This document shows positions 1 through 64,000 of a DNA stretch of 64,000 bases, piece by piece. Below the pieces are notes generated by a model. It saw only the letters and a program-made list of their open reading frames with translations, was not told where the DNA came from and did not search any database. The DNA comes from a virus, in the IMG/VR virus record IMGVR_UViG_3300025529_000001, positions 1 to 64,000 of that record. One strand, written 5' to 3'. How positions within the stretch are numbered: position 1 is the stretch's first letter; each line of letters starts with the position of its first letter. Both the position numbers and the translations under genes were made by a program.

Positions 1-1
1 A

Positions 2-556
2 GAGAGATATGGCATTCGTGGAGATATTGCGTTCTGTCAGTCAATCATTGAAACTGGATGGTTTAAGTTTGATGATGGAACAGCTGTAACGCCAGACCAA
101 CACAATTACTGTGGATTAGGTGTAACTAGCAAAGGTATTAAAGGTCATTCATTCCCTACTGTAAAAGATGGCGTAACTGCTCAAATTCAACATTTATTCG
201 CTTACGCTACAAAAGACAATCTTCCAGAAGGAGAAGAAATCATTGACCCACGATTTAAGTATGTGTCTCGTGGAGTAGCACCACATTGGGAAGACCTAAA
301 TATGAAGTGGGCAATGAATGATAATTATGGTCAACATATTATATCTATCTATGACCAACTAAATAAATTTGAATACTCTCTACCTACGGAAGAGCCAGAA
401 GAGGAAAAGGAGACTAACCCTTCCGATGACCTTCCTAAAGAAGATAATAAGGATGAACAAGATTTAGAAAAAGAAAAACAATTTAAGTTCTGGACTAGAG
501 TTATTGATTATTTGATTGATAAGCTCGCTAAATTGTTTGGCATTAAAAAGAAGTGA
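2..556 (+). CDS. Peptidoglycan hydrolase (glucosaminidase-domain endolysin), 5' end outside window
   Basis: ORF open from the window edge in frame 2. Translation ...RYGIRGDIAFCQSIIETGWFKFDDGTAVTPDQHNYCGLGV... fits the N-acetylglucosaminidase (LytD/FlgJ-type) domain signature. Membrane/holin-like genes follow. Confidence 0.65.
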   Translation, partial: ERYGIRGDIAFCQSIIETGWFKFDDGTAVTPDQHNYCGLGVTSKGIKGHSFPTVKDGVTAQIQHLFAYATKDNLPEGEEIIDPRFKYVSRGVAPHWEDLNMKWAMNDNYGQHIISIYDQLNKFEYSLPTEEPEEEKETNPSDDLPKEDNKDEQDLEKEKQFKFWTRVIDYLIDKLAKLFGIKKK

Positions 557-624
557 CATCTAGGTTAAAGGGTTATTGGTGAAAAAGGGGTTGCTAAATT
601 CGACACAGAATAGGAGGAATAGAG

Positions 625-960
625 ATGGAATGGTTATTAGCTGTATTAGCTGATTCAGCTTGGATAACTGCTATCTCTGCTCTTATCGGGTCGTTTGTTA
701 CTCTCCTAATTACAAAGAGTAACAATGGGAAAGAACTAGCAATCAGCGATAGAATGCAACTTTCTAAAGACCAATATCAACTTATTGCAGAGCTTCGTCA
801 AATGTTGTTGGAGCAAAGAGATGAGATTGATAGTTTAAGAGAAGAGATAAGGCAATTACAGGATGTCAACATCAATCTTACTATTGAAAACAGACAACTT
901 CAACAAAAAATTCAAGAATTAAATATCAGGTTAGAACAGTTTAAAAAGGGAGACAAATAA
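625..960 (+). CDS. Membrane-anchored coiled-coil protein, possible BhlA/holin-like lysis accessory
   Basis: N-terminal TM helix (LLAVLADSAWITAISALIGSFVTLLI) followed by a heptad-rich coiled coil. RBS AGGAGGA upstream. Located between lysin and holin. Confidence 0.45.
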   Translation: MEWLLAVLADSAWITAISALIGSFVTLLITKSNNGKELAISDRMQLSKDQYQLIAELRQMLLEQRDEIDSLREEIRQLQDVNINLTIENRQLQQKIQELNIRLEQFKKGDK

Positions 961-973
961 TAATTATATGAAA

Positions 974-1002
974 ATTATACCACGCCTGTTGATATTTGTC
1001 AA
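974..1002 (-). promoter_or_regulatory. Consensus SigA-type promoter oriented antisense to the lysis genes
   Basis: Reverse complement reads TTGACA-aatatcaacaggcgtgg(17)-TATAAT with TGg extended -10. Same form as the minus-strand early promoters elsewhere. No plausible minus-strand ORF downstream. Confidence 0.5.
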
Positions 1003-1035
1003 TGGGCGTGAGAAAAAATAAGGAGTGAATTTTAA

Positions 1036-1377
1036 ATGGAATCAATTCAAGCAGAATTAATTAACTTGGTCATTGTTGTTATTACAGCACTTGTAGGTTG
1101 GGTGGCTCAAAAAGTTACAGCATATTTTAAAGAAAAAGGTTTAATCACTAAATTAGAGACCAATAAAGAATTAGTTCGTATTGTAGTTAATGCTGTTGAG
1201 CAAACATATAAACATCTTGATGGAGACGAAAAATTAAAAGTAGCTAAAATTGAATTAGTGAAGTTAATGAATGAGAAGAAAATTAAAATATCCGAGAAAG
1301 AGATTGATACGCTAATTGAAAGTGCTGTCAAAGAAATGAATGACGTAATCAAAAAAGAATTAAATAAAGATAAATAA
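1036..1377 (+). CDS. Holin-like protein (LL-H-type architecture)
   Basis: 113 aa with a single N-terminal TM helix (LINLVIVVITALVGWVA) and a charged C-terminal tail. AAGGAG RBS upstream. Adjacent to the lysin. Confidence 0.5.
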   Translation: MESIQAELINLVIVVITALVGWVAQKVTAYFKEKGLITKLETNKELVRIVVNAVEQTYKHLDGDEKLKVAKIELVKLMNEKKIKISEKEIDTLIESAVKEMNDVIKKELNKDK

Positions 1378-1410
1378 TTGATAAAATAGTGCTTTTATCA
1401 AATTATTAAT

Positions 1411-1447
1411 CCCTTCTATAATCATCTCTATAGAGGGGATTTTTTAT
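1411..1447 (+). terminator. Rho-independent terminator after the holin gene
   Basis: Stem CCCTTCTATA/TATAGAGGGG (one G.U pair) followed by a T-run. Confidence 0.7.
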
Positions 1448-1462
1448 TTTTGATAAAATCTA

Positions 1463-1491
1463 TTGACAAAACATAGAATATTATATATACT
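1463..1491 (+). promoter_or_regulatory. SigA-type promoter for the 1536..2021 gene
   Basis: TTGACA-17 nt-TATACT on the + strand, 45 nt upstream of the ATG at 1536 (RBS AAGGAG). Confidence 0.6.
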
Positions 1492-1535
1492 AATTCTTGT
1501 AAGTAAAACAAAAACATTTAAGGAGATGAAGTTTA

Positions 1536-2021
1536 ATGTTAACAACAGTTAAAACAGGTGATATAAAGCCTAAAAAATGGGATAAGCTTGAAGGTCAATT
1601 AGAGGATTTCATTAGAAGCCATATGAATCAAAATGGTCAAATCACTAAATCTCTAAGCGAACTGTTTAGAGAGTTTGCTAAAACTCACAACACTACAGTT
1701 AGTTCAACATCTTTTTATTATTACAATAGTGGATTAAAAGAGCGTATTTTTGGTTCAAACGAGCCGAACAATACAGAAGAAATTAATGTAGACAATAATA
1801 GTGAAGAGTTAAATATTGACGGAGAAATCGAAAGATTAATCAAATATATCAAAGACAACTTCAATATAGATGTTAGCGAAGATTCTGCTTCAATAATTAA
1901 AGAAATGGTTAAAGAAGCAGGTGTAGTATCTACGCTATTGACAATCAATGAAGTAATCGAAGATTATGATAAATTAGATATGTCATTTATTATTGTAAGA
2001 GAAGCTAAGTCAAGATTATAA
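1536..2021 (+). CDS. Hypothetical protein
   Basis: 161-aa ORF with RBS AAGGAGATGA upstream. No recognisable motif. Confidence 0.5.
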   Translation: MLTTVKTGDIKPKKWDKLEGQLEDFIRSHMNQNGQITKSLSELFREFAKTHNTTVSSTSFYYYNSGLKERIFGSNEPNNTEEINVDNNSEELNIDGEIERLIKYIKDNFNIDVSEDSASIIKEMVKEAGVVSTLLTINEVIEDYDKLDMSFIIVREAKSRL

Positions 2022-2024
2022 AAA

Positions 2025-2050
2025 TATATCCCCTCTATTGAGGGGATATA
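2025..2050. terminator. Bidirectional terminator at the convergence of + and - transcription units
   Basis: Perfect palindrome TATATCCCCTC-tatt-GAGGGGATATA flanked by A/T runs on both sides. Lies between the + gene ending at 2021 and the - gene ending at 2055. Confidence 0.75.
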
Positions 2051-2054
2051 TAGT

Positions 2055-2585
2055 TTACATAATTTCAATCTTTTCAGTTTCGATTACGAAGTTGAAAGTG
2101 AATTTATTATTTTCTTCTAATATTCTTCTCATTTCTTCTGCGTAATTTTCTTTTATGTGCTTCTCAAATTGTCTAATAATATCTCTTTTAAGTTTCTCAT
2201 TCATGTTCTCCATCGTTTCTTCATCACCTTTAACTATTTTAAAAATATATCTGTAGCAATTTGTTTCGCCATTAGTATAATGAATTTCAAATTCATTATT
2301 TAAATTATATGTAATATTATTATATGTAATTTCTACATCATACTTTACAGCTACAGAGTGTGAATGATAAATGTCAAAGAAGCTATGTATACTTCTGTTG
2401 TAATCACCAGTTCTTTCTTTCCATTCTTCGAATGATTCCTCATTTTCTTTTACAAGAAATCCGTAAGTTCCTTTACAATGGAGTTCAATCATATTCTCTT
2501 TCTTTTTATCTCTCTTTTTAAGCTCTTCGATTTTCTGTTCCTCTTTCGTCATCTTATAATTTTTCTTTCTAAACAAACCTAGCAT
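2055..2585 (-). CDS. Hypothetical protein
   Basis: 176-aa ORF, lysine/glutamate-rich N-terminus, no recognised motif. Confidence 0.5.
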   Translation of the reverse strand: MLGLFRKKNYKMTKEEQKIEELKKRDKKKENMIELHCKGTYGFLVKENEESFEEWKERTGDYNRSIHSFFDIYHSHSVAVKYDVEITYNNITYNLNNEFEIHYTNGETNCYRYIFKIVKGDEETMENMNEKLKRDIIRQFEKHIKENYAEEMRRILEENNKFTFNFVIETEKIEIM

Positions 2586-2604
2586 ACTTATCTCCCCTTA
2601 ATGT

Positions 2605-3168
2605 TTATTTTTTCATTTTAGGTTTTATTAACTTTTTAATTTCAGATAATTTAGGTTTCTCCCATTCTATCAAACCTTTATCAACTAAGAAACATAGTGC
2701 TACAGCGAACGAATCAGATTCGTCATCGTTTTTAAAAGTTATATCATTATATTTTGTTTTTATTGCAATAGAAACCATCTCTTTTGAAGCATTTCCATGA
2801 ATTATAGTAGCTTTAACAGATTTTGGTGCGTATAAATATTGTGGCACATTCCATAATGCCTTTTGTATGACTCCTGTAGCTTTGGCGATAGTTTGTGTTT
2901 CATTTTGGAATCTACTAAACATTCTCTCTATTGCAACTATGTAAGGAGGGTATTCTTCTATTATACCCTCAATCCAATCGGATATTTTCTTTAATTTTAC
3001 CGCATTGAGATGCAAGCCTTTATTTTCTTTTGTGGCATATATTTTTTGTGTACTAAAACTGTCGATAAATACAAACTCTTTACTGTCTAGGTCGTATATT
3101 GTTATACCTGTATTTTTAAGACTAATGTCTAGTCCGTATAAATATCTATTACCCATTGACACCATCAT
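2605..3168 (-). CDS. RuvC-like Holliday junction resolvase
   Basis: YGLDISLKNTGITIYD (RuvC motif I Asp), VAIERMF (Glu) and DESDSFAVALC (C-terminal acidic motif), in RuvC order and size. Confidence 0.7.
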   Translation of the reverse strand: MMVSMGNRYLYGLDISLKNTGITIYDLDSKEFVFIDSFSTQKIYATKENKGLHLNAVKLKKISDWIEGIIEEYPPYIVAIERMFSRFQNETQTIAKATGVIQKALWNVPQYLYAPKSVKATIIHGNASKEMVSIAIKTKYNDITFKNDDESDSFAVALCFLVDKGLIEWEKPKLSEIKKLIKPKMKK

Positions 3169-3331
3169 CTTCTGCCTTCATATAGTTGTAGCATGAATAA
3201 TGATATACGTTCTTGCCATCTTCTACATATAATTGGTCGTTGTGTACTTCTTTATCACAGCAAGGGCATTTACCTAAATTTTCCCTCTTGATAAATGTAA
3301 ATTTCTTTATATCTTCTTTGTTGAATCGCAT
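3149..3331 (-). CDS. Small zinc-ribbon protein
   Basis: 60 aa with CPCC...H..C spacing (GKCPCCDKEVH...YHYSCY). Confidence 0.45.
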   Translation of the reverse strand: MRFNKEDIKKFTFIKRENLGKCPCCDKEVHNDQLYVEDGKNVYHYSCYNYMKAEDDGVNG

Positions 3332-3371
3332 TACTAAAACCCCTCTTCATCTTTATACATCATTTCCATTT

Positions 3372-3410
3372 AGTTAAAAAATATACTAGACAGTATCTCT
3401 ACCGTCTAGT
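3372..3410 (-). terminator. Hairpin plus U-run immediately downstream of the 3414..3442 promoter
   Basis: Minus sense reads ACTAGAC-12 nt loop-GTCTAGT followed by ATATTTTTT. The 5' arm starts 3 nt after the -10 box. Confidence 0.5.
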
Positions 3411-3413
3411 ATT

Positions 3414-3442
3414 ATTATAACACACTTCCAGATTGTTGTCAA
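3414..3442 (-). promoter_or_regulatory. SigA-type promoter
   Basis: Minus strand reads TTGACA-17 nt-TATAAT with TGt extended -10, directly after the polymerase stop codon. Confidence 0.6.
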
Positions 3443-3446
3443 GTAG

Positions 3447-5071
3447 TTATCTATTTGCTCTTCTGATTATTTTGCATTTGTTTAAGTGTGGCTCAATCTT
3501 ATTTTTGTCCTCAACCCATTTACCATCTATACGTTTCCAACCGTAACGGTTCTCAATGTCTAAAATTTGAATAATGTCGCCTTTATACAGAAGATATTCG
3601 TCATTGATAAAGAATTTCTTCTTATCAACTTTAACCAACACTTCTTCACCTGTTTTAACTTTATATAAAGTAAGCACAGGTTTGTATTTAGTGTTTACAT
3701 CTAATACAAGCACAACATTATCTGGTAATTGAGGATATGTAGAAACTGCATAACCTAAATTATCTTTCTCAAACCTGATTTGTTCATACAACTCAATTTT
3801 GCGTGGTGGATTAGCTCTTACAGCTTTCTCATACTCACGAATATTTTGTAGTCGTACTTGCTTAGTTGCTTCTTTGAGGTCAATTCCGTATTTTAAAGGT
3901 CTCTTAACAATTTTAGTCTTAGTAGTTACTTCTCCTGTTCTTTTGTTAACTTTTTCTTCTACAACCTCTTTATCGGCAAATTCTGGGTACATTACAGTAT
4001 TTGCTTTCTTTTTGTCTGCCATTGTTAGATAAACTTCAAGTAATACTTCTTTTGCACCAAATTCCTTGAAGAAATCAAGTCTGATTAAGATTTCCATTTG
4101 ACGAGTATCTACAGATGTATGTTCGAAAATATCCTTTAATAATCCTGCAAAGTCGTTTCGGTCATATTCGTTGTTTTGTGCCAATTCATACAACTCTTCT
4201 GCAACTTTCTTATTCAAGAATTTAATTGAAGCAATGCCTTTATAGATTGTTTGCTCTTCACGATTAAAGTTATAGAATGACCGAGACTTTCCAAATTCAA
4301 TAGGTTTGATTGTGATTCCACGTTTTTTAGCGTAGTTCATAATCTTACCTGTTTTCTCTTTATCGTCATCTTGTAAGTTCAAGATTACAGTTAGAAACTC
4401 TAGTGGATAATGGTGTCTTAACCATGCACCTATATAACCAATGTAGCTATATGGTGTACTATGGTTAAGAGAGAATCCATAGTTACTAGCATCAGCAATA
4501 ACTTGCAAGAATGATTCAAGAATTTCTTCTGCGTGTTCTTTTGTCTCTCCGTAATTCTCTGTCATATGCTTAATGAAACCATCATGAATTTTAGGTAGAT
4601 ACTGCTCTGTACCTTTCTTCTTAGCAAGACCCCTACGCACAGTATCTGATTCTGCACCTGTATGATTGGCGAAATCGGTCAAGAAATGCATGATTTGTTC
4701 TTGGAAGATTAGGTAGCCTAGAGTATCTTTTAATGATTCATTTAATGCATGGTGTCCATTATCTTTTGGTACACCTTTTGCAAGTTCATGACGATAACTG
4801 TCACCAGATGGTCGAATTGCACCATTAGCCATAGAAAGCAAGTCAATATAGTCAACTTCTCCAACATTTTTTCTAATGTTTTCGAGAGTTTCATCACTGA
4901 ATAGTTGTTTTACATAGGCGTGAGCACTTGCACTCTCAAATTGAAATACTCCGAGCGTAGATTCTCTTAAAGATTTCCAAACTTCCATATCATTAGTATC
5001 AATGTTGTCTGGTGTTAATCTTTCGATACCTGCTAGCTTACAAGTTTCATTGATTAATTCAATATTGTCTA
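3447..5071 (-). CDS. dnaE: DNA polymerase III alpha-like (DnaE-type) polymerase, exon 3 of 3
   Basis: Contains GVFQFES and downstream DnaE-type finger and beta-binding/OB region. The frame stays open upstream of the first Met to 5078. The junction KLDILG-L/DNIELINE restores the DnaE DFLGL motif, with U ending the upstream exon and G ending the intron. Confidence 0.8.
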
Positions 5072-5486
5072 CAATTTGTTACTATTACCTGTTTACTTTA
5101 ATTTATTGTTTTAACGCATTTTCTATTTAAAATTCTTCTTTTGAATATTTTGCTCTACTTAAATTATTCACCTCATCATTTAATGGAAGATATAAATATT
5201 AAATTATTAAGTAAACAGGTAACGGATGAGTCATTTCTGCTCATCTCTCTGCCTTTCGGTCAGAGTTCAGACTATATCATTCGGCATGTTTCACAACATT
5301 CCTAGTGGGGTTCTACTATATCATCGCTGATATAGTAGTCGGATATTCCGATAGTCGTTGAGGGTGGATTCAAGCTATCCTTCCCTGCTGATTGCCCATT
5401 ATTACATCCTTTAGATTATCACACTATGGTACTAAAGGCTTTAGGGGTTTTCAGCATATAACCCACTTTTACTAGGGCTAAACTTT
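5072..5486 (-). mobile_element. ORF-less group I-like intron in the polymerase gene (intron 2)
   Basis: 415-nt ORF-free, locally GC-enriched insert between in-frame DnaE segments. Shares conserved blocks with the nrdE intron at 25236..25593, e.g. gtagtcgttgagggt and ccctgctgattrcccatt. Confidence 0.7.
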
Positions 5487-5922
5487 ACCCTAAAATATCA
5501 AGTTTCACATAATTCTCACCATCTAATTCTCCCATGTTTACAGATGTAACACGATATTTACTTTCTTTCGTGTAAACTGTTGAAACATTAGCATCTAGGT
5601 CGATAGGAGAAACAACAAATCCAGATGGATGACTACCCATTGCAAAGATTACACCATTCAATAAATCAACATATTTAAACAATTCTGGATAACGATTTCT
5701 GTAAGTTTCATCAATATGGTCTTTACCATTAAATTTCTCAACAGCTTTAGCTATTTGGTCAACTTCGCTTAATGGCATATCTAAAGCTCGACCAATCTCA
5801 CGAATCGCCCCTTTTAGTGCAAACGTGTTAAATGTAATAATTTCTGCAAAGTCAATACCTTCAATACTTGCTAAGAAATCAATAACTTCTTGTCTGCGAC
5901 TAGGTGGAAAGTCAACATCTAT
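5487..5922 (-). CDS. dnaE: DNA polymerase III alpha-like polymerase, exon 2 of 3
   Basis: Translation IDVDFPPSRRQEVIDFLASIEG...ITFNTFALKGAIREIGRAL...VKLDILG matches the DnaE palm region (PDxDxDF ... ITFGT ... DFLGL). Confidence 0.8.
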
Positions 5923-6795
5923 CCTTTTTACCCTCTCTTTCGAGATACTTTAACACTTCTCTAGGGAAGTGGGAGTAGACTATATCTTCACCCCTTAACA
6001 CCTAATTGTGTCAGTTGGGTGTCCTGCTCTTCGAGTGGTAGCCTATCTTCCACCCTACATAATAGTCGTTACACCTTCTCTAATCTAAAAACATCCATTT
6101 ATATCCGCCACAAGTATGTTGCCTTCCATTCAAACATGCTGATATATTTTTATATCCGACATTCAAAATTTTATCAGCATCTCTAGCAGAATTGAAATAT
6201 AACTCTTCTCCTGTTTCAATATTTATAGCTTTGATTTTCTTAGCAACATTATTCAATCCCTCTTTTACAGCATGATGATTATTGTACTTATATGTACACC
6301 ATTCCAAATTGTCTAAGTTATTATTCAATTTATTACCATCTTTATGATTAATGATAGGATAGTTGTTGGGATTTGGTATAAAATGTATTGCTAAAAGTCT
6401 ATGAAGTAAGTAATTTTTACTCTTACCATTTTTTGATAATCTAACTGTATAATATCCGTTATGATTAATAGACTTTTTAAGCAACCTTTCTTTATATGTA
6501 TAATATGTGTGACCGTTCCACAGTAATCTTTCTAGCGATTTTACATTTCCTAGATTAGATATTTGATAAATACCCTCATGTCCTTTTATATCTTTCCATA
6601 TTTCATTCATAAAAATCACCTTAACACATTTATTATGTCGGATTAAGTTTTTAGATTAGAGCTTGGCTCGGTATTGTCCACCGACCTTTACGGTTTGGAG
6701 TTTTACCGATAGCACCTTTTATAAGGCACACCGCTAGGCAATAGCGTTCACAGGATTTTCACTAATACATTACTGTATTAGGCGACATTTAACAT
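5923..6795 (-). mobile_element. Group I-like intron with HNH homing endonuclease ORF (polymerase intron 1)
   Basis: 873-nt insert splitting ...RVSLPD | IDVDF... (DnaE motif PDxDxDF). The exon ends in U and the intron ends in G. Flanks of the HEG ORF are structured and GC-richer. Confidence 0.7.
6080..6610 (-). CDS. HNH homing endonuclease (NUMOD4 / I-HmuI-like), intron-encoded
   Basis: MNEIWKDIKGHEGIYQISNLGNVKS (NUMOD4-like), HRLLAIHFIPNP...INHKDGNKLNNNLDNLEW (HNH), and a C-terminal NUMOD1/IENR-like GGYKW. RBS AAGGTGA lies 5 nt before the ATG at 6610. Confidence 0.8.
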   Translation of the reverse strand: MNEIWKDIKGHEGIYQISNLGNVKSLERLLWNGHTYYTYKERLLKKSINHNGYYTVRLSKNGKSKNYLLHRLLAIHFIPNPNNYPIINHKDGNKLNNNLDNLEWCTYKYNNHHAVKEGLNNVAKKIKAINIETGEELYFNSARDADKILNVGYKNISACLNGRQHTCGGYKWMFLD

Positions 6796-8052
6796 ATCGG
6801 GTAGACTGACTCGGTCTGGGTTTAAAAATCTAAAGAAATTTAATTTATGCTTAATCGAATCCATTTCTGTAATACCTAAGATGTAAGCTATTAAACTACC
6901 GTTTACAGACCCACGACCATAACCTTGATAGATACCATTCTCATGACACCAATCAATAATGTGTTTTTGCAAAAGCATGTAATCAACTGCGTTCAGTTTA
7001 ATATATGTGTCAAATTCCTCTTTTATTCTATCAAAATATTGTTTTTTCTTTTTAGAAGGGAATTTATCGATACCACGCTTTTTAACACCTTCATTAATTT
7101 TTTCCTTAAATACTTCAATTGGATTGTCATATAGCTTTGGATATTTAGGTGTTTTATCTAATTTAAATTCCTCTACCATATCAGCCATAACATTTGTATT
7201 ATGGATGGCTTCTAAGTAGATGTGCCTTGGTAAAACACCTTGCTCTTCAAACATTCTTACAAGCTCTTCATATGACTTAAATGTTAAATCAAACGAATCT
7301 TCATCTCCATATGTGGCATCTTTAGCTTTCAAAAATAATTTACGTGCTTGTGCGTGTTCACGATTCAATGCGTGAGTATCTGTTCCTGCAATTAAAGGAA
7401 TATTTAATTCTTTTGACAATCTTAGCAACATTTGATTAAATTTTTTTTGTTGTGGATGGTTGTGATACTGTACTTCAAAAAACATTCTATGTTTGTTGTC
7501 GCCCATCCAATTCAATAAATCATCAAATTCTCTTAAAGCTTCTCTATCTTTAATACCGATTTCACTATACGCTTTGTTATACAATCTCCATAATGGCGAA
7601 GCGATACAGGCAGAAGTCATTAAAATGTTGTCCGATGTGCTTTTTAACTCATCAAAAGTTATTCGTGGGTTGTAATAAAAGTGACCATCTTCACGATTAA
7701 ATGATTTTGAAGTTAAGTCATTTAATTCTAACACACCATCATAGTTTTTCGCAATAAGCATATAGTGAAAATTATCACGAATCTTAATCGGATTACCTTC
7801 GTCATCCTTATCAATTTTTTGCGTTAAGTAAATTTCGTTTGCGTGTATGTACTTCATTCCTGCATTTTCAATAGCTTTCTTTTTCTCAATCCAATTCATC
7901 ACACTACCATGTTCTGAAATCGCCATAGACTGCATTCCAAGTTCTTTAGCTCTTTCAATGTAGTCGGTGTACTTTGTGATAGAATCTGCACCTGTTCCTG
8001 CTGTCAAGTTACTAATATCACTATGTATGTGATAAATTGTGTAGTTATCCAT
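6796..8052 (-). CDS. dnaE: DNA polymerase III alpha-like polymerase, exon 1 of 3 (PHP domain)
   Basis: N-terminal PHP motif YHIHSDISNL...AISEHGS...GTDTHA, ending ...FLNPDRVSLPD as in the DnaE RFLNPERVSMPD motif. Confidence 0.8.
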
Positions 8053-8074
8053 TAAGTTGACACCTTCCCTTTAA

Positions 8075-8692
8075 TTATAATGTAAAATGCTCTAACTCCA
8101 TCAACTCTCTTCTAATGTTTTCAAGTTTATCTTTATGTAATTTAATGTTTTCATCATCTTTATTTTTGATAGATTCGTTTAAAGAATCTAACACGTTATC
8201 CATTTCAACTTTAAGTTCTTCAATTCTGTTATCTGTTTTTGTGTCATTTAGAATTGCATTAATTTCTTTGATTCCAAATTTTTTAGATTTCATCTTTGCT
8301 TTTACAGGTCTCGAAGATTTGTTTGTTGACATTAATTCATTCTTTTTCTCACCTATAAGCCTCGGCTTTTTAACATCGTCTAAAATAACATGCTCGATAT
8401 TATCTGGAATATCTTTAAATCCACGTGCAATACGCTCTCTAATAATGTAATCCATTAAAATTCTGTAGTCCTTAGATTTGAAATCTGCAACTTTAACAAG
8501 TTCTTCATGAATCATGTTCTCAATTTTAGGATTTTTAAGTATAGGGTAAATTAACACAATCTCGTAATCTACATCAATATCTTTTTCATTTGCTGCTAAA
8601 AAATCAATAAAGTCTGTAACCATGTAGTAATGTGCATCCCCCAACAACTTCAACCTAACAATATCTCCAACGTTAAATCTTTTATTATTCAC
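8075..8692 (-). CDS. Hypothetical protein
   Basis: 205-aa ORF with a coiled-coil-like C-terminus. No recognised motif. Confidence 0.5.
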   Translation of the reverse strand: MNNKRFNVGDIVRLKLLGDAHYYMVTDFIDFLAANEKDIDVDYEIVLIYPILKNPKIENMIHEELVKVADFKSKDYRILMDYIIRERIARGFKDIPDNIEHVILDDVKKPRLIGEKKNELMSTNKSSRPVKAKMKSKKFGIKEINAILNDTKTDNRIEELKVEMDNVLDSLNESIKNKDDENIKLHKDKLENIRRELMELEHFTL

Positions 8693-8774
8693 GCTTATCC
8701 CTCCTTTTAATATAGAAGTAACCTGATATATTTATATTATAACAGGTTATCGTCCAAATATCAACATTAAATTA

Positions 8775-9356
8775 TTATTTTTTATGCTTATCAACTTCTC
8801 TCAAAAAACATGGATAACAGACGCTTTTATATTCTTGGTCTCCCACGTGAATTGGTTCACCTTTGGTAACTAGTTTACCATTTATGTATAACAAATGATT
8901 TGTTGCCTTCGAGTTACAGAAATCACATTGTATCTTTAATTCATGCAATGTAAAACCACATTCAATAGCCTTTTTAGCACCTTCAAATAAATTGCCCTTA
9001 TAGTCTAATAAAAGACCGTATGCAAATATATGTTTGTCAAAGTCAATAGAAATTTTTGCTAACTCTTCAACTTGGTGTGCCTTCATAAATTGCAGTTCAT
9101 CTATAAATATATAATTAACTTTTGAATTGTTTTCAATAATATTATACATAAAACCTTTGGCATCGCTAGGTACTACAATGGCTTTTCTTTCTTCGTCTAA
9201 TGCTCTTGACCTAACTACACCCTCATCTCTTGTATCAATAGAAGGTTTGAAAACAATTACATTCTTTCCTTGTCGCTCCAAGTTAAACGCTTGAATTAAT
9301 AACTGTGCAGATTTAGAAGCATTCATCGTTCCATAAAAAAGATTTCTTTTACCCAT
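8775..9356 (-). CDS. tdk: Thymidine kinase
   Basis: P-loop-like GTMNASKSAQLL, FIDELQF, and C-terminal zinc cysteines CDFC...CYPC, in TK1-family order. Confidence 0.8.
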   Translation of the reverse strand: MGKRNLFYGTMNASKSAQLLIQAFNLERQGKNVIVFKPSIDTRDEGVVRSRALDEERKAIVVPSDAKGFMYNIIENNSKVNYIFIDELQFMKAHQVEELAKISIDFDKHIFAYGLLLDYKGNLFEGAKKAIECGFTLHELKIQCDFCNSKATNHLLYINGKLVTKGEPIHVGDQEYKSVCYPCFLREVDKHKK

Positions 9357-9371
9357 ATCATTTACCCCTTC

Positions 9372-9956
9372 TTAGTTGTTATATTTATTTTTATATAATT
9401 CTAAAAGGTAGTCAAGAATGATATTTAATATAACCATTAACTCCTTATCATCAATATCAACATTTGAATGTATCTTAAATTCATCTAATATATCAACAGC
9501 GATATAATCTTCTAGCTCTTTGATTGTGCTTAAATGGTTATGATGTGTTATATCTCTCATTTCAACCACTAACATAGTGTAGTCTACTACCTTAATTTTA
9601 AATTCCTCTTCTTTTGTTGGTGGCTTAATGCCTAAATATTCATATATAGCTAACTCAACTTCTCTTTCAATACGTTTATATTCTGGTAATAGATTCTTCA
9701 AATCTGTATTTACATCACCACAATATGCTTCTGTGAAATCGTGTACGAATACCAATAGCTGTTCACGAATGGAATATCCTAACCTTTTAGCCATCATATA
9801 GCACCAAAATGTGTGTTCTCCTACGCTGTAAGGTCTGAATGTATGACCAACAAATCTGTTAATTCTGGTTAATGCAGGTATAATATCTTCTTTGTTGATA
9901 CTATCCTTAGTAATGTTACCATAGTCAAAATAATTTCCTGTGTATGTAACAATCAT
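9372..9956 (-). CDS. HD-domain phosphohydrolase (YfbR-like 5'-deoxynucleotidase)
   Basis: SVGEHTFW (H) and VHDFTEAYCGDV (HD...D) motifs. Confidence 0.6.
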   Translation of the reverse strand: MIVTYTGNYFDYGNITKDSINKEDIIPALTRINRFVGHTFRPYSVGEHTFWCYMMAKRLGYSIREQLLVFVHDFTEAYCGDVNTDLKNLLPEYKRIEREVELAIYEYLGIKPPTKEEEFKIKVVDYTMLVVEMRDITHHNHLSTIKELEDYIAVDILDEFKIHSNVDIDDKELMVILNIILDYLLELYKNKYNN

Positions 9957-9987
9957 ATATCTACTCTCCCTAATACGTTATGCATAT

Positions 9988-10016
9988 ATTATACCATTAT
10001 TTGTGATACATGTCAA
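9988..10016 (-). promoter_or_regulatory. SigA-type promoter
   Basis: Minus strand reads TTGACA-17 nt-TATAAT with TGg, between the terminator at 10018..10048 and the gene starting at 9956. Confidence 0.6.
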
Positions 10017-10017
10017 G

Positions 10018-10048
10018 AAAAATTTAGAGTGGTAAAGTCTACCACTCT
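10018..10048 (-). terminator. Rho-independent terminator after the ClpP-like gene
   Basis: Minus-sense stem AGAGTGGTA/TACCACTCT followed by AAATTTTT. Confidence 0.6.
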
Positions 10049-10057
10049 ATTTTATTA

Positions 10058-10690
10058 CTATTCTTTCTCTAGTTCTTTCTGCACAGTTTGAAACTCTTCA
10101 TCTGTTAAAAGCTGTACTTTCTTTTGAGGTTTCTTAGTTACCTCATCTGCAATACCTAATGTAACAGCTTCCTTACCACTAAAGAAGAAGTTAGTTTTAC
10201 TTTTTCTAATTTCATCCATTTTCTCTCTAGTAATCTTTGTTTCTTTAAATAAGTCATCATACATATATTGTACCAATTCTGATTCTCGAAGCGAATCTTC
10301 GTGGTCTTGAATATATCCCATCTCACCATAAGCAACTGAATGATACATAAATCTTGTATAACGATGGGCAATACGATAATCCCCTTTAACAAAGATTCCT
10401 AAAGCCATAGACGCTACAATTCCTAATCCATATGTAAAAATTGGTGTCTCCGACATTTCCATAGCTCCAATAATGGCAAATCCATCTGTTGCACTACCGC
10501 CATCACTATTAATATAAATTTCAATAGGCTGTGGTTGATATGTGCTAACAACACTCATCTGGTTATCAAATTCATTAATATCCATAATCTGACCAACAAC
10601 CTTCTCTGCAACGTTGCTGTCGATTGGAGATGAGATGATAATTTTTCTGCTTAGATTAAGAATATCTTCATTTTGTTGCATTAACAACAC
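10058..10690 (-). CDS. clpP: ClpP-family serine protease
   Basis: IEIYINSDGGSATDGFAIIGAM...GIVASMALGIF...FMYHS matches the ClpP Ser/His context. Confidence 0.7.
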   Translation of the reverse strand: MLLMQQNEDILNLSRKIIISSPIDSNVAEKVVGQIMDINEFDNQMSVVSTYQPQPIEIYINSDGGSATDGFAIIGAMEMSETPIFTYGLGIVASMALGIFVKGDYRIAHRYTRFMYHSVAYGEMGYIQDHEDSLRESELVQYMYDDLFKETKITREKMDEIRKSKTNFFFSGKEAVTLGIADEVTKKPQKKVQLLTDEEFQTVQKELEKE

Positions 10691-10693
10691 TCC

Positions 10694-11185
10694 TTAGTTA
10701 GTCTTTTTATCATATGTTGCAAACGTAAATGATGGCAGGTTATCTGTTTCTTCAAACTTCTCCTTTTCCTGAATATTCCAATCTCTATGTGAAAACTCTG
10801 GGAAAAACACTCTTGCATCAAAATTAAATTCATGTACATGTGTAATAATTAATTTGTCTGCGTAAGGTATCATCTGATTGAAAATATCGCCACCACCCAC
10901 AACAACTACATCGCTATTATTAGCTAAATCCAAAACTTCGTCAATAGAGTGTATAACACTAACACTATTAGCTTTGAAATTTTCATTTCTAGTTAAAACA
11001 TATTTATCTCTATTTCTTAATAGTTTTTTAGGAAGAGAATCCCATGTTCTCCTTCCCATAACTATCTTCTTGCCTTTCGTCTCATTTTTGAATCTAGCAT
11101 TATGTCTAGGTATGTCAAACAATAGCTTACCATTTTTATCTCCCATACCATCTGCCATATCTATCATAGCAATTAATGTAATCAT
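10694..11185 (-). CDS. Dihydrofolate reductase
   Basis: LIAMID...G..NGKLLFDIP...IVMGRRTWDSLP...VLTR...VVVVGGGDIF, the typical DHFR motif order. Confidence 0.8.
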   Translation of the reverse strand: MITLIAMIDMADGMGDKNGKLLFDIPRHNARFKNETKGKKIVMGRRTWDSLPKKLLRNRDKYVLTRNENFKANSVSVIHSIDEVLDLANNSDVVVVGGGDIFNQMIPYADKLIITHVHEFNFDARVFFPEFSHRDWNIQEKEKFEETDNLPSFTFATYDKKTN

Positions 11186-11188
11186 AAT

Positions 11189-11425
11189 TTAATCCTCTTC
11201 TCTATAATATACTACTTCAAATGGCTCACTTTTACGACCTGCTTCATATGCTCGCTGTAGCATATTTGGAATGTCAAAGCAATCAGAAAAATTTCTATAT
11301 AATGTGTTATCTTCTGGGGTATCCTCTGAATGATGTACGCTAAACTTATATGTATCATCAATAACTATCTCCAAAGCTTCATATGTAAAGTCATCACTAC
11401 GTTCATGTGTAACCACTACTTTCAT
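11189..11425 (-). CDS. Hypothetical protein
   Basis: 78-aa ORF whose stop overlaps the next start region. Confidence 0.45.
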   Translation of the reverse strand: MKVVVTHERSDDFTYEALEIVIDDTYKFSVHHSEDTPEDNTLYRNFSDCFDIPNMLQRAYEAGRKSEPFEVVYYREED

Positions 11426-11430
11426 TGATA

Positions 11431-11724
11431 TTAAACCTCCTTAACTTTATATACAGCGACCTTACGACCTGTATATTCACATTGTCTTTTACTAATAATT
11501 TCAACATAACCTTTTTTAACTAGCTCGTTTAATCTAGGGTGCGTACTATTTCTTTCTGGTGAAGAAGCGTCTCCATTGTTATGCATATGGACAGCTAAAT
11601 TCTTTGCTGTAGTTCCTTCTGGAAATGACCTTAAATAAGTATAAACTAAAGCCTGTCTTTTGTTTAAGTCTTTTAGTACTTCATCATAAGATTCTCTTCG
11701 TGTTTGCTTTGTAATATTAGACAT
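11431..11724 (-). CDS. Winged-helix DNA-binding protein (MarR/ArsR-like fold, tentative)
   Basis: 97 aa. Pattern ...VYTYLRSFPEGTTAKNLAVHM...RLNELVKKGYVEI... resembles a wHTH recognition helix plus wing. Confidence 0.35.
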   Translation of the reverse strand: MSNITKQTRRESYDEVLKDLNKRQALVYTYLRSFPEGTTAKNLAVHMHNNGDASSPERNSTHPRLNELVKKGYVEIISKRQCEYTGRKVAVYKVKEV

Positions 11725-11818
11725 TATACACCACTCCTTATTAATCTATTATATTTCAAACTTCCAAATAAACCTTTTATGAGTTTTTTGTTTACCTTTA
11801 CAGCATCTTAAAATTGCA

Positions 11819-12019
11819 CTAGGATTCCCACATACACTTAAAGACGCTTCCGTTAAATGTGTTCATAAACTTTGATTCAAATTCTGCTACTTTTACTGTG
11901 AAAACCCCTGTATATTCATTACTGTTTTTTGTAGCCAAACACACAGCTTCTTCTGCACTGTCTGCATTAACACTCCAAAAGCCTTTTTTCTCATTGCAGA
12001 ATACATGATATATGCTCAT
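11819..12019 (-). CDS. Hypothetical protein
   Basis: 66-aa ORF. Its start ATG overlaps the TGA of the upstream methyltransferase remnant (ATGA). Confidence 0.45.
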   Translation of the reverse strand: MSIYHVFCNEKKGFWSVNADSAEEAVCLATKNSNEYTGVFTVKVAEFESKFMNTFNGSVFKCMWES

Positions 12020-12162
12020 AACAATACCACTCCTATTCGCTTATTTGTTAATTTTAGATACTCTTCATTAATTTCGAAACCAATCCAGTTTCTATTTAAT
12101 TCTTGACAAGCTACTGCTGTTGTTCCACTAACGATACAATTGTTTAAGATTTGGAATTTATT
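12016..12162 (-). pseudogene. C-terminal remnant of a beta-class DNA methyltransferase
   Basis: Only 48 codons are open: NKFQILNNCIVSGTTAVACQELNRNWIGFEINEEYLKLTNKRIGVVLL. This is motif I (GSGTT) plus the LNRxxIGxE tail, as in the intact MTases at 39521, 41227 and 43743. No N-terminal part is present. Confidence 0.6.
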
Positions 12163-12281
12163 TTAGAATTATATATATGTTCTTTGATTCTTTCGTACAG
12201 CTTCTTTGTCGTTTGACCTATATAAACATTTCTATTGATATTGTTTGTTATTTTATAAATTATCCATAACTCATTCAACAT
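12144..12281 (-). pseudogene. Truncated GIY-YIG homing endonuclease (N-terminal 45 codons only)
   Basis: MLNELWIIYKITNNINRNVYIGQTTKKLYERIKEHIYNSKINSKS then a stop. The GIY...YIG...R..EH core is present but the remainder of the catalytic domain and the DNA-binding domain are missing. Confidence 0.6.
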
Positions 12282-12738
12282 ACTCCCAGTTAACTTTTAA
12301 TACGTGGTCTTTATTAATAATAAATTCATTACCACAACTCATACAGTAAATAGTGTTGTCGTCTACCTTATTAACATCTTTGCTTTTGCATAACGGACAT
12401 TCAGATAAGTTAAATTTACCATCAATTCTAGTAAATTCATTATCTGATGAAGCTCGTTCTTTTAATGTTTGACCAAATTTTTCGCAAGCTTTCTTTACTG
12501 TATTCGCATTGATTTCAAGTTCTAAAGATATTTGTCTACGTGAAATACCATTCATATCACGCTCGGCAATTATCTTTTTAAATTCATCTGTGAAAGTTCG
12601 CTTATATCTGCTACTTTCTTTCAGACCTATGAGTATTTGCTTAACTCGTTTATGTGTGATATTTAGAGACTCGATTATGTATTCGACTTCATTGCCATCT
12701 CTATACATCTCAATTACTTTATCTTCGAGTTTACTCAT
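12271..12738 (-). CDS. DNA-binding protein with two HTH-like segments and a C-terminal zinc ribbon
   Basis: 155 aa. Contains GISRRQISLELEINANTVKKA (HTH-like) and CPLC...CMSC (Zn ribbon). Confidence 0.4.
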   Translation of the reverse strand: MSKLEDKVIEMYRDGNEVEYIIESLNITHKRVKQILIGLKESSRYKRTFTDEFKKIIAERDMNGISRRQISLELEINANTVKKACEKFGQTLKERASSDNEFTRIDGKFNLSECPLCKSKDVNKVDDNTIYCMSCGNEFIINKDHVLKVNWEYVE

Positions 12739-13150
12739 TGTTGTATACCTCCATTATACCATTATTATTTGCTTCTGTCAAGGCTTTATATCTAACAACT
12801 TTGACAGGAATCTCATACTTATTAGCTAAATCAATCATACGTTTAGTTCCACGACTAACGCCATTCCAAAAGCAAACACATGCATCTGCATAAATAGCCA
12901 TTTCTTCATTTCTTATGTAGCCTGCTGACTTACCAAACAAATCCCAATTAGCTTTCATAATCTTTAAATGACAACCTTTCTCTTTGGCAAACCTTTCACC
13001 TAGAGCGTCAGCACCTTTAGCTCCACCGCTAACAATTTCAACTTCATGTGGCTTGTATCTACTAAGAAAATGAATCATTTTACGTTTAAGCAATTCGTAG
13101 TCATTAAAATCTCTACTTCCTACAACGATTACCTTAAACATTATGTTCAC
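12731..13150 (-). CDS. SLOG-fold protein (DUF2493/YspA-like)
   Basis: VIVVGSRDF...EIVSGGAKGADALGERFA...AGYIRNEEM...GVSRGTKRMI pattern typical of DUF2493. Confidence 0.55.
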   Translation of the reverse strand: MNIMFKVIVVGSRDFNDYELLKRKMIHFLSRYKPHEVEIVSGGAKGADALGERFAKEKGCHLKIMKANWDLFGKSAGYIRNEEMAIYADACVCFWNGVSRGTKRMIDLANKYEIPVKVVRYKALTEANNNGIMEVYNNE

Positions 13151-13282
13151 CCCTTGTATATATATTATATCATTATAATTTGTTTTTGCTAATACTTTAT
13201 CTTTCTGTCTATCATATCTTCGATTAGTCTAATCTCTTTTTCTGTAAACTTATTTAAATCTATCATAAGACACTATTTATAG

Positions 13283-13316
13283 GTAAAAATAGGAGAAGGT
13301 TAATATATCCTTCTCC
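13283..13316 (-). terminator. Hairpin plus U-run immediately downstream of the 13321..13349 promoter
   Basis: Minus sense reads GGAGAAGG-9 nt-CCTTCTCC then TATTTTTAC. The stem begins 4 nt after the -10 box. Confidence 0.55.
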
Positions 13317-13320
13317 ATAT

Positions 13321-13349
13321 ATTATATTATTACAAATTGTATTTGTCAA
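13321..13349 (-). promoter_or_regulatory. SigA-type promoter
   Basis: Minus strand reads TTGACA-17 nt-TATAAT. Confidence 0.55.
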
Positions 13350-13355
13350 TAGTTT

Positions 13356-13742
13356 TTAAAAATATTTTTCTGTGTTTCCTTTTAAATCAAAAATAAATAC
13401 TCGTTCCTCTACTTCTTCTGTAATGTCAAAGTTTGCATAGTTTCCACTAGGGATAACACATGGTATTAATATTTCATTGACAAATTGTTTTCCACCTTCT
13501 AGTTTGAGTAAGTTGTTGTCTATATACATATGTGTAGTTTTCATGCCAAGCATTGCTCTATTAAAAGGTACTTTCTCAACTTTTGTAGCATTATTAAACA
13601 ATGTTAAAAATTTGTTAGAGCGTTTAACTTCAAGTCCACTATCCTCTAACTCTGAAATAATCTTATTAAATATTTTTTCAGCACTAGATATACTATCTAG
13701 TCTATTAGGGATATAGACGACAGCTATTTTTTTAACTTTCAT
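13356..13742 (-). CDS. Hypothetical protein
   Basis: Start set at MKVKKIAVVY, where RBS AAGGGTGA lies 8 nt upstream. The longer ORF-track start would overlap the upstream gene by 56 nt. Confidence 0.45.
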   Translation of the reverse strand: MKVKKIAVVYIPNRLDSISSAEKIFNKIISELEDSGLEVKRSNKFLTLFNNATKVEKVPFNRAMLGMKTTHMYIDNNLLKLEGGKQFVNEILIPCVIPSGNYANFDITEEVEERVFIFDLKGNTEKYF

Positions 13743-14148
13743 TTGTTTTATCACCCTTATAATTATAATTTCTAATGAATCCACCACGAATTTTAATATT
13801 TTCTCCTTCTATAAAAGGAATCATTGCTGGGTCTACAGATTCATCAATCATAACTCCATTCGGGAAACGTTTACCCTTAAAATCAATAGTGAAATTTTTT
13901 GCCAATCTCAATACTTCGACAGGGTTTCCATCCCTTTTAATTAAATATGCTTGCTGTTGATTTCCTACGACAATTGGAATATCTTCTTTTATTGCTCTTT
14001 CAATCATCATATAAGTTTTTCCAACACCACGATGACGCTCATCAACCTTGATTAGCTTATCTCTGTTTAGTAAAAATTTAAACCACAACCGTTTGATTGG
14101 TCTGGTAAATCTGTACCAAAAACTGTTGTAGTAATCTAACGATTTCAT
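13732..14148 (-). CDS. Hypothetical protein (possible degenerate P-loop HRGVGKT)
   Basis: 138-aa ORF. Only the weak motif RHRGVGKTYMM is visible. Confidence 0.4.
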   Translation of the reverse strand: MKSLDYYNSFWYRFTRPIKRLWFKFLLNRDKLIKVDERHRGVGKTYMMIERAIKEDIPIVVGNQQQAYLIKRDGNPVEVLRLAKNFTIDFKGKRFPNGVMIDESVDPAMIPFIEGENIKIRGGFIRNYNYKGDKTNES

Positions 14149-14162
14149 CTGTTTACACCCCT

Positions 14163-15467
14163 TTATCCATCGTAATTCACATCATTTATATCTTTATCTT
14201 CACGAATACCTTTAAATACAGGGAATCTTAATGATGGCTGACCTGTCTTTTCGTCTTTGGATTCTTCAAAATATTGTACTTCGATAATTTTTCCAACAAT
14301 TAGGTCTGGGTTTTCTGCAAATTTCTTTCGTTCTTCAATTGAAAATCCACTACCAACGCCAACTAGATTACCTTTATATTCAACATTAACCCTAGCTAAC
14401 AAGTCTTTAAATTGACCGTCAATAGCTTTTTCTAGGCTAACAACTAAAATGTCCGCTGTTTTCATTCTCTTAACTTTTAAAAGGTCTGTAGTACGTTTGT
14501 TCTGGTATAAGCCGCTTGCTGTATTTACCATCAAACCTTCCCAACCTTTTTCTTCTGCATATTTCATTAGTACAGCAATCATATTTTTGTCGTCACCTTT
14601 ATATAAAACAGGTAATACTTTAGTGTACTCGAAATCTTCGCCAAAGAATGAGAATAAGCTTTCTAATTCTTCTCGCCTATGTTCATATTTATTAATGGAT
14701 ATACCGTTTTTAAATTCTTCAACAGATAAAATATCAAAGGCGTAAAATTCTAAATTCTTTTTAACACCATCTTTTCTTACAACTTTTTGCGTCTCTCTAA
14801 ATAATTCATCAGCAGGTAAATTATTATCATTTCTTAGAAGTAATTCTCCATCTAAAACAATTCCATTTCGTAGTTTCATTATTTCTTTTTCTAACTCTTT
14901 CATTCCATCAATCGGTTGACCTTTACGTGTAAAAAATCTAACTTCATCATCATCTTTAATTGCTATACATCTGTTTCCGTCAAGCTTTTGTGTTATGTAA
15001 AACTCACCTGTCAATGAAGATTCTTGTTTAGCATATGATTCTGCTAGCATTACAGAGAAGCTAGGAATCTCGTCTTTTCCATATACTTTATTGATAGTTT
15101 TCTCTGTAATTCCAACCTTCAAACTTTTGGTTACAATTTGTTTAGCAATATCTTTTGCTTCTTTTGTAGAGAGTTTGTTGATGAAGTTTTGTACTACAGC
15201 AATATCATAATCTCTACCACTATTATGTGTTTTTAAATAACGTAAAACTTCTTCAATTTCTTTAAAATCATGCTTACTATCAATCTTAACTTTAACTTTC
15301 TTATTCACTTTTTTAGTAGATAACCCAGTTACAATGAATGGATTATATACGAATTTTAAAACATACCTAAATAATGCGTCACTCTCGTTATCTTTCAGAA
15401 TCTTTTCTTTGCCTGTACGACTTGAATCAGATTTCAAGTCGTTGATAATTTTAATTAAATTATCCAT
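14163..15467 (-). CDS. ATP-dependent DNA ligase
   Basis: Adenylation motif I KLDGNR (ITQKLDGNRCIA), motif IV-like LDGELL, and EGLMVN and LLKVK motifs in ligase order. Confidence 0.8.
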   Translation of the reverse strand: MDNLIKIINDLKSDSSRTGKEKILKDNESDALFRYVLKFVYNPFIVTGLSTKKVNKKVKVKIDSKHDFKEIEEVLRYLKTHNSGRDYDIAVVQNFINKLSTKEAKDIAKQIVTKSLKVGITEKTINKVYGKDEIPSFSVMLAESYAKQESSLTGEFYITQKLDGNRCIAIKDDDEVRFFTRKGQPIDGMKELEKEIMKLRNGIVLDGELLLRNDNNLPADELFRETQKVVRKDGVKKNLEFYAFDILSVEEFKNGISINKYEHRREELESLFSFFGEDFEYTKVLPVLYKGDDKNMIAVLMKYAEEKGWEGLMVNTASGLYQNKRTTDLLKVKRMKTADILVVSLEKAIDGQFKDLLARVNVEYKGNLVGVGSGFSIEERKKFAENPDLIVGKIIEVQYFEESKDEKTGQPSLRFPVFKGIREDKDINDVNYDG

Positions 15468-15485
15468 ACCATCACCTCTGCTATA

Positions 15486-15514
15486 ATTATATCATTATTC
15501 ATTATGTTTGTCAA
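15486..15514 (-). promoter_or_regulatory. SigA-type promoter for the ligase gene
   Basis: Minus strand reads TTGACA-17 nt-TATAAT with TGa. It overlaps the 3' end of the permease gene. Confidence 0.6.
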
Positions 15515-16670
15515 TACATTTTTTATTAAAAATTGCATTTAAAAATATGCCTACTGCGGTTGCTACAGCTACAGATGATACGGTAATACCACCGAAAGAC
15601 ACAGTAAGCATTGATACTGCAATCATAACTGTAATAATAGTGAATGCTTTGGGATTCTTGTTTAGGTCAATAGATTCACCAATTTGTTTAATAGCATTTG
15701 TAATAATCATAGCAAATAGCACCGTAACTGCTCCACCAAATGCTTCAATAGGTATAGCTGAAATAATTGTCATTAGAGGTGATAAGAATGCTAGAATTAT
15801 TAAGAAGATTCCTGTCCAGATTTGTGCAGATGGATTATAGAATCTACTCATCATAACGAATGAAGCATTTTCACCATATGTTGTATATGCGTTACTTCCG
15901 CCTAAACCGCCTATCATACTAGCTAAACCGTTACCTAATGATACACGTCCTAGTCCTACTGTTTTAAATATATTTTTACCAATAATATTTCCTGTATTTT
16001 TTGTATCTCCCATCATCTCAAACATTGCAGGGAAAGCCATCACGCCAATAGTTAGAGCCGATTGCCAGTTGAATTGAGGTGCGATATATTCAATTCCCAC
16101 AGAAGATGGAATTGTTAATCCTGTTGTAAAGAATGCTACTAGAGTTCCTGCTAACACACCGATAGGTACTGCAAACATTCCTAGCTTTTCATTTCCAACC
16201 AATGATACTAAAGATGTGACAATTAATGATGTTAGACCTACTGTAATATTGTTAGTTAATAAGCTTGCACCAATAGGGAGCAGATTTAAACCAATTAAAG
16301 CCACTACTGTTGATAGCAACCAAGTTGGGAATAACGGTAGTATCTTATCTTGCCATTTAAACATAATTAAAGCAAATAAGATATAGAATAACCCTGCTAC
16401 TACAATACCACCATGTGCGAATGCCACACCATACTGTTCAGCCACAAACAGTATAGCACCCATATATACACCAGAAACTCCTAAAGTTACAGGTATTTCA
16501 TTCTTAGTAACAAGGTGAAAAACTAATGTTCCAACTCCTGCAAATAAGAATGCTAGCGGTAAATTAAATCCTAAAGCACCTGTAACAACTACAATTGATG
16601 TAAATGCTACAATCATGTGCATAAAACCCATTAAAATTGTTTTTCCATTAAAAAATCCTTCAAAATTCAT
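15495..16670 (-). CDS. Nucleobase:cation symporter (NCS2, uracil/xanthine permease-like)
   Basis: About 12 predicted hydrophobic helices. YTTYGENASFVMMSRFYNP aligns by eye with the UraA signature TTYGENIGVMAITRVYS. Confidence 0.65.
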   Translation of the reverse strand: MNFEGFFNGKTILMGFMHMIVAFTSIVVVTGALGFNLPLAFLFAGVGTLVFHLVTKNEIPVTLGVSGVYMGAILFVAEQYGVAFAHGGIVVAGLFYILFALIMFKWQDKILPLFPTWLLSTVVALIGLNLLPIGASLLTNNITVGLTSLIVTSLVSLVGNEKLGMFAVPIGVLAGTLVAFFTTGLTIPSSVGIEYIAPQFNWQSALTIGVMAFPAMFEMMGDTKNTGNIIGKNIFKTVGLGRVSLGNGLASMIGGLGGSNAYTTYGENASFVMMSRFYNPSAQIWTGIFLIILAFLSPLMTIISAIPIEAFGGAVTVLFAMIITNAIKQIGESIDLNKNPKAFTIITVMIAVSMLTVSFGGITVSSVAVATAVGIFLNAIFNKKCIDKHNE

Positions 16671-16672
16671 AA

Positions 16673-17128
16673 TTAACCATCAACTTTCTCATAAGTTTTC
16701 TCAAAAATATCTGGCTTACATGGATAAAATTCTCCTTTTATTCCTTTAATTATATAATCTCCAACACTAGCGATATGGTCTCCTTCCAATGTAGGAATAA
16801 TTAAAGATTTACCTACACCCTTTTGTGCCATACCTTTTGTAAATTTAATAATTTCATCAGCATTATATCCTGTATATTGTAAAGCTTCTATAACAACAGG
16901 CTTTTTACGATACTTCATTACACTACCTCCTTCCTCTTCAAATTTGAGCCATCCCATTGTTAAATCATATAACATTCTTTTCCCATATCTACACCCATCC
17001 ATAAAAACAAGTCTGTCACCTCGTTGGAAGGCTCTTAATAAATCTTTTTGCCATGATTGTAGCTCTACTCCATTAATTTGTTCAACAAAATAAATAATAT
17101 CATTCTTTGCTCTTTCAATATCCATCAA
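16673..17128 (-). CDS. Hypothetical protein
   Basis: 151-aa ORF. The C-terminal half (KKPVVIEALQYTG...) resembles a common small phage domain of unknown function. Confidence 0.4.
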   Translation of the reverse strand: MMDIERAKNDIIYFVEQINGVELQSWQKDLLRAFQRGDRLVFMDGCRYGKRMLYDLTMGWLKFEEEGGSVMKYRKKPVVIEALQYTGYNADEIIKFTKGMAQKGVGKSLIIPTLEGDHIASVGDYIIKGIKGEFYPCKPDIFEKTYEKVDG

Positions 17129-17293
17129 TCATCAACTCTTTCAATTACCTTAATGTCTTTAATTTCGATTCCTTGTATATTTACTTCGTCCTCAAAATCA
17201 GCTTCATCTTCGATTTTAAGAAGGTGTTTCTTCTTCACTATCTGCTTCAACCCATTGCTCATAAGTAGCTTCCTCAACGTGTTTATATTATAC

Positions 17294-17320
17294 TAAAAAT
17301 TTAGGAATAATCAATTCCTA
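17294..17320 (-). terminator. Rho-independent terminator
   Basis: Minus-sense stem TAGGAAT/ATTCCTA followed by AAATTTTT. Confidence 0.5.
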
Positions 17321-17328
17321 CTATATAA

Positions 17329-17517
17329 TTATTTATCTTCAACAAGAAGTCTAACACTATCTATACATTGAATCTTATCGGCATTAAAAGCTTTATCTGG
17401 ATTTTCTTTCTGAAATTTATCTTTAAATAATTGTATAGCTTCTGCCATATCTACTGTTTCGGTTGCAAAATTAATTCTTTGTCCGTTTACTGTTATCTGC
17501 CATATATGTATAAACAT
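17329..17517 (-). CDS. Hypothetical protein
   Basis: 62-aa ORF with RBS GCGAGGTGA upstream. Confidence 0.45.
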   Translation of the reverse strand: MFIHIWQITVNGQRINFATETVDMAEAIQLFKDKFQKENPDKAFNADKIQCIDSVRLLVEDK

Positions 17518-17532
17518 ATTATCACCTCGCTA

Positions 17533-18543
17533 TTAGTGTGCTAGAGTATCTGCTTCACGAAGAAACTCTAATTTTTTAAACATTTCTTCGCCAACATAAC
17601 GCTTTAATTTATCCCTATTAGCTCTTTCGTCTAATAGATACATATGGAATTGAATTAGAGTTACAACTTTATGTATAAACTCATCATCAAAATTCATTTT
17701 ATGCAAGAAGTGTACTGCCATTTGAGACCCAACATATTCATGACCAATGAAGTTTGCGTATCGAGTTTCTTCGCCTTTACGGTTTACGAAGCTTTTGCAA
17801 AAATGTTTGCCAATGTCATGGCACAATGCTGTCCAAAGCATAATCTCTTTATCATAATCGTCTTTAGCTTCATAGTTTTCTAATACATACTTATACACAT
17901 AGTATATGTGTCGGCTTACAGAAAAACTGTGATACTTTGAATCTTGTGGCATATCGTAAATTCCGAAAAACTCATCAAAGTATGAAGCTAAAAATTTCAT
18001 TAAATCATACCCTTCTCGACCTAGCAATGCACCTGCTCTAACAGCTTGCGTAAATTGATGTGGGTACTGTTTTCCAGTTACATTGTCGTGATGGAAGAAT
18101 GTAATCTTATCCCAACCTTCACTATAAATTGGAATCTGTAATGTCTTATACATTTTGTCAATTGCGTGTTGTGGTACGACACGTTCTCTTTCTTGATTCT
18201 GTCTTACAATATCTTTATATTCTGTGTCAACATAGCAAGCTACTTTTTCAATATTTTTTGGAAGTTGTTGCAATAATCCTTTACGTTTCTTTCTGCTTAT
18301 ACTTGTAGCGTCATAAATTACATGTTTACCATCTTTTAAAGCTTCTTTGGTTCTTTTTGCCATTTCAACAAATATTTCTGAATTTTTTGTTTGGTCATTA
18401 ACATCCCCCAAAAGCTCTTGACGAAGCTCATCAGAAGATATGTATACAATATCATCCCTATCTTCAATAAGTTCTTTAGCAAATGTACTTTTTCCACTTC
18501 CTGCAATACCACACATTAACAAAAACCTTTGTTCATTACTCAT
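17533..18543 (-). CDS. Polynucleotide kinase (P-loop) fused to HD phosphohydrolase
   Basis: Start set at MSNEQRF (ATGAGTAA overlaps the stop of the upstream ligase gene). Walker A CGIAGSGKST at the N-terminus and an HD motif LCHDIGKH in the C-terminal half. Confidence 0.7.
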   Translation of the reverse strand: MSNEQRFLLMCGIAGSGKSTFAKELIEDRDDIVYISSDELRQELLGDVNDQTKNSEIFVEMAKRTKEALKDGKHVIYDATSISRKKRKGLLQQLPKNIEKVACYVDTEYKDIVRQNQERERVVPQHAIDKMYKTLQIPIYSEGWDKITFFHHDNVTGKQYPHQFTQAVRAGALLGREGYDLMKFLASYFDEFFGIYDMPQDSKYHSFSVSRHIYYVYKYVLENYEAKDDYDKEIMLWTALCHDIGKHFCKSFVNRKGEETRYANFIGHEYVGSQMAVHFLHKMNFDDEFIHKVVTLIQFHMYLLDERANRDKLKRYVGEEMFKKLEFLREADTLAH

Positions 18544-19708
18544 ATAAATCACTCCAAGTAGATAAATAATGCTCATAGTTTTTAAAGATATGTTCTTTAA
18601 CCATCTTATCTGGAAGTTCATCATTATTATCCAGCATAACAAACATAAATTTCCTATATTCTGGGTTAATTGCTTGATTAACCATTTTTGCAAAATCTTT
18701 TCTATTTTCTTTGCTAGCGTTTGTATATTCTTTCGTGTGTATATAGATAGTAGATAGGATACTTTTAGTTATTTCCAATTGAATATCTAAATTCCTCTTT
18801 AACTCTTCAATTTCTTCCCTAAATTCCTCTGGAATTGACTTAATTAATTCATCAATACTATTTTCTGCCCAAGCTTTCACTTTAGCTTTATCAGATAATC
18901 CATAAATTGCTCTATGTACTCTCAAATACTCATCACCCTTAATCTTTAGGCGTTTACCATTTCCAAACTTAACAATCCAACCTTCTTCGTTGGCAGAAAT
19001 GGTTTTCTTCATTTCTAGCAACTTATGCAAATCGTGTTTATACTCTTTTGTGATTGGCATACCTAAACTATCTGCGATAGCTTTTACTCTAAATAATGGT
19101 TCATCAGTCATCAATGTTAAATTAATAACTCCTAGTGCAACCAAATCTTCAAGACCTTTATAGTCAACCACTACACGATTTTGTGGATAAATAATCTCTA
19201 CCAACATTGTATATGGGAAATTTATATACCCAATCCAATTAAATTTATCTGCATATTTCTCTCTCCATATTTCAGTAGCTTTAATTGCTTGTTTTGATTC
19301 AAAGCTTCCTCTTGTAGCGAATCTAATTTCTCCATTGAAGAAATATGAAATTCCTAAAGAGCCATCCATCTTTTCTGTAATTGATTCAATGTCTGAAAAG
19401 TCAATGTCTTTTTCATAACCTTTATTCTCACCATAGTTAAAGAATTTGCCAAACGGTTTAGCTAATATGTGTATTTTACCATCATCATTTACATCTGTCA
19501 AGTCTAATATCAAACCTCTTGCAGACATTGTATATTTATTCCAGCGTCTTTCATATGTAGCCAAATCAGTATAGTTTAAGATTACTATATTATTATCTTC
19601 TGGATGTTCTCTAATTGTTATATATCCATTGTCTGCTTCGTTTTTATAGTTATTAAACTCATCTAGTGTCATAGTTTGCAAGTTATTATATAGTATCTCC
19701 TTCATCAT
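18536..19708 (-). CDS. RNA ligase (nucleotidyltransferase superfamily)
   Basis: Motif I TEKMDGSLG (KxDG). Other features EGWIVKF and the KIKGDEY lysine motif. Its 8-nt overlap with the downstream kinase/HD gene implies translational coupling. Confidence 0.65.
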   Translation of the reverse strand: MMKEILYNNLQTMTLDEFNNYKNEADNGYITIREHPEDNNIVILNYTDLATYERRWNKYTMSARGLILDLTDVNDDGKIHILAKPFGKFFNYGENKGYEKDIDFSDIESITEKMDGSLGISYFFNGEIRFATRGSFESKQAIKATEIWREKYADKFNWIGYINFPYTMLVEIIYPQNRVVVDYKGLEDLVALGVINLTLMTDEPLFRVKAIADSLGMPITKEYKHDLHKLLEMKKTISANEEGWIVKFGNGKRLKIKGDEYLRVHRAIYGLSDKAKVKAWAENSIDELIKSIPEEFREEIEELKRNLDIQLEITKSILSTIYIHTKEYTNASKENRKDFAKMVNQAINPEYRKFMFVMLDNNDELPDKMVKEHIFKNYEHYLSTWSDLYE

Positions 19709-19739
19709 AATCGCATCTCCTCCTCCTTACGTTAATTAC

Positions 19740-19768
19740 ATTATATCATTATTAATTGCGTTTGTCAA
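19740..19768 (-). promoter_or_regulatory. SigA-type promoter for the RNA ligase/PNK operon
   Basis: Minus strand reads TTGACA-17 nt-TATAAT with TGa. Confidence 0.6.
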
Positions 19769-19797
19769 CACTTTTTATAAGAAAAGGTTAGAATTTT

Positions 19798-20664
19798 TTA
19801 ATCTTCTAACCCTATAATCTTGGCAACGTCAAACAATCCATAGCCTAAAAATCTATTCTTTTTTGTGCCTAGTTTTGCAATCATTTCTTTTATTTGTATA
19901 GGAGTTATTTCAATACCTTGTTTTCTATAGTATGATTTAATCAATGCTAAACCACCTGCAACCAATGGAGAAGCTGTTGAAGTTCCGCTCATATAGGCAT
20001 ATTTACCGTCTTTCCATGTACTTAAAATATCTACAGAAGGTGCTACAATATCCATATCGAAACCGTAATTAGAGAAGTCAGCTCTCTCTAAATTTTGATT
20101 TACACCGCCTACACCAATAACGAAATCATACGAAGCAGGATAAGCCACGTTTTGGATACCATTGTTACCTGTTGCACAAACAATAATTATGCCTTGATAA
20201 TATGCCTTTTTAAGCCTACTTTCCATTATTTGTGGTAGTCTTTTGTTTATACCTAAACTCATACATAATATATCAGCATTAATGTTAATTGCATATGTAA
20301 TACCATCTAAAATTTCTCTAGCACCACCGAAACCATTACTATCTAAAGAATTGACAATATATAATTCTGCGTTAGGTGCAATGCCTGTTTTTTCACCTAC
20401 AATTAAACCTGCAACATGACTGCCATGACCATAATTATCTGTTATTAGTCTAGTAGATTTATCGTATGCATTTATAGTTCCTTTAATTTTATCTCTTAAA
20501 TCTGGATGATTCATATCTACACCAGAATCAACTACTACAACTTTTACACCTTCACCTTTAGTATATTCCCATAATTTAGGGGCGTTTATTGTTTTTACGC
20601 CCCAATCAATATTGAAAGATTTATCAAGACTGTCTATAACTTTAGTCGGATTTAGCTCACTCAT
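19798..20664 (-). CDS. Subtilisin-like (S8) serine protease
   Basis: Catalytic triad contexts VVVVDSGVD (D), GHGSHVAG (H) and SGTSTASPLVAG (S). Confidence 0.8.
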   Translation of the reverse strand: MSELNPTKVIDSLDKSFNIDWGVKTINAPKLWEYTKGEGVKVVVVDSGVDMNHPDLRDKIKGTINAYDKSTRLITDNYGHGSHVAGLIVGEKTGIAPNAELYIVNSLDSNGFGGAREILDGITYAININADILCMSLGINKRLPQIMESRLKKAYYQGIIIVCATGNNGIQNVAYPASYDFVIGVGGVNQNLERADFSNYGFDMDIVAPSVDILSTWKDGKYAYMSGTSTASPLVAGGLALIKSYYRKQGIEITPIQIKEMIAKLGTKKNRFLGYGLFDVAKIIGLED

Positions 20665-20668
20665 GATA

Positions 20669-20944
20669 TTACCTACTTTCTACTACTGTCACAGTTCCCT
20701 CAAATACTCCCCATACTGTATCTGCTTGGAATTTATATGTTTGTGGTTCATAATCATCTTCCATAGGCACTGTCAGATACCATAAATTATCTTCTTTCCA
20801 AGTGATATTAACCAATCTTTCACCTTCTGGCAACTCTAATGTATAGTCGCCACCAAATTTCTTAGCCATCATTTGACTACAGCCAGATAAGAATAGTATA
20901 GATACTAATAGAATACTAACGAATATCTTCTTCATATCTCTCAT
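20669..20944 (-). CDS. Small lipoprotein
   Basis: Signal peptide with lipobox MKKIFVSILLVSILFLSGC. Confidence 0.6.
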   Translation of the reverse strand: MRDMKKIFVSILLVSILFLSGCSQMMAKKFGGDYTLELPEGERLVNITWKEDNLWYLTVPMEDDYEPQTYKFQADTVWGVFEGTVTVVESR

Positions 20945-21091
20945 CTCCTATGTTCTTGCACACCCACTTAATTACAGTTCCTATATCTCCTTCGAAATTA
21001 AACTTTGTGTGTATCCAGTATTTGATATATATTAAACTTGCTAATGTTTAAAGATAAGATACTTCCATCAAACTCCTTGCATTTAGGACAC

Positions 21092-21388
21092 TTAATATAA
21101 TTTGCTTTTCTTTTTACTTGTATTAATTTCTTTTAAGAAAATATTTTCATAGTACCCAGAATACTCATAAAGTTCCGTCATAAAATTGATTGCTTCCCAC
21201 TTCTTTCCAGTTTTTAATAAAACTTTACCAGTCTTAACATTAACAACTATGTACTCTATCATTTTTTTCTCCTTTTTAATAATTTCAAAATCTTTTTCAT
21301 TATAGGCTACTATCCATTCATCAGTATATACTATAATCGAATTGTTAGAGAGTCGCAATCTAAGAGTACGGTTCTTTACTGATTTCAC
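21092..21388 (-). CDS. Hypothetical protein
   Basis: 98-aa ORF. Confidence 0.4.
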   Translation of the reverse strand: MKSVKNRTLRLRLSNNSIIVYTDEWIVAYNEKDFEIIKKEKKMIEYIVVNVKTGKVLLKTGKKWEAINFMTELYEYSGYYENIFLKEINTSKKKSKLY

Positions 21389-21446
21389 TTCATAAAAACC
21401 TCATTTTATTCAGAAATTATTTCTACTTTTCCTAATATTTTTTAGC

Positions 21447-21992
21447 TTATTCGTACTGATTGATAATATTTGCTAAAATTGCGACAGTCTCTCTAAATTT
21501 ACCTCTCACATTTCTAATTACATAATCATAATGATTTTTTTGTGCTATCTCTTGTTCATATGTAGAAATTCTTTTATTTGCTGATTCAATGCTATCTCCA
21601 CGACTTAACATATTCATCACACAATCCTCTTTGGTTGCCCAAATATAAATGCCGATTGCGTTTGGATATTGCTCTTTTATTTGAAGATAGCCACCGTACT
21701 CAACTATAATAAATACGTGCTTATTCCTTCCCATTACACGATTTATTTCTGCATGAGATATACCATAATAGTTTCCATGATATGTAACGTGTTCAGCAAA
21801 TTCTCCATTTTCATGCATTTTTGTAAATACTTCTTTGTTAACAAAATAGTAAGTTTCTCCGTCAACTTCTCCATCTCGCATAGGTCTTGTTGTGTGAGAA
21901 ATACATTCATCCCAATATCTATACTTTTTGAGTTCATGTGCCAATGTTGTTTTTCCAGTACCAGAAGCACCTGTTATTAGAAAAATAGCCAT
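21447..21992 (-). CDS. gmk: Guanylate kinase
   Basis: GASGTGKTTL P-loop and SHTTRPMRDGEVDGETYYFV signature. Start chosen at MAIFLITG, where AGGAGGA lies 8 nt upstream. Confidence 0.75.
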   Translation of the reverse strand: MAIFLITGASGTGKTTLAHELKKYRYWDECISHTTRPMRDGEVDGETYYFVNKEVFTKMHENGEFAEHVTYHGNYYGISHAEINRVMGRNKHVFIIVEYGGYLQIKEQYPNAIGIYIWATKEDCVMNMLSRGDSIESANKRISTYEQEIAQKNHYDYVIRNVRGKFRETVAILANIINQYE

Positions 21993-22083
21993 GTGTATCA
22001 TCCTCCTATAATTAACCCAATTTGAAAAAGTAGTACTAATATCAATCCCAAAATTAAACTTCCTTCATTTCCATTATGTTATT

Positions 22084-22112
22084 ATTATATCATTATTTTT
22101 TATGTTTGTCAA
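22084..22112 (-). promoter_or_regulatory. SigA-type promoter
   Basis: Minus strand reads TTGACA-17 nt-TATAAT with TGa. Confidence 0.6.
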
Positions 22113-22184
22113 TAGATTTTTTAAAACTTTAAAGAAAATAGGGAAAAGATAGTAATAATTTTTTCATAAATGAATCTTTACCTT

Positions 22185-22430
22185 TTATTGTTTACGATTT
22201 TGTTTTCTTGATTTCTTAGCGTTCTTACGCTTTAATTTATTTTTCTTTTTATCTCTTTTAGGTTTTGTGGAGTTTGCACTTTTCATTCGTTTGTACTTCT
22301 GGTATTCTCTAGCTTCTTTTTTGAAAAGTTCCCACATTTCTCGCACTTCTTCTTCGGTTAATTCTTCTTCTTCTGCAACTTCCTTGATAATCTCATCTTC
22401 TGTTTTTGGTATAAATTTATCTTCCATCAT
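22185..22430 (-). CDS. Hypothetical highly charged protein
   Basis: Start set at MMEDKF with a GGGAGAG RBS. Acidic N-terminal half and a lysine/arginine-rich tail. Confidence 0.4.
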   Translation of the reverse strand: MMEDKFIPKTEDEIIKEVAEEEELTEEEVREMWELFKKEAREYQKYKRMKSANSTKPKRDKKKNKLKRKNAKKSRKQNRKQ

Positions 22431-22734
22431 CCGTATCTCTCCCTTTTGTGTATTTTTCTGCGAAAAGTTTAAATTTTTCATTAAATAATTCTTCGATTTC
22501 TTCATCTTCGAATCGCTCTTTTGCCACTTCATACAGAGCGTCATAGCTAATTGCTAACTCATTTCCTATTCTCATTAAACTTTCAATATCATCAATAAGC
22601 TCCATATTGTCTCTAGCTAATAATTGATTATGCCTAGTTATTCTACTTATTTTTATTTCATATGAAAAGACTGAAATAAATATAACTATTGCACAAGATA
22701 TTAATATAACTGTTGTCATATCCATATTAATCAC
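22417..22734 (-). CDS. Small membrane protein
   Basis: N-terminal TM helix TTVILISCAIVIFISVF. Confidence 0.45.
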   Translation of the reverse strand: MINMDMTTVILISCAIVIFISVFSYEIKISRITRHNQLLARDNMELIDDIESLMRIGNELAISYDALYEVAKERFEDEEIEELFNEKFKLFAEKYTKGRDTDDGR

Positions 22735-22795
22735 CCCAAACTAGTGTTTTTCTTTTTATGACCACCATTATATATCATGTTGCCACCTTGTTTAT

Positions 22796-22824
22796 ACTAT
22801 ATCATTATTATTAGTATTTGTCAA
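22796..22824 (-). promoter_or_regulatory. SigA-type promoter
   Basis: Minus strand reads TTGACA-17 nt-TATAGT with TGa. Confidence 0.55.
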
Positions 22825-22906
22825 TAGTAAAAAATGTAGGAAGAGAAAAACTCTCTTCCTTATTCACATTCAACAACTCCATTTAATGAAACCCATATTT
22901 CATTCA

Positions 22907-23662
22907 TTACTTATTTGTTGACCCCCAGCCATTTGTACCTCTTGTACTAGGTTTGTTCAGTAGCTCATCATAAGTAATATGCTTATCTTTTGCTCTTGAT
23001 TGAGAAATTACAACAGCTTGACAAATTGCTTTATGATATGGGATAAAGTATGTATTTGTAGCTTCATCAAAATACATTTTTTCAACTTCACTAGAAATAA
23101 CAACATCTGCAACTAAAGGCACTACTTGAAGAATGACTTCTCCCTGATATGTAGAATCGATTAATCCACTTACGTTGATTAACCCACAGCTCCCGATAGA
23201 TGACCGTTCATGCTTTAATGATAGGAAATCTTCCTTATCTAAATATGAAGCAAATCCTAAAGGAATTTTAGCTAATGTTAGTCGTGGAATATGTAGCTCA
23301 TAAACCTCTTTACCTTCACGAATTACAGGCTCTAATCGTGCATAACAATCTCTACCTGCATTTTCTTCATTTTTAGTTGGTATTACCCCACCTTTAACAG
23401 ATGCAAAATAAGTAACTTTTTCTCGTCTTTCTTTACGTTTTTGTTGAATTAATTTTTGCTTTGCCTTGTATTTGAGTACGTCTACGAGCCATAATGGAAA
23501 TGTGTGTTCAACTTCTCCATTATCAGTACTCTCTAACACTGTAATAGTTAAATCATCTTTATTCACAGCTTTAACTTTTACTGGCTTCTTTAATTCTACA
23601 GACCAAACAATTTGACCTTCTTTATAATAGCGTTTCGATTTCTTATTTTGTTTATTTGACAT
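22907..23662 (-). CDS. dut: dUTPase-fold protein with N-terminal extension
   Basis: AGRDCYA, RSSIGSCGL and GLIDSTYQGEV correspond to dUTPase motifs 1-3. About 90 extra N-terminal residues. Confidence 0.55.
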   Translation of the reverse strand: MSNKQNKKSKRYYKEGQIVWSVELKKPVKVKAVNKDDLTITVLESTDNGEVEHTFPLWLVDVLKYKAKQKLIQQKRKERREKVTYFASVKGGVIPTKNEENAGRDCYARLEPVIREGKEVYELHIPRLTLAKIPLGFASYLDKEDFLSLKHERSSIGSCGLINVSGLIDSTYQGEVILQVVPLVADVVISSEVEKMYFDEATNTYFIPYHKAICQAVVISQSRAKDKHITYDELLNKPSTRGTNGWGSTNK

Positions 23663-23747
23663 AATAAAAATCTCTCCTTTTTGTTTTGATTGCTTTGTAT
23701 ATTAATAACAGAAAGGGAAGTTACTTCCCTTTTCATTTACATTGACT

Positions 23748-23776
23748 ATTATACTATTATTTTTTATTTTTGTCAA
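23748..23776 (-). promoter_or_regulatory. SigA-type promoter
   Basis: Minus strand reads TTGACA-17 nt-TATAAT. A GGGAAGT/ACTTCCC hairpin (23715..23729) follows in the leader. Confidence 0.55.
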
Positions 23777-23790
23777 GGGAGTTTATTAAA

Positions 23791-24775
23791 TTAATAGTCA
23801 TAATCTGAATCTTGCATCTCTTCTACTTCCGACAATAAGTAACCATTACCTACTGTAGAGAAAAAGTCATGATTTGTTGTTCCTGTTGACAATCCGTTTA
23901 TAACAATTGGATTTACATCTTCTGCTGTATCTGGGAATAGAGGCTCGAATCCTAAATTCATTAATGCTTTATTTGCATTATATCTTACAAAAGTTTTAAC
24001 ATCTTCTGTCCAACCAACTTCATCATATAGAAACTCTGTATACACCATTTCATTTTCATATAGCTCATATAATAATTGATATGCCCATGATTTTAATTCT
24101 TGCTGTTCCTTTTCTGATAATTCATTGTATCCTAATTGGAATTTGTACCCAATATAAGTACCATGCACAGATTCATCACGAATAATTAGCTTAATTACCT
24201 CTGCTGTATTGATTAATTTGGCTTTACCAAGATAATAGATAGGGGTATAGAATCCACTATAAAATAAGAATGATTCTAAAAATACACTAGCAACTTTCTT
24301 TTGTAGTGGTGTGCCATTTTGATAAACATTATTAATCAATTTTGCTTTCTTTTGTAAATGTTCATTATTATCTGTCCATTCAAAGATACTCTTAATCTCA
24401 CTATTAGTATTTAGTGTACTAAAGATAGAAGAATAGCTTCTAGCATGTTCTGATTCCATGAATTGAATATTATTATAAACTGCAATTTCATGTTGAGTTC
24501 TAGCGTCTTCACGAATCGCTAATCCACCTTCTTCTGATTGCAACGTGTCCAACAGTGCCAATCCTCCAAACACTCTTTCAACAAGTCGCTGTTCTTCTCT
24601 TGACATATTTCTCCAATCTGTTTTATCTTTACCTACAGGCATTCTGGTAGATAACCAGAATTGCTCTGTAAGTTTTTCATAAGTCATTTTGTCAACCATA
24701 TCTTCGATGGCGTTCCAGTTTACTGTTTTGTATACATTATCACTAGGTTTATTAATTCTAGGCATAAACTTCATT
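23791..24775 (-). CDS. nrdF: Ribonucleotide reductase class Ib beta subunit
   Basis: Di-metal ligand motifs MESEHARSY and IRDESVHGTY. Start set at MKFMPRINK, where AGGAGGA is upstream. C-terminal acidic tail DSDYDY. Confidence 0.85.
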
Positions 24776-24787
24776 CCTCCTATGTTG

Positions 24788-25235
24788 TTAAATTGAGCAA
24801 CTTTCGCAATAGTTAGCACCGATTTCATTTCCGTCTTCTGAGTATGTTCTAATGTAGTAAATGGATTTTACTCCTTTTTTCCATGCATAGTTACGTAAAA
24901 TATTTAAATCTCTAGTTGTTTTCTTGGTTGGATATTTACTATTCACTTTCCACTCATACATACCTTCTGGTAGCTCTGTTCGCATAAATAATGTCATACT
25001 TGCACCTTGGTCAATGTGTTTCCCTGCTACTGCATATGTATCAATAATTTTCCTTTGGTCAATATCATATGCTGAAACATAGTAAGGGATTGTTTCGTTA
25101 GACAAGTACGGTGCAGGGTAGTAAACTTTTCCACGCTTTCCTTCTGTTCTTTCTTCGATTTTTTGAGTAATTGGATGAATGGAAGCTGTCGATTCACTTA
25201 CATAACTAATACTGCCAGTAGGGGCAACTGCTAAT
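24788..25235 (-). CDS. nrdE: Ribonucleotide reductase class Ib alpha subunit, exon 3 of 3
   Basis: (L)LAVAPTGSISYV... through the C-terminal redox pair CESCSI. Junction YNAY-L-LAVAPTGS, with U ending the exon and G ending the intron. Confidence 0.8.
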
Positions 25236-25593
25236 CTATCCTTTATACCCTCCCTTTCGGGATACTTTAACACTTCTCTAGGAAGTGGGAGTAGACTATA
25301 CAATCATCTGACAATATATTTTAATTTTAATGGGTAATTATCGCCACTATGAATCTTCCTGATTGTCAGATGCGGATATGGTAGTCGTTGAGGGTCTACC
25401 TATACGGTAGTTCCCTGCTGATTACCCATTGTACTTATAGAGTCCATTTCTGCTCTCTATAAATCCCTTCACTTTTTTCTGCTCTCGCTCCATTACATCT
25501 ATCCTTTCGGATTCCGCTTTGGCAGAAGGGCTTTAGGGCTTTCCAGCATTTAAATCCGTTATTCAATTACATGTCACCATGTAATGGCACAAA
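25236..25593 (-). mobile_element. ORF-less group I-like intron (nrdE intron 2)
   Basis: 358-nt ORF-free insert. Shares sequence blocks with the polymerase introns (tactttaacacttctctagg.agtgggagtagactata; gtagtcgttgagggt; ccctgctgattacccatt). Confidence 0.7.
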
Positions 25594-26735
25594 AAATATG
25601 CATTGTATAAACCATATTTTTTAATTTTTTCCTCAAGCTTCTTCCAATCTTCTAAAGAAGGAATAAAAATGTTTTTGAATAGTTTTTTAATCTTATCAAA
25701 CTTAAAACTAAATTCATTTGATTCTTTATATCCATCAATTTTAGATAGATATTTTCTAAAATATTCTCCATTTGCATATTCAGATTTTTCAAATTCATGG
25801 AATGTTTTTCCACGCTCTTTGGCAATATTATTGCTTTCAACCAAAGTCCAATAGTTCAATAGCATAAAGTAAATGTCTACAAATTCTAAAGCTTCTGGTG
25901 AGCCATAATGAATTTTGTTTTTAGCTAAGAAACCATGTAAGTTCATAGCACCTAAACCGACAGAATGATATAATTCGTTTCCTTTTTTAATAGTAGGTAC
26001 TACTTCAATATTAGACTCATCAGACACAAACGTTAATGCTCTTAACATTGTTCGTACTGATTTACCAAAATCTGGTGAATCCATTAAATTTACAATATTG
26101 GTTGAGCCTAAATTACAACTAACATCATGACCTAACACTTCATATGTTTGGTCATTGTTGATGATAGAATCTTTTTGTACTTGAAAAACCTCTGTACACA
26201 AATTACTCATTAAGATTCTACCATGAATAGGGTTTGCTCGGTTTGCATGGTCAATATTAATAATATATGGATAACCTGACTCATTCTGTAAGTTGCTAAT
26301 CTCTGTTTCGAGTTCACGTGCTTTGATTTTAATTTTTCTAATATTATCATTTGCTACCATTCTATTGTACTCTTCTGTAATATCAACTTCTGAGAATGGT
26401 TTACCGTATTCTTTTTGTACATCATATGGTGAGAATAAATACATATCATCATCATTTTTAATTAACTCATAGAATTTATCTGGTACAATTAAACCTAATG
26501 ATAATGTCTTAATACGTACTTTTTCATCTGCATTTTCCTTACGCACAGAGAGAAAATCTACAACATCAGCATGGAAAATGTTTAGATATACTACTCCTGC
26601 ACCATCTCTTGCACCACCTTGATTTGCATATGAGAAAGCATCTTCATATAATTTCATCACAGGTACAACACCATCTGCAAGTCCGTAGACCCCTTTGATT
26701 GGGTCATTGTTTGCACGAATATTTGATAGGTTAAT
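25594..26735 (-). CDS. nrdE: Ribonucleotide reductase class Ib alpha subunit, exon 2 of 3
   Basis: INLSNIRANNDPIKG...ANQGGARDGAG...SNLCTEV...CNLGSTN (active-site cysteines/Asn-Glu region). Confidence 0.8.
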
Positions 26736-27645
26736 CAGTTATCCCTTATGTTTCCATAAGGACTAGACTATATCTTGTAAGATATTACAATCTTACCCTT
26801 GCACTTCCATTGGTGATAAACTCCAATGTACTCTACTCGCTTCCATCTTACGATGTGCTTTCGATAGTCGTTGCATCTTCATTGCAAAATTCCCAAATGA
26901 AACCTCCGCATGTTCCATTTCTTCTCTTCATTGATTTGGTTATAGATGTTTGAGTAACCCCAATATCTATGCTCGCTTCTTTGAGAGAATTATATATCTT
27001 AATGACTTCGCCTGTATTCTTATCTATCTTTTTAACAGGTTTATTCATTCCTCCATTGTTACCTTTTCTCCCTAATACATCGAATGCATGTTTCGTATTA
27101 TATGAAACAGTTACCCATTCAAGATTTTCCACTCTATTATCATCTTTAATACCATTTTTATGATTAACTACAGGTAAATTATTTGGATTATCAATAAATG
27201 TTTCAGCTACTAATACATGCACTCTTTTATAATGCCTTTTCCGTCTACTCTAAACGCTATTTTCAAATAGCCATCTTTATCATATGTAGGTATTAATTCT
27301 TTTTCTTTTATGTAAGTATATGAATTTTTATTTTTCCATTTAGCATATCTTTCTTTTCTAATTATCTTACCTGTATTACTTATTTTATAATATTCTTCAA
27401 ATCCTCTAACATCTTTCCACTCTTCCATTTTCACCACCCTTTAAACTGTATTATGCGGAATTTTGCAATGCTTGACACAGGATTACCATATCGTTATACC
27501 ATTATATTTTACTTTAGTATTCGACTTAGGCTTCCCTGTTAGCACAACGGTTAATGAGTCATTTCCTACTCAAAGCTAAACGCCAGTTGCACACCTCTTT
27601 ATCATGAGTTCGCAAGGTTTATAGTGGGCATAACTCTAAAAGTCT
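26736..27645 (-). mobile_element. Group I-like intron with (frameshifted) HNH endonuclease ORF (nrdE intron 1)
   Basis: 910-nt insert. The junction restores GGGVG|INLSNIRA. The upstream exon ends ...GGU and the intron ends ...AACUG. Confidence 0.75.
26848..27437 (-). pseudogene. HNH homing endonuclease split by a frameshift
   Basis: The N-part (27210..27437) carries NUMOD4-like EEWKDVRGFEEYYKISNTGKI. The C-part (26848..27222) carries VHVLVAETFIDNP...VNHKNGIKDDNRVENLEW plus GGFIW. The frames differ by one nucleotide and can be joined near the A4 run (plus-strand tttt at 27237..27240). Confidence 0.6.
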
Positions 27646-28263
27646 ACCCACTCCTCCTCCAATTTTTGACAGTTGCAATGCAGAGTTAACACTTCTACCA
27701 ATACCATGCATATCATCAGAAACTGTGATGAGATAGCACGACACCATCTCGCCTGCTCTAGCCTTGCCAATATTTAAAAATGTAGGTGTAGCAGGTTGGT
27801 AACGTTGGTTAATTAATTCGTCTGCCAAATCTAAAGCAAATTGTTCATCACCGTTAGCTAATGCCAATGCATTAAATGCAATCCTATCTTCATATCGTTC
27901 TAAAAATCTTTCACCATCATTAGTTTTTAATGCATATTGAGAATAAAATTTATAAGCCCCCATAAAGCTTTTAAATCTGAATTTTTTGTCATATATCTTT
28001 TTAAATAATTTTTTAATAAATTTTCTATCATATTTTTCTAGGAAATCTTTTTTAATGTAATTATTCTCAACTAAATAATCTAACTTTTCATCGAGTGTAT
28101 GGAAAAATACAGTATTTGGATTTACATACTCCAAAAAGTAAGCTCTTACTGCTTCTTTATCCTTGTCTAATTGGATTCTACCATCTTTAGGTATATTTAA
28201 TAGGTTGTTTAATTCAAAGTATGTTGTTTTCTTTGTTTGTTTACTTAGTTTTGGTGACTTCAA
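27646..28263 (-). CDS. nrdE: Ribonucleotide reductase class Ib alpha subunit, exon 1 of 3
   Basis: N-terminal NrdE region ...YFELNN...QPATPTFLN.GKARAGEMVSCYL...LSKIGGGVG. Confidence 0.8.
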
Positions 28264-28621
28264 TTTTATGCACTTCCTTTTTAAATTTTTCTACATCAAC
28301 ATTGTTACCACTTTTTTCAAAATCAAAAATTATTGGTACATTCAGTCTTTTAGATAAATCTTTGGCACTAAATATATATTTAGTACCAAAATTTTTCTCT
28401 CCACCACCAATAATACCTTTTAGATATTTTTTGTTATCTTTATATGTAATAAATTGTTCAGCAATATCTGTTAACATATCGCTGTATGTAGGAAGAATAA
28501 ATACGTAATCTTCATTTACTTCCACCTTTGGTTGCATTTGGTCAATTTCTAAAGACTTCATATCAAGTTTTTTAACAAATCTCCTAGTATTTCCTGTCAA
28601 AGAAATATAAACTACCAACAT
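28241..28621 (-). CDS. nrdI: NrdI flavodoxin-like protein
   Basis: MLVVYISLTGNTRRFV N-terminal signature. Position between nrdH and nrdE. Confidence 0.8.
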   Translation of the reverse strand: MLVVYISLTGNTRRFVKKLDMKSLEIDQMQPKVEVNEDYVFILPTYSDMLTDIAEQFITYKDNKKYLKGIIGGGEKNFGTKYIFSAKDLSKRLNVPIIFDFEKSGNNVDVEKFKKEVHKIEVTKTK

Positions 28622-28622
28622 A

Positions 28623-28886
28623 TTACTTCAACTCTTTCAATTTATCTGGTTGGAAACCTCCAAATGGCTCATGTCCATCTGCAACAACAACAGGTGTGGC
28701 TGAAAATCCTAAATCTTCTTTAATGTACTCAATAGGATTTTTCTTAACAATTTGTCCGTCAATCTCTACTTCAATTTCATTTACTTCTTCGATGTTAATT
28801 GTTTTAAATTCAACTCCTTTATTTTTTAATACCATTTTTGTCATTTCACACGCAGGACAATTATTTTTTGTGTAAACTTTAATCAT
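28623..28886 (-). CDS. nrdH: NrdH-like glutaredoxin
   Basis: 87 aa with CPAC redox motif (VYTKNNCPACEMTK). Immediately upstream of nrdI. Confidence 0.75.
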   Translation of the reverse strand: MIKVYTKNNCPACEMTKMVLKNKGVEFKTINIEEVNEIEVEIDGQIVKKNPIEYIKEDLGFSATPVVVADGHEPFGGFQPDKLKELK

Positions 28887-28903
28887 CTATATCTTCTCCT
28901 TAT

Positions 28904-29075
28904 TATTTATTGTTCTTTTTAGCGACCTTTTTAACTTCTTTCACCAAATCATTTACATTATTTACAATCTTACCTACAACCTTTGAGATTACGATAGATA
29001 AATTGATTCTCTGTAAACTTTATAGTATCGTTTCGTCTTTTTCTTGCTTTCCATGTTTACATTCTTTTTTTTACT
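28904..29075 (-). pseudogene. Decayed duplicate of the 3' end of the nucleoside deoxyribosyltransferase gene
   Basis: DNA aligns by eye with 32793..32960. Translates to TENQFIYRNL...(frame break)...GKIVNNVNDLVKEVKKVAKKNNK*, versus the intact GTENQFMYRNLYTIGLIKERGKIVDNINDLVKEVKKIAKQGE*. Confidence 0.65.
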
Positions 29076-29163
29076 AGATTTTTATTTTGAGAGGGAGAAT
29101 TGCCTCCCTCAACTGTATTTATATTATATCATTATTTTTAGCATTTTTAATATTATATATTAT

Positions 29164-29400
29164 TTATAACTGGGAAATAATTACATCAATTTCATTTAAA
29201 TTTGTTCCTGCATAAGTAACAATAACATCGTCATTTTCATCTAATAAAACTATAGCAGGTGTAGACATTAAATTATATTTATTTTCCTCTGGATTAATAG
29301 TTAAATTTATTTTTTCAAATTCTACACCTTTATCTTTTAGATAATTGATGACTTGTGGGCAATAACGACAATTTGTTTGAGTAAATACTTTAAGCTTCAT
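29164..29400 (-). CDS. Glutaredoxin/thioredoxin-like small redox protein
   Basis: 78 aa with CRYC motif (FTQTNCRYCPQV). Directly downstream of nrdJ. Confidence 0.65.
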   Translation of the reverse strand: MKLKVFTQTNCRYCPQVINYLKDKGVEFEKINLTINPEENKYNLMSTPAIVLLDENDDVIVTYAGTNLNEIDVIISQL

Positions 29401-29430
29401 ATTTTATCCTCCTAATATATTATTTTTATG

Positions 29431-30864
29431 TTAACGGATAGGACACACACCTTGTTCACATGATTCCATATTTTCAATATCTGCTTCTGTTTCAGCAAAC
29501 TCATATTTTCTTAGTAATTTTGGGTCAAATGGCTTCATTTTCGATTTTAATTCTTCGTATTGCTTTTTAGTAATGCTCTCATATGGGGCTAATGTATATG
29601 TTCCTCCATCATGAGCCAAAAATGATACACCAACAAAATTATTCCAATTATCCCATACGATTTGCTCTGCTTCTTCCCATTCATGTTCCTTAACTGTAAT
29701 AGTATTTGATGTATTATGTTCTGTATAATATTTTTGGAAAGAGAAATAATTGTCAAATTGTTCTTTTACTGTAATATCATCTTTTGTCCGTTTCGCCCCA
29801 GTCGCAACAGGGAAATCAATAACGATAGTTTTAGCTTTTTCAATCACTTCTGGCTTAGCTAAATCTTTTGTATGCTTATATCCTTCCGTACCTACTTCTG
29901 CATGAATAGTCCACCCTAATTCTTTAGCTACTTGCACTAAAGGGTCAGTAGCATTTATTCTAATTCTACGAATATAATAAGGGGCATGTGACCAATGTAG
30001 TCCACTTGAAACTCCTCCTGCTACTTGACTTAGCGTTCCTTCTGGCTTTACTGCAGTAACAAGTAAAGGAGTATTAACACGAAGATATTTACTGTATCTA
30101 TCAGCTTCTTCTCTTGCTGTTTTGTGCAAGAGTTCTTTCAGCTCATTTTCTTGTTCTTCTGTATATCCTAACATATCCATAGCATCTTTCCAACCAGTTA
30201 AACTACAGCCCAATAATCTATCACGTTTTTGTATTTTATCCCATTCAGGTAATTCTAATTTAGCTAAAGTCATTCGCAATCCAATTCTTGCGGATAGCTT
30301 TTGAGCTTCTAACAACCCATTTAAATCCAATGTGTTATCTGGTTTAACAAATGCTTTAACATTTACAGTTGTTAGGTTGCACACATTTTTGCTAAATAAA
30401 ATTATTTCTACACAAGGATTTAAACCAATTTTTTCCATTGTTTTCTCTAACCATTTTTTGTTAGGATTTTTAATTCCCAATGCTTTAGCAATACGTATTG
30501 CACCTTCTTCTAAGTTGACAAAGGCAGGTTCGCCTTCCCCTTGTAATAAGGCAAATTGTAGAGCGTGTTTTTCTCTCGAAGGTTTCTCTGTAAATGCAAC
30601 CGAATTGTTTGACATTCTTCGGTGCTCAATACCTTTTCTTCCTAAGTTAAAAGGCTGGTCTCCATTAATATCTTTGCCGTAATACTTAACACTTAATTCA
30701 TCAAACCATTTAGGAATTACAACTCCATTTTTAATTAAAAGCTCTCTTACTTTTTCATGATGTTCAAAATGTTTTTCTTTCCAAAATCCATTGATGCCAT
30801 ATTTTGCTAATAATACTTCATAATCATCGGCATCGAAAAGGAAGATTTCTGCTGTTCTTCGTAC
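29431..30864 (-). CDS. nrdJ: Class II (adenosylcobalamin-dependent) ribonucleotide reductase, exon 2 of 2
   Basis: VRRTAEIFLFD..., NPCVEIILFSKNVCNLTTVNV (active-site Cys/Glu context), and a C-terminal redox pair CEQGVCPIR as in monomeric RTPR-type enzymes. Confidence 0.7.
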   Translation of the reverse strand, partial: VRRTAEIFLFDADDYEVLLAKYGINGFWKEKHFEHHEKVRELLIKNGVVIPKWFDELSVKYYGKDINGDQPFNLGRKGIEHRRMSNNSVAFTEKPSREKHALQFALLQGEGEPAFVNLEEGAIRIAKALGIKNPNKKWLEKTMEKIGLNPCVEIILFSKNVCNLTTVNVKAFVKPDNTLDLNGLLEAQKLSARIGLRMTLAKLELPEWDKIQKRDRLLGCSLTGWKDAMDMLGYTEEQENELKELLHKTAREEADRYSKYLRVNTPLLVTAVKPEGTLSQVAGGVSSGLHWSHAPYYIRRIRINATDPLVQVAKELGWTIHAEVGTEGYKHTKDLAKPEVIEKAKTIVIDFPVATGAKRTKDDITVKEQFDNYFSFQKYYTEHNTSNTITVKEHEWEEAEQIVWDNWNNFVGVSFLAHDGGTYTLAPYESITKKQYEELKSKMKPFDPKLLRKYEFAETEADIENMESCEQGVCPIR

Positions 30865-31838
30865 CTTACTGTTAATCTCATATTTCTATGAGTGTTGGAC
30901 TATCTCTTACCTTTATATAAATATAAAGGCTCGGATTTCTAGGATGGGTTATTGGTTGTCATACCTCACCATCTAGTCTCTAAACCTTCCTGCTACACAA
31001 AATGACATTCACAGGAGTGGTAATTGATTAGCATAGGTAAATACACCCTTAGCTTCCCAATTTTAACCCGATTAGGTGGCATACGATAACAGCAGATATA
31101 TTTTATTGTTCTAAATTTTTTAGAAATTCTTGTGCAGTTCTTTCTTTATGCCTATGACAATATACAGGTTTATCTTGATAAATATATTTGACAATTTTTG
31201 CCACATTTTTTACTTTAGAAAACCTTAAAATATAGCATTTTTCTTTACTTTTTGGCTCAATGCTAGACGGAATATTTAATTCATTTAATAGAAAGTTTTG
31301 TATTTTTTTCAATACTTTTAACGATGGATGTGTTATTCCAAAATGACACCACAATCTATTTCTATCTTTTCTTCTCCCAAATCCAATGAATCCATCTGAA
31401 TCTAATAAACCTAATAAAAATTGTGACATGAATTTTTTAGGTATATGATGGAATGTTCTGTTCTCTTTTTTATCTAAAATGCCAAACTTTTCAAAACTAT
31501 TGCTAAATTTAGATGAAAATGTTATTTTATAAGACGGTCTATTAGATTTAATATTTCTCTTTTTATTTACAGGTATTCTTGACGAATATGTATTATCTGG
31601 CATAAATTCTTTTTGTATAAATTTTATTAAATCCTCTTCTATAGATGTTACATACAACCTTGCCTTTCTTTTATTAGTTTTTGGCTGTAAACCTCCATCA
31701 CCTAATAAATATCCTATTAAATACGCTTGTTCTTTCGTTTCTATTTTGTCAAATATATTAAACCTATATACTTTACCATTTATATGGTACTCTGCAAATT
31801 GTTTTCCCATATTCATCCTCCTATGGAGAAAGTTATTT
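30865..31838 (-). mobile_element. Group I-like intron with LAGLIDADG endonuclease ORF (nrdJ intron)
   Basis: 974-nt insert. The junction restores ...ANVVVGG|VRRTAEI. The exon ends ...GGU and the intron ends ...UAAG. Confidence 0.7.
31103..31810 (-). CDS. LAGLIDADG homing endonuclease (double-motif)
   Basis: Two dodecapeptide motifs, LIGYLLGDGGL and LLGLLDSDGFIG. Start set at MGKQF, 6 nt after AGGAGG. Confidence 0.8.
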   Translation of the reverse strand: MGKQFAEYHINGKVYRFNIFDKIETKEQAYLIGYLLGDGGLQPKTNKRKARLYVTSIEEDLIKFIQKEFMPDNTYSSRIPVNKKRNIKSNRPSYKITFSSKFSNSFEKFGILDKKENRTFHHIPKKFMSQFLLGLLDSDGFIGFGRRKDRNRLWCHFGITHPSLKVLKKIQNFLLNELNIPSSIEPKSKEKCYILRFSKVKNVAKIVKYIYQDKPVYCHRHKERTAQEFLKNLEQ

Positions 31839-32747
31839 ACCACCTACAACAACATTAGCACCAATCAAATTACAAATATCTAAAATATGAATCGGTCTGA
31901 CATGACCATAACCTTTTTCATCAGCTTCAATAGGTTTCAAATATGGGTCAATCTTATTTTTAAGCACTTTGTCAATACCTTCAAACATTTGTTGTAACGG
32001 TTCATGTCCACTAGCTGTTCCACCAAATGTTTTCAATCTTTCTCCTTTAGGTCTAACGCTATTATATGAAATTTTAATAGTATGTACAAATTCATATTTT
32101 GGTTCTATAAGAATTTTAAAATATTCATCAAGTGCTTCACACCAACCCTCTTTTGAATCTCCTACAAAAATTTTAGCAAATCCATTATCTAAAATTCTAA
32201 CTTCGGTATGCTCAAGTCTTTGTTCTGGTGGCAATTGCTTATATTCAGAATGAAGAAGTTTTGTATTAATCCTAATTTTCGGCATTTTACTTGCCATTTT
32301 TTTTGTACATTTTACACCTACGCCAACACCGACCATAAGTAAATAAAATACCTCTTTTAAATCAGACCATTTTTCAATGTTAGTGAAGCTGCAGTTAAAG
32401 TTGCCCAAAATAAACTTCTCATTAACAATTGGATTAGCGTTGCCTACCCACAACGTTCTACCGCTCGGAAATTGTTTTGCATTATAAATATTAATAAAAA
32501 GTTTTTCAGCTTCCTTTTTCACCTCTTTTAAATCTACTTGCAATCCAAGTTCTAACATATGTTTATATGCTAAAGACATATTAAATTCAACTGCTCGTTT
32601 TACAGTTTCATACCAATATTCTCTACGACCTTTATGTGGCAACCAACGAGAATAAGTGCGATAATTAACAAATTCACCTAACTCATCTAATGGTTTAGGA
32701 TCGTTTTCAACATAATCTGTAACAAATTTAGTAGATAAAAATTCCAT
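31839..32747 (-). CDS. nrdJ: Class II ribonucleotide reductase, exon 1 of 2
   Basis: N-terminal FVNYRTYSRWLPHKGRREYWYETVKRAVEFN... is typical of B12-dependent RNRs. Ends ...IGANVVVGG. Confidence 0.7.
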
Positions 32748-32792
32748 AAGTTATCATTCTCCTTGCATATTTTTTTGATATCCTTGCTCCCC

Positions 32793-33281
32793 TTATTCTC
32801 CTTGCTTTGCAATCTTTTTAACTTCTTTAACTAAGTCATTTATGTTATCTACAATCTTCCCCCTTTCTTTAATTAGACCGATTGTGTATAAATTTCGATA
32901 CATAAATTGATTTTCTGTGCCATCTTCAATTAATGCTTGAATTTTTCTTTTATTGTCTCTGCCTTGTTGCCTTACATCTGTATAAATGGCAATAATAGGT
33001 TTTTCTAACATATAAAATACACCAATTTCAGATGCTACACCTGCATCAATTTCAGTACCATCAATAACAGCAACAAGAATATCAGACTCTTTTAACCTAT
33101 CTGTATCTGCCTTAGCTATCATAATACTATCTGCATAAGCATTCTTATCATTAATCTCATCGTTTTCCTGTGGCATATACAAATCAATGTGTTCGACATT
33201 TTCACGCAATAGCTTGGCAAGATGAGTATTATACATTCTATCTGCTTCACTAAATAAACCATTTGCTAAATAAGCTTTCAT
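32793..33281 (-). CDS. Nucleoside 2-deoxyribosyltransferase
   Basis: YLANGLFSEADR...VAVIDGTEIDAGVASEIGVFY pattern of the Nuc_deoxyrib_tr family. Confidence 0.65.
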   Translation of the reverse strand: MKAYLANGLFSEADRMYNTHLAKLLRENVEHIDLYMPQENDEINDKNAYADSIMIAKADTDRLKESDILVAVIDGTEIDAGVASEIGVFYMLEKPIIAIYTDVRQQGRDNKRKIQALIEDGTENQFMYRNLYTIGLIKERGKIVDNINDLVKEVKKIAKQGE

Positions 33282-33374
33282 TCAATGTTGCACCCCTTAA
33301 ATGATTATTTTTTATTTTTATTAGATTAATTAAGAAGCACAATATATAGTGCTTCTCTTCATAACGTAATACTA

Positions 33375-33403
33375 ATTATAGCATATTTAGTATTTAATGT
33401 CAA
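33375..33403 (-). promoter_or_regulatory. SigA-type promoter
   Basis: Minus strand reads TTGACA-17 nt-TATAAT with TGc. The leader contains hairpin AGAAGCAC/GTGCTTCT (33333..33356). Confidence 0.55.
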
Positions 33404-33404
33404 G

Positions 33405-33803
33405 TTATATACTATATGACTTATCTGATATAACGTCAAATAAATACTCTCCATCAATTTTCTCAAATCTTGGCACTTCATATGTATCTCCGATTTCTTC
33501 ATCTTTAACAACAACATTCTCATGGAATTTATCTTTAGGTCTTAGCCAATATCTACCATCTAAACCTCTATAGAATGCCATTACACCGCTAATTGTCTCG
33601 CTCTTATAAGCGTAGAATGTAGCTCCAACCTTTTTATCATAAACTAAAACAACTTCAACATCTTCTAAGGTCTCTTCGTACTTGGCTATAGCCACAACTT
33701 TAACATCAATATTTTTATCATCATAAATTTCTTTAGAGAATCGTGTGGCATATCCTTCTAAAAAGTATAGACCTCCTTTAAAATGTCTATAAATACTCAT
33801 CAT
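33405..33803 (-). CDS. DUF1653-like protein
   Basis: N-terminal YRHFKGGLYFLEG motif characteristic of DUF1653. Confidence 0.5.
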   Translation of the reverse strand: MMSIYRHFKGGLYFLEGYATRFSKEIYDDKNIDVKVVAIAKYEETLEDVEVVLVYDKKVGATFYAYKSETISGVMAFYRGLDGRYWLRPKDKFHENVVVKDEEIGDTYEVPRFEKIDGEYLFDVISDKSYSI

Positions 33804-33820
33804 TAATTCATCCCCTTATT

Positions 33821-33846
33821 ATATAAAACCTAGTACAATGACTAGG
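33821..33846 (-). terminator. Intrinsic-terminator-like hairpin located between promoter 33892..33920 and the gene it should serve
   Basis: Minus sense reads CCTAGT-cattgt-ACTAGG followed by TTTTATATAA. A second stem precedes it, ACGGGCAAC/GTTGCCTGT (33861..33885), with a G.U pair only in the minus sense. Confidence 0.55.
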
Positions 33847-33891
33847 CTTTTTGACGTTTTACAGGCAACCTATTTCGTTGCCCGTAATTAT

Positions 33892-33920
33892 ATTATACTA
33901 TTATTTTTAGTGCTTGTCAA
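33892..33920 (-). promoter_or_regulatory. SigA-type promoter
   Basis: Minus strand reads TTGACA-17 nt-TATAAT. Confidence 0.55.
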
Positions 33921-33926
33921 GTGCTT

Positions 33927-36095
33927 TTATTTAATTAATGAATAGAAATCTCCTTTTCTCAAATATTTACCTACTCCTGCACCTGCTGTTCGATAGTATT
34001 CAACCTCTTCATAATCACCATCTAATGTGTAATAGTTTTTAACAAAACTGTCATTCTTAGATTTCATAACAGTAACACCGATAGTAGTTTTACTTGTTTT
34101 AGAATTAATCATAGACGTATTGAATACTAGCACTTTATCGATTGACGATACAGCAATAATATCTATATCTTCTTGGATATGATTGAAGTAAATGGCATTT
34201 TTATCTGCATACGCATTCTTCAATATAGTTCTATTTGTTTTAGTTTCATATGCTGATAAATCAATCTTAGCCATTTTGCCATCATTAAATCCAATCAACA
34301 GATAGCCTTTGTGGTCATTAGTTGCTGTCACATATAGAATTTCTTCATCTTTTAATTCTAGGTAAGTAGGTAAATAAATCCCTAATTGACTCGGCTTACT
34401 ATCCTCTAATTCATGCGTTCTAATTTTATAAACATTCTTATTATCTGTAAATACTAGGATTTCAGAATTGTTTGTTGTTTCTACTTCGTTAATTATGTAA
34501 TCTCCATCTTTAACTCGAATATTGAAATTGCCACGCAATGATGTCAGAGGAATCTTCTTAATGTATCCTTCTTTGCTAAAGAATATACGTACATTATAAT
34601 CATCAATTTTTAATTCTTCAATTTTAGTTCTAGGAATCTCTTTAATCTCAATGATTCCAGTTTTACGCTCTTGACCATAACTATCCTTAATTTCCTGTAA
34701 TTGCTTTATGATAAACTTAGCCATAGTTTTCTTATCATTAATCAACATTTGAAGGTTATTAATATCTTCTTCAAGATTTTTAATCTCTTCAATACGATTG
34801 ATTAAATACTCTTTATTAAGGTATTTTAGCTTGATTTCTGCAACATATTCAGCTTGTTCTTCATCAATATCGAATGCTTTCATCAGACTAGAAATAGTCT
34901 CACTATTGTTCTTTGTTTCTCTGATAATTGCAACAGCTTTATCAATGTCTAAAATTACCTTTTGTAAAGCAAGTAACATATGTCTTTTGTGTTGTTTCTT
35001 TTTAACGTCAAATTTAGCACCACGCTTGATTGTGTTAACTCTGAATTGTAACCATTCATGTACTATTTGTTTAACTCCTAGCACATCTGGTCTACCGTTA
35101 ACAATCAAGTTAAAATTACAGCTATATGATGATTGTAGAGGTGTCATACTAAAAAGTTTCTCAACAAACATCTCTTTATCAACATTTTTCTTAACTGTAA
35201 TCTCCAAGCCTTGACTAACCTCTTCTGTTTTCTTATCGATACCTAGCTTGTCGTGAATGTCTACAACTTCTTTAAGTCTACCTTCTCGTACCAAATCTAC
35301 AATCTTATCAACGATAGCTTCATAAGTTGTCGTATATGGTATCTCTGTGAAAATAATTGTATCACCGTCTATTTTATATTTGGCACGAATTTGAATAGAC
35401 CCACGACCTGTTTCAAAAATGTCGTTAAACACTTCCTCATCATAAATTATATTTGCACCTGTCGGAAAGTCTGGTGCTTTAATATAATCGCTAACCATAA
35501 CCTCTGGATTCTTTAAGTAAGCAATCGTAAAATCGATAACCTCATTGATATTGAATGGTGCTATATTCGTTCCCATACCTACTGCTGTACCTTGAATCGG
35601 ATTTACAAGAATAGTAGGAAATGAAACAGGTAGTAGTCTAGGTTCTTTTGTTTCACCATCATAACTGTCAATCATATCAACAGTATTTTTATCAATATCT
35701 TTAAATAATTCCTTTGCAATAGGCATTAATCTAGCCTCGGTGTAGCGAGCACTTGCATATTGCATATCACGTGAATAATGTTTACCAAAGTTACCCTTAG
35801 AATCAATCCAAGGTATCAATAAAGATTCAGCGTCTTTAGCCATACGCACTAATGTTTCATATATTGCACCATCACCGTGAGGGTGTAGAGCCATAGTTTG
35901 TCCTACAACTGTCTGTGATTTCTTTCTTGCACCTTTAAGTAACCCCATCTTATACATTGTATATAAGATTCTTCGTTGAGAAGGTTTAAAACCATCTATC
36001 TCTGGCAACGCCCTGTCAAGAATAACGTGTGCAGAATATGGCATAAAATTTTCTTTTAGTGCTGTTGTCGTGTCCATTTTAATTACGTTACTCAT
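33927..36095 (-). CDS. Type IIA DNA topoisomerase, subunit A (GyrA/ParC-like)
   Basis: YSAHVILDRALPEIDGFKPSQRRILY and the catalytic-Tyr context ASARYTEARL. Confidence 0.85.
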   Translation of the reverse strand: MSNVIKMDTTTALKENFMPYSAHVILDRALPEIDGFKPSQRRILYTMYKMGLLKGARKKSQTVVGQTMALHPHGDGAIYETLVRMAKDAESLLIPWIDSKGNFGKHYSRDMQYASARYTEARLMPIAKELFKDIDKNTVDMIDSYDGETKEPRLLPVSFPTILVNPIQGTAVGMGTNIAPFNINEVIDFTIAYLKNPEVMVSDYIKAPDFPTGANIIYDEEVFNDIFETGRGSIQIRAKYKIDGDTIIFTEIPYTTTYEAIVDKIVDLVREGRLKEVVDIHDKLGIDKKTEEVSQGLEITVKKNVDKEMFVEKLFSMTPLQSSYSCNFNLIVNGRPDVLGVKQIVHEWLQFRVNTIKRGAKFDVKKKQHKRHMLLALQKVILDIDKAVAIIRETKNNSETISSLMKAFDIDEEQAEYVAEIKLKYLNKEYLINRIEEIKNLEEDINNLQMLINDKKTMAKFIIKQLQEIKDSYGQERKTGIIEIKEIPRTKIEELKIDDYNVRIFFSKEGYIKKIPLTSLRGNFNIRVKDGDYIINEVETTNNSEILVFTDNKNVYKIRTHELEDSKPSQLGIYLPTYLELKDEEILYVTATNDHKGYLLIGFNDGKMAKIDLSAYETKTNRTILKNAYADKNAIYFNHIQEDIDIIAVSSIDKVLVFNTSMINSKTSKTTIGVTVMKSKNDSFVKNYYTLDGDYEEVEYYRTAGAGVGKYLRKGDFYSLIK

Positions 36096-36125
36096 TTAAT
36101 CAACCCTTTCTGTCTTTTTGAATAT

Positions 36126-36154
36126 ATTATACCATAATTACTTATGTTAGTCAA
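36126..36154 (-). promoter_or_regulatory. SigA-type promoter
   Basis: Minus strand reads TTGACT-17 nt-TATAAT with TGg. Confidence 0.5.
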
Positions 36155-38105
36155 GTGCTTCTTCGATATATTCAGAAAGGTTGTCTGCAATATACTCCTT
36201 ACGACCTTCCAAATCATCACCCATAAACATCTCAAAATATTTAAGCATTTCTTCAACGTTATCTGGTGTGATTTGAATTAGTCTGCGTGTTTCTGGATTC
36301 ATTGTTGTATTCCACATCATCTTAGGTGTATTTTCTCCAAGACCCTTTGAGCGTTGGATAGCCAAAACATTACTCCCCAATTCTTTAAGAATCTTCTCTT
36401 TTTCGGCTTCATCATAAGCAAAATGAGAATTTTCCTGTTTATCAAGGATTTCGTATAATGGAGACAATGCGATAAATACCTTACCCTCTTCAATTAATGT
36501 AGGCATTAATCTATAGAATACTGTCAGCACTAGACAGCGAATATGGTAACCATCAACATCAGCGTCAGTCGTAATAATTACCTTAGACCATCGAAGATTA
36601 TTGATATCAAAGTAATTTACATCTTTGGCGTGTTTCGATTTAACCTCAACTCCACAACCTAAAATCTTAATCATGTTGGTGATTACTTCACTCTTGAATA
36701 TCTTATTGTAATCTGCTTTTAGACAGTTCAAAATCTTTCCACGAATAGCAAAGATAGCTTGTGTCTTATCGTCACGACCCTGCTTAGTAGACCCTAACGC
36801 AGATTTACCTTCTACGATAAATAGTTCTGTCTCTGTATTATCTTTCGACTTACAGTTTTCAAAACCATTGATACGTCCAGTTAAGTTATTAACTGTTCCA
36901 GATAACTTTTTCTTAATATCTAATCGTGTCTTTTCAGCTTTTTCACGACTATGTTTATTAACCAACACCTGTTTTAAGATTAACTCTGCTTCATTAGGAT
37001 TTTCGATAAAGTAAATCTCTAATTGTTCTTTTAAATACTGAGTCATAAAATCCTTAATAAATTTGTTTGTAATAGCAAACTTAGTTTGATTTTCATAACT
37101 AGTCTCTGTTGAATATGTGTTTGTGATAATTACTAAACTATCCTTAATATCATCAAAAGTTATTTTCTTTTCATTCTTTTTATATAATCCTTTTTCTTTA
37201 AGTAATTTATCAATAGAATATACAAATGCTGTTTCTATAGCATCATGAGGACTGCCACCATGCTTTAAAAATGAGCTATTATGATATGATTCTATAGCGT
37301 TTACTTCGTTATTAAAGCAGAAGGCAATTTGATACTTTGATTTATATTCTGGTTTATCATCCCTATCTTTACCAATTGCTTCTGTTTCTAAGTAGACAAC
37401 ATCTGTGATATTTTTATCATTATTTAATTGATTGATGTAGTCAATAATTCCATTCTTATAATAAAATTCAGTTTTATCACCTTTTGTATTAATAAAAATA
37501 AGTTTCAATTCCTTATTAACAATTGCCTGTTGCTCTAAATAGTCAATAAACATATCTTCTGTAAAGTTAACATCTGTAAATACTTCTAAGTCAGGTTTCC
37601 ATGTAACTTTCGTTCCTGTTTGGTAGTCACCATTAATTTTTTCTTTTATTAACTCTCCTACAACTTCTCCTTTTTCTATATTTAAAGTATATTTGTAACC
37701 ATCACGTTTAACTTCAATTTTTGCAAATTCTGATGATAATATTGTTAATGCACTACCAATACCATTTAATCCCAATGAAAACTCGTAACTATCATTAGAA
37801 TATTTCCCACCCGCATTTAATGAAAGAAAGATTAATTCATAATTATATTTTTTCTCATATTCATTCCAATCAACAGGACATCCTCTCCCATAATCTGTCA
37901 CAGAAATACTTCCATCTTTTAAATATTCAACTAAGATTTCATTTCCAAACCCTGCTTTAAACTCATCAACAGCATTACTGATAATCTCTCTGACGGTAGT
38001 AAACGCACCATTTATATTATTACTTCCTGCATATGTTGATACTCTAAGTCGTACAGCTTCTCTATCTGTTAAAGCCCTAATGCTATCGTTGCCATAATTT
38101 TTCAA
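36147..38105 (-). CDS. Type IIA DNA topoisomerase, subunit B (GyrB/ParE-like)
   Basis: GHKL ATPase motif ISNAVDE, Toprim ELFIVEGKSALGS and TDADVDGYHI. Confidence 0.85.
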   Translation of the reverse strand: MKNYGNDSIRALTDREAVRLRVSTYAGSNNINGAFTTVREIISNAVDEFKAGFGNEILVEYLKDGSISVTDYGRGCPVDWNEYEKKYNYELIFLSLNAGGKYSNDSYEFSLGLNGIGSALTILSSEFAKIEVKRDGYKYTLNIEKGEVVGELIKEKINGDYQTGTKVTWKPDLEVFTDVNFTEDMFIDYLEQQAIVNKELKLIFINTKGDKTEFYYKNGIIDYINQLNNDKNITDVVYLETEAIGKDRDDKPEYKSKYQIAFCFNNEVNAIESYHNSSFLKHGGSPHDAIETAFVYSIDKLLKEKGLYKKNEKKITFDDIKDSLVIITNTYSTETSYENQTKFAITNKFIKDFMTQYLKEQLEIYFIENPNEAELILKQVLVNKHSREKAEKTRLDIKKKLSGTVNNLTGRINGFENCKSKDNTETELFIVEGKSALGSTKQGRDDKTQAIFAIRGKILNCLKADYNKIFKSEVITNMIKILGCGVEVKSKHAKDVNYFDINNLRWSKVIITTDADVDGYHIRCLVLTVFYRLMPTLIEEGKVFIALSPLYEILDKQENSHFAYDEAEKEKILKELGSNVLAIQRSKGLGENTPKMMWNTTMNPETRRLIQITPDNVEEMLKYFEMFMGDDLEGRKEYIADNLSEYIEEALD

Positions 38106-38195
38106 AATAATTCACTCCCAAATTTGTTCTTAAATAAGGGTAATTTACACTTATTGCACTCAATTTAAATCACCCTTCCGTAATATTGTATTACA

Positions 38196-38224
38196 GTTAT
38201 ATCATTAAATTTTGCGTTTGTCAA
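38196..38224 (-). promoter_or_regulatory. SigA-type promoter
   Basis: Minus strand reads TTGACA-17 nt-TATAAC with TGa. Confidence 0.5.
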
Positions 38225-38237
38225 GTGTTAATGTTGA

Positions 38238-38429
38238 TTAACCCCTACCAAATAATAATTCTTTCATATTTTCCAAAGCTTCAACTATGGTATCACCTTC
38301 TGTGTAAACTAAATCAAATACTTTTCTATCTTTAGGTATTGCGTGTACTGTAGGTTTCTGACCAGAGCTTAATACTACTTGTATTGACACCCCTTCTTTT
38401 TCAAAGAAGTCAAATAGTTCTTCAACCAT
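38238..38429 (-). CDS. Hypothetical small protein
   Basis: Start set at MVEELFDFFEKEG, with a GGAAAGGA RBS. The longer ORF-track version overlaps the upstream gene in another frame. Confidence 0.4.
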   Translation of the reverse strand: MVEELFDFFEKEGVSIQVVLSSGQKPTVHAIPKDRKVFDLVYTEGDTIVEALENMKELLFGRG

Positions 38430-38523
38430 GTTATCGTCCTTTCCTTTTTCGTGTAAAATTCTTTCGACAAAGTTTATAATCTCGCAAATATATATAAAAA
38501 TAATGACAAGCAAATGTTCGTAC

Positions 38524-38895
38524 TTACCTAATGATTGTATTGACTGTTGCATTCCCTTTGATAACATCACAATTAATACTTGTTCCTGCAGAAGCGTCTC
38601 CATAAATATTATCACAGTTAACGCTAGTTCCTGCTTCAACATTGCCTTTTATATCATCGCAGTTAACGCTAGTTCCTGCTTCAACATTGCCTTCGACATT
38701 TCCATTTATGTAAATAGATTCATCGCTGATAATCTTATCAACATTACAAAGAATCTGTACTTCTATCTTTCTATCATCGATTCCGTTTTGTAGCACACCG
38801 TCAACAATAACCTCGTTGTTGTTGGCGATTATGCTGTCTCCAGTATAAGTTTTTTCATTAATTACAACTTTACTATTTTTACCAAATATTCTCAT
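38524..38895 (-). CDS. Bactofilin-like beta-helical repeat protein
   Basis: Repeats of G-N/D-V/A-x-A-G-T-S-V/I-N-C-D-x-I, including two identical 15-aa units GNVEAGTSVNCDxIx. Resembles the polymer-forming bactofilin (DUF583) repeat pattern. Confidence 0.5.
   Translation of the reverse strand: MRIFGKNSKVVINEKTYTGDSIIANNNEVIVDGVLQNGIDDRKIEVQILCNVDKIISDESIYINGNVEGNVEAGTSVNCDDIKGNVEAGTSVNCDNIYGDASAGTSINCDVIKGNATVNTIIR
38570..38704. repeat. Three tandem 45-nt units inside the bactofilin-like gene
   Basis: 38615..38647 and 38660..38692 are identical (cagttaacgctagttcctgcttcaacattgcct). A third, degenerate copy lies at about 38570..38614. Confidence 0.8.
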
Positions 38896-38916
38896 ACGCT
38901 TCTCCTTTCTATATAC

Positions 38917-38945
38917 ATTATATCATTAATCATTTCTCTTGTCAT
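38917..38945 (-). promoter_or_regulatory. SigA-type promoter
   Basis: Minus strand reads ATGACA-17 nt-TATAAT with TGa. Hairpin CCCCTA/TAGGGG (38953..38975) lies just upstream. Confidence 0.5.
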
Positions 38946-39046
38946 TTGATTACCCCTAGGCTAAAGGCATAGGGGTTTTCGCAATTTTTTATAAATTTAT
39001 ATTCAGCTACAAGGTTTACTACAATCTTTCTTATATTATCACTTCA

Positions 39047-39217
39047 TTATTTAACTCGTAATTGAGATTCTCCAAAGAATAACACATCTTCCATACCGTC
39101 AACGTCGACAGCGTAAATCATACTTGGCTCACGAAATTCATTGATATTATAGATAGTACCTTTACCAATCATATTACCGTTTTTACCTAAAATTTCTACT
39201 CTATCTCCTACTTTCAT
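39047..39217 (-). CDS. Hypothetical small protein (below ORF-track cutoff)
   Basis: MKVGDRVEILGKNGNMIGKGTIYNINEFREPSMIYAVDVDGMEDVLFFGESQLRVK. RBS GAGGTGA lies 5 nt upstream. Confidence 0.45.
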   Translation of the reverse strand: MKVGDRVEILGKNGNMIGKGTIYNINEFREPSMIYAVDVDGMEDVLFFGESQLRVK

Positions 39218-39327
39218 TATTTCACCTCATCTTATTTAATTAAATCCCATTCCCTTTTTGAGAAATTCTGCCTTATTAATAATTTCATATACTTTCATAT
39301 ACTTTACATCTTAATAAGATATTTATT

Positions 39328-39483
39328 CTATATAACTGTTTCATAAACCAAACATTTCTTGATAATTTTTTCAATTGTGCCATCTTGTGATTTAGTATAT
39401 ACTTCGCTATCTTTGTATTCCTTTTTAAGCACCCCTTTTTCAACCATATTCTCTAATTCTTCATGGGTTATTACAACGTTCAT
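39328..39483 (-). CDS. Hypothetical small protein (below ORF-track cutoff)
   Basis: MNVVITHEELENMVEKGVLKKEYKDSEVYTKSQDGTIEKIIKKCLVYETVI, with a GAGGTGA RBS. Confidence 0.4.
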   Translation of the reverse strand: MNVVITHEELENMVEKGVLKKEYKDSEVYTKSQDGTIEKIIKKCLVYETVI

Positions 39484-39520
39484 CATTTCACCTCATTTTC
39501 TTAATAAAAGATTTATTTTA

Positions 39521-40297
39521 TCAATTTAACTCATTCAATCTCTGATTGGTTATATCTACTGCTTTCTTATTTAAGTCACAACCTATGTAATTCCTTCCTA
39601 ATTCCTTAGCAACTACTAAGCTTGTGCCACTACCACAGAAAAAATCAGCTACTAAATCCCCTTCATTCGTACTTGCTAATATAATTCTCTCAATAAGTTC
39701 TTTTGGTTTTTGCGTATTATAATCGACTCTTTCTTTAGATTGACTGTTTAAAATGCTAATTTCCCACACATCTCTCATAGCCTTTTTTCTTTCCTCTGAT
39801 ATATATTGTTGTTTTAACTTTCCATCATCCTCTTTTTTAGAAAACCTACTACCTTTGTGTTTTGACTTTTCACTAAAATCTTCATATTGGATATTGTATA
39901 TGTAATTATTTGATTTTGAATATCTTAAAATATTGTCGTGACTTCTTACAAAGTCTTTTCCAGAATTTGTCCATCTTGAATAAGACCATATAATTTCATT
40001 TCTAAAATTATCTTCACCAAATATTTTATCCATTTCAATTTTTATGTAATGTACTAATCTCCAATCCATTTGCAAATAAATTGTTCCTGTTTCTTTTAAA
40101 ACTCTAAACATTTCTATTAATCTTGGTTTATACCATTCTATAGCTTTTTTCGTGTCTCCTAAATTGTCATTATAGTCTCTAAATTTCTTTCTAGTATTGT
40201 AAAGGATATCACAATATATTAAATCCACCGTATTATCATTTAAATTTTTAAGTAATTCTAAATTATCAGTTTGATATACCTTGTTTACTTCTATCAC
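39521..40297 (-). CDS. Beta-class (N6A/N4C-type) DNA methyltransferase homologue with atypical motif IV
   Basis: C-terminal AdoMet motif I FFCGSGTSLVVAKELGRNYIGCDLN. The N-terminal motif IV position reads DLIYCDILYN instead of D/S-P-P-Y/F. Confidence 0.65.
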   Translation of the reverse strand: MIEVNKVYQTDNLELLKNLNDNTVDLIYCDILYNTRKKFRDYNDNLGDTKKAIEWYKPRLIEMFRVLKETGTIYLQMDWRLVHYIKIEMDKIFGEDNFRNEIIWSYSRWTNSGKDFVRSHDNILRYSKSNNYIYNIQYEDFSEKSKHKGSRFSKKEDDGKLKQQYISEERKKAMRDVWEISILNSQSKERVDYNTQKPKELIERIILASTNEGDLVADFFCGSGTSLVVAKELGRNYIGCDLNKKAVDITNQRLNELN

Positions 40298-40386
40298 AAA
40301 TACTTCCCTCCTTCTTTATAAAGTATTTATTTTTTATCAATATTTACAAAAAATCTTTGGTCGCTTTCCATTTGTCCAACTATGGT

Positions 40387-40620
40387 CTAATTATCCCCTT
40401 CATTTTTTGCATATCCATTTCTTAATTCACTATTTAAATCTTTTATATTATCTTTTATAATATTTAATTCGTCAATCAATTTACATAAATCGTTTATGTT
40501 ATATGTGTGAGTTGCATTATTAACACTATCCACTCTAAAACTATAGCCATTTTTACTTGTTCTAACTATTTGACCAGTAAAACTTGTACCTTTAACTTTA
40601 AATTCTTTATAAAATTCCAT
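40387..40620 (-). CDS. Hypothetical protein
   Basis: 77-aa ORF with an AGGAGGAA RBS. Confidence 0.45.
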   Translation of the reverse strand: MEFYKEFKVKGTSFTGQIVRTSKNGYSFRVDSVNNATHTYNINDLCKLIDELNIIKDNIKDLNSELRNGYAKNEGDN

Positions 40621-40733
40621 TATTATTCCTCCTTTTTAAATCCTACTATTATGTTTTGTTTTTGCCATCATTTTCTTATTTGTTTCAACCTTACATACAA
40701 CGGAGTAGCTCACTATGATAAATAGAAGTTTTA

Positions 40734-40937
40734 TCAATCTCTTGGAAGAATTTCATTTAACATTTCAATGACCTCTACTTCTTTAATATCATTACCATTT
40801 GCATCTCTGACAAGTAGACTATGGTTTAAATCTAATTTATCTCCGTATGTAACAAGCACTTCTCTTCCATTGCCAACATCCCACATCAATCCCAAAACAT
40901 TATCACCATTTTTTACTGCATATTTAAACTTCGCCAT
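40734..40937 (-). CDS. Hypothetical protein
   Basis: 67-aa ORF with an AAGGAGAAA RBS. Confidence 0.45.
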   Translation of the reverse strand: MAKFKYAVKNGDNVLGLMWDVGNGREVLVTYGDKLDLNHSLLVRDANGNDIKEVEVIEMLNEILPRD

Positions 40938-40984
40938 ATTAAATTTCTCCTTTTACTAATTTATAAATTAAAAGTTTCATCAAT

Positions 40985-41200
40985 TTATTTAAAATTTTTT
41001 ATCATATCTTGTAGTTCTTCTATTACGTCTTTCTGACCTTTATAATAGAAAGAATCATCATAATCCTCTCTGTCTTCTGCATCTTTAATACATCTTTCAG
41101 ACCTTTTAATAAATTTGTTCAATAAATCATTAAATTTTTCTGGGTCTATAATAACGTAACCTTTTTCCTCTCCATATTGACCATCTTTCACAATTATCAC
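40985..41200 (-). CDS. Hypothetical protein
   Basis: 71-aa ORF with an AGAGGTGA RBS. Confidence 0.45.
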   Translation of the reverse strand: MIIVKDGQYGEEKGYVIIDPEKFNDLLNKFIKRSERCIKDAEDREDYDDSFYYKGQKDVIEELQDMIKNFK

Positions 41201-41226
41201 CTCTTGATAAATTATTTATTTTTTAT

Positions 41227-41964
41227 TCACAGTTTATTAATTCTAGGTACAATGATTTCGTCAATATATTCCTGTTTTGTTTCAGTGGCAATCCATTGTC
41301 TACCCAATTTGATACATGATTCTATTTCTGTACCACTACCAGCAAACGGAATATATACCAATTCACCTTTATTGCTGTGTGCTTCAACGATAATATTCCC
41401 AAGTTCAATTTTCTTCTGTGTTTTATGACTTGTTCTTTCATCTTTTGTCATACTTCTCTGAATATCCCAATAGTTTCTCATCTGTTTACCATTATTGTAT
41501 TTCTTTAAGTCATCATGGTTAAAAGTCCAATCCTTATCACCATTACAGTACCATAAAATAAATTCTGTTGAATGTGCATACCCTCTTCTTGATACATTTG
41601 GTGGGGCATCTCTCTTCACCCATGTAATCATATCTATAAACTTCATTCCAGTTTCATCTAATAATGATTTCATATCAAAAATAGATTCTCTTGTACCATA
41701 AACAAGAATTGAGCCGCTTTCCTTTAATATCCTTTTAGACTCACTTATCCACTGTCTGCTAAACTCTAAATATTTTTCTTTTGAGTCAAAAATATCCCAA
41801 TCCTCACTTAAGGTTTGTATATTACCATGTGACTTACCTTTAAGTGGTTTTTTCTTTGCGATACCATAGGGTGGGTCGCATATCATTAATGATATTGATG
41901 AATCATCAAGTTTTTCCATAAAAGATACACAATCTTCATTATAAACTTTATTTAATTCTATCAT
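41227..41964 (-). CDS. Beta-class DNA methyltransferase (DPPY; probably N6-adenine)
   Basis: Motif IV LMICDPPYGI near the N-terminus and motif I IPFAGSGTEIESCIKLGRQWIATE near the C-terminus. Confidence 0.8.
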   Translation of the reverse strand: MIELNKVYNEDCVSFMEKLDDSSISLMICDPPYGIAKKKPLKGKSHGNIQTLSEDWDIFDSKEKYLEFSRQWISESKRILKESGSILVYGTRESIFDMKSLLDETGMKFIDMITWVKRDAPPNVSRRGYAHSTEFILWYCNGDKDWTFNHDDLKKYNNGKQMRNYWDIQRSMTKDERTSHKTQKKIELGNIIVEAHSNKGELVYIPFAGSGTEIESCIKLGRQWIATETKQEYIDEIIVPRINKL

Positions 41965-42017
41965 TATATCACATCCTAGATGTATTTATTTTAATATTAG
42001 TAAATAAAACTCGCATT

Positions 42018-42230
42018 TTATTCAATAGGATAAAGTCCTGTAATATTAGAATATTTAACTAGCAACATTTGCTCCTTTTCTTCATTCCAAAATGCACTTA
42101 ATCCATTGGGGTTGAAGTTTTCACATACACCAACAAACTCATTTTCTTTTTCATAATTATATTTATTGTTCGTCTTTTTATAGAAAACTAAATATTTACC
42201 ATTACCAATATTATAAGAATTTTTCCTCAC
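42018..42230 (-). CDS. Hypothetical protein
   Basis: 70-aa ORF. Confidence 0.4.
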   Translation of the reverse strand: MRKNSYNIGNGKYLVFYKKTNNKYNYEKENEFVGVCENFNPNGLSAFWNEEKEQMLLVKYSNITGLYPIE

Positions 42231-42301
42231 ATTGTTTCACCTCTGTATAAAAGAAAATTTTTATTAAAATTTATTAATGAATAAGATTATTAACTGTCTT
42301 T

Positions 42302-43175
42302 TTATATACTAAACACATTTAACCATTCTTCGTTAAAATCTTTTCTCTTACCAGAGATTCCACCTTTACCCCTTTTACTAACAATTAAATGTGCGTTATC
42401 CGTCATTTTATACCCTTCTGAAACATAAATCTTACTTTTTTTCTTATGCAATTTAATAATTGATAATAATTTATGTATATAAGAATTTACATCAAAATCA
42501 AAACCATAACCTGCTGCATTTTTATATGGTGGGTCAATGTACACTATACTATTATTATCAAAGTTACTATGTCGTTTATATCACCATAATATCCAAACAA
42601 TCCTTCCATTTTTTCCAAAATAATCTCTACTCTTTTAAATAATGTTTCTGGCATCGGCATCATAGGATTTACAGGGCTTTTCCTATTGGATGTTTCTGTT
42701 GGCAACCAATAATTTCTAAAACTTATATTCTGCCATTTATTATTTTCAACCCATATAGCTTTTGAGCCAAATGCACATGCTTGAAGAATTAAGAATTTAT
42801 AAACCATATTATCAAACAATCCATCGTTAGCAGGTTGTTTCGCCATTTCTTCTGCATATAATTTAATTTTTGTAATATCTTTAGGAATACTGTTTATGTA
42901 AAACTTAAATACATCTATGCTAAAAGTTCCATCACCGATTTTCTGCCAAAATAATCCCCAAGGCGATTTATCTACCATGATTATATTGCTAGGATTTACA
43001 CCTCTATTAACCAATTCAATAGAAATTGCTCCACTACCACAACATAAATCATAAAATTTTGTTTCTTCATTTATTCCATTTTCTTTGAAGAAAATGTCGA
43101 CAATATCTTTTGCGATACGCTGTTTACCGCCTTGATATGCACATGGTATTGTTAATTTATTCTTTTTTTAGCCAT
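42302..43175 (-). pseudogene. Alpha-class (Dam-like) DNA adenine methyltransferase interrupted by two frameshifts
   Basis: ATG at 43175 then an A7 run. The 0 frame stops after 7 codons (MAKKRIN*). The -1 frame continues KKNKLTIPCAYQGGKQRIAKDIV...FYDLCCGSGAISIEL (motif I). A second frame change near 42575..42590 leads to ...NNSIVYIDPPYKNAAGYGF (motif IV). Confidence 0.65.
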
Positions 43176-43226
43176 AATACACCTCGCTACACAATTATTC
43201 ATTGTATTCGATAAAAATTCATTTTA

Positions 43227-43706
43227 TTAATCTTCTACAACGGTAAATCTATCATCTTTTCGCCAACCATAGTTATATGGTTTGATAGTGTTCTGTACTA
43301 AATTTAAGCATAATCCCAACATATCTTTTATGAATTGCTCTTTTTCATCACCCCTTACACCCTCGTCATCAAAACTCCACATTTGGATTGCCTGTAATGT
43401 ATCGCATCCACTACAAGAGCCATATCCAACATATGTCATTAAGTATTCGGATTCAGAAGGCTGATATGTATTTTGTGGAATTATGTATAACAATGTTCCT
43501 TGATAATCTCCGTTATCGATTTCTGTTATATTTTCAGAATCAAACTTATCACCATAATAATCATCTTCATCATTAAAGATAATATCTACTACTTTTACAA
43601 CTAAGTCTTTATATGAAGCATTATTATATTCTGCGAAGTTATCTTCAATGTCTTTTCGTAGTTTATCTTTGTTTTTATTCCATTGTTCAATACAAAATTT
43701 TAACAT
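43227..43706 (-). CDS. Hypothetical protein
   Basis: 159-aa ORF containing GYGSCSGCDTLQ. No family recognised. Confidence 0.45.
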   Translation of the reverse strand: MLKFCIEQWNKNKDKLRKDIEDNFAEYNNASYKDLVVKVVDIIFNDEDDYYGDKFDSENITEIDNGDYQGTLLYIIPQNTYQPSESEYLMTYVGYGSCSGCDTLQAIQMWSFDDEGVRGDEKEQFIKDMLGLCLNLVQNTIKPYNYGWRKDDRFTVVED

Positions 43707-43742
43707 AATATCCTCTCCTTGATAAAATTATCCTTTAATTTA

Positions 43743-44456
43743 TTATGTATTTTTTACTTGTTGTCCAATTCTTTCACATGCTTTTATGTAATATTCTTTA
43801 TCTAACTCGAAAGCTATAAAATTACGATTTAATTCTTTACATGCGTGTGCCAAACTTCCACTACCACTAAATGGCTCTAGTAAAATGTCGCCTTCATTAC
43901 TATGTATCTTAACTAAATCTTTAATTAATTCTAATGGTTTTTCCGTAGGATGTATTCTTTCTTTGCTATGTACTACAGGATATTCAAAAATTGCATTTTC
44001 ATATGTATCACGCTGTCTATTAAACGTCCAACCATTACCCTTTGTTGCCCATAGTGCAAATTCACAAGAATTAACATATAGTCTATCTCTATTTCTTGGC
44101 ATGGGGTTAGATTTCTTCCATATAATCATTTGCTTGATTAAATATCCTTTTTCTTCTAGTTTATCTTTTATATAACTCATATTTTTCCAACTGTTAAAAA
44201 TTACAATGTTTCCACCTTTTTTAAGCAATTTATCAGCATAATCAATCCATGCAGTAAGGTCAAAATCTTTATCCCATTCTCCGAAGTCAATACCTTCTCT
44301 GCCCATTGTCTTAAAGTTATTATCTTGACTTACATTAAAAGGAGGGTCGGTAATAATATTATCTACGAAACTTCCATATTTATTAAATAATCTCTCCATG
44401 CCCTCAATGCAATCCATATTATAAATTTTATTCAATACTTCTTGTATATTACTCAT
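43743..44456 (-). CDS. Beta-class DNA methyltransferase (DPPF)
   Basis: Start set at MSNIQEVLNKIYNMDCIEG (RBS GAAAGGA). Motif IV NIITDPPFNV and motif I LEPFSGSGSLAHACKELNRNFIAFE. Confidence 0.8.
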   Translation of the reverse strand: MSNIQEVLNKIYNMDCIEGMERLFNKYGSFVDNIITDPPFNVSQDNNFKTMGREGIDFGEWDKDFDLTAWIDYADKLLKKGGNIVIFNSWKNMSYIKDKLEEKGYLIKQMIIWKKSNPMPRNRDRLYVNSCEFALWATKGNGWTFNRQRDTYENAIFEYPVVHSKERIHPTEKPLELIKDLVKIHSNEGDILLEPFSGSGSLAHACKELNRNFIAFELDKEYYIKACERIGQQVKNT

Positions 44457-44475
44457 TGTATCAATTCCTTTCACA

Positions 44476-44552
44476 CAATTCTTACGTAAGGAAGCCACTG
44501 GCTTTAGCCACGTGGAGGAATTGCGTATTTTAAACACGCTACGTAAGAATTG
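44476..44552 (-). repeat. Nested inverted repeats at the 3' boundary of the iscB module (candidate element end / terminator)
   Basis: Outer perfect 13-bp inverted repeat caattcttacgta (44476..44488) / tacgtaagaattg (44540..44552), which spans the iscB stop codon. Inner hairpin CCACTGGCT-tt-AGCCAcGTGG (44495..44515). Confidence 0.6.
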
Positions 44553-45819
44553 CTACCTCCTTTCTATAACTATACCCATCAAAGTGTTGTACAACTGAAA
44601 AATATTTATGATTTACACCTTGTACAACTCTTTGACATTCCTTGTCTTTAATATCAAAATTACCTGATTTTCTACATGCAACTTCTCCGTACCAAATGCC
44701 TTTATATTTTCCTTTTGGTATTTCAGCTTTAACCATATCTCCTGTTTGAAAACCAAAGAAATATTTTTGTCTTGCTAAATATCCCCTCGGAAAGCCGTAT
44801 TTATCTAAATTTGTTCTACAATGACTGCCTCGACCTTTTGCCTTTATGTATAAAACATTTTTAGTTTTAAAATATAATTTATCTGGTGTGCTTTGCCCTA
44901 CACAACAAGCATCAAAATAATGTTCTTTTGGCAATCCTAATTTGATTCTATTCATTTTTGTTAGAGCACCTGTACCACATTCTACTTCTAAACCACTATT
45001 GTTAAGCAAATTATAAACTTTCCATCTTGTAGAATTTACTACAGAAGAATCTTTTAATGTTTGTTTAACTTGTTTTTGCATATCAGGATAACCAAATTCT
45101 TCTGCTGTCATATTACCTTTCTTCTGGTTACACTCATGGCAAGCTAAACAGAGATTATCAATTCTGTTTGTTCCACCCCTTGATTTTGGTATTATATGTT
45201 CTACTTCTAATGGGATGTTTTCTTTTCCACAATAACAACATTTTCTACCAAACTTTTCAAGTAAATATTCTCTAATTTCATACCCTTGAAGTGTACCTTG
45301 TTGGTACTCAATGCCACTTATTTCAGGATTTTGCATTAATTGAGTATCAAACTTAACATTTTCATAAGATATGTGAGTTAATGGAATTAATTTTTGTAAC
45401 CTATTAACCCATGTTTTTATATTATTAACCCTACTTTCTAAACTTGGTGGTATCCATCCTTCTTTTCTTTTTCTATTTAAAAATCTTGGTTTTCTATATC
45501 TTGTTCTTCTATTTCTTCTGTTGCGTCTAAACATACGTCTATCATCAAGTTTCTTTTTAATATCTGTTCTGTGGTCTATTTGAGCTAACCATATTACATT
45601 GTTATTTTGTAGTATAGCTAATCCTGTATGCTTACTACCGTAATCAATTTTTAATCTATATTTTTTCTTGTTTTTAGTGTCTTCTACTGATTTTTTTAAT
45701 ATTATCGTAAATGGGTATTTTTTAAATATTGTTGCTTTGCCTTGTTTAAGCAGTTTTCTTGCAACTGCTTCGTGGCAAGGTGATAATGGTTTTTTATTTG
45801 CATCTAATACAAATACCAT
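44539..45819 (-). CDS. iscB: IscB-type RNA-guided nuclease (RuvC with inserted HNH, PLMP N-terminus)
   Basis: Domain order read from the translation is as follows. PLMP-like MVFVLDANKKPLSPCHEAVARKLL. RuvC-I KIDYGSKHTGLAIL. Arg-rich bridge helix RRMFRRNRRNRRTRYRKPRF. RuvC-II ISYENVKFD. HNH CCYCG..LEVEHIIPKSRGG..NLCLACHECNQKKG. RuvC-III KEHYFDACCVG. A C-terminal beta-rich domain follows. RBS AAAGGAGAAA upstream. Confidence 0.8.
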   Translation of the reverse strand: MVFVLDANKKPLSPCHEAVARKLLKQGKATIFKKYPFTIILKKSVEDTKNKKKYRLKIDYGSKHTGLAILQNNNVIWLAQIDHRTDIKKKLDDRRMFRRNRRNRRTRYRKPRFLNRKRKEGWIPPSLESRVNNIKTWVNRLQKLIPLTHISYENVKFDTQLMQNPEISGIEYQQGTLQGYEIREYLLEKFGRKCCYCGKENIPLEVEHIIPKSRGGTNRIDNLCLACHECNQKKGNMTAEEFGYPDMQKQVKQTLKDSSVVNSTRWKVYNLLNNSGLEVECGTGALTKMNRIKLGLPKEHYFDACCVGQSTPDKLYFKTKNVLYIKAKGRGSHCRTNLDKYGFPRGYLARQKYFFGFQTGDMVKAEIPKGKYKGIWYGEVACRKSGNFDIKDKECQRVVQGVNHKYFSVVQHFDGYSYRKEVAILT

Positions 45820-46057
45820 AGGAATTTCTCCTTTCTCTGCTTACGCAGGTAATGTCCTTCTCGACAAAGTTATCTATGTTTGTATGTACAACACACTGGC
45901 TTAACCCACTACACCTGTTTAATGTTGTACGACAGGGTTTAAGACTGAAGGAGCATCCTAAAGTGTCATAACATAGATAACGTAGGTTCTGTTTCAAACC
46001 TTAGTCTGGTCAACATAAGGCTATCAAGCCCACGACTTTAGTCGTTGGGTAGTTGAC
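45820..46057 (-). ncRNA. Candidate omega RNA (IscB guide/scaffold RNA)
   Basis: ORF-free and visibly GC-richer than its surroundings. Lies between the promoter at 46064..46092 and the iscB RBS. Contains the hairpin CCCAaCGAC/GTCGTGGG (46029..46049), a perfect 12-nt long-range complement (45869..45880 with 45970..45981), and AGACTAAGG/CCTTcAGTCT pairing. Exact ends and the guide segment were not determined. Confidence 0.55.
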
Positions 46058-46063
46058 TATTAT

Positions 46064-46092
46064 ATTATATCATTATTTACTATGTTTGTCAA
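46064..46092 (-). promoter_or_regulatory. SigA-type phage promoter driving the omega-RNA/iscB/methyltransferase unit
   Basis: Minus strand reads TTGACA-aacatagtaaataatga(17)-TATAAT with TGa. The spacer closely resembles those of other promoters in this window. Confidence 0.6.
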
Positions 46093-46228
46093 TGGGTAAC
46101 ATCATTAAACAGTTTTCGGTTTTCATTATTGTTCCGAATCAATATATAAGTATCTTCGCCACCTTGTTTCTCAATAACACTTAAACTGTTTAAAATGTCT
46201 AAAACTTTTTGTTTTTCATTTTCCAATG

Positions 46229-46636
46229 CTATTTTCCATACTTCTTATTAAAATCACGATAACCCATTAATTGTTGTCTTGCAATTCCTTTTGCAATCAC
46301 ACCTGTAATCTCGGTTTTGTAAGCATATTTAAAGTCATGAAAAACAACACAATTTTGAAAATATTTGTCTATAACAACCACTGTATAAGCATCTGTAATC
46401 GCTTGACCTGCCATACCTCCAAAGCCACAAGAGGTATCTCCCCAAGTTTGCTTCCACACCTTTACTTCAAAATCTTCAAAACCTGTTCTTCCTTTTAAAT
46501 GACTGCTAAGTGCATTTATTCCTTCTTCTATACACCGTTGTAAATCACCTAAAAATTTATACATTTTATTCATCCTTTGCTTCTTGATTCTTCTATTTAT
46601 CAGAGTCATACTATGTGTTAATCTGGTTGTCGCCAA
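46229..46636 (-). CDS. Hypothetical protein
   Basis: 135-aa ORF. The true start may be the internal MNKMYKF. Confidence 0.45.
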   Translation of the reverse strand: MATTRLTHSMTLINRRIKKQRMNKMYKFLGDLQRCIEEGINALSSHLKGRTGFEDFEVKVWKQTWGDTSCGFGGMAGQAITDAYTVVVIDKYFQNCVVFHDFKYAYKTEITGVIAKGIARQQLMGYRDFNKKYGK

Positions 46637-46803
46637 GTTAAAATTTTCCCAGCACCTTCTACTACTTCACACTTAGAAATATCTCCTCTTGTTACTTCAT
46701 CTTCATTTACTATGATGTCAATTGCTTGTTGCATATCTCTAGCAATAACAACTGACCTAGTTAGATTTCCGTTAGAGAAATATTCAACTTTAAAAATTTT
46801 CAT
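46618..46803 (-). CDS. Hypothetical protein
   Basis: 61-aa ORF with a GAAAGGA RBS. Confidence 0.45.
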   Translation of the reverse strand: MKIFKVEYFSNGNLTRSVVIARDMQQAIDIIVNEDEVTRGDISKCEVVEGAGKILTWRQPD

Positions 46804-46850
46804 GATATCAATCCTTTCTTTCGTTCAACTCTGTATAATCGAATTACGAA

Positions 46851-47048
46851 TTAACTTTTAAGTTTCTTTCCATCTCGCAATCCGATTTTATAGGCTTGTT
46901 CGATAGCTTTAACAACTTCTTTGAAATCTCTTGTAAAAGTAGCATCTTCTGGTTCAACTGCATCAGACAATATCATTACAGTATCAGAACCATCAGTCAT
47001 TTTGATGTAATTAGCACATTCTTTTCCACATCCATTATTAGGTTGCAA
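46851..47048 (-). CDS. Hypothetical protein
   Basis: 65-aa ORF whose annotated start is TTG. The start is uncertain. Confidence 0.35.
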   Translation of the reverse strand: MQPNNGCGKECANYIKMTDGSDTVMILSDAVEPEDATFTRDFKEVVKAIEQAYKIGLRDGKKLKS

Positions 47049-47162
47049 TTTCTGTTCTTCCCTAGTTAATTATTGAAAAGAAACAACATTTACTTTTAAC
47101 ATTCATATCATCCTTTCTTTATTACACACCATGTTTCATTTGTTACTTAATCTTCGAATTGT

Positions 47163-47309
47163 TCAGTAACTTATTTTCCTTACTTTAACTTGTTCGTCTT
47201 TTGAAACTACATATTTGTCTTTCGCTTTAACAGCTTCTTCTTTTGTTATGAAACGTTCTATAAGATATTCCTTATTTTTATTCTTATAACTAAAGTAAGT
47301 TCCATACAT
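47163..47309 (-). CDS. Hypothetical small protein (below ORF-track cutoff)
   Basis: MYGTYFSYKNKNKEYLIERFITKEEAVKAKDKYVVSKDEQVKVRKISY, with RBS AAAGGAAAGGTGA. Confidence 0.4.
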   Translation of the reverse strand: MYGTYFSYKNKNKEYLIERFITKEEAVKAKDKYVVSKDEQVKVRKISY

Positions 47310-47379
47310 AGTTAATCACCTTTCCTTTATGTCGCAATATGATTCTACTTTGTACTTTCCTCGGAATCCGCATTAAATA

Positions 47380-47640
47380 TTAACTGTGTATTAACTTAGC
47401 TTGACCTTTAACTTCAATTTTTGAATTTGTTTTAAATATAATACTTTCGATTTCTACAACAATTCCTTCTCGCCCGTTAGGTACATAAATTAGACTTCCT
47501 AATTCAATACCTTCGCCTTCTAACTGGACGGTAAAAGAATAAATCTCTTCTTGCTTAGCTTTTAAATCCATTTTACTAATTACATCCATCCACGCTTGCA
47601 TTTTGTCATTTGCGTTCTTTTTCTTAGCCAAAATATTCAA
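47380..47640 (-). CDS. Hypothetical protein
   Basis: 86-aa ORF with an AAGGAG RBS. Confidence 0.45.
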   Translation of the reverse strand: MNILAKKKNANDKMQAWMDVISKMDLKAKQEEIYSFTVQLEGEGIELGSLIYVPNGREGIVVEIESIIFKTNSKIEVKGQAKLIHS

Positions 47641-47852
47641 CTCCTTACAATTTCTTTGAAGTGTTCATTACTTATATACTGACTGCATGACCATCATCAG
47701 TATAACTTGGTCGTATTTGTCATCTTCACAATACGCTTCATAAGCAAAAAGAGCATTATTCAAAGCATGATATTCTTCTGTTATCCATTTTTCACATTCT
47801 TCTGATGATAATGTATATTGAATAATATATACCCTTCATTTCTCCTTTACTT

Positions 47853-48191
47853 CTAAATTTTGTTCTCCAATGCTTCGCATGCTATTTTTATCGCTTGTGC
47901 ATGAATTTCTCCCTCAAAGTTATATCCGCCACCAAAAGATTCTGAATCCCAACCTAATCTATTTATCTCTTCTAACGCCTGTTTGTAGCGTTCGTTTTGT
48001 TCTCTTAATTCTTGATTTGTGACGTAATACGATTGAGCCGTATCTTTCCATTCGTCTCTTTCTTCTTCCAATTCCTTAACACGATTGATTAGCCACTCAA
48101 TATCTGAATCTGCTATACGATTAGCTATTGAATTTTCTATTGCCCATCGGTAGGCTTCTTTTATTTCTTCCAATCGTTCCTTATCAGCCAT
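47853..48191 (-). CDS. Hypothetical coiled-coil protein
   Basis: Start set at MADKERLEE (RBS GGAGGTG). Shares the RLEEIKE.Y motif with the upstream paralogous-looking gene. Confidence 0.45.
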   Translation of the reverse strand: MADKERLEEIKEAYRWAIENSIANRIADSDIEWLINRVKELEEERDEWKDTAQSYYVTNQELREQNERYKQALEEINRLGWDSESFGGGYNFEGEIHAQAIKIACEALENKI

Positions 48192-48516
48192 TTTGCACCT
48201 CCACATGCTTATCATAAATCCGTTTCACATGTTCAAATCCCTCTAAAGCACCTCTTTGCCACTGGCTTTTCGGGTTGCGTTTTACATTGCTTTTTTGCCA
48301 TCTGTATTCAAAATTAAATTCCTTATTGAATCCAGCTAAAGCTTTTTCATACTGTTTAACCTTTTCTTCCAATTCCTCAATTCGTTCGGTTTGTTTGATT
48401 AGCCAAACTAAATCTTTTATATCTACTCCAATTACTTCTACGTCATTTATATATTCCAAAACTGTAACTTCTGAATATTTTTCTTTTATTTCTTCCAACC
48501 GTTCACTATATTTCAT
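48184..48516 (-). CDS. Hypothetical coiled-coil protein
   Basis: Start set at MKYSERLEEIKEKY (RBS AAGAGGTGA). Confidence 0.45.
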   Translation of the reverse strand: MKYSERLEEIKEKYSEVTVLEYINDVEVIGVDIKDLVWLIKQTERIEELEEKVKQYEKALAGFNKEFNFEYRWQKSNVKRNPKSQWQRGALEGFEHVKRIYDKHVEVQNG

Positions 48517-48781
48517 CAATTTCACCTCTTATACACTTAGTTTTCTTTTTGATTTCTGCCACTTCTTCTACCTCATCTTCATTCAACCATATAAAATCTT
48601 CGTCATCTCGGAGGTCTTGTTCTAATCCATCATAGTTCATGAATTGAAAATATCTTTCTTCTATCACTTCCCCATCAGCATAATACTCGTCAGTTACCTC
48701 TTTAATTAATATGACGATTTCACCAACCTCAAAAGAATGTCCAAAACCACCGATTACTTTAGCTTTTCTTCCCATCTCCAT
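48506..48781 (-). CDS. Hypothetical protein
   Basis: 91-aa ORF with a GAGGTGA RBS. Confidence 0.45.
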   Translation of the reverse strand: MEMGRKAKVIGGFGHSFEVGEIVILIKEVTDEYYADGEVIEERYFQFMNYDGLEQDLRDDEDFIWLNEDEVEEVAEIKKKTKCIRGEIDEI

Positions 48782-48813
48782 ATTATCACCTCATGATATG
48801 ATGATATGATTAT

Positions 48814-48842
48814 ATTATACTACAAAATTTATATTTTGTCAA
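48814..48842 (-). promoter_or_regulatory. SigA-type promoter
   Basis: Minus strand reads TTGACA-17 nt-TATAAT. Confidence 0.55.
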
Positions 48843-48849
48843 TAGATTT

Positions 48850-49593
48850 TTATAAACTTAATTTAACTATTTCCATAATGATATTATCTAGCTTATCTTT
48901 GAGTTCTTGATTAGGTGTGAATGAATGGTATTTTTCTTTTAATTGTTTAAATTTAGCTTCGTAATAGAATTTAACAAAGTTTTCAAATGATTCTAATGTA
49001 AATAATCCACGCTTAATATCTAACATAAACTCTCGCTCTTGCTCATTGTATGTCATAGCTTTTTTAAAATCTTCGAAATCTGTATTTGCAAATCTCACAA
49101 TAAAATCTAACACCCTATACGCATGTAGTGCTTGCTTAGTATCATAACCGAATGTATCTACCAAATGTTGAGTTCCGTCAGTACCTTTCTTTAATAGTTT
49201 CATCTTGCTTAAAAACATTCCACCACAAGAATTATACAGGTGAGGAAGATTCATTTTTGAAATCTCATCTTTATTTTCAAAAATCTTGGATAGCATTAAT
49301 TTCTGCTCTCTCCCTAACTCATCATTAATAATGATTTCATTAGAAAACAACACTTCTATAAAGTTGATGTTGGCTTTATATAGGATGTTTGGCAACTTCC
49401 TAATATCATACATATCTCCTTTATATAAATCTTCAAATGTAGGCAATACAAATACTTTATAATCTCTATCAGACGTAATAAATCTATCACCTGTATTAAT
49501 GTTTTTAATCTCATCAACATTGAGATTGTAGTTATGTGAGCCTACTAAAGCTTTAAATACAAATTTTCTATCCATTCTTATAATCATTCCCAT
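48850..49593 (-). CDS. Possible nucleotidyltransferase-fold protein (PF10127-like), tentative
   Basis: N-terminal LVGSHNYNL...SDRDYKVFVLP resembles the GS...D.D minimal nucleotidyltransferase motif. Otherwise unassigned. Confidence 0.35.
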   Translation of the reverse strand: MGMIIRMDRKFVFKALVGSHNYNLNVDEIKNINTGDRFITSDRDYKVFVLPTFEDLYKGDMYDIRKLPNILYKANINFIEVLFSNEIIINDELGREQKLMLSKIFENKDEISKMNLPHLYNSCGGMFLSKMKLLKKGTDGTQHLVDTFGYDTKQALHAYRVLDFIVRFANTDFEDFKKAMTYNEQEREFMLDIKRGLFTLESFENFVKFYYEAKFKQLKEKYHSFTPNQELKDKLDNIIMEIVKLSL

Positions 49594-49610
49594 TCTTATT
49601 ATTCATATAC

Positions 49611-49639
49611 ATTATATCATTATTTTTATCTTTAGTCAA
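49611..49639 (-). promoter_or_regulatory. SigA-type promoter
   Basis: Minus strand reads TTGACT-17 nt-TATAAT with TGa. Confidence 0.5.
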
Positions 49640-49846
49640 ACAAAAAATTTGGGCGAATTGCTTAAATTTTGCAACCCACCCTGCTGTAGCTTCAAAATCA
49701 ATCCTTTACCTATTTTAATTCCACTTTTAAAAAATGTTTGTCATCTAAATAGGTTAGAGTTAACTTCAGGCTAAATTTCTTATGGCATGTTATACTTTGT
49801 ATCTTGTATTTTATGTATAACATACCCTGTTGTAATTAATTATTCC

Positions 49847-50122
49847 CTACCTTTTTTTTAGTTTCTCAATCAGTTCTTCCTTTTTCTTTTCATCATAACT
49901 CTCATATCTTTCTTCTTTATATTGATTAGAAAAATGAAGTGCAAAATCAGTCATATGCTTTTGACACAAATCAACTGGGCATGAATATTCTGCAAAGATT
50001 CTATCATTTAAATATTCAATAGAGTTCCAATGACCGTCTGCTTCTTCTCCGCAGACATCACAAATGTTTTCAATGATTTCTTTTTTTACTTGTGCCATAA
50101 AAAATCTCACCTCATATCTCAT
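49847..50122 (-). CDS. Hypothetical zinc-binding protein
   Basis: 91 aa with CDVCGEE...CPVDLCQKH. Confidence 0.4.
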   Translation of the reverse strand: MRYEVRFFMAQVKKEIIENICDVCGEEADGHWNSIEYLNDRIFAEYSCPVDLCQKHMTDFALHFSNQYKEERYESYDEKKKEELIEKLKKR

Positions 50123-50132
50123 GGTTTTTAGA

Positions 50133-50306
50133 TTAATTTTGATTATCTATAAAGGAAACACCAATTGTTTCAATAAATTTTTCTTTTGAAAGTTCAATTA
50201 TTTCTCCATTTGAATGACGGATACGTGGATAAAGTTGATTCTCATTATACTCTATACCATATCTTTCAGCAACATCTTTAACAATTTCCTTTATATCTTT
50301 TCCCAT
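50133..50306 (-). CDS. Hypothetical small protein (below ORF-track cutoff)
   Basis: MGKDIKEIVKDVAERYGIEYNENQLYPRIRHSNGEIIELSKEKFIETIGVSFIDNQN, with a GGGAG RBS. The + strand ORF 50214..50489 is its antisense shadow. Confidence 0.45.
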   Translation of the reverse strand: MGKDIKEIVKDVAERYGIEYNENQLYPRIRHSNGEIIELSKEKFIETIGVSFIDNQN

Positions 50307-50420
50307 TTTTATTACTCCCTTTTATTATTTTGTACGCATATTTATTTTTCTTCTTTATATTTAGCATCAATAGGGAATATTTTCTATCAAATTAAATATG
50401 GTTTACAGTACTATCTCGCT

Positions 50421-50684
50421 CTAATTACGCTTTCTAGTGACAGTTTCAATAATGTCTGGCAAATCTCTAAAGAGCAACTCCCATTCTAGCTTTTCAGAAT
50501 ATTTATCTGCTTTCTCTAACAGGTTGACTAGTTTTTCTTGATTTTCACGCTTAGTAATTAGTTCATCACATATCATTCTAAGTGTCTTTTTATCAATTAT
50601 TACTGCACCACCTGTACTAAATGGAAAGCATTGCTCTGGAAGGCTTTTAAGTTCTTCATTAGTTAATCTTGGTCTATTTGGCAT
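50421..50684 (-). CDS. Hypothetical protein
   Basis: 87-aa ORF with a GGTGGTGAG RBS. Confidence 0.45.
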   Translation of the reverse strand: MPNRPRLTNEELKSLPEQCFPFSTGGAVIIDKKTLRMICDELITKRENQEKLVNLLEKADKYSEKLEWELLFRDLPDIIETVTRKRN

Positions 50685-50696
50685 ATTCTCACCACC

Positions 50697-51161
50697 TTAT
50701 AGTTTATAGAGAGTAACATCATACCCGTTAAAGGCTCTTAATATAAGTTCTTCAACTTCATCCCATTTAGCTCCGCCTCTGTAACTACCAATCTTGTATG
50801 GCATAGCTACAGATATTTTATTCCTTTCTGCAACCTGTCTTACAGTTAGTAAACATTTAAACAATGCTTCTATGTCTGTGTATTGCTTACCATCATTACC
50901 AAATTTATATTGACTAAACATATTAACAACAATCTTATCTTCACTGACAACTACACCTTGTACTTGACCCAATAATGCTTTACGCAAATCTTCTCCCTGT
51001 GTATACTCATTAACTTTTTCCAAATATTCTTTATACACCTGTGGGTACTTGTTGCGAATTTGTTTTGCTACGCCCGACCCCATAACTCCCATACAGTTAC
51101 AAGCATGACATATAATATTTTCTTTAGCTTCCAACAAATCTCCATTTACAATTTTAATCAT
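50697..51161 (-). CDS. Macro-domain protein (ADP-ribose binding/hydrolase fold)
   Basis: IVNGDLLEAKENIICHACNCMGVMGSGVAKQIRNKYP and later IGSYRGGAKWDEV. Typical macro-domain glycine-rich loops. Confidence 0.7.
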   Translation of the reverse strand: MIKIVNGDLLEAKENIICHACNCMGVMGSGVAKQIRNKYPQVYKEYLEKVNEYTQGEDLRKALLGQVQGVVVSEDKIVVNMFSQYKFGNDGKQYTDIEALFKCLLTVRQVAERNKISVAMPYKIGSYRGGAKWDEVEELILRAFNGYDVTLYKL

Positions 51162-51180
51162 TATGTATCACCTCTGAAAT

Positions 51181-51209
51181 TATTATATCATAATCTTTTG
51201 TTTTTGTCA
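51181..51209 (-). promoter_or_regulatory. SigA-type promoter for the macro-domain gene
   Basis: Minus strand reads TTGACA-17 nt-TATAAT with TGa. Confidence 0.6.
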
Positions 51210-51211
51210 AA

Positions 51212-51550
51212 TCAATACCACTCATCAAGTTTTTGTAAATCCATTTGCAAGTCATCATACGCTTCTTCTAATCTGTTATTACTGAATTTACTTAAAATAT
51301 ATTCAACTTCTCCTGCAAAATCTTCATATAAAGATAATTCATTTTGTAATCTTTTGATTATTTTGATTAATACAGTAGGGTCTTGATTATATTTTTCATA
51401 AAGCATTATAGCATTGTGAGTTACTACATCATTATCCTCAATAGCTTCTCTCTTCATTCTATTCATTCTCTCCATTCTGTCAACATCTTTAGACCATTGC
51501 TCACCTTCACGTTGACCTACATTTGAATCGTACATGTTCATGTTTACCAC
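51212..51550 (-). CDS. Hypothetical protein
   Basis: 112-aa ORF. Confidence 0.4.
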   Translation of the reverse strand: MVNMNMYDSNVGQREGEQWSKDVDRMERMNRMKREAIEDNDVVTHNAIMLYEKYNQDPTVLIKIIKRLQNELSLYEDFAGEVEYILSKFSNNRLEEAYDDLQMDLQKLDEWY

Positions 51551-51672
51551 TCATTTATTCAGCTATAATTGTTAATTTATTTTTTGTAATAACATCTAAA
51601 ACCTTATCAATATGTGTTACAAAATCCAACGCTTTCTCTAATTCTTATAAACTTCATATCATCATCTCATTA

Positions 51673-51792
51673 TTAAAACACATCTTTTCGTCTTTTCTCA
51701 TATCCGTTAGTGTACCCTATTCCATATCCTATGAAAAACACACAAGTTAAAATTATTACTGTAAATAAAGTAACTTCCAGCATACTCATCAT
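51673..51792 (-). CDS. Possible 39-aa membrane peptide (below ORF-track cutoff)
   Basis: MMSMLEVTLFTVIILTCVFFIGYGIGYTNGYEKRRKDVF. One TM helix and a basic tail. Lies just downstream of the promoter at 51811..51839. Confidence 0.35.
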   Translation of the reverse strand: MMSMLEVTLFTVIILTCVFFIGYGIGYTNGYEKRRKDVF

Positions 51793-51810
51793 CTCTCTTT
51801 CTTTAATTAT

Positions 51811-51839
51811 ATTATAACATATAAGAACTTGTTTGTCAA
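51811..51839 (-). promoter_or_regulatory. SigA-type promoter
   Basis: Minus strand reads TTGACA-17 nt-TATAAT with TGt. Confidence 0.55.
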
Positions 51840-51877
51840 GCAATAAAAAAAGTTTGCCAAAAACTTTTTGACAAACT

Positions 51878-52090
51878 TCAATATTCTCCTGCTATTCTTA
51901 TTATTGGATTAAGCATATTCTTTGCGTATTCATCAAAACAATCTTCGTGAATATTGTCTCCTTCAACTTCTAAATACTCTTCGCCTTCGTAAATCTCTCC
52001 ATCACAAACTTCACAATAACAAAATGTTTTTAGATGGTTATCTGGTGTATCTAACTTCCATTTGTCGTACTGCATTTCCCATCTTTCCAT
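51878..52090 (-). CDS. Small zinc-ribbon protein
   Basis: 70 aa with CYCEVCDGE...HEDC. Confidence 0.4.
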   Translation of the reverse strand: MERWEMQYDKWKLDTPDNHLKTFCYCEVCDGEIYEGEEYLEVEGDNIHEDCFDEYAKNMLNPIIRIAGEY

Positions 52091-52542
52091 TATGTATCAA
52101 CCTCATCCATCGCTATATTTGCTAATTCATCTGCTCTATTATTTCCATCGTTATCTGCATGACCACGTACTTTGATTATTTTAATATCTTTTTGCATTGA
52201 AACTAATTCGTCAAGGCGTTTCCAAAGCTCTATATTTTCTGGCGTTTTACCATCACCTTTCTTCCAACTTCTCTTTTTCCAATCCTTAACCCATTGATTG
52301 ATACCATTTACGACATAAGCACTATCGCACATTATTTTTATTGGTATATTAGTAGTTTTTATGCATTCTAAAGACTTAATCATCCCTGTTAACTCCATCT
52401 GGTTATTTGTTGCACCAATTTCTGCACCATAAATCTCTTTTTTATGCGTTCCATATATCAAGATAGCTCCCCAACCACCTATACTATTCTCTTTTCCGTT
52501 ATTCCTACTTGCACCATCGCAGTATATAAGTATTTCACTCAT
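52090..52542 (-). CDS. rnhA: Ribonuclease HI
   Basis: IYCDGASRNNG (D), NNQMELTG (E), CDSAYVVNG (D) and RGHADNDGNNRADELA (H, D) in RNase H order. Confidence 0.8.
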   Translation of the reverse strand: MSEILIYCDGASRNNGKENSIGGWGAILIYGTHKKEIYGAEIGATNNQMELTGMIKSLECIKTTNIPIKIMCDSAYVVNGINQWVKDWKKRSWKKGDGKTPENIELWKRLDELVSMQKDIKIIKVRGHADNDGNNRADELANIAMDEVDT

Positions 52543-52561
52543 TATGTTTCCCCCTCTATTC

Positions 52562-52783
52562 TTACAGCCTTTTTCTTAATGCAAATTCTATGCCTTTTCC
52601 ATCATCTGTATTTATATATCCTTCAACTATAATTTCACTTGACTGAATGAGTGAAATGGATGGAAAAACATCTCCACTTCCCCCATTAATCTCACATTTT
52701 GTTATTACATAATTCTTATTTTTAAATGCTTTTGATATAGCATCTTCAAATTCTTTTTCAAGCTCGTATTTTACTACAATCAT
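52562..52783 (-). CDS. Hypothetical protein
   Basis: 73-aa ORF with a GGGAGGA RBS. Confidence 0.45.
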   Translation of the reverse strand: MIVVKYELEKEFEDAISKAFKNKNYVITKCEINGGSGDVFPSISLIQSSEIIVEGYINTDDGKGIEFALRKRL

Positions 52784-52980
52784 ACGATTATCCTCCCTTA
52801 GTTATATTCACTCTGTCACACAGGACATCTAAGTTTATTTGTCTTAGCTATAACCCTTATAAGCAATCATATTTCATTGTCATAGTCACAATTACACTAT
52901 ACATTTGTCGTATAATCTTTTGGGCTAATAAAAGTATTATTTTAACTAGTTCTTTGTTTAACAAAGTTGTCTCATTCTTT

Positions 52981-54720
52981 TTAAATTAAAATATAATCCT
53001 CAAGTATCAATTGTGGGATTGCTACTTTTTCTTTCTTGCTAAAATTGTACCATTCATTCATTTTTAATTCTCCAACAGCATCAATGGTGTCATAAACTCC
53101 AGCTTCATTACCATATGATTCATCAACTTTAAATTTAATTAATTCAAAGTCATCAAATGTTTTAAATTTTCTTGTCTCTTTTGTTTTCCCTAGAGTTTCA
53201 ACTTTTTCAATCATAGCTCCATTAACTCTAGTAATCACTTTAGGGAAACCATTACCTGTAACTTTATTAAATTGTTCCATAGGTTTGATATATTCTGGCA
53301 CATCTTCTATATCAATTTCAATATCATAAATAATAGTTGGTTCTGTATCTTTAAGTTCTGGAAGATTATCTTCAATATATTGTTCTAGTGCTTTAAGATT
53401 CTCTTCCTTAATCACGAAACCGCCTGCTTGTGTATGTCCTTTAGCTTCTTCAACTAATCCAGACTCCATTAAGAAATCTTGCATATTGAAACCGCCAAAA
53501 CTACGGAAACTTCCGCTAGCTGTACCCTTATGTAAACGCCCAACAAGTGCAGGTCTCTTATATGTTTGTGCTAGTTGTTGAGCGACAACACCGTTAAACC
53601 CTTTTGACGCTTGTTCGTCAAACACCATAATAACTTTTCTATTATTGTCAACCTTTGTAAGATATTGGTCAACAATTTGCTTTTGCAATACCTTTCTTGA
53701 ATCATTCAGTTTTTGCATTTTTAGTCGTAATTTCTTAGCTTCATTATCATCATCTGTAAGAAGAATGTCGATTGCTAGTTTAATATTATCCATTCGTGCT
53801 ACACCGTTTAGTAGTGGTGCGATTGTAAATCCGATTGCACTTGAATCAATCTTAAATAAATCAACTTTACCGCCTTTTAAAATTCTCACAAGTCCTACGT
53901 TCTTCATATTACGTAATCCATGCATAATCATAAATCTGTTTTCATACACATCAACCCTCATAACGTCTGAATACATTCCAACAGAAACTAAATCCATGTA
54001 ATCGAATGGGTCAACTTTTCCTTCGTCTCCTAAAATATCTTCCATTACTTGCAATGTTTTAAATACAACGCCTGCACCACTTAGGAATTTATTAGGATAT
54101 TTATCTCCTTCCTGTTGAGGATTAACTAATAAAGCATGAGGATTTTCAACTTCGATTGCATGGTGGTCTAAGATAATAATTTCAATTCCGAAATCTTCAA
54201 CCAATTTCTTACACGCTTCAACATCATTTGATGATGAATCAATAATGATTAATAAATCTGCTTGACTAATTTTTTCTAAGTTTCTATGGTTTAAATCATA
54301 TCTATACTTCTTCTCTTCATTAATGATTTTTCCATCCTCATTAACATCATCTTCATTGATAAAGTCTAGCCTTGTTTGTTCATGAATACCATGACCATGA
54401 TTTCGTTCGTTATAGATATAATCTACATTATCTGTATAATTTTTTAAATATCGATACATAATACTAGTAGAAGTTAATCCATCAGCGTCAGCGTCATATG
54501 ATAATACGATACGCTTACCATCTTTTATATATTGTAAGATTTTTTCACTTGCTTCAACAATATTCTTAATTAAATATGGGTCAAACATTTCATCTTTAGT
54601 TGGATTTAAGAATTTATTTACATCTTCAATCCCTCTAATTTTAGCAATTCTCTCCAAAATCGAATCTGTCGGATTTGGCATAACCTTCGGTGTCCTCTGC
54701 AACCATTTCACTATATACAT
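52981..54720 (-). CDS. recJ: RecJ-like DHH-family single-strand DNA exonuclease
   Basis: LSYDADADGLTS (DHH motif II), IIIDSS and ILDHHAIE (DHH motif). The start codon is uncertain because the ORF overlaps the upstream small ORF. Confidence 0.7.
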   Translation of the reverse strand: MYIVKWLQRTPKVMPNPTDSILERIAKIRGIEDVNKFLNPTKDEMFDPYLIKNIVEASEKILQYIKDGKRIVLSYDADADGLTSTSIMYRYLKNYTDNVDYIYNERNHGHGIHEQTRLDFINEDDVNEDGKIINEEKKYRYDLNHRNLEKISQADLLIIIDSSSNDVEACKKLVEDFGIEIIILDHHAIEVENPHALLVNPQQEGDKYPNKFLSGAGVVFKTLQVMEDILGDEGKVDPFDYMDLVSVGMYSDVMRVDVYENRFMIMHGLRNMKNVGLVRILKGGKVDLFKIDSSAIGFTIAPLLNGVARMDNIKLAIDILLTDDDNEAKKLRLKMQKLNDSRKVLQKQIVDQYLTKVDNNRKVIMVFDEQASKGFNGVVAQQLAQTYKRPALVGRLHKGTASGSFRSFGGFNMQDFLMESGLVEEAKGHTQAGGFVIKEENLKALEQYIEDNLPELKDTEPTIIYDIEIDIEDVPEYIKPMEQFNKVTGNGFPKVITRVNGAMIEKVETLGKTKETRKFKTFDDFELIKFKVDESYGNEAGVYDTIDAVGELKMNEWYNFSKKEKVAIPQLILEDYILI

Positions 54721-54841
54721 CTCCTAACTTTATCATAGCTTCGTTTTCATATTTGAAGTCGGCATGTGAAATTGCTAAATTAATAGCACCCATTTCCTTA
54801 TAACCTATAGCCATTTGTTTTACAATACCAAAACGTTTCAT
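54641..54841 (-). CDS. Hypothetical small protein
   Basis: Start set at MKRFGIVKQ (RBS GAGAGGAAAA). Overlaps the annotated 5' end of the RecJ-like ORF in another frame. Confidence 0.35.
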   Translation of the reverse strand: MKRFGIVKQMAIGYKEMGAINLAISHADFKYENEAMIKLGDVYSEMVAEDTEGYAKSDRFDFGENC

Positions 54842-54989
54842 GTCATTTTCCTCTCTCAAATAATTATTTTTTGCGTTTGACAAAGCTGAAAATAAAATAC
54901 GATTATTTTTTGCTTTAGTATCATAATATTCAACTTTTCTAAATATGTTACAGATGTGTAGATTTTTTCTATGTTTCTATTGTACTATT

Positions 54990-55018
54990 ATTATATCATA
55001 ATTATTTATGTTTGTAAA
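54990..55018 (-). promoter_or_regulatory. SigA-type promoter
   Basis: Minus strand reads TTTACA-17 nt-TATAAT with TGa. Confidence 0.5.
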
Positions 55019-55033
55019 AAAATGGCAAATTTC

Positions 55034-56104
55034 TTACAATTTAATTTCATAAATGTTATTTTCTACCAATTTACTCCAAACTTCAAAACCTCTGTCAACA
55101 GGTGCATCTTTCCCTTGCAAAAGATTGTCAACATCAAACATTCCATAAACTTTTCTTCCTTTGAATACCTGTGCATACTCCTTGATTTCTTGTGGTGTTT
55201 TGTCTTTGTCGTAACATAAGACAACCTCTATATCTAGTCCTAGATTTTTAACCATATCTGCCTGTATTTCTGAAATGTCAGATGCACCAATAGCTACTGT
55301 ATTATAAATCCCCCAATCAAAAGCTTTCATACAGCTTTTCTCCGCTTCATATATGTAAACCTTTTTCTCCATTAAGATATATGGGTGGGCATTATGGAAA
55401 TTAAATAATTCATAACTATTGTTACAATGATATAGATATAGATATTTACGCTCTGGGTCATCCTCTATTTTCATTATTCGACCTTTAACACCAACTATCT
55501 GTCCAAATCTATTTCTCAAAGGAAATACTACACGCTTGGATTCTAAATCAAATCCAACACCGTAAAATTGTTGTGTCTTATATGATATACCTTCATCAAT
55601 CCAATCTTGGAAAGGTAGCGGTTTACCATATGGATAATATTGTTGCATTATTTCTTCTGGTAGTATAGGATTAGGCTTTATCTCTCTTTTACGCTTTTTA
55701 TCCCCAATTATTTCTTTTAATGAAGCTGTATAATCCTTTACTACAATAGTTCCTTTAGTCTTTGACAGAAACTCATTCCAACCAAACAACTTACATATAA
55801 ACTCTTTAGCTTTAGGCAAGTCTTTTTGTATTTCTTCTCCACGTTTTTCATGATGGATATAAGATACTAAAGAAAATATATCTCCTTTAAAGTCTGCTCT
55901 ATTTCTAATGTAGCAAGACAATGATTCATTTAACCGTACTTGCGTTGCACGTTTATTATTACTGTAAAATCTCTCTGGTAATTGAGCTGTTATTAGTTTA
56001 CCATGCTGTTCTTCTTTTACGTATTCACAGCCAATTGCTTCTAGTAATTTTATTATTTTGTCTTGGTCTCTTAGCTTGTCTTTAATTTTCTTTAAGTCTG
56101 ACAT
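55034..56104 (-). CDS. DNA primase (Toprim-type)
   Basis: ADFKGDIFSLVSYI (primase N-terminal region), Toprim YIYEAEKSCM and VLCYDKD. Adjacent to the helicase gene. Confidence 0.65.
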   Translation of the reverse strand: MSDLKKIKDKLRDQDKIIKLLEAIGCEYVKEEQHGKLITAQLPERFYSNNKRATQVRLNESLSCYIRNRADFKGDIFSLVSYIHHEKRGEEIQKDLPKAKEFICKLFGWNEFLSKTKGTIVVKDYTASLKEIIGDKKRKREIKPNPILPEEIMQQYYPYGKPLPFQDWIDEGISYKTQQFYGVGFDLESKRVVFPLRNRFGQIVGVKGRIMKIEDDPERKYLYLYHCNNSYELFNFHNAHPYILMEKKVYIYEAEKSCMKAFDWGIYNTVAIGASDISEIQADMVKNLGLDIEVVLCYDKDKTPQEIKEYAQVFKGRKVYGMFDVDNLLQGKDAPVDRGFEVWSKLVENNIYEIKL

Positions 56105-56133
56105 TCATCAAATCACACCCCACTTTTACTATG

Positions 56134-56162
56134 ATTATACCATTATTTACAGTAAAAGTCAA
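56134..56162 (-). promoter_or_regulatory. SigA-type promoter
   Basis: Minus strand reads TTGACT-17 nt-TATAAT with TGg. Confidence 0.5.
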
Positions 56163-56257
56163 GAGCAGAATCATATCTTCAATACTTATATTCCTCAATA
56201 CCTTGATAGTGAGACACTATTTTAGGTATCTCACTAATCTTTATCCATTCTCTTAAT

Positions 56258-57793
56258 CTATCTCCCTGATTTGTCGTTGGCAACGAAACACCACCCAATT
56301 TCTTTGAATGCGTTAAAGTTAAATAAAGGCTCGATTACTAGTACAGGTTGACCGTTATCGTTATCCTGACCAAATCTATTTTTAGGGGTAAACCATAAGT
56401 AATAAGCTTTTCCTTTTTGTAGTGTAAAGTGTTTTTTATCATATCCACCTGTTTTTTCATTTTTAACTAATTTATAACAATCTAATTCTCTCTTTTCTCC
56501 TTGATATTCGTCAGACCATACTGACCGAAACATAAACATAACCGATGCTTCGTTTTTAGCTTTTTTACCTTCACCAATAGCTTCAAAATCAAGATAACGA
56601 TATTTAATAGCCGTATCTGATAACTGGAATGTAACTACTGTACGAAGGTTCATACCGCCTGCATTTTTACGTGTCCAACGATAAATTTCTTTCATATCTT
56701 CTGTAAATGTTTCCCAACGTGTATCATGTTCTGATTCATCTGATGGCTTGTGAGTATCAATTAATAAGTTATAATACCCACGATTTGCCCAGAATCTAAC
56801 AATTTTCTCTAAATCTTTCATAATATATCTTTCCATAAAAACAACCTTAATTAAAGCTTCTTCTCCATCCATTAATTCCTTCATTTTGTCAAACGCTTTT
56901 CTAATTTTATCTTTATCAATATCTTGTAACCTACCATTAACCAGTCTCTTTCTATCAATTCCTGTATGTAACTCATGATATAAAATTGATAAAACCACTT
57001 TTTGACGTAATGCTTGTGCATCTTCCTCATTCAATATTACAATAGCTCTTTCTTGATTTGCTATGCACGACATTATAAACTTCTCAACAACAATCGAGCT
57101 TTTACCTTTTCCGCCAAATCCACCTATCATCGTCACATGACCTCTAGGTATACCTTGTGAAATACTGTTTAATAGTGGACTATTAAAGTATGGTAGCATA
57201 TCTGCTGATTCTTCTTCTAGTTTCCTAATAAATTCATCTGGGTCTATGTATAGGTTTTCCGCTTCGTATCTTGAAACGTTGTCGATAGATATTTTATTTA
57301 CCTTATCGTTCCAATATTTAGCTAACTGTTCACGATTCATTTTCTTCCAATCATACTTACCTTTTGGTACTAATACTTTAGCACCAAATAGTAAATAAAG
57401 CTGTCTAACAACATAATTCTTTTTAATTATTTCAAAATAATATTCAATATTGTCAACGTGTTCTGCAACAATATTTACAGCATCATCAATAGTATCCATT
57501 TTGCCGTATTTAGTAAAATCTTCCTCAATGCCATATTCCTTAACCTTGGTATGTACTGTAATATCATCAAACTTTTGCACACCATCATCATACATTCTTC
57601 CACCTAATTCGTAGAAGAATCCCCAAACATCATGAATAAATTCATCTTGTGAAATTGAATTTCTATACTCTCCATAATTATTGAATGGGTCTGCCCAGAG
57701 CAAGCCCACAAAGTATGCTTCATAAATTTCAGCATTCTTGTTGATTTTTTCAACTTCTTTTCTAGCAATCTCTTTAGTTGTATCTTTCGCCAT
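56258..57793 (-). CDS. Replicative DNA helicase (DnaB-like)
   Basis: Walker A MIGGFGGKGKSS in a RecA-like C-terminal domain. An N-terminal helical domain is present. 511 aa. Confidence 0.7.
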   Translation of the reverse strand: MAKDTTKEIARKEVEKINKNAEIYEAYFVGLLWADPFNNYGEYRNSISQDEFIHDVWGFFYELGGRMYDDGVQKFDDITVHTKVKEYGIEEDFTKYGKMDTIDDAVNIVAEHVDNIEYYFEIIKKNYVVRQLYLLFGAKVLVPKGKYDWKKMNREQLAKYWNDKVNKISIDNVSRYEAENLYIDPDEFIRKLEEESADMLPYFNSPLLNSISQGIPRGHVTMIGGFGGKGKSSIVVEKFIMSCIANQERAIVILNEEDAQALRQKVVLSILYHELHTGIDRKRLVNGRLQDIDKDKIRKAFDKMKELMDGEEALIKVVFMERYIMKDLEKIVRFWANRGYYNLLIDTHKPSDESEHDTRWETFTEDMKEIYRWTRKNAGGMNLRTVVTFQLSDTAIKYRYLDFEAIGEGKKAKNEASVMFMFRSVWSDEYQGEKRELDCYKLVKNEKTGGYDKKHFTLQKGKAYYLWFTPKNRFGQDNDNGQPVLVIEPLFNFNAFKEIGWCFVANDKSGR

Positions 57794-57805
57794 CTTACCA
57801 CCTCA

Positions 57806-58405
57806 TTAGTCGTCTAGGAAATCTAGTATATCATCATTATTGTTAGATTTTTTCTTGTAGTTGCTTTCAAACATTATATCAGTAGTTTCAACATGTTCAA
57901 TATGTTTATCAATCATAGCCTGTCTGCTTTCACGTTCCTTTACTCTCTGTTCAACATAATAAATCTTATCAATAACTATCGATAATGCATATTTGAAAGC
58001 TCCCATAAAGCCGTTGAAATCCTTAACACCTAACCAATACTGAATTGTGTCTTCACAATACCTGAAAGTTTCCTCTATTAAGCTGTATGTATAACCTTCC
58101 TTATAGCGTTTACCTATGTTCTGCCTACCGAATACTTGTTCACCATTTCTCAATTTTTGTAAGAATGGATATACTTGATTAGGTAATTGTTTGATTCCAA
58201 AAATATCTTCTATTGTTGTTTTAAGTTTATCAAGTTCTTCTGCTTCTTTTTCTTTAAACCTCTTATCTTCTAAAAACTTTTGATAACAGGTTTGATGATA
58301 ATATTTTCTCACAGGATTAGTTTTACCAACTAGTTCAAACTCCATTTCATCTTTTGGTGTATCTGTTACACCGCAATACTGACATTTTACTTTTCTTCCT
58401 GCCAT
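57806..58405 (-). CDS. Hypothetical zinc-finger protein (possible replication accessory/loader)
   Basis: N-terminal CQYCG...HQTCY. Position immediately upstream of the helicase. Function is inferred from position only. Confidence 0.35.
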   Translation of the reverse strand: MAGRKVKCQYCGVTDTPKDEMEFELVGKTNPVRKYYHQTCYQKFLEDKRFKEKEAEELDKLKTTIEDIFGIKQLPNQVYPFLQKLRNGEQVFGRQNIGKRYKEGYTYSLIEETFRYCEDTIQYWLGVKDFNGFMGAFKYALSIVIDKIYYVEQRVKERESRQAMIDKHIEHVETTDIMFESNYKKKSNNNDDILDFLDD

Positions 58406-58437
58406 TTAAAATCACCTCTATATATGTTGTTATATAT

Positions 58438-58466
58438 ATTATATCATTAATTTTTGTTTTTGTCAA
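58438..58466 (-). promoter_or_regulatory. SigA-type promoter
   Basis: Minus strand reads TTGACA-17 nt-TATAAT with TGa. Confidence 0.6.
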
Positions 58467-58478
58467 TAGGTGTATTTA

Positions 58479-58506
58479 CGAACAAAGGATACTCTTTCGA
58501 GTACCC
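58479..58506 (-). terminator. Rho-independent terminator
   Basis: Minus sense reads GGGTACTC-GAAA-GAGTATCC (G.U only in the minus sense) followed by TTTGTTCG. Confidence 0.55.
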
Positions 58507-58513
58507 TTCAGTT

Positions 58514-59017
58514 TTAAATCACGTTATATAATTCCTTCACCATATTCGTCGCTTTATCTATATCAATTAAACTTGTATCTATTGATAAAACAGTTCTAGG
58601 TCTAAATTCGCCATACAATGCCTCATTATACCTGTTTAGAATATCTTCAATATCGTCTATTTCAATCATATCATCTCCACGCTTCAACATTCTATATTGA
58701 ATTACACTAACAGGGGCGTGTAGATAAACTACTAATGAGAATGAATTTGTCATATCTGATAAAATAGCATATTGCCATCTTGTCATCATAGGATAGTTAT
58801 ATTTTGCACCATATATAAGATTAGATAGATATAATCTATCAATTATAATATCTTTTCTCTTTAACAAATCAGACATAAATTTATACATTCTAACCGCACC
58901 TAGTTTTGAGGTTTTAAAGCTACTACCTTTAACTATTTCAAATCCTGTTTTTTCAGCTAATTTTTCTGCAAATGTTGTCTTACCGCTACAATCTACGCCT
59001 TCTAAAATAATTGCCAC
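58514..59017 (-). CDS. Thymidylate/dNMP kinase-like P-loop kinase
   Basis: ILEGVDCSGKTT, similar to the Tmk motif EGxDGxGKxT. DRLYLSN follows. Confidence 0.55.
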   Translation of the reverse strand: MAIILEGVDCSGKTTFAEKLAEKTGFEIVKGSSFKTSKLGAVRMYKFMSDLLKRKDIIIDRLYLSNLIYGAKYNYPMMTRWQYAILSDMTNSFSLVVYLHAPVSVIQYRMLKRGDDMIEIDDIEDILNRYNEALYGEFRPRTVLSIDTSLIDIDKATNMVKELYNVI

Positions 59018-59670
59018 TAATCACCACCCCCTTCTCTCAATACGGTAACTTTAATATCTCTTACACCGAAATCATATGCTTTTGACTCGTTTTCTACTAA
59101 TATATCTATTCTATTGCCTTTTATAGCACCGCCTACATCTGATGATATAGCTACAAATGGTTCAAATGAATCATTTATGGATTCTATATATAGTAAAGAA
59201 TCCATAGGTATAACATTTTTATCAGTTGATACAACTCTGTAACCTTCTTTATAGACTGTATTTCTAACATCATATCCTGTTGCTGTTATACCTGTACAAC
59301 CATCACATTTTGATGTGTAAGCTGTGGCAACTATATTTAGTTTTCGAAGGCTATCATATTTTTCTAATTCTTTTTTTAATTTTTCGTTCTCGTTTTCAGC
59401 CTTTTTTAATTTTTCTTCAAATTCTAAAATCGAATTTTCTTTTTCGGATAACTTTTCGTAAACCGATTCGATTTCTGATTCTAATTCTGAAATTTTATCC
59501 TTTTTTATTTTTTCGGATTCTTTTAGAATTTCGATTTCTTTTTCGGCTTCCGATATTTGACCCTTATAAGAAACATTCATAACAATAGTGAATAGTGTTA
59601 TAAACGTAAGAGCCAATGATAACGCAAGCGTATCATTTCTCTTGTATAACAAAAAAAACACTCCTAACAA
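59017..59670 (-). CDS. 3D-domain (MltA/RlpA-like double-psi barrel) cell-wall protein with TM anchor and coiled coil
   Basis: N-terminal TM helix, E/K-rich coiled coil, and a C-terminal ATAYTSKCDGCTGITATGYDV...VGGAIKGNRIDIL 3D-domain pattern. Confidence 0.6.
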   Translation of the reverse strand: MLGVFFLLYKRNDTLALSLALTFITLFTIVMNVSYKGQISEAEKEIEILKESEKIKKDKISELESEIESVYEKLSEKENSILEFEEKLKKAENENEKLKKELEKYDSLRKLNIVATAYTSKCDGCTGITATGYDVRNTVYKEGYRVVSTDKNVIPMDSLLYIESINDSFEPFVAISSDVGGAIKGNRIDILVENESKAYDFGVRDIKVTVLREGGGD

Positions 59671-59737
59671 TTTTACTATCGAAAACGATAGGTTGGTAAT
59701 ATTAAACTACCAACCTATTTTTGTTTTTATGTATTAA

Positions 59738-60778
59738 TTATAGACTTTTAACGTATTCTAACGATTTAGTTAACGCTTCAACATCATCAGATTTGCGTGG
59801 GTCTGCACTTCCTAGATGTTCTTTGAAGTATTTTGCAACCTCAACTTTAACATCTTGTTCCATGTCTGCTACAATCTCTAAAATTTCACTTTGTAACTCT
59901 TCTGGTGTCTTAGTATTTTTAACCTTATTTACAAACTCTTGTGCTTCTTTTTCTTTCTGTGCATTCTGCTCTTTTCTAGCTTTTTCTACAGCTTTCTTAT
60001 CTCCATCATATTCAGCTTCAATAGCTTTTTCAACTGTATCAATAAAGCCTTTGTAAGAGTATTCAATACGGTTAGGCACATGTTTAAATCGGCTACCTGC
60101 TTCAAGTCCAGAATCACCTCTAAAGTAGATGTAGCGTTTATCAACCATTACACCCTTCTCTAATTCTTTACCTAACTCAACGAATACGATAAAGTCAACT
60201 TGGTTAAGAATTAAATCACGTACACGACCACTTAATGATAATGTAGTCTTATCATATTTTAACCCTTCACGAGTTTCAAATTGACGGTCTTTATCGTGTG
60301 TAATGTAGATAAGTGAGAATCCTGCTTTATCTAACTTTTGAAGCTGTTCTGAAATTATATTGTCTAGCAACTCATAGCCTTTACCATAGGCTAAATCGTT
60401 GATAGCTTCAAATTTCTTACCTTGTTTTCGGCTCTGTGTTTTTAATACATATTGTGTAGCCATTTTAGTCATTTCATCAACTGTATCTAATGCTAAGATA
60501 CGGAATGGAATATCATCTTTCTCTTCAATTAAGTCGTCAACCAACTCTACGAAATCAGTCCATTCGTTAATATCTTCTGCATAAATACCGTTCAATGCGT
60601 TATATCCTTTTTCGAATGCGATTAACAAGAGCTTTGATAAGTCTCCATCGTATTTTTCTTTAACGATTCCATGTACAAGCGATGTTTTACCTGCTTTTGG
60701 ACGACCTGCGATAACATACTTGTAATTGAATGCGTCAGCTACTACACGATGAGGTTTTAAATTTTTAAATCTTGACAT
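59738..60778 (-). CDS. AAA/RecA-like P-loop ATPase (recombination or replication accessory)
   Basis: Walker A IAGRPKAGKTS and Walker B-like RILALDTVDE. Confidence 0.55.
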   Translation of the reverse strand: MSRFKNLKPHRVVADAFNYKYVIAGRPKAGKTSLVHGIVKEKYDGDLSKLLLIAFEKGYNALNGIYAEDINEWTDFVELVDDLIEEKDDIPFRILALDTVDEMTKMATQYVLKTQSRKQGKKFEAINDLAYGKGYELLDNIISEQLQKLDKAGFSLIYITHDKDRQFETREGLKYDKTTLSLSGRVRDLILNQVDFIVFVELGKELEKGVMVDKRYIYFRGDSGLEAGSRFKHVPNRIEYSYKGFIDTVEKAIEAEYDGDKKAVEKARKEQNAQKEKEAQEFVNKVKNTKTPEELQSEILEIVADMEQDVKVEVAKYFKEHLGSADPRKSDDVEALTKSLEYVKSL

Positions 60779-61068
60779 AAATACATTTCCCCTTTTTCAC
60801 ATTTTTATTATGTGAAGGGGAGCTTTCCTTCTTGCTTGTCTTAGCTCCTATGTTTCTGTGACTTTTGTAAAATCTTTGTCTACGAATCTTGAATGTTACA
60901 GTTTAAAAATTCTATCACAATTTTCGTGTTGTTTTTCGTAAAAATCGTTAGCAACTTTTCAGCGTGGCTGTTATTGTATATTTTAGCAATATTTAGTCGT
61001 TGCTGTTATCGTTAATTTTTACAATTTTGTAGTTGAGGTTGGGTGTGCAATCTTGCTTACACACCATT

Positions 61069-61097
61069 ATTATATCATTATTTATTACTCTTGTCAA
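61069..61097 (-). promoter_or_regulatory. SigA-type promoter with about 280-nt leader
   Basis: Minus strand reads TTGACA-17 nt-TATAAT with TGa. Hairpin GGTGTG/CACACC (61042..61065) starts 3 nt after the -10 box. Confidence 0.6.
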
Positions 61098-61141
61098 GCA
61101 TAAATACTATAAATTTATTTTAAAAAATTTATTTTAAATTC

Positions 61142-62281
61142 TTAAAATGGCAACGAATCTTCGTCAATTTCGATATTCGAATCATCACCTAAATCAAATG
61201 GATTTTTACCTTTTGGCTTTTTCTTACCGCCTAATTCAGCTAACTCTTCATCACCATCAATTAAACTATCTTTTTCGAAATCATCTTCTGTGTAAACCTC
61301 TTTCTTCCAAGCGTCTACACCATTAATACTCATTTCAGTAATATATGTACGTGATACATAGCTTTGTGCATGTTTAGGTTTACTACGTCCACCTAATTCT
61401 GCTAGTAAATCGTCATCGTCATCTTCTTCCTCTTCAACTTCTTCAACGATTACACGATTAATAGTATCACCGAATACGTTAATAACATCACCAAACTTCA
61501 TTTTCTTTGCAAACGCTTGTGCTAATTTAAGCATAGCAGGGTCAGATTCGCCTTCCTCATTTGCAAAGTTGACAACAAATTGAGTATCTTCAAAGTTACC
61601 GTTAAAGTCAATGATACGACCTGTAACATACGCTTTTTTCTCTTTTTTATCCAAATCAGCGTCAACAAACACCATTTCTTGTTCAAAATATGATACTTCT
61701 TCGAATTTTTCATCTTCGAAATCAATATCTTTAATTCGGAAAACTTTTTCGATTGTGTAGTTCTTTTGCTCTACAATCTCATCGTTACGGTTTTTGTATT
61801 TTGAATAGCGGATAGTTCCTTCAACTACTACACTATCACCATTATTAAGATTTTCATATATTTCTCTTGAAGCAACGAATCGTGGTAATCCTCTAGTTTT
61901 TAGTTTACCATTTTCGTCATAATCTAAACCGATACGTGATTGCAATACTACATAACCTTGTTCACGTAATTCATCTTGCTGTTCTTCCCAAGTTCCAAAA
62001 GGAATACGGTCTCCTTTATAACTTGAGTCTTGTTCTTTTTTCTTGCTATTCCATAAGAATACTTGCTCTGGTTCGTAATCAAATGTTTGTACTATGATTT
62101 CGTTTGTTGGAGATGTTTTAACCCCGAATCGTAAGCTACGATATAAGCGACCATGATTTTTGTTATCTGGCTTATCCATAACTTCTTCTTTAAAAGCACC
62201 ATCTTTGTCGATACGTGTTACTTTACCGATGACTTTGAAAGTACCTTTTGTTTCTTGTAATTTTATTTTTTCATTCGCCAT
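61142..62281 (-). CDS. ssb: Single-stranded DNA-binding protein (phage type, long)
   Basis: Acidic C-terminal tail ending DEDSLPF (SSB D-x-P-F tip). OB-like N-terminal region. An internal acidic EEEEDDDDD tract. Confidence 0.6.
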   Translation of the reverse strand: MANEKIKLQETKGTFKVIGKVTRIDKDGAFKEEVMDKPDNKNHGRLYRSLRFGVKTSPTNEIIVQTFDYEPEQVFLWNSKKKEQDSSYKGDRIPFGTWEEQQDELREQGYVVLQSRIGLDYDENGKLKTRGLPRFVASREIYENLNNGDSVVVEGTIRYSKYKNRNDEIVEQKNYTIEKVFRIKDIDFEDEKFEEVSYFEQEMVFVDADLDKKEKKAYVTGRIIDFNGNFEDTQFVVNFANEEGESDPAMLKLAQAFAKKMKFGDVINVFGDTINRVIVEEVEEEEDDDDDLLAELGGRSKPKHAQSYVSRTYITEMSINGVDAWKKEVYTEDDFEKDSLIDGDEELAELGGKKKPKGKNPFDLGDDSNIEIDEDSLPF

Positions 62282-62370
62282 AACTATCAGTTCCTCCTAA
62301 AATGATTATTTTTTGTATTTATGGTGAAGGAATAGAGTTTTAAAACTCTTTTTCCTTAGTAACATATTTA

Positions 62371-62399
62371 ATTATATCATAAACAAACTACGTTGTCAA
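62371..62399 (-). promoter_or_regulatory. SigA-type promoter for the SSB gene
   Basis: Minus strand reads TTGACA-17 nt-TATAAT with TGa. Confidence 0.6.
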
Positions 62400-62403
62400 T
62401 CAT

Positions 62404-62793
62404 TTATAGCACATTTTTTATAACATTTTCATCTGGGTTTCTAACGAATAAGGAATAAATCTCTTCTAATGATGTTTTACCTGCAAGAATCATATATTCT
62501 ACTAATTCAATAGCTTGTGTACTAAAATAATATAAAAACGTCTTTTCAAAAGCTTTCTTCATACCTATATTATCACACATTTCAGTGAATTTATCAAACG
62601 ATATATCTGATATATCGATTTTTGACTTTCGATAATCTAATAAGTCATCAATAATATAATGGTTGTTGCCAAGGTGTTTTATGTAAAATTCTTTGCAATC
62701 ATCCTGTGTTCTTAATAATACTTTTGCAAAACATTTAAGCTCGTCATTTAATACTAAAGAATCGATAAATTTATCAACAAAATCCATAGGCAT
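62404..62793 (-). CDS. Hypothetical protein
   Basis: 129-aa ORF. Confidence 0.45.
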   Translation of the reverse strand: MPMDFVDKFIDSLVLNDELKCFAKVLLRTQDDCKEFYIKHLGNNHYIIDDLLDYRKSKIDISDISFDKFTEMCDNIGMKKAFEKTFLYYFSTQAIELVEYMILAGKTSLEEIYSLFVRNPDENVIKNVL

Positions 62794-62891
62794 TTTCTCC
62801 CTTGTCCAATTATTTTTATGTCAATATAATAATTATAATACAAAATGATTAACTTATCTATGCGTTTATGTAATAAGAGGTACAGCACCTC

Positions 62892-63209
62892 TTATTTGTA
62901 TTTCTGGTATTTGCGTTTCCATTCTTCTTTTTCTTTAGCTTTCTTATCTATATCAACATCAATCACATCAAAAATATCTTTGATTTCGATATTTAATACG
63001 TCAGTCATGGCGTATGCATATAACAACTTCCATGACGACCTATTAGTCAAAAGACTCATGAAACCCTTGTATGATAAATCTAATCCATAAATATCAATTA
63101 CTTTAGCATAAAAATCGATATAACTAAATCCTTTTTTATCCAAAATGTTTTTTAATTTATTCTTATTTAAAATAATATCCTTTTCGTGTAAAGAAACTGT
63201 TCTTGCCAT
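62892..63209 (-). CDS. Possible XRE-like HTH DNA-binding protein
   Basis: LKNILDKKGFSYIDFYAKV...LSYKGFMSLLTNRSS...YAMTDVLNIEIKDIF follows the XRE HTH spacing. Confidence 0.4.
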   Translation of the reverse strand: MARTVSLHEKDIILNKNKLKNILDKKGFSYIDFYAKVIDIYGLDLSYKGFMSLLTNRSSWKLLYAYAMTDVLNIEIKDIFDVIDVDIDKKAKEKEEWKRKYQKYK

Positions 63210-63215
63210 ATCTAA

Positions 63216-63938
63216 TCAACTCCTTGAATATATTTTGCGAATATTTTGAGTAGTAATTAATCCTTTAAGGTTATGATACGATTTTATATTGAATTGGTCT
63301 GCAACAATTTTTATGTCAACAAGTGATACTTCGCCATTTTCCATAATTTTATTTGCAAGATATAGCATACCACTATGTTGTATAAATTTTGCATTAAACC
63401 TATCTAAACCTAAAATTTCCTCTAACATAGATAATCTTCTATATATTACAAACTTGTCAACAGGCGTGTTATAATTCTCTGTCTTAGTTATTGATGACCT
63501 TACAACATAGTTATTATCGACTAAGTCTGTAAAAGGTTTAATATTATCATGCTCTGTTTGTGCTATTTCCCCATTTCTTTTTAGATACATTTTTTGCTTA
63601 ATAGCACCATTGATTAAATATAAAGTCCTATCGTCAACATTGATAAACCGTTCAGTATATTTTAGAGGTAAACCTCTTTCATCTTCTTTTAATGTCTCTG
63701 TTAATTTTAATCTTTTATTTTCAAAATCAACATCTGAAATCTTTAAATTCCTTATCTCGCTTAATTTTTTTCCACCTACACCGATAAACAATAACCGTAT
63801 AATGACTGCATCTTGGTAATTGTTACACATATCCTCTATTCTTCTTAGCTGTTTTTCGGATATATATTCCGAATCATCATGAATAAATTTTTCAAAATCA
63901 TCTGGCTTCATATCTTCCATTACATTTTTTGAAATCAA
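63216..63938 (-). CDS. Hypothetical protein
   Basis: 240-aa ORF. No confident motif. Confidence 0.4.
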   Translation of the reverse strand: MISKNVMEDMKPDDFEKFIHDDSEYISEKQLRRIEDMCNNYQDAVIIRLLFIGVGGKKLSEIRNLKISDVDFENKRLKLTETLKEDERGLPLKYTERFINVDDRTLYLINGAIKQKMYLKRNGEIAQTEHDNIKPFTDLVDNNYVVRSSITKTENYNTPVDKFVIYRRLSMLEEILGLDRFNAKFIQHSGMLYLANKIMENGEVSLVDIKIVADQFNIKSYHNLKGLITTQNIRKIYSRS

Positions 63939-64000
63939 TCCAGTTTTGACGCACCAATTTAAATAACTAGAGATAATTCTGCCATATGATTCGATTGTAT

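Follow-up and report, generated by a model that had tools for sequence, protein, structure and literature searches.

We find that a phage promoter and the DNA methyltransferase gene that it originally served have been separated by the precise insertion of a mobile element encoding IscB, an RNA-guided nuclease related to Cas9, and its omega RNA, and that contigs from related phages carry the corresponding empty site. The locus lies in a 64,000-nucleotide (nt) stretch of viral DNA (positions 1 to 64,000 of IMG/VR record IMGVR_UViG_3300025529_000001), hereafter the window. The reading we favor, to which we assign a probability of roughly 70%, is that a non-autonomous element entered by means of a transposase (TnpA) acting in trans, acquires its guide by read-through transcription, and would home by IscB cutting of empty sites followed by repair that copies the element into them. 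IscB and TnpB nucleases keep their own transposons in place in bacterial chromosomes. The present locus makes natural RNA-guided spread between phages testable, and it supplies exact ends, a natural empty site, a predicted guide, a GTGA target-adjacent motif (TAM), and a multi-copy family with dozens of target sites. The coordinates of all features are collected in Table 1.

Table 1. Features of the IscB element and its surroundings, in window coordinates
Feature	Position	Strand	Remarks
Phage N6/N4 DNA methyltransferase gene	43743..44456	-	ATG at 44456; Pfam N6_N4_Mtase 5e-39
Putative target-adjacent motif GTGA (TCAC on + strand)	44471..44474	-	Phage DNA directly after the element; present once in the empty site
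Whole element	44475..46057	-	Omega RNA scaffold, iscB, and structured 3' end; alternative 44473..46055 (2-nt GT ambiguity)
Outer perfect 13-bp inverted repeat	44476..44552	.	Arms 44540-44552 and 44476-44488; encloses two inner hairpins and spans the iscB stop codon
Bulged imperfect palindrome, LE in transposase convention	44495..44515	.	20 nt from the iscB-distal end
iscB, 426 aa	44539..45819	-	Pfam RRXRR 5e-75, plus HNH
Omega RNA scaffold (Rfam HEARO, RF02033)	45849..46057	-	155 bits versus gathering score of 83; E = 1e-32
Bulged imperfect palindrome, RE in transposase convention	46029..46049	.	8 nt from the omega RNA end
Presumed 16-nt guide/target ATGATATAATATAATA	46058..46073	-	Phage DNA directly 5' of the scaffold; overlaps the -10 box
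Consensus sigma-70-type phage promoter	46064..46092	-	TTGACA 46092-46087, 17-nt spacer, TGnTATAAT 46072-46064
Next upstream perfect promoter	48814..48842	-	Likely source of guide-bearing read-through transcripts

Results

Extent of the element and its empty sites

The original prediction had placed an IS200/IS605-like insertion of ~1.6 kb between the promoter and the methyltransferase gene, and a search for empty sites in related genomes had been set beforehand as its refutation test. That search recovered four independent metagenomic contigs (L042, L043, L045, and L047) in which the promoter is fused straight to the methyltransferase gene, and alignment with these empty sites, together with BLAST junctions, defined a precise insertion of 1,583 bp. 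The empty contigs fix the termini to within 2 nt and reveal no target duplication; the corresponding sequencing runs are SRR25753871, SRR31337348, SRR31820078, and SRR33991139. More specifically, the empty site reads ...TATAATATAATA/GTGAAAGG... and the occupied site ...ATAATA/GTCAAC...GAATTGT/GTGAAAGG (slashes mark the joints). Whether the ends could be defined at all had been a second point at issue; they are fixed both by this comparison and by dozens of independent copies, in which similarity begins exactly at 46057 and stops within a few nt of 44475. Only the right boundary had been misplaced, by 18 nt (at 44457), as the segment 44457-44474 (GTGAAAGGAATTGATACA) is native phage 5' untranslated region carrying the TAM and the ribosome-binding site.

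The right flanks of the empty contigs are 98.8-99.6% identical to the window, with the two longest contigs covering 2.47 kb. On the left the flank is mosaic, occupied and empty phages sharing 50 nt at 90% identity before a 661-bp difference. The occupied allele was found in one phage lineage only, represented by three contigs with the same sequence throughout the region. Five of the eight substitutions between occupied and empty alleles lie no more than 372 nt from the junction (p = 0.003, calculated post hoc on few sites), a clustering that might reflect co-conversion; the flank SNPs at issue span 44448-44103.

Megablast and blastn searches of GenBank phages with the 4.5-kb locus returned no relative close enough for empty-site comparison, and exact searches of IMG/VR for the empty and the occupied junctions gave no match. 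Relatives of the downstream 159-aa protein in IMG/VR were only ~50% identical and non-syntenic at the site, and the upstream 111-aa protein had no relatives in that database. A break at the junction separates contigs L052 and L038; it was uninformative on mixed alleles.

Promoter context and transcription

The promoter next to the element scores 12/12, has an extended -10 box, and is one of 18 perfect promoters in the window, all on the minus strand. Its predicted start, obtained from the usual 7-nt spacing, is at ~46057, i.e., the first base of the omega RNA scaffold. On this predicted start, the insertion point falls between -1 and +1 of a strong promoter that originally drove the methyltransferase gene. 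Promoter and methyltransferase start codon are both present as had been described, set apart by the leader and iscB; the gene has been moved 1.58 kb from its promoter and now lies downstream of iscB, whereas it adjoins the promoter in the empty-site contigs. The accompanying claim that promoters elsewhere in the window sit 15-45 nt from their genes stood only in part. By a crude start-codon scan, in which 16 other perfect promoters could be scored, 7 lie 14-32 nt from a gene, but 6 of the 16 lie at 82-93 nt and 3 of the 16 at more than 175 nt.

With its predicted start on the first base of the scaffold, the adjacent promoter is unable to supply the guide, and guide-bearing RNA must therefore arise by read-through. 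A terminator scan of the minus strand between the next upstream perfect promoter (48814..48842) and position 46092 predicted none. This arrangement agrees with what has been described for IscB omega RNAs, which are bounded by the RE, whose guide is encoded outside the element, and whose transcription must begin outside it (PMC10055086). At gathering thresholds, Rfam detected no introns in the window and thus lent no support to the original picture of a genome rich in intron-borne homing endonucleases.

The IscB protein

The 426-aa product matches the RRXRR profile over its full extent (1-174 of 174) as well as HNH families, and matches IscB structures in the PDB with E-values down to 1.7e-46. 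Residue D59, the RuvC-II Glu (~residue 153, in ISYENVKF), E207-H208, and H300/D303 align to catalytic positions of OgeuIscB, the counterparts being D61, the Glu in VVLELNRF, H247-H248, and the DHYLDAYC motif, respectively. The RuvC and HNH catalytic residues are intact, and the protein is predicted to be an RNA-guided nuclease; a nuclease-dead regulator, as described for TldR, was ruled out on the same residues. Compared with 14 other intact copies, iscB shows dN/dS values of 0.10-0.16, and IscB is under strong purifying selection across copies.

Omega RNA, guide, and target-adjacent motif

The omega-like leader noted in the original prediction proved to be a full-length HEARO match (positions 1-211 of 211, at 155 bits). 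The match stops 29 nt before the iscB ATG, and the Rfam model is built without the 3' elements (Meers et al., PMC10055086); the scaffold probably extends to ~45820, just ahead of the iscB start codon.

The phage flank adjoining the scaffold matches the empty-site contigs perfectly over 22 nt. We assumed a guide of 16 nt, a length taken from OgeuIscB. With its position assigned after Meers et al. (PMC10055086), the presumed guide on the omega RNA reads 5'-AUGAUAUAAUAUAAUA-3'; it contains one G and is otherwise all A/T, a composition that may give a weak RNA-DNA hybrid. In the empty site (...ATGATATAATATAATAGTGAAAGG...) the target is followed by GTGA, and in the occupied site (junction ...ATAGTCAAC...) it is followed by GTCA. 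A scan of the window for target plus TAM that allowed 3 mismatches hit nothing but the occupied site, with its GTCA. Judging from the natural flanks, GTGA is the likely TAM. A reading in which the element itself ends in these 4 nt, GTGA, was discarded, as the empty site retains the motif. It had been proposed that a guide drawn from flanking phage DNA would be directed against phages that lack the insertion; the 22-nt match to the empty site, and a putative TAM intact only there, are consistent with such targeting.

Element family and IS200/IS605 character

The element belongs to a multi-copy family, in which the exact 30-nt start is common to 11 viral contigs and full copies are 86-93% identical. 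Anaerobic-digester metagenome-assembled genomes, L068 and L069, contain copies as well. Across 46 distinct and variable left flanks the element always begins with GTCAAC, and GTGA opens 71 of the 73 distinct right flanks that were parsed (independent copies). Miniature derivatives were also found, which lack iscB and have the same structured 3' end.

The inverted repeats and hairpins that had been claimed at the boundaries are all present. The perfect 13-bp outer pair recurs in other copies, where it contains one G-T wobble, and a folding energy of -19.4 kcal/mol was obtained for the 3' structure (z = -5.0; 0 of 200 shuffles were as stable). The two subterminal palindromes (44495-44515 and 46029-46049) share their shape, each having a TTTA loop and a one-base bulge, and lie 20 nt from one end (AGCCACTGGCTTTAGCCACGTGG) and 8 nt from the other (AGCCCACGACTTTAGTCGTTGGG), which bears out the view that these hairpins mark IS200/IS605-type ends. 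The former is conserved in all copies; the latter doubles as the first stem-loop of the omega RNA and shows a compensatory variant, GACTAAAGTC to GGCTAAAGCC, among copies. The palindromes of IS608 are spaced 19 and 10 nt from its ends, a spacing that the present one resembles. Terminal inverted repeats are absent, i.e., neither element end is an inverted copy of the other. The polarity originally given to the ends is reversed in the transposase convention, by which the omega RNA end is the RE and the iscB 3' end is the LE (Meers et al., PMC10055086).

TnpA was found neither in the element nor elsewhere in the 64-kb window (best tblastn E-value of 0.72 for a Y1_Tnp query verified by Pfam), an IS608 TnpA used as query gave no match either, and no cognate TnpA was found in any retrieved copy locus. 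The element has no Y1 HUH transposase TnpA and is therefore non-autonomous, as are ~98.5% of iscB loci (PMC10055086). The lack of a target duplication, the matching end hairpins, the conserved flanking motif, and the miniature derivatives bear out its IS200/IS605-like nature. The element is a non-autonomous IS200/IS605-type IscB element, which is a known kind. Two candidates were rejected during these searches: the TnpA in contig L111 belongs to a separate tnpA-tnpB insertion sequence with unrelated ends, and the similarity of Anoxybacillus genomes is confined to the first 33 nt of the omega RNA, these genomes carrying a different element.

Discussion

Proposed homing and alternative readings

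In the mechanism we propose, the element would first have entered by single-strand transposition next to TCAC, with the host or another element providing TnpA in trans. Read-through from upstream phage promoters would then yield omega RNA whose 5' 16 nt, ATGATATAATATAATA, correspond to the phage -10 region, and the adjacent promoter would yield mainly guide-less scaffold, iscB and methyltransferase mRNA. Loaded IscB would cut phage genomes in which the target is followed by GTGA, i.e., the empty sites of excision products or of co-infecting relatives; its own copy would be spared, with GTCA following the target. Recombinational repair from an element-bearing genome would copy the element into the cut site, giving both retention and homing. 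On these sequences, it is plausible that the element homes under RNA guidance into co-infecting phages. The poor homology of the left flank would hinder two-sided recombinational repair, and the right flank, given its identity and length, should make at least one-sided repair easy. If this mechanism is true, a strong promoter drives the nuclease and the guide is present only on read-through transcripts, so that guide output would be tied to upstream transcription.

Somewhat unlikely, in our judgment, is that the element is a passive passenger, dropped in by a host TnpA during infection and simply inherited, with IscB irrelevant to phage-to-phage spread. On that account too little guide-bearing omega RNA would be made, and the presence/absence polymorphism would reflect recent transposition only. 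A passenger would fit the many unrelated insertion sites that share a 4-nt motif and the miniatures, which together are a signature of transposase-driven movement, as well as a guide-less scaffold from the predicted start of the adjacent promoter, a guide of nearly all A/T, and occupancy confined to three identical contigs of a single lineage; it fits less well with an IscB that is intact and strongly conserved by selection across copies, with a target and putative TAM that are intact in empty sites but broken in the occupied one, with the absence of any predicted terminator that would block upstream read-through, and with the finding that IscB cuts donor joints (Meers et al., PMC10055086).

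We consider it unlikely that the element acts instead as an inter-phage weapon, whereby IscB would cut the methyltransferase promoter of relatives and exclude them or their local markers, to the benefit of the carrier phage and with no need for copying. Phage homing endonucleases are documented to exclude competitors (review PMC13565253), and the target/TAM logic of a weapon is identical to that of homing, so that sequence alone gives no separation of the two. The poor left-flank homology would favor destruction over conversion, but the near-identity of the right flank over up to 2.47 kb would make one-sided repair easy, and no sign of a fitness benefit was seen.

Lastly, an ancestral arrangement in which the strongly folding inverted repeats at 44476-44552 are a mere terminator between iscB and the methyltransferase gene is exceedingly improbable, as empty sites exist and the inner hairpin mirrors that at the opposite end, and the terminator reading itself was ruled out, there being no T-run after the stem, no terminator called there by the scan, and the same structure at the end of every copy, iscB-less miniatures included.

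Comparison with known systems

Among the closest parallels to the proposed homing element are the ISGst5-type IscB elements of Geobacillus stearothermophilus (PMC10055086), which are likewise non-autonomous members of the IS200/IS605 family, with the omega RNA upstream of iscB and bounded by the RE, a flank-encoded guide, and the TAM at the other end. On the transposase strand the two TAMs are related (TTCAT for the ISGst5 type and (N)TCAC here), and both elements are found in Bacillota; the closest cultured phage relative of the window infects Geobacillus. Unlike the ISGst5 type, the present copy is carried by a large phage genome and not by a chromosome, sits exactly at a promoter start site, and has no cognate TnpA identified, and its likely repair partner would be a co-infecting phage instead of a sister chromosome.

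OgeuIscB in complex with omega RNA (PDB 7UTN and 7XHT) has the same domain order and catalytic residues, and in both systems the omega RNA is of the HEARO type, the guide is 5', and the TAM is 3'. At the empty site, GTGAAA conforms to the TAM of OgeuIscB, NWRRNA (PMC12660989), with the TAM here being deduced from natural flanks. The relationship between the two proteins is only a distant one (E = 8.5e-27), and OgeuIscB has 496 aa versus 426 aa for the present protein. Such a compact IscB with a short TAM may interest genome-editing work, and phage genes labelled "HNH endonuclease" can be IscB guide-RNA nucleases.

The presence/absence polymorphism among close relatives is shared with phage homing endonuclease genes, whether free-standing or intron-encoded (T4 Seg, Mob, and I-TevI). 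In both cases the empty allele is the target (predicted, for the window element), the occupied allele is protected by disruption of the site, and spread is expected via recombinational repair in co-infection. In contrast to the T4-type enzymes, which recognize DNA by protein, the present system would rely on a flank-derived RNA guide and a 4-nt motif, and it also differs in having transposon ends and dozens of unrelated sites. The same scenario has been termed "transposon non-restorative homing" in a review of OMEGA systems (PMC13565253), in which an OMEGA nuclease cleaves a homologous phage or plasmid at its orthologous empty site; for phages it is theoretical in that review, with experimental support coming from TnpB on plasmids. 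The window would thus offer a natural IscB candidate in phages.

Only tentatively do we extend this to a general proposal, namely, that IscB elements home by RNA guidance and without a transposase among virulent phages, with the promoter +1 having been captured in the present case, and that such homing explains occupied/empty pairs in Ralstonia phages. Among these cultured phages, for which Ralstonia pseudosolanacearum can serve as host, the site is occupied in Claudette and empty in its congener Gervaise, which is the same pattern in a setting where crosses are feasible.

An IscB element inserted between a phage promoter and a methyltransferase gene

Public assemblies were searched with the exact 159-aa protein encoded downstream, yielding 12 contigs; no close relative of the locus was found among GenBank phages or in IMG/VR. 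Occupied alleles, which carry the IscB element (JGI 3300002541, ENA ERZ795069, and Logan SRR5251418), all matched the window at 100% identity throughout the region, whereas in the empty alleles (L042, L043, L045, and L047) the same promoter directly abuts the same methyltransferase gene. These empty alleles bear out the originally predicted insertion between promoter and methyltransferase gene, and support the conclusion that the locus is an insertion. More specifically, the empty site reads ...AATGATATAATATAATA GT GAAAGGAATTGATACAATG and the occupied junctions read ...ATAATA|GTCAACTACCC... (left) and ...GAATTGT|GTGAAAGG... (right), with an end ambiguity of just 2 nt (GT) and no target duplication between empty and occupied sites. 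The alignment with empty sites that had been proposed with the original prediction thus defined both ends and gave GTGA as the predicted target-adjacent motif (TAM). The upstream limit of the predicted interval (44457-46057) holds, but the downstream limit overshoots by 18 nt, which are native leader. All inverted repeats listed in that prediction were found at the locus; the 3' region of the element folds at -19.4 kcal/mol (z = -5.0), and the 13-bp outer repeat at the iscB 3' end is conserved in other copies.

Features of the IscB locus and its surroundings
Feature	Coordinates	Strand	Details
Next perfect promoter upstream	48842-48814	-	
45-aa ORF	46089..46226	-	just upstream of promoter
Sigma-70-type promoter, perfect	46092-46087; 46072-46064	-	TTGACA, 17 nt, TGnTATAAT
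Six bases between promoter and omega RNA		-	ATAATA
IscB element	44475..46057	-	1,583 bp, from first omega RNA scaffold base
Omega RNA (Rfam HEARO)	45849..46057	-	full-length match, 155 bits; gathering score 83
iscB ORF	44539..45819	-	426 aa; Pfam RRXRR 5e-75 + HNH domains
Structured tail 3' of iscB		-	64 nt
N6/N4 DNA methyltransferase	43743-44456	-	ribosome-binding site, then ATG at 44456
D12-class methyltransferase, broken	42302..43175	-	Dam-like; ORFs of 156 and 80 aa
N6_N4_Mtase	41227-41964	-	
N6_N4_Mtase	39521-40297	-	

When aligned to OgeuIscB (7UTN), D59, the RuvC-II Glu, E207-H208, and H300/D303 fall on catalytic positions, and 14 other copies retain intact ORFs of 426-429 aa (dN/dS of 0.10-0.16 versus the window copy). 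Judged by its sequence, the window IscB looks functional. In GenBank, 71 phage records contain IscB homologs; in the best-matching of these, the label is HNH endonuclease or hypothetical protein, or annotation is absent.

Transposon ends, flanking motif and element family

On the window + strand, the element reads TTTCAC|LE...RE(...GTTGAC)|, with LE on the iscB 3' side and RE on the omega RNA side. A bulged hairpin (AGCCACTGGCTTTAGCCACGTGG) lies 20 nt from the LE cut and another of the same shape (AGCCCACGACTTTAGTCGTTGGG) lies 8 nt from the RE end, resembling the geometry of IS608 (19 and 10 nt). On the RE side, the hairpin also forms the first omega RNA stem, and copies of the element include a compensatory variant. 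TnpA was found neither in the window nor in any fetched locus, save in an unrelated tnpA-tnpB element (L111), whose TnpA was rejected as a partner transposase. Given this lack of TnpA, the element is a non-autonomous IS200/IS605-type IscB element, a kind already known; non-autonomy is typical of ~98.5% of iscB loci (PMC10055086).

The exact 30-nt element start was present in 11 IMG/VR viral contigs, including full copies (86-93% identical) and miniatures that join both ends without iscB. Full or miniature copies also occur in Clostridiaceae and Bacillota MAGs, and Anoxybacillus has just 33 nt in common with the element. A metagenome scan with the 22-nt 3'-end motif returned 84 loci, several labeled as bioreactor metagenomes. 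Across all loci, every one of 46 different left flanks meets the element exactly at GTCAAC, and GTGA directly follows the element in 71/73 parsable right flanks (74 different in all), after which they diverge. Because the empty site in the window's phage keeps GTGA, we assigned this motif to the target rather than to the element; on these alignments, the predicted TAM reads GTGA along the iscB strand (TCAC along the opposite strand). The TAM of G. stearothermophilus IscB is TTCAT (Meers et al., PMC10055086).

Miniatures that kept both ends and lost iscB (in L054, L055, L073, L093, L104, L107, L123, L137, and other loci) range from ~36 to 660 nt by a rough motif-based estimate; in the smallest, the two end hairpins are apparently fused. 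They are similar to IS200/IS605 palindrome-associated miniature elements. At many insertion sites, the element seems to split a Shine-Dalgarno sequence, e.g., ...GGAG|GTGA... (left flanks including L056, L078, L129, and L142), probably because the ribosome-binding consensus in Bacillota (GGAGGTGA) includes GTGA. A gene at such a site would be parted from some of its ribosome-binding site.

Guide, target and transcription start

The presumed guide, the 16 nt immediately 5' of the scaffold (ATGATATAATATAATA, 46073-46058), comprises the -10 box plus bases to -1. The empty-site contigs and the window are identical over the 22 nt that precede the junction, and the target is followed by GTGAAA in the empty site versus GTCAAC in the occupied site; GTGAAA also fits the OgeuIscB TAM, NWRRNA (PMC12660989). 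In the window, the occupied site is the only one that matches target plus TAM with 3 or fewer mismatches, and no other window site carries the full target plus GTGA. Such a geometry would be expected of an IscB that cleaves empty sites and leaves its own copy uncut. The presumed guide begins with 10 nt (ATGATATAAT) that recur at several other window promoters, owing to an extended consensus (TTGACAAACATAATAAATAATGATATAAT) common to many of the 18 perfect TTGACA-N17-TATAAT promoters, all on the - strand (0 on the + strand).

An IscB guide is encoded outside the element, and transcription therefore has to begin outside it (Meers et al., PMC10055086). As the -10 hexamer ends at 46064, the start should fall at ~46057, the first scaffold base, so that transcripts from the strong adjacent promoter would be guide-less, a complication that the original prediction overlooked. 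Such transcripts would serve as scaffold and as iscB and methyltransferase mRNA, and guide-bearing RNA must consequently arise by read-through. No terminator-like site was predicted on the - strand between the next perfect promoter upstream and the element. Nor was a terminator found 3' of the element, so the methyltransferase should remain expressed despite the insertion.

Homing or retention

We infer that IscB with a flank-derived guide would cut empty sites, leading to RNA-guided homing or to retention of the element, the explanation that has the most support. In its favor, both alleles exist, the target/TAM logic holds, the nuclease is intact, and the right flanks of occupied and empty alleles are near-identical (98.8-99.6%, with the longest contigs covering 2.47 kb). 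Of the eight substitutions between occupied and empty alleles, five fall no more than 372 nt from the junction (p = 0.003, post hoc), a clustering that resembles a co-conversion tract. Less favorable to homing are a guide that is nearly all A/T and a left flank in which homology extends over just 50 nt (90%) before a 661-bp difference. The original prediction also described intron homing endonucleases as crowding this genome; this was not corroborated, as Rfam at gathering thresholds detected neither group I nor group II introns in the whole window, HEARO being the sole RNA reported. According to a 2026 review, "transposon non-restorative homing" that targets co-infecting phages is theoretical, with experiments only for TnpB on plasmids (PMC13565253), and our literature searches turned up no account of phage homing by IscB.

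The closest cultured phage to that of the window is Geobacillus virus E3 (GyrB, 64.5% amino-acid identity). The same occupied/empty logic is visible in Ralstonia phages. HEARO (111 bits) plus IscB lie between ssb and the next gene in the cultured virulent phages Claudette and Alix; in Claudette (L161, MT740731.2, 1682-3415) the junctions read ...GAGTGCCACT|GTCAAC...GACTG|ATGAGC..., and its congener Gervaise (L162, MT740740.1, about 880-890) has a precise empty site, ...GAGTGCCACT|ATGAAAC..., with ATGA as flanking motif. Several further Ralstonia phages carry the same 1.74-kb element at 98.8-99.7% identity, including some whose genomes are far smaller (about 45 kb versus 57 kb), and its IscB gene is annotated as HNH endonuclease or hypothetical protein. 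Together, the window locus and these cultured parallels make the homing or retention mechanism directly testable.

Neighboring genes

The run of methyltransferase genes at 39521..44456, three N6_N4_Mtase genes plus the broken D12-class gene, is probably an anti-restriction methylation module. In the window, the D12-class gene is disrupted by two 1-nt deletions (near 43163 and 42561); it is intact (291 aa) in 5/5 related contigs aligned across it (L041-L044 and L046). Since the deletions recur in IscB-bearing assemblies (the first common to all three, the second covered by two), it is probably a real pseudogene. The 45-aa ORF corresponds to codons 1-41 of a 131-aa gene; relative to empty-site phages (L042, 357..1193), the window is short by ~661 bp, which hold the remainder of this gene and a 76-aa gene. 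This deletion stops 2-3 nt before the -35 box and may be tied to the insertion, as packaging compensation or a repair scar.

Follow-up and report, generated by a model that had tools for sequence, protein, structure and literature searches.

IscB, from which Cas9 probably descends, has a natural role that is only partly understood; what has been demonstrated is the restoration of its own transposon after excision in bacterial chromosomes.

Among the described systems, ISGst5 of Geobacillus stearothermophilus, which carries GstIscB, provides one of the closest comparisons, drawn here from its published description. The motif of GstIscB is TTCAT, the nuclease cleaves donor joints, and about 98.5% of all iscB genes have no adjacent tnpA (Meers et al. 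2023, 10.1101/2023.03.14.532601). A second reference is OgeuIscB, a protein of 496 aa with known OgeuIscB-omega-RNA structures (PDB 7utn, 7xht, 8csz; PMC9640706) and the motif NWRRNA (PMC12660989). Viral genomes with IscB and HEARO RNA have also been reported: the accessible text of Goltsman et al. (2022, PMC9755519) classes over 16% of HEARO/IscB contigs as viral or prophage-derived, and the accessible part of PMC13346280 lists HEARO in Staphylococcus Silviavirus phage genomes. Phages carry selfish nucleases of another kind, T4 Seg/Mob and I-HmuI (reviewed in PMC13565253), which are expected to spread, during co-infection, by cleaving genomes that lack them.

Here we describe an IscB transposon in a ~150-kb Bacillus-type siphophage genome; the relatives have Bacillus hosts. 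The analysed stretch, hereafter the window, comprises 64,000 nucleotides (64 kb) of this genome (IMG/VR record IMGVR_UViG_3300025529_000001, positions 1 to 64,000). Like ISGst5, the element is non-autonomous and of the IS200/IS605 type, with (i) an omega-RNA upstream of iscB that is bounded by the right end, (ii) a predicted guide outside the element and (iii) a motif abutting the left end; this motif, TTCAC, is very similar to the TTCAT of GstIscB. The catalytic numbering is close as well (D58A/H209A/H210A in the dead mutant of GstIscB, D59 and H208 here). The IscB proteins of Anoxybacillus, Neobacillus and Aeribacillus are 75–76% identical to that of the phage. Unlike the IscB elements of thermophilic Bacillaceae, the present one comes from an AT-rich sub-lineage with a GC3 of about 0.15 and is seated in a phage promoter/leader. 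Domain order (as far as RuvC-III) and catalytic residues are shared with OgeuIscB, whose fold the predicted structure matches best, whereas the length (426 aa) and the inferred motif (GTGAW) differ and no high-scoring alignment extends beyond about residue 311. In contrast to T4 Seg/Mob and I-HmuI, target recognition is predicted to combine a guide RNA with a short motif in the DNA, and the transposon ends would permit moves to non-homologous sites.

The initial annotation left open whether the combination of IscB and phage had been described before. In view of the viral and prophage HEARO elements in the accessible parts of PMC9755519 and PMC13346280, it had, and the locus is thus a good new example of a phage-borne IscB transposon, not a new kind of system. 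Insertion-site anatomy, guide and boundaries, which do not appear for the phage copies in the accessible text of these two papers, are mapped here. In phages, a nuclease with a guide RNA could promote homing from one co-infecting genome to another, much like classical homing endonucleases. The locus offers a clean example for testing this idea, with ends, flanking motif, predicted guide and interrupted promoter defined; it is accompanied by a family of near-identical copies in other phage contigs and supplies a compact IscB from an AT-rich background.

The IscB protein

44539..45819, minus strand: iscB coding sequence, 426 aa, start codon at 45819

Profile searches identify this ORF as a full-length, intact IscB gene, as had been proposed from the bare sequence. 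The NCBIfam model NF040563, 'RNA-guided endonuclease IscB' (guided_IscB equivalog), matches residues 2–308 with 456.6 bits (cutoff 175), and Pfam RRXRR covers residues 2–175 over the entire length of the profile (E = 5e-75). Pfam HNH_5, HNH and HNH_4 match at about residues 194–243, between RuvC-II and RuvC-III. The proposed domain order (PLMP-like start, RuvC-I, bridge helix, RuvC-II, HNH, RuvC-III, beta-rich C-terminus) is borne out as far as RuvC-III by the Pfam matches and the alignment with OgeuIscB, in which PLSP at residues 11–14 corresponds to the PLMP motif; the Arg-rich residues 94–118 constitute the bridge helix. The catalytic residues previously named in KIDYGS, SYENV, VEHIIP and KEHYFDA each align with a catalytic residue of OgeuIscB as listed in PMC9640706 (D59/D61, E153/E193, H208/H247, H300/H340 and D303/D343, phage protein first). 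The RuvC residues D59, E153, H300 and D303 are invariant across 36 IscB homologues.

By sequence, the solved structures closest to the protein are without exception IscB (TbaIscB, HfmIscB, OgeuIscB). Top structural matches of the AlphaFold model are IscB and IsrB complexes (e.g. 8csz, 9k30, 8dmb), and its whole-chain Foldseek matches are IscB structures with a TM of about 0.5–0.58. The beta-rich C-terminal domain is plausible: residues 311–426 are predicted to be beta-rich, with a pLDDT of 72–87 over 351–420. This part of the claim is weakly tested, since neither the NCBIfam IscB profile nor the high-scoring alignments with solved chains cover the C-terminal ~115 residues (beyond ~311), where the WED and TAM-interacting beta-barrel domains of an IscB would be expected. 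The predicted activity of the protein is RNA-guided, motif-dependent DNA cleavage.

Two other identities were considered and rejected. An I-HmuI-like enzyme does not fit an ORF in which NUMOD domains were not found and a full RuvC is present, and type II Cas9 does not fit a protein of only 426 aa with Cas9 profiles below cutoff and no repeat array in 40000–50000.

The omega-RNA leader

45849..46057, minus strand: omega-RNA scaffold (Rfam HEARO, RF02033), running on to the iscB ribosome-binding site

Upstream of iscB and on the same strand lies a 238-nt leader (45820..46057), which had been singled out as GC-richer, free of ORFs and likely to encode an omega-RNA. A covariance search bore this out: RF02033 matched over its full length (model positions 1–211 of 211) with 155 bits (gathering score 83, E = 3e-34). 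Compensatory changes were observed at 31 of the 62 predicted omega-RNA pairs in 13 homologues. The GC content is 0.36–0.38 in 250-nt windows covering the leader and 0.41 in the HEARO match, compared with 0.31 in the 64-kb window, and no credible ORF was found within 45820..46057. Judged from its sequence, the leader encodes the cognate omega-RNA of IscB. A 67-aa ORF at 45794–45997, inside the omega-RNA, is without support and was treated as spurious.

Boundaries and ends of the transposon

44475..46057, minus strand: whole non-autonomous IscB/omega-RNA transposon of the IS200/IS605 (ISC) type, 1583 bp
46029..46049: right-end subterminal imperfect hairpin (plus strand CCCACGAC-TTTA-GTCGtTGGG)
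44475..44538: transposon left end, kept in all copies and unique in the 64-kb window
44495–44515: left-end imperfect hairpin (minus strand CCACgTGGC-TAAA-GCCAgTGG), visible in the centroid DNA fold
44470..44474, minus strand: transposon/target-adjacent motif adjoining the left end, GTGAA on the iscB strand (TTCAC on the plus strand)

The boundaries were fixed by comparison with 22 other insertion sites. Homology breaks off sharply at 46057 (right end) and 44475 (left end), and iscB is read from the former towards the latter. Similarity to the 85–97% identical copies begins exactly at GTCAAC (46057) and ends right before a conserved GTGAW. The left end is adjoined by GTGAD at 22 of the 23 distinct insertion sites and by GCGAA at the remaining one, the other flanking sequences being unrelated; the motif preference GTGAW of this IscB was read from these sites. 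In 16 of the 23 cases the insertion has a Shine-Dalgarno/leader location.

The transposon is not accompanied by a target-site duplication (the flanks, ATAATA and GTGAA, are not duplicated) and lacks inverted terminal repeats, with subterminal imperfect hairpins present at both ends on one strand. Both hairpins have a TTTA loop (plus strand). That of the right end has a DNA fold z-score of −3.16, corresponds in RNA form to the first omega-RNA stem-loop, and shows compensatory A-T to G-C changes in contigs L085 and L170. The left-end hairpin is flanked on both sides by a 12-bp inverted repeat (AATTCTTACGTA / TACGTAAGAATT). The reported absence of tnpA next to iscB extends to the entire 64-kb window, whose six-frame translation gave no Y1 transposase match (best E = 0.45) to IS608 TnpA, a query first checked against PDB 2a6m. 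By these sequence characters the transposon is classified as a non-autonomous element of the IS200/IS605 family (ISC-type).

Insertion into a phage promoter

46064..46092, minus strand: phage sigma-70-type promoter (TTGACA 46092–46087, 17-nt spacer with TGn, TATAAT 46069–46064)
43743..44469, minus strand: interrupted N6/N4 DNA methyltransferase unit (Pfam N6_N4_Mtase; ribosome-binding site AAGGAA 44469–44464, ATG 44456)
46058..46073, minus strand: predicted 16-nt guide ATGATATAATATAATA in the right-end flank, directly 5' of the scaffold

The insertion separates the −10 box of a DNA methyltransferase gene from its ribosome-binding site; the gene is now located downstream of the transposon, which points along the direction of phage transcription. 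The consensus promoter of the initial annotation is indeed present directly upstream (12/12 sigma-70 consensus positions plus the TGn extension); what required correction is its ownership. The window contains at least 17 near-identical TTGACA-N-TGnTATAAT promoters, this one included, in every case on the minus strand, and in the related contig L090 the equivalent promoter is joined straight to the methyltransferase leader with no transposon between them. We therefore assign the promoter to the phage itself, outside the transposon, and take it to have originally driven the methyltransferase gene. The interval first annotated, 44476..46092, runs nearly from the far end of the transposon to the −35 box.

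The position of the guide, which the initial annotation did not give, comes from the mapping of the right end, in line with the rule that an IscB guide lies just outside the right end of its element (Meers 2023, 10.1101/2023.03.14.532601); its length is taken to be 16 nt by analogy with other IscB systems. The guide position (46073..46058) coincides with the extended −10 box of the phage promoter, and the sequence is of low complexity (15 of the 16 positions are A/T). With TATAAT ending at 46064, the canonical +1 is predicted at 46057, where the HEARO match begins. Because this predicted start is the first base of the scaffold, the promoter alone would yield a guide-less omega-RNA, and guide-bearing RNA would require transcripts that run through from promoters 3.5 kb or more upstream; a regex scan from 46092 to 49639 revealed no further consensus extended −10 promoter. 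Such read-through transcripts are plausible, since a scan of 43500..47500 predicted no terminator in the stretch from the upstream genes to the guide. As regards self-targeting, the window contains 13 matches to the guide (with up to 3 mismatches), none of which is directly followed by GTGAD.

The predicted empty junction reads ...TGATATAATATAATA joined to GTGAAAGGAATTGATACAATG... An exact empty allele of this phage was not found in IMG/VR, where a search with the predicted empty site of the window matched only the promoter of an unrelated phage; a 14/16 guide match followed by GTGAA occurs in an unrelated IMG/VR phage. The predicted empty sites of sibling elements in L170 and L086 gave no matches in IMG/VR. 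Since these exact empty-site searches yielded no empty allele, no presence/absence polymorphism is demonstrated. The methyltransferase gene of L090 is 86% identical to that of this phage, and the final guide bases and the motif differ. In a tblastn search against cultured phages the methyltransferase showed at most 57% identity, with no usable empty-site homologue. Contig breaks at 46028 and 46054 in SRR5251418 were considered as a sign of an element-free variant and rejected: the two contigs, which match the window at 100% identity, share an overlap within the right end, so the breaks reflect repeat-induced interruption of the assembly.

Copies of the element in other viral and phage-like contigs

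Copies 85–97% identical to the transposon are present at different loci in nine IMG/VR viral contigs as well as in SPbeta-like and other phage-like contigs, which otherwise have little in common with this phage. For L084 and the window, the dS of iscB is 0.085, and the only other proteins found in both are helicase, primase and guanylate-kinase homologues of 26–36% identity. The dN/dS of iscB is 0.10–0.17 between the phage-contig copies, which indicates purifying selection. GC3 in these copies is 0.13–0.17, compared with 0.34–0.37 in those of Anoxybacillus.

Relatives of at least 85% identity were detected in viral or metagenomic contigs only, apart from three short MAG-binned fragments. The tblastn matches from cultured Bacillus phages included no IscB. 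Homologues, mostly unrecognised, are present in deposited phages of Ralstonia, Microcoleus, Nodularia, Staphylococcus and Clostridium, and are only 30–50% identical to the IscB studied here.

Proposed function and alternative explanations

We consider it most probable (probability about 0.78) that the locus is a selfish, non-autonomous IscB transposon that acts as an RNA-guided homing nuclease in the phage. A Y1 transposase acting in trans, encoded by the host or by a different element, would have placed the transposon beside TTCAC, at the predicted +1 of a phage promoter. This promoter would then transcribe scaffold, iscB, left end and methyltransferase as a single RNA, while read-through transcripts from the upstream genes would add 16 nt (ATGATATAATATAATA) 5' of the scaffold as the guide. 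IscB with such an omega-RNA would be expected to cut the 'empty' allele, 5'-ATGATATAATATAATA-GTGAA-3', which could be the joint that excision leaves in the donor or the corresponding site of an element-free co-infecting phage. Repair by recombination with a genome that carries the element would restore or spread the transposon, i.e. bring about RNA-guided homing. The occupied locus would be spared, because the guide match there precedes GTCAA and not GTGAA.

Other explanations have to be weighed against this one. The transposon may be a silent passenger, with IscB and scaffold expressed, most or all of the omega-RNA guide-less, the nuclease of no use in this phage, and the element carried along until it decays. 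This is what the predicted start at scaffold base 1 (46057) and the lack of another consensus extended −10 promoter between 46092 and 49639 would lead one to expect. We nevertheless regard it as unlikely: ORF and RNA are intact, dN/dS is low (0.10–0.17), the RNA pairs covary, the lack of a predicted terminator upstream of the guide (scan of 43500..47500) makes guide-bearing read-through plausible, and IscB elements generally depend on upstream co-oriented transcription (Meers et al. 2023). Still less probable is a domesticated weapon, whose fixed guide would serve to cut DNA of competitor phages or of the host at look-alike promoter or leader sequences and not to maintain the transposon. A guide that corresponds to a −10 region type common to many promoters of the phage and its relatives would suit such a role, as would the strong expression predicted from the phage promoter and the 14/16 match followed by GTGAA in the unrelated IMG/VR phage. 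However, transposon ends, hairpins and flanking motif are fully kept, and the element occupies many unrelated places where its guides are likewise unrelated, which marks an active transposon and not a gene fixed in a phage; IscB is absent among the tblastn matches from cultured Bacillus phages, and L090 has no cleavable site. On balance, a parasitic transposon is better supported than a nuclease domesticated by the phage as a weapon.

That the protein is not RNA-guided at all, being a protein-guided HNH homing endonuclease (RRXRR/McrA-like) or a fragment of Cas9, seems scarcely credible. Some source databases name its homologues 'HNH endonuclease' or 'McrA', and Cas9 models give weak sub-threshold matches, but these scores are far below their cutoffs (34.8 against 100 for TIGR01865, 62.7 against 375 for Cas9d), and no CRISPR repeat array lies nearby (40000–50000). 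A plain HNH enzyme, in particular a non-guided HNH/RRXRR protein devoid of RuvC catalytic residues, is contradicted by the complete split RuvC with all four of them, the bridge helix and the PLMP-like domain; a cognate HEARO RNA speaks against both variants. The genuine homing HNH ORFs of the window, at 6080–6619 and 26848–27222, are I-HmuI-like and unrelated to IscB, in agreement with the distinction drawn in the initial annotation.

A bolder extension of the homing model, which we put forward with considerable reserve, is that the AT-rich IscB sub-lineage is specialised for phages and works as an RNA-guided gene drive between co-infecting phages. Recognition of GTGAW, often within a GGAG|GTGAT Shine-Dalgarno sequence, would direct the element into 5' leaders, in the orientation of the gene that follows, and phage promoters would transcribe the flanking leader as guide. 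The nuclease could then cut the element-free homologous leader of a competing phage, resulting in its conversion or killing. At the present locus the guide is a shared −10 box, so look-alike promoters of other phages might be hit too.

Phage background

The surroundings of the transposon correspond to the earlier description of a phage region with homing endonucleases and methyltransferases: three N6/N4 methyltransferase genes lie near the transposon, and HNH and LAGLIDADG homing endonuclease ORFs are present elsewhere in the window. A megablast search of INPHARED with 43000–47500 returned no near-identical phage record. In IMG/VR, the 111-aa gene upstream of the element had zero matches, and the relatives of the methyltransferase had no other genes in common with the region. 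Exact matches to the flanking proteins came from the same phage only, in three samples, and the element is present in each of them.

The IscB protein and its omega-RNA

The initial annotation had described an intact IscB, which is borne out by the single long ORF of the region:

44539..45819, minus strand, iscB ORF, 426 aa

The protein scored 456.6 bits (cutoff, 175) with the NCBIfam equivalog model for "RNA-guided endonuclease IscB", while the Cas9 models stayed far under their cutoffs. Pfam analysis placed RRXRR at residues 2-175 (E = 5e-75), with three HNH models matching approximately residues 194-243. The closest solved structures by sequence (TbaIscB, HfmIscB and OgeuIscB) are all IscB proteins. 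Residue-by-residue alignment with OgeuIscB, using the catalytic residues listed by Kato et al. (PMC9640706), gave the following equivalences:

D59 = OgeuIscB D61, RuvC
E153 = OgeuIscB E193, RuvC
H208 = OgeuIscB H247, HNH
H300 = OgeuIscB H340, RuvC
D303 = OgeuIscB D343, RuvC
PLSP 11-14 = OgeuIscB PLMP 14-17, PLMP motif

All five catalytic residues were invariant across 36 homologues, and the rival reading of a non-guided HNH enzyme is excluded by the domain evidence. IscB and IsrB complexes were the top structural matches of the AlphaFold2 model (mean pLDDT 70, pTM 0.68), whose beta-rich C-terminus may correspond to the C-terminal domain of IscB.

The sole above-threshold Rfam match in the 64 kb was HEARO (RF02033) at 45849..46057, minus strand, covering the model from first to last position (155 bits; gathering score, 83; E about 1e-33). 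HEARO RNA is now called IscB omega-RNA (PMC13565253; Meers 2023, 10.1101/2023.03.14.532601). Alignment of 13 homologous leaders revealed that 31 of the 62 predicted base pairs still pair via changes on both sides. This full-length match identifies the leader upstream of iscB as the omega-RNA, in agreement with the earlier proposal.

Transposon ends and insertion-site preference

Boundaries were set by aligning the flanks of element copies from other contigs and genomes. The upstream edge of homology is exactly GTCAAC (window 46057) and the downstream edge is 44475, followed by GTGAW, present here as:

44474..44470, minus strand, GTGAA (TTCAC on the plus strand), flanking motif abutting the left end

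The corresponding motif of the experimentally characterised GstIscB element, TTCAT, differs from TTCAC by one base, and iscB in the window runs from right end to left end, the orientation described by Meers et al. (Meers 2023). Imperfect hairpins, each with a TTTA loop on the plus strand, are found at both ends (the left-end hairpin occurs once in the window), and the insertion site carries no target duplication. The absence of an adjacent tnpA, pointed out previously, extends to the entire 64-kb window, in which an IS608 TnpA query (validated beforehand against PDB 2a6m) detected no Y1 transposase. Because of the sharp boundaries, the hairpins, the flanking motif and the lack of a Y1 transposase, the element is classified as a 1583-bp non-autonomous IS200/IS605-type (ISC) transposon. 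No CRISPR-like array was found near iscB (40000-50000 scanned).

The comparison comprised 23 distinct insertion sites (window 44470-44474, and loci L084-L086, L170-L172, L175-L177, L179-L180, L183, L215-L217, L219-L220, L222 and L224-L227 on other contigs). GTGAD was present at 22 of them and GCGAA at the remaining one, the flanks being otherwise unrelated. An ATG lies 1-12 nt after the motif at 16/23 sites, versus 31% of all GTGAD in the same loci (binomial p = 1.7e-4), and many junctions read GGAG/GTGAT, a Firmicutes Shine-Dalgarno sequence. 5' leaders are over-represented among the sites used by this IscB sub-family, which might account for the known co-orientation with upstream transcription. 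In one case (L085), the element lies approximately 20 nt past the 3' end of a tRNA gene.

Insertion at the predicted start site of a phage promoter

Two phage features flank the element:

46092..46064, minus strand, perfect promoter, outside the element
44456..43743, minus strand, N6/N4 DNA methyltransferase gene, downstream of the element

The consensus promoter reported upstream of iscB is present, but it lies outside the element and originally drove the methyltransferase gene. At least 17 promoters of this type occur in the window, exclusively on the minus strand:

1002, 3442, 10016, 12781, 15514, 19768, 22112, 33403, 36154, 46092, 49639, 51210, 51839, 56162, 58466, 61097 and 62399, minus strand, TTGACA-N(14-16)-TGnTATAAT promoters

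Three of the 17 have a common 29-nt core (at most 2 mismatches). Each promoter is followed, a few tens of bases on, by a ribosome-binding site and start codon; the leaders are very short, with predicted start sites just 5' of the ribosome-binding sites. With the element deleted in silico, TATAAT-ATAATA runs directly into GTGAAAGGAATTGATACAATG, which makes a typical short leader with the ribosome-binding site and start codon of the methyltransferase gene. In L090, a related contig without the element, the same promoter runs straight into the homologous leader, TTGACAAACATAATAAATAATGATATAATATAAACATAGAAGGGAAATGATAAAATG, of a methyltransferase 90% identical to that of the window. This typical element-free join and the directly joined promoter and leader of L090 show that the element landed downstream of the -10 box and ahead of the ribosome-binding site of a phage gene, co-directionally with transcription.

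The canonical +1 is seven bases past the -10 box. The predicted +1 of the 46092..46064 promoter is 46057, the first scaffold base, and therefore this promoter alone would give an omega-RNA without a guide. The expected guide (16 nt at 46073..46058, ATGATATAATATAATA) would be the extended -10 box itself, presumably transcribed only via read-through from upstream genes; the next consensus promoter upstream is at 49639, and no terminator was predicted in the scanned region (43500..47500). At the occupied site the guide is followed by GTCAA, not GTGAA, and none of the 13 guide matches in the window (at most 3 mismatches) directly precedes GTGAD, so self-cleavage is not expected.

In an unrelated phage (IMG/VR contigs L213, 3208-3228, and L214, 7110-7130), a promoter and leader, ...AATATATAATATAATA-GTGAAAGGAG, match 14/16 guide positions, followed by GTGAA, with both mismatches at the motif-distal end. 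This match is probably due to chance, given the generic -10 character of the guide.

By its identity with the characterised Geobacillus system (Meers 2023), the element is most likely a selfish transposon. The IscB-omega-RNA complex would cut its own insertion site in the form that lacks the element (guide match, then GTGAW), and recombination would put the element back after excision or, alternatively, copy it into a co-infecting genome without it. Less likely readings are a silent, guide-less passenger and a nuclease domesticated against competitors.

Distribution and mobility of the element

The presence of IscB/HEARO in phages is already known: Goltsman et al. (PMC9755519) gave >16% of HEARO/IscB contigs as viral or prophage-derived, and a second paper (PMC13346280) lists HEARO among the non-coding RNAs of Silviavirus phages. 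By tblastn we also found IscB genes that had gone unrecognised in deposited phages of Ralstonia, Microcoleus, Nodularia, Staphylococcus and Clostridium. The window locus is a well-resolved further example; our literature search turned up no functional work on IscB carried by phages. What the locus adds is the insertion exactly at a predicted promoter start site with a guide equal to the -10 box, together with the leader and Shine-Dalgarno bias of the sub-family; without demonstrating homing, these features make phage-to-phage RNA-guided homing testable.

Homologues 85-97% identical to the window IscB occur on many metagenomic and viral contigs, while isolate genomes reach no closer than approximately 75-79% (Anoxybacillus and Clostridia). 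Copies at least 85% identical are carried by nine IMG/VR viral contigs and, among species-representative genomes, only by three short MAG-binned contigs (2-13 kb); other carrier contigs contain SPbeta-type genes (YonD/G/J/K, YorH, terminase) or tail/sheath genes. No IscB was present among the tblastn matches from cultured Bacillus phages. The guides and insertion sites all differ between copies, and the lineage is mobile and resides mainly on phage contigs. Between the window and the carrier contig of L084, iscB dS is 0.085, whereas the only other common proteins (homologues of helicase, primase and guanylate kinase) share 26-36% identity, showing that the element has recently moved by horizontal transfer.

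The dN/dS between the phage-contig iscB copies is 0.10-0.17. On viral or phage-like contigs (window, L084, L086, L170, L172, L215, L217), iscB has a GC of 0.30 and a GC3 of 0.13-0.17, the low GC3 resembling the AT-rich carrier genomes; the Anoxybacillus copies (L176, L177, L183) have values of 0.42 and 0.34-0.37. This suggests that the sub-lineage has long resided in AT-rich genomes.

On some phage-like contigs, two distinct IscB genes lie within a few kb of each other. Their identities to the window protein are 84% and about 35-39% in biogas fermenter contigs (L172/L173/L174), and 92% and 54% in a 185-kb IMG/VR contig (L215/L233). Tandem elements are indicated in L227, where the left end of another copy forms the 5' flank of one element. 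The SRR5251418 assembly is interrupted within the right end, L212 ending at window 46028 and L003 starting at 46054; the two contigs overlap by 27 nt and are both 100% identical to the window, as expected if the sample holds several element copies.

The host phage genome

A 153.6-kb contig from JGI and a 125-kb one from ENA match the window exactly. The replicative helicase encoded in the window shares 77% identity with that of Bacillus phage vB_BcoS-136, and other matches are in ~160-kb Bacillus siphophages. The window encodes primase, RecJ, RNase H, topoisomerase subunits, DNA pol III alpha, ribonucleotide reductases, ligases and three DNA methyltransferases. I-HmuI-like HNH and LAGLIDADG endonuclease ORFs lie between the pieces of split genes:

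3447-4988 and 6778-8052, DNA pol III alpha, with an intervening I-HmuI-like HNH ORF (6080-6619)
25563-26660 and 27619-28263, class Ib ribonucleotide reductase nrdE, with an intervening HNH_3 ORF (26848-27222)
29431-30615, 31103-31843 and 31833-32747, class II ribonucleotide reductase with a LAGLIDADG ORF between the pieces

All three genes function in replication or nucleotide metabolism, and their interruptions are probably introns or inteins.

Directly 3' of a consensus promoter in the replication region is a xanthine/uracil permease family gene (15495-16670, minus strand, 391 aa; Pfam Xan_ur_permease, E = 4e-38), a membrane transporter that looks out of place among replication genes. At 17533-19708 (minus strand), a gene for a kinase/HD-phosphatase-like protein (AAA_33 and HD) adjoins and overlaps a T4 Rnl1-type RNA ligase gene, which suggests a tRNA-repair pair. 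The window also encodes a thymidine kinase (8775-9356) and a ClpP protease (10058-10690).

Follow-up and report, generated by a model that had tools for sequence, protein, structure and literature searches.

An IscB element with a HEARO-family omega-RNA at a methyltransferase promoter of a large phage, and its unoccupied alleles

The window, by which we mean the whole stretch of 64,000 nucleotides that was analysed, encodes a topoisomerase II, a DNA polymerase, RecJ, a DnaB-type helicase, DNA and RNA ligases, and a ribonucleotide reductase, which match phage protein families. This gene content marks the window as the replication module of a large phage, and its sequence is 100% identical to a 153-kb contig (JGI) and a 125-kb contig (ENA). 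Nearly all of its larger ORFs are co-directional (of the 48 with 150 aa or more, 47 share one strand), and among them are a gene for a 426-aa protein, preceded by a structured leader, and a DNA methyltransferase gene (Table 1).

The 426-aa protein matches the NCBIfam equivalog NF040563 ("RNA-guided endonuclease IscB", guided_IscB) over profile positions 1-314 with 456.6 bits, compared to a cut-off of 175, and its nearest solved structures are all IscBs. Together with the Pfam matches, this agrees with the IscB layout of an N-terminal PLMP region, an arginine-rich bridge helix, a split RuvC, and an inserted HNH. In a 12-sequence IscB alignment, the motifs with the RuvC and HNH catalytic residues (D59, E153, H208, H300, and D303, with catalytic roles assigned from published IscB work; PMC10055086, PMC9640706) are conserved, as are the CxxC pairs. 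By these comparisons, the ORF is a bona fide IscB, with its reading frame and catalytic motifs intact. An in-frame stop was seen in the IscB sequence of another locus, L010.

For the leader of this gene (minus strand, 46057-45820), an earlier note had proposed an omega-RNA scaffold, and the coordinates and sequences given there proved accurate. The proposal itself is borne out by a match to the Rfam family HEARO that adjoins the IscB gene, spans the full length of the model (positions 1-211 of 211), and clearly exceeds the gathering score of 83 (Table 1); no other Rfam family was matched anywhere in the 64-kb window. HEARO is the omega-RNA of IscB (PMC13565253), and RNAs of this type act as guide RNAs in characterised IscB systems (PMC10055086, PMC9640706). 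The 3' end of the scaffold is separated by 29 nt from the iscB ATG on the same strand, and HEARO was found in the same position 5' of iscB in all 22 related loci scanned (21 viral loci and 1 Logan locus, L034), with the scaffold of the window scoring as well as those of its relatives. The leader is thus a genuine omega-RNA of the HEARO family, belonging to a small IscB mobile element. The segment had also been described as clearly GC-richer than the flanking DNA, as lacking an ORF, and as ending at the iscB Shine-Dalgarno sequence. While its G+C content is indeed higher (0.37-0.385, compared to about 0.28-0.33 in the flanks), the contrast is modest, and while it is nearly devoid of ORFs, a mechanically called 67-aa TTG ORF (45794-45997) overlaps it; its end is as described, with GGAG at 45831-45828 and the ATG at 45819. 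Both the omega-RNA and the IscB are members of known families, and the RNA itself adds no new biology.

Table 1. Positions of the IscB element, its structural parts, and the adjoining phage features within the window.
Feature	Position	Strand	Details
Phage promoter TTGACA-17-(TG)n-TATAAT	46064..46092	-	12/12 consensus match; predicted start about 46057
Guide-encoding flank	46058..46073	-	5'-ATGATATAATATAATA-3'; outside the element; holds the promoter -10 box
Omega-RNA scaffold	45849..46057	-	Rfam HEARO RF02033, 155 bits, E = 5.4e-34
Guide adaptor hairpin	46009..46057	-	outer stem GUCAAC/GUUGAC around the hairpin 46049-46029 and GGCU-UGAU-AGCC (46030-46019)
Nexus stem	46001..46006	-	GACUAA pairs with UUUGUC (45868-45863); the Rfam pseudoknot
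Central stem, 5' strand	45970..45981	-	partner 45880-45869; second pairing of the earlier note
Nexus pseudoknot hairpin	45932..45965	-	loop UCCUUC (45952-45947) pairs with GAAGGA (45860-45855)
3' strands	45855..45880	-	central stem 45880-45869, nexus stem 45868-45863, nexus pseudoknot 45860-45855
Terminal hairpins	45820..45848	-	CUGC-GUAA-GCAG (45848-45837); AGGA-GAAAU-UCCU (45832-45820)
iscB, 426 aa	44539..45819	-	Pfam RRXRR 5e-75 and HNH; NCBIfam equivalog
iscB-distal end	44475..44538	-	palindrome CCACgTGGC-TAAA-GCCAGTGG (44515-44495); last bases ...AAGAATTGT
Putative TAM GTGA	44471..44474	-	in the flank; present in the unoccupied alleles L120 and L154
DNA methyltransferase gene	43743..44456	-	Pfam N6_N4_Mtase; promoter and leader split by the element

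The fold of the scaffold was examined both on the single sequence and across relatives. The single sequence folds with a predicted -70.1 kcal/mol (z = -3.4), and none of 200 shuffled sequences folded as well. When viral contigs were searched with the protein, 23 loci were retrieved whose IscBs are 54-95% identical to that of the window, and 17 distinct omega-RNAs from related loci were aligned as a covariation set. On these 17 sequences, RNAalifold predicted 68 pairs, 43 of which had changed on both sides with pairing kept. For the 4 main helices (hairpin, central stem, nexus stem, and nexus pseudoknot), 88% of the alignment cells were paired (72-94% for the individual helices), compared to 73.5% in shuffled alignments, none of which scored as high in 500 trials; sliding the 3' partners of these helices by 1-3 columns lowered the pairing to about 40%.

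This alignment supported two of the three pairings that the earlier note had read from the single sequence. Compensatory changes across the homologous loci were found for the hairpin CCCAaCGAC-TAAA-GTCGTGGG (46049-46029), with 90% of cells paired and double changes in 6 of its 8 pairs over the 17 loci, as well as for the perfect long-range helix between GUUAUCUAUGUU (45981-45970) and AACAUAGAUAAC (45880-45869), with 92% of cells paired and 7 of 12 pairs double-changed. The third pairing, of AGACUAAGG (46007-45999) with CCUUcAGUCU (45951-45942), is complementary in the window sequence but not conserved, and was rejected: 62.1% of its cells were paired compared to 62.0% in shuffled alignments, 276 of 500 shuffles scored as high, and covariation was essentially absent. 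Its two strands belong instead to the nexus stem and the nexus pseudoknot, both of which covary.

With helices named after the OgeuIscB structure (Kato 2022, PMC9640706), the known omega-RNA architecture is recovered here, since a guide adaptor hairpin, a nexus stem, a central stem, and a pseudoknot are all present and covarying. The second pair of the nexus stem is AU in 6, GC in 6, and CG in 5 of the 17 sequences, which makes it compensatory in 11 of 17, and in the nexus pseudoknot (UCCUUC/GAAGGA), 94% of cells are paired, with double changes in 5 of 6 pairs. In OgeuIscB, mutation of the nexus pseudoknot stem abolishes activity, and the pseudoknots contact IscB in the solved complexes (PMC9640706). 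Both terminal hairpins beyond the scaffold were likewise predicted on the alignment with compensatory changes, and the second of them pairs the iscB Shine-Dalgarno sequence.

The extent of the element was delimited by comparison with related insertions. In blastn of the window against 14 other loci, similarity was confined to about 46057-44470 (72-95% identity), and the flanks were without homology. On the 5' side, the insertions show no relationship over the 90 nt ahead of the scaffold, and their similarity starts exactly at GTCAAC (46057). On the far side, similarity continues for about 64 nt beyond the iscB stop and halts ahead of an invariant GTGA; this distal end is conserved to 44475 in all close loci and divergent beyond, and its boundary is set by an unoccupied allele, with a 2-nt ambiguity (GT). 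The element therefore spans 1,583 bp (46057-44475, minus strand) and consists of the scaffold, iscB as its only gene, and a structured far end. In one Logan assembly, the sequence breaks at the scaffold boundary, an observation that fits a multi-copy element and is no proof of an empty site.

A palindrome is present at either end (46049-46029 and 44515-44495), in each case built from two 4-bp stem segments that are separated by a bulge and closed by a TAAA loop. The two palindromes covary between clades, with the distal one reading CCCCgTGCC-TAAA-GGCAGGGG in L010-L013. Since subterminal palindromes at both ends are a hallmark of IS200/IS605-type elements, the hairpin at 46049-46029 doubles as an RNA stem and a transposon-end DNA hairpin. 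Further features of this type (ISC) are present, namely discrete ends, the absence of a target duplication, and insertion beside a fixed short motif. A TnpA gene was not found: there is no Y1_Tnp Pfam match within 8 kb on either side of the element, and a crude motif screen detected no HUH/Y1-like ORF in the window or in 53 loci. Without TnpA, the element would be non-autonomous at best, as has been reported for most IscB elements (PMC9755519). That the segment belongs to a non-autonomous IS200/IS605-type IscB element in a large phage is, as part of the overall explanation developed below, very probable in our judgement.

In IscB transposons, the guide is encoded beyond the transposon boundary, 5' of the scaffold, so that transcription has to begin outside for an omega-RNA to be made; the TAM lies against the opposite element end, and the empty site consists of guide plus TAM (Meers 2023, PMC10055086). 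In solved structures, too, the guide immediately precedes the guide adaptor hairpin (PMC9640706). Because homology between loci begins at GTCAAC (46057), the guide here corresponds to the 16 nt of adjoining flank directly 5' of the scaffold, AUGAUAUAAUAUAAUA (46073-46058). The earlier note had left the position of the guide unclear and considered that it might lie elsewhere; this suggestion did not hold, as all 16 positions of the flank are matched in an empty allele (L120), where GTGA comes next. With 15 of its 16 positions being A or U, the guide would form a weak heteroduplex with its target.

GTGA directly follows the element at all 13 anchored sites and also follows the bacterial copies in Anoxybacillus and relatives, whose IscBs are 75-77% identical to that of the window. 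We also considered GTGA as a part of the element end and rejected this, as GTGA is present in both empty alleles. This conservation, together with the two empty sites, points to GTGA as the TAM. At the occupied site, the scaffold begins with GTCA, so that GTCA instead of GTGA adjoins the guide-matching DNA. Single-base TAM changes abolish cleavage in the characterised system (Meers et al., PMC10055086), and by analogy, the one-base difference between GTCA and GTGA would protect the occupied locus. When the window was searched for guide plus TAM with up to 3 mismatches, the only match was the occupied site itself. That the guide might also target the 26 sibling promoters with which it has the -10 half in common was considered and rejected, since none of them combines 3 or fewer mismatches with GTGA.

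The empty allele was retrieved with a gapped pattern that is able to match unoccupied sites only, which returned one metagenome contig, L120. Its junction reads ...TTGACAagcataataaataatgaTATAATATAATA/GTGA/AAGGAATTGATACA-ATG, the ATG being that of the methyltransferase gene, and promoter and gene are contiguous in it (TTGACA-17-TATAAT-ATAATA/GTGA/AAGGAATTGATACA-ATG). On the methyltransferase side, L120 and the window share 99.4% identity over 1,264 nt; on the upstream side, identity is 91.8% over 171 nt, beyond which the two diverge, and on this comparison, the two genomes are mosaic relatives rather than simple plus/minus variants. A second pair was obtained from the empty junction predicted for L006/L007 (flank, GTGA, flank), which was located in L154; the flanks there are 99.8% and 96% identical. 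Occupied and unoccupied alleles therefore coexist in related genomes, and the target is reconstituted in the unoccupied alleles only (L120 and L154). The empty junctions predicted for L003, L001, and L011 were not found in the viral contigs. Similarly, megablast of the locus against deposited phages and a search of viral contigs with the upstream 111-aa protein returned no match, and exact-protein look-ups with both flanking genes returned only the source contigs and fragments of these. The best methyltransferase relatives in viral contigs (49-64% identical) were discarded as a source of empty sites, being too divergent upstream.

The flank that supplies the guide also carries a promoter, which is likewise present in the empty allele and is therefore the methyltransferase gene's own. 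It is one of a family: 27 minus-strand matches to the consensus with at most 1 mismatch were counted in the window, compared to 1.9 expected by chance, and these 27 siblings share an extended consensus, which identifies them as a phage promoter family. In 24 of them, a purine occupies the 7th position downstream of the -10 box, which is likely the transcription start site on this model. At the present locus, this position is G46057, nucleotide 1 of the scaffold, and it is taken by the G of GTGA in the empty allele. With the -10 box ending at 46064 and the start predicted at about 46057, the distance of about 8 nt to the first hairpin that had been noted earlier is reproduced. The element thus sits at the predicted +1, with the -10 box inside the 16-nt guide, so that RNA driven by this promoter should be guide-less.

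IscB guides need transcription from outside the element, and the genes upstream of IscB elements are biased to the same orientation (Meers 2023, PMC10055086). In the window, no minus-strand terminator was predicted between the next upstream promoter (48842-48814) and the element, and given this, together with the co-directional ORFs, a supply of guide-bearing RNA by read-through from upstream co-directional promoters is plausible. If the adjacent promoter is dominant, the guide-less scaffold may outcompete the guided RNA, and this copy may home poorly.

Sequence comparison gives the identity of RNA and protein, the limits of the element, a TAM, and both occupied and empty alleles. On this basis, a likely mechanism can be proposed in which transcription start, read-through, cleavage, and homing would be connected as follows. 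The element inserted between ...ATAATA and GTGA, at the predicted +1 of the methyltransferase promoter. IscB with an omega-RNA carrying the guide AUGAUAUAAUAUAAUA would find element-free genomes, in which these 16 nt run directly into the TAM GTGA, and would spare its own locus because the 16 nt there precede GTCA. The cut would be repaired from an occupied genome, by which the element would be copied in, and the outcome would be homing between co-infecting phages or re-insertion after excision. Meanwhile, the adjacent promoter would produce a guide-less transcript of omega-RNA, iscB, and methyltransferase from scaffold nucleotide 1, and guide-bearing RNA would be supplied by upstream read-through. 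An IscB element with an omega-RNA, a guide taken from the flank, insertion at +1 of the methyltransferase promoter, and homing is in our view the best explanation overall, and we hold it with considerable confidence. More generally, IscB/omega-RNA systems might act as homing elements guided by RNA, or as gene drives, when large phages co-infect a cell. They would prefer sites just upstream of genes, where an insertion splits a ribosome-binding site or, in the present case, the start site of a promoter, and the present copy would have disarmed itself, as the start of a strong promoter now falls on scaffold nucleotide 1 and most of its RNA would lack a guide. We put this forward tentatively, leaning somewhat against it; in a 2026 review, transposon homing between co-infecting phages is treated as a theoretical possibility only (PMC13565253).

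The most serious challenge to a working guide at this site comes from the promoter itself. With the -10 box inside the guide and the predicted start at scaffold nucleotide 1, essentially all omega-RNA might be guide-less, in which case IscB would be non-targeting and the element a passenger that hands transcription on to the methyltransferase gene. The promoter belongs to a strong and highly conserved family, and a guide-less scaffold would presumably compete with read-through RNA for IscB. The frame and catalytic motifs of IscB are intact and the scaffold scores like its relatives, which speaks against such an inactive state, although intactness is weak evidence, as the insertion is possibly too recent for decay to show. 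Moreover, the route for upstream read-through is free of predicted terminators, and the natural empty allele offers an exact 16/16 target with TAM. On balance, we consider a stranded passenger unlikely, and would say the same of the corresponding view of the RNA, by which it would be an omega-RNA by descent with no working guide RNA at this site. The promoter's awkward position is also the sole point in favor of a guide located elsewhere, within the scaffold or at the 3' end of it. Against this, conservation of the scaffold extends to its very first base, its alignment has no variable segment, and the 5' flank differs from one insertion to the next. Moreover, the flank matches the empty allele beside a conserved TAM at two independent sites, and in the solved structures the guide adjoins the guide adaptor hairpin on its 5' side. 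Such a location is therefore scarcely credible.

Two further explanations would remove either the guide function or the selfish character of the element. The structure could act only in cis, as an mRNA leader that controls the translation or stability of iscB and gives rise to no trans-acting RNA; the scaffold is contiguous with the iscB mRNA, and its 3'-terminal hairpin AGGA...UCCU, with some compensatory change, sequesters the Shine-Dalgarno sequence. However, the whole HEARO model is matched, including the pseudoknots that contact IscB, and the same RNA is a guide RNA in characterised systems. We regard a leader acting in cis alone as very improbable, while a cis role of the last hairpin is compatible with the main explanation without replacing it. 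Alternatively, the phage could have domesticated the nuclease and use IscB and its omega-RNA against host or rival DNA, or to regulate the methyltransferase promoter, the element being no longer selfish. IscB homologues do occur in 71 deposited phage genomes, and the guide does match a promoter. Yet the element is present or absent between near-identical genomes, it occurs in unrelated contexts at 86-95% identity with sharp ends, and its guide matches its own empty site only. This presence/absence pattern, the unrelated contexts, and the own-site guide are the behavior of a mobile element and not of a fixed phage gene, which makes domestication just as improbable as a leader acting purely in cis.

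The mobile IscB element of our preferred explanation can be compared with several characterised systems. The omega-RNA of OgeuIscB (PDB 7UTN, 7XHT; PMC9640706) gives the same full-length model match, with the same order of helices directly 5' of iscB, whereas the RNA described here has an extra small stem-loop (46001-45984) ahead of the central stem. The proteins are distantly similar (E = 8.5e-27) and differ in length (426 aa here compared to 496 aa), and the TAM differs as well, being a putative GTGA here and NWRRNA for OgeuIscB as cited in PMC12660989. A closer likeness exists to the IscB element ISGst5 of Geobacillus stearothermophilus (PMC10055086), which is also a non-autonomous IS605-type element with the guide in the flank beyond the scaffold end, the TAM abutting the opposite end, and a donor joint or empty site that consists of guide plus TAM. 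Read on the other strand, GTGA is TTCAC, which resembles TTCAT, the experimentally determined TAM of the ISGst5 IscB, GstIscB (Meers 2023, PMC10055086), and the closest bacterial relatives of the IscB described here are from Anoxybacillus, a genus related to Geobacillus. In contrast to ISGst5, which is chromosomal, the present element is phage-borne and has no TnpA that we could identify; furthermore, its insertion at a promoter start would compromise the usual supply of guide by outside transcription.

The presence of IscB and HEARO in phages is already known. HEARO is among the non-coding RNAs listed for Silviavirus phages (PMC13346280), and genes annotated as HNH endonucleases in Silviavirus, Ralstonia, Microcoleus, Nodularia, and other phages resemble the present gene in encoding an IscB-family protein in a phage genome. 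By tblastn, IscB homologues were found in 71 deposited phage records, and among the 25 matches listed, the 22 annotated records all read "HNH endonuclease" or "hypothetical protein". The IscB-like proteins of cultured phages, which carry only these annotations, are at most 50% identical to the IscB of the window. Free-standing homing endonuclease genes of another kind, Seg and Mob of T4-like phages, are expected to spread by cutting the empty allele during co-infection. Like these (reviewed in PMC13565253), the element described here is a selfish nuclease gene between conserved phage genes that is present or absent among relatives, and it would be expected to spread in the same way. It differs in that target recognition would be achieved by a 16-nt RNA guide and a 4-nt motif rather than by the protein, in its sharp transposon ends, and in a self-protection that would result from the insertion parting the target from its TAM.

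In a limited literature search, we found no account of IscB elements in phages, including those of the cultured phages above, for which ends, guides, TAMs, and natural empty alleles had been defined. The natural occupied and empty phage alleles yield the guide, the putative TAM GTGA, and the exact target without experiment, and such allele pairs represent a ready-made system for testing RNA-guided nuclease homing between phages, which so far is a theoretical proposal. In practical terms, the locus offers a compact IscB of 426 aa with a short candidate TAM, along with many natural pairs of guide and target, and many of the HNH endonuclease annotations in phages are unrecognised IscBs. Furthermore, the locus exposes a weakness built into IscB systems, whose guide has to be transcribed from outside: an element that lands on a promoter start may silence guidance while raising expression.

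IscB elements appear to insert just 5′ of genes, splitting the Shine-Dalgarno sequence. Insertion sites were compared at the junctions of L001-L013 and L020, which are viral-contig loci with relatives of the window's IscB, and at most sites with a callable downstream gene, a co-oriented start codon was found 8-13 nt past GTGA (the TAM). The empty sites reconstructed from these loci often resemble ribosome-binding sites, as in ...GGAG/GTGA... and ...TAG/GTGAAAATATG (slash, junction).

The flanks of several elements hold further element sequence. The "guide" of L013, i.e., the flank directly 5′ of the scaffold start GTCAAC, corresponds to the far end of another element copy (...GCTTCCTTGCGTAAGTTTCGTAG/GTCAAC), a junction that points to elements arranged in tandem. 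Furthermore, the scaffold start is duplicated in L012, a remnant of the scaffold 5′ end lies just upstream in L023, and a second, inverted scaffold 5′ end was found at the end of the L002 contig, where three tRNA genes are located just 5′ of the element. L016 shares its upstream flank with L017, L018, and L022, and 23 additional nucleotides (AGGATACTGGAAAAATTTGATTA) precede GTCAAC in L016; therefore, its guide differs from that of the other three loci at seemingly the same neighborhood. Two diverged IscB/omega-RNA elements, L001 and L019, reside approximately 8 kb apart on the 185-kb viral contig IMGVR_UViG_3300034684_000299, with IscBs of 92% and 54% protein identity to that of the window.

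In the Logan data for sample SRR5251418, an assembly break coincides exactly with the boundary of the window's element on the scaffold side; it falls between the end of contig L119 and the start of contig L034, which overlap by 27 nt (window 46028-46054). This is the pattern expected of a multi-copy or polymorphic element. A stretch of approximately 940 bp is also absent from L120, the metagenome contig with the unoccupied allele, and forms a second polymorphism of the presence/absence type at a distance of 1.2 kb from the IscB element.

The element's closest relative (97% protein and 95% nucleotide identity) was identified on L121 (JAAYVN010000116.1), a short contig of 2,241 bp assigned to an Ignavibacteriales MAG. 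A mis-binned fragment of a phage or mobile element is the probable explanation, rather than a true link to the host. L024, a 138-kb viral contig with a tRNA gene array, matches the query in the HNH domain only, and L011 contains a tmRNA-like match.

Positions of features in the window and in related loci
Feature	Sequence	Position	Strand	Remark
Second polymorphism	window	42268-43210		absent from L120
Two ORFs in this stretch	window	42302-42544 and 42544-43014		a DPPY motif, like a split methyltransferase
Promoter site	window	15486-15514	minus	matches family consensus
Promoter site	window	22084-22112	minus	matches family consensus
Promoter site	window	61069-61097	minus	matches family consensus
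Ribonucleotide reductase ORF	window	29431-30615		C-terminal half of profile only
Far end as "guide"	L013	5700-5760
Duplicated scaffold start	L012	5748-5759		12 nt
Scaffold remnant	L023	4310-4363		~35 nt
Additional nucleotides	L016	2332-2354
Inverted scaffold 5′ end	L002	7740-7795
tRNA array	L024	5001-12081		at least 17 genes
tmRNA-like match	L011	6289-6377		77.7 bits

Elsewhere in the window, the DNA polymerase is made up of two ORFs (3447-4988 and 6778-8052, minus strand) approximately 1.8 kb apart (gap, 4989-6777). Both match the same PHROG profile, each in a different region (positions 632-1068 and 42-444), and the split may reflect an intron, intein, or homing-endonuclease insertion. Likewise, only part of the profile is covered by the ribonucleotide reductase ORF. 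Finally, sigma-70-type promoters that are nearly identical to one another and share the extended consensus TTGACAAACATAA..AATAATGATATAAT form a family of 27 sites across window positions 974-62399, all on the gene strand (minus); 28 matches were counted, compared to 1.9 expected by chance. These are probably the early promoters of the phage, used by the host RNA polymerase.
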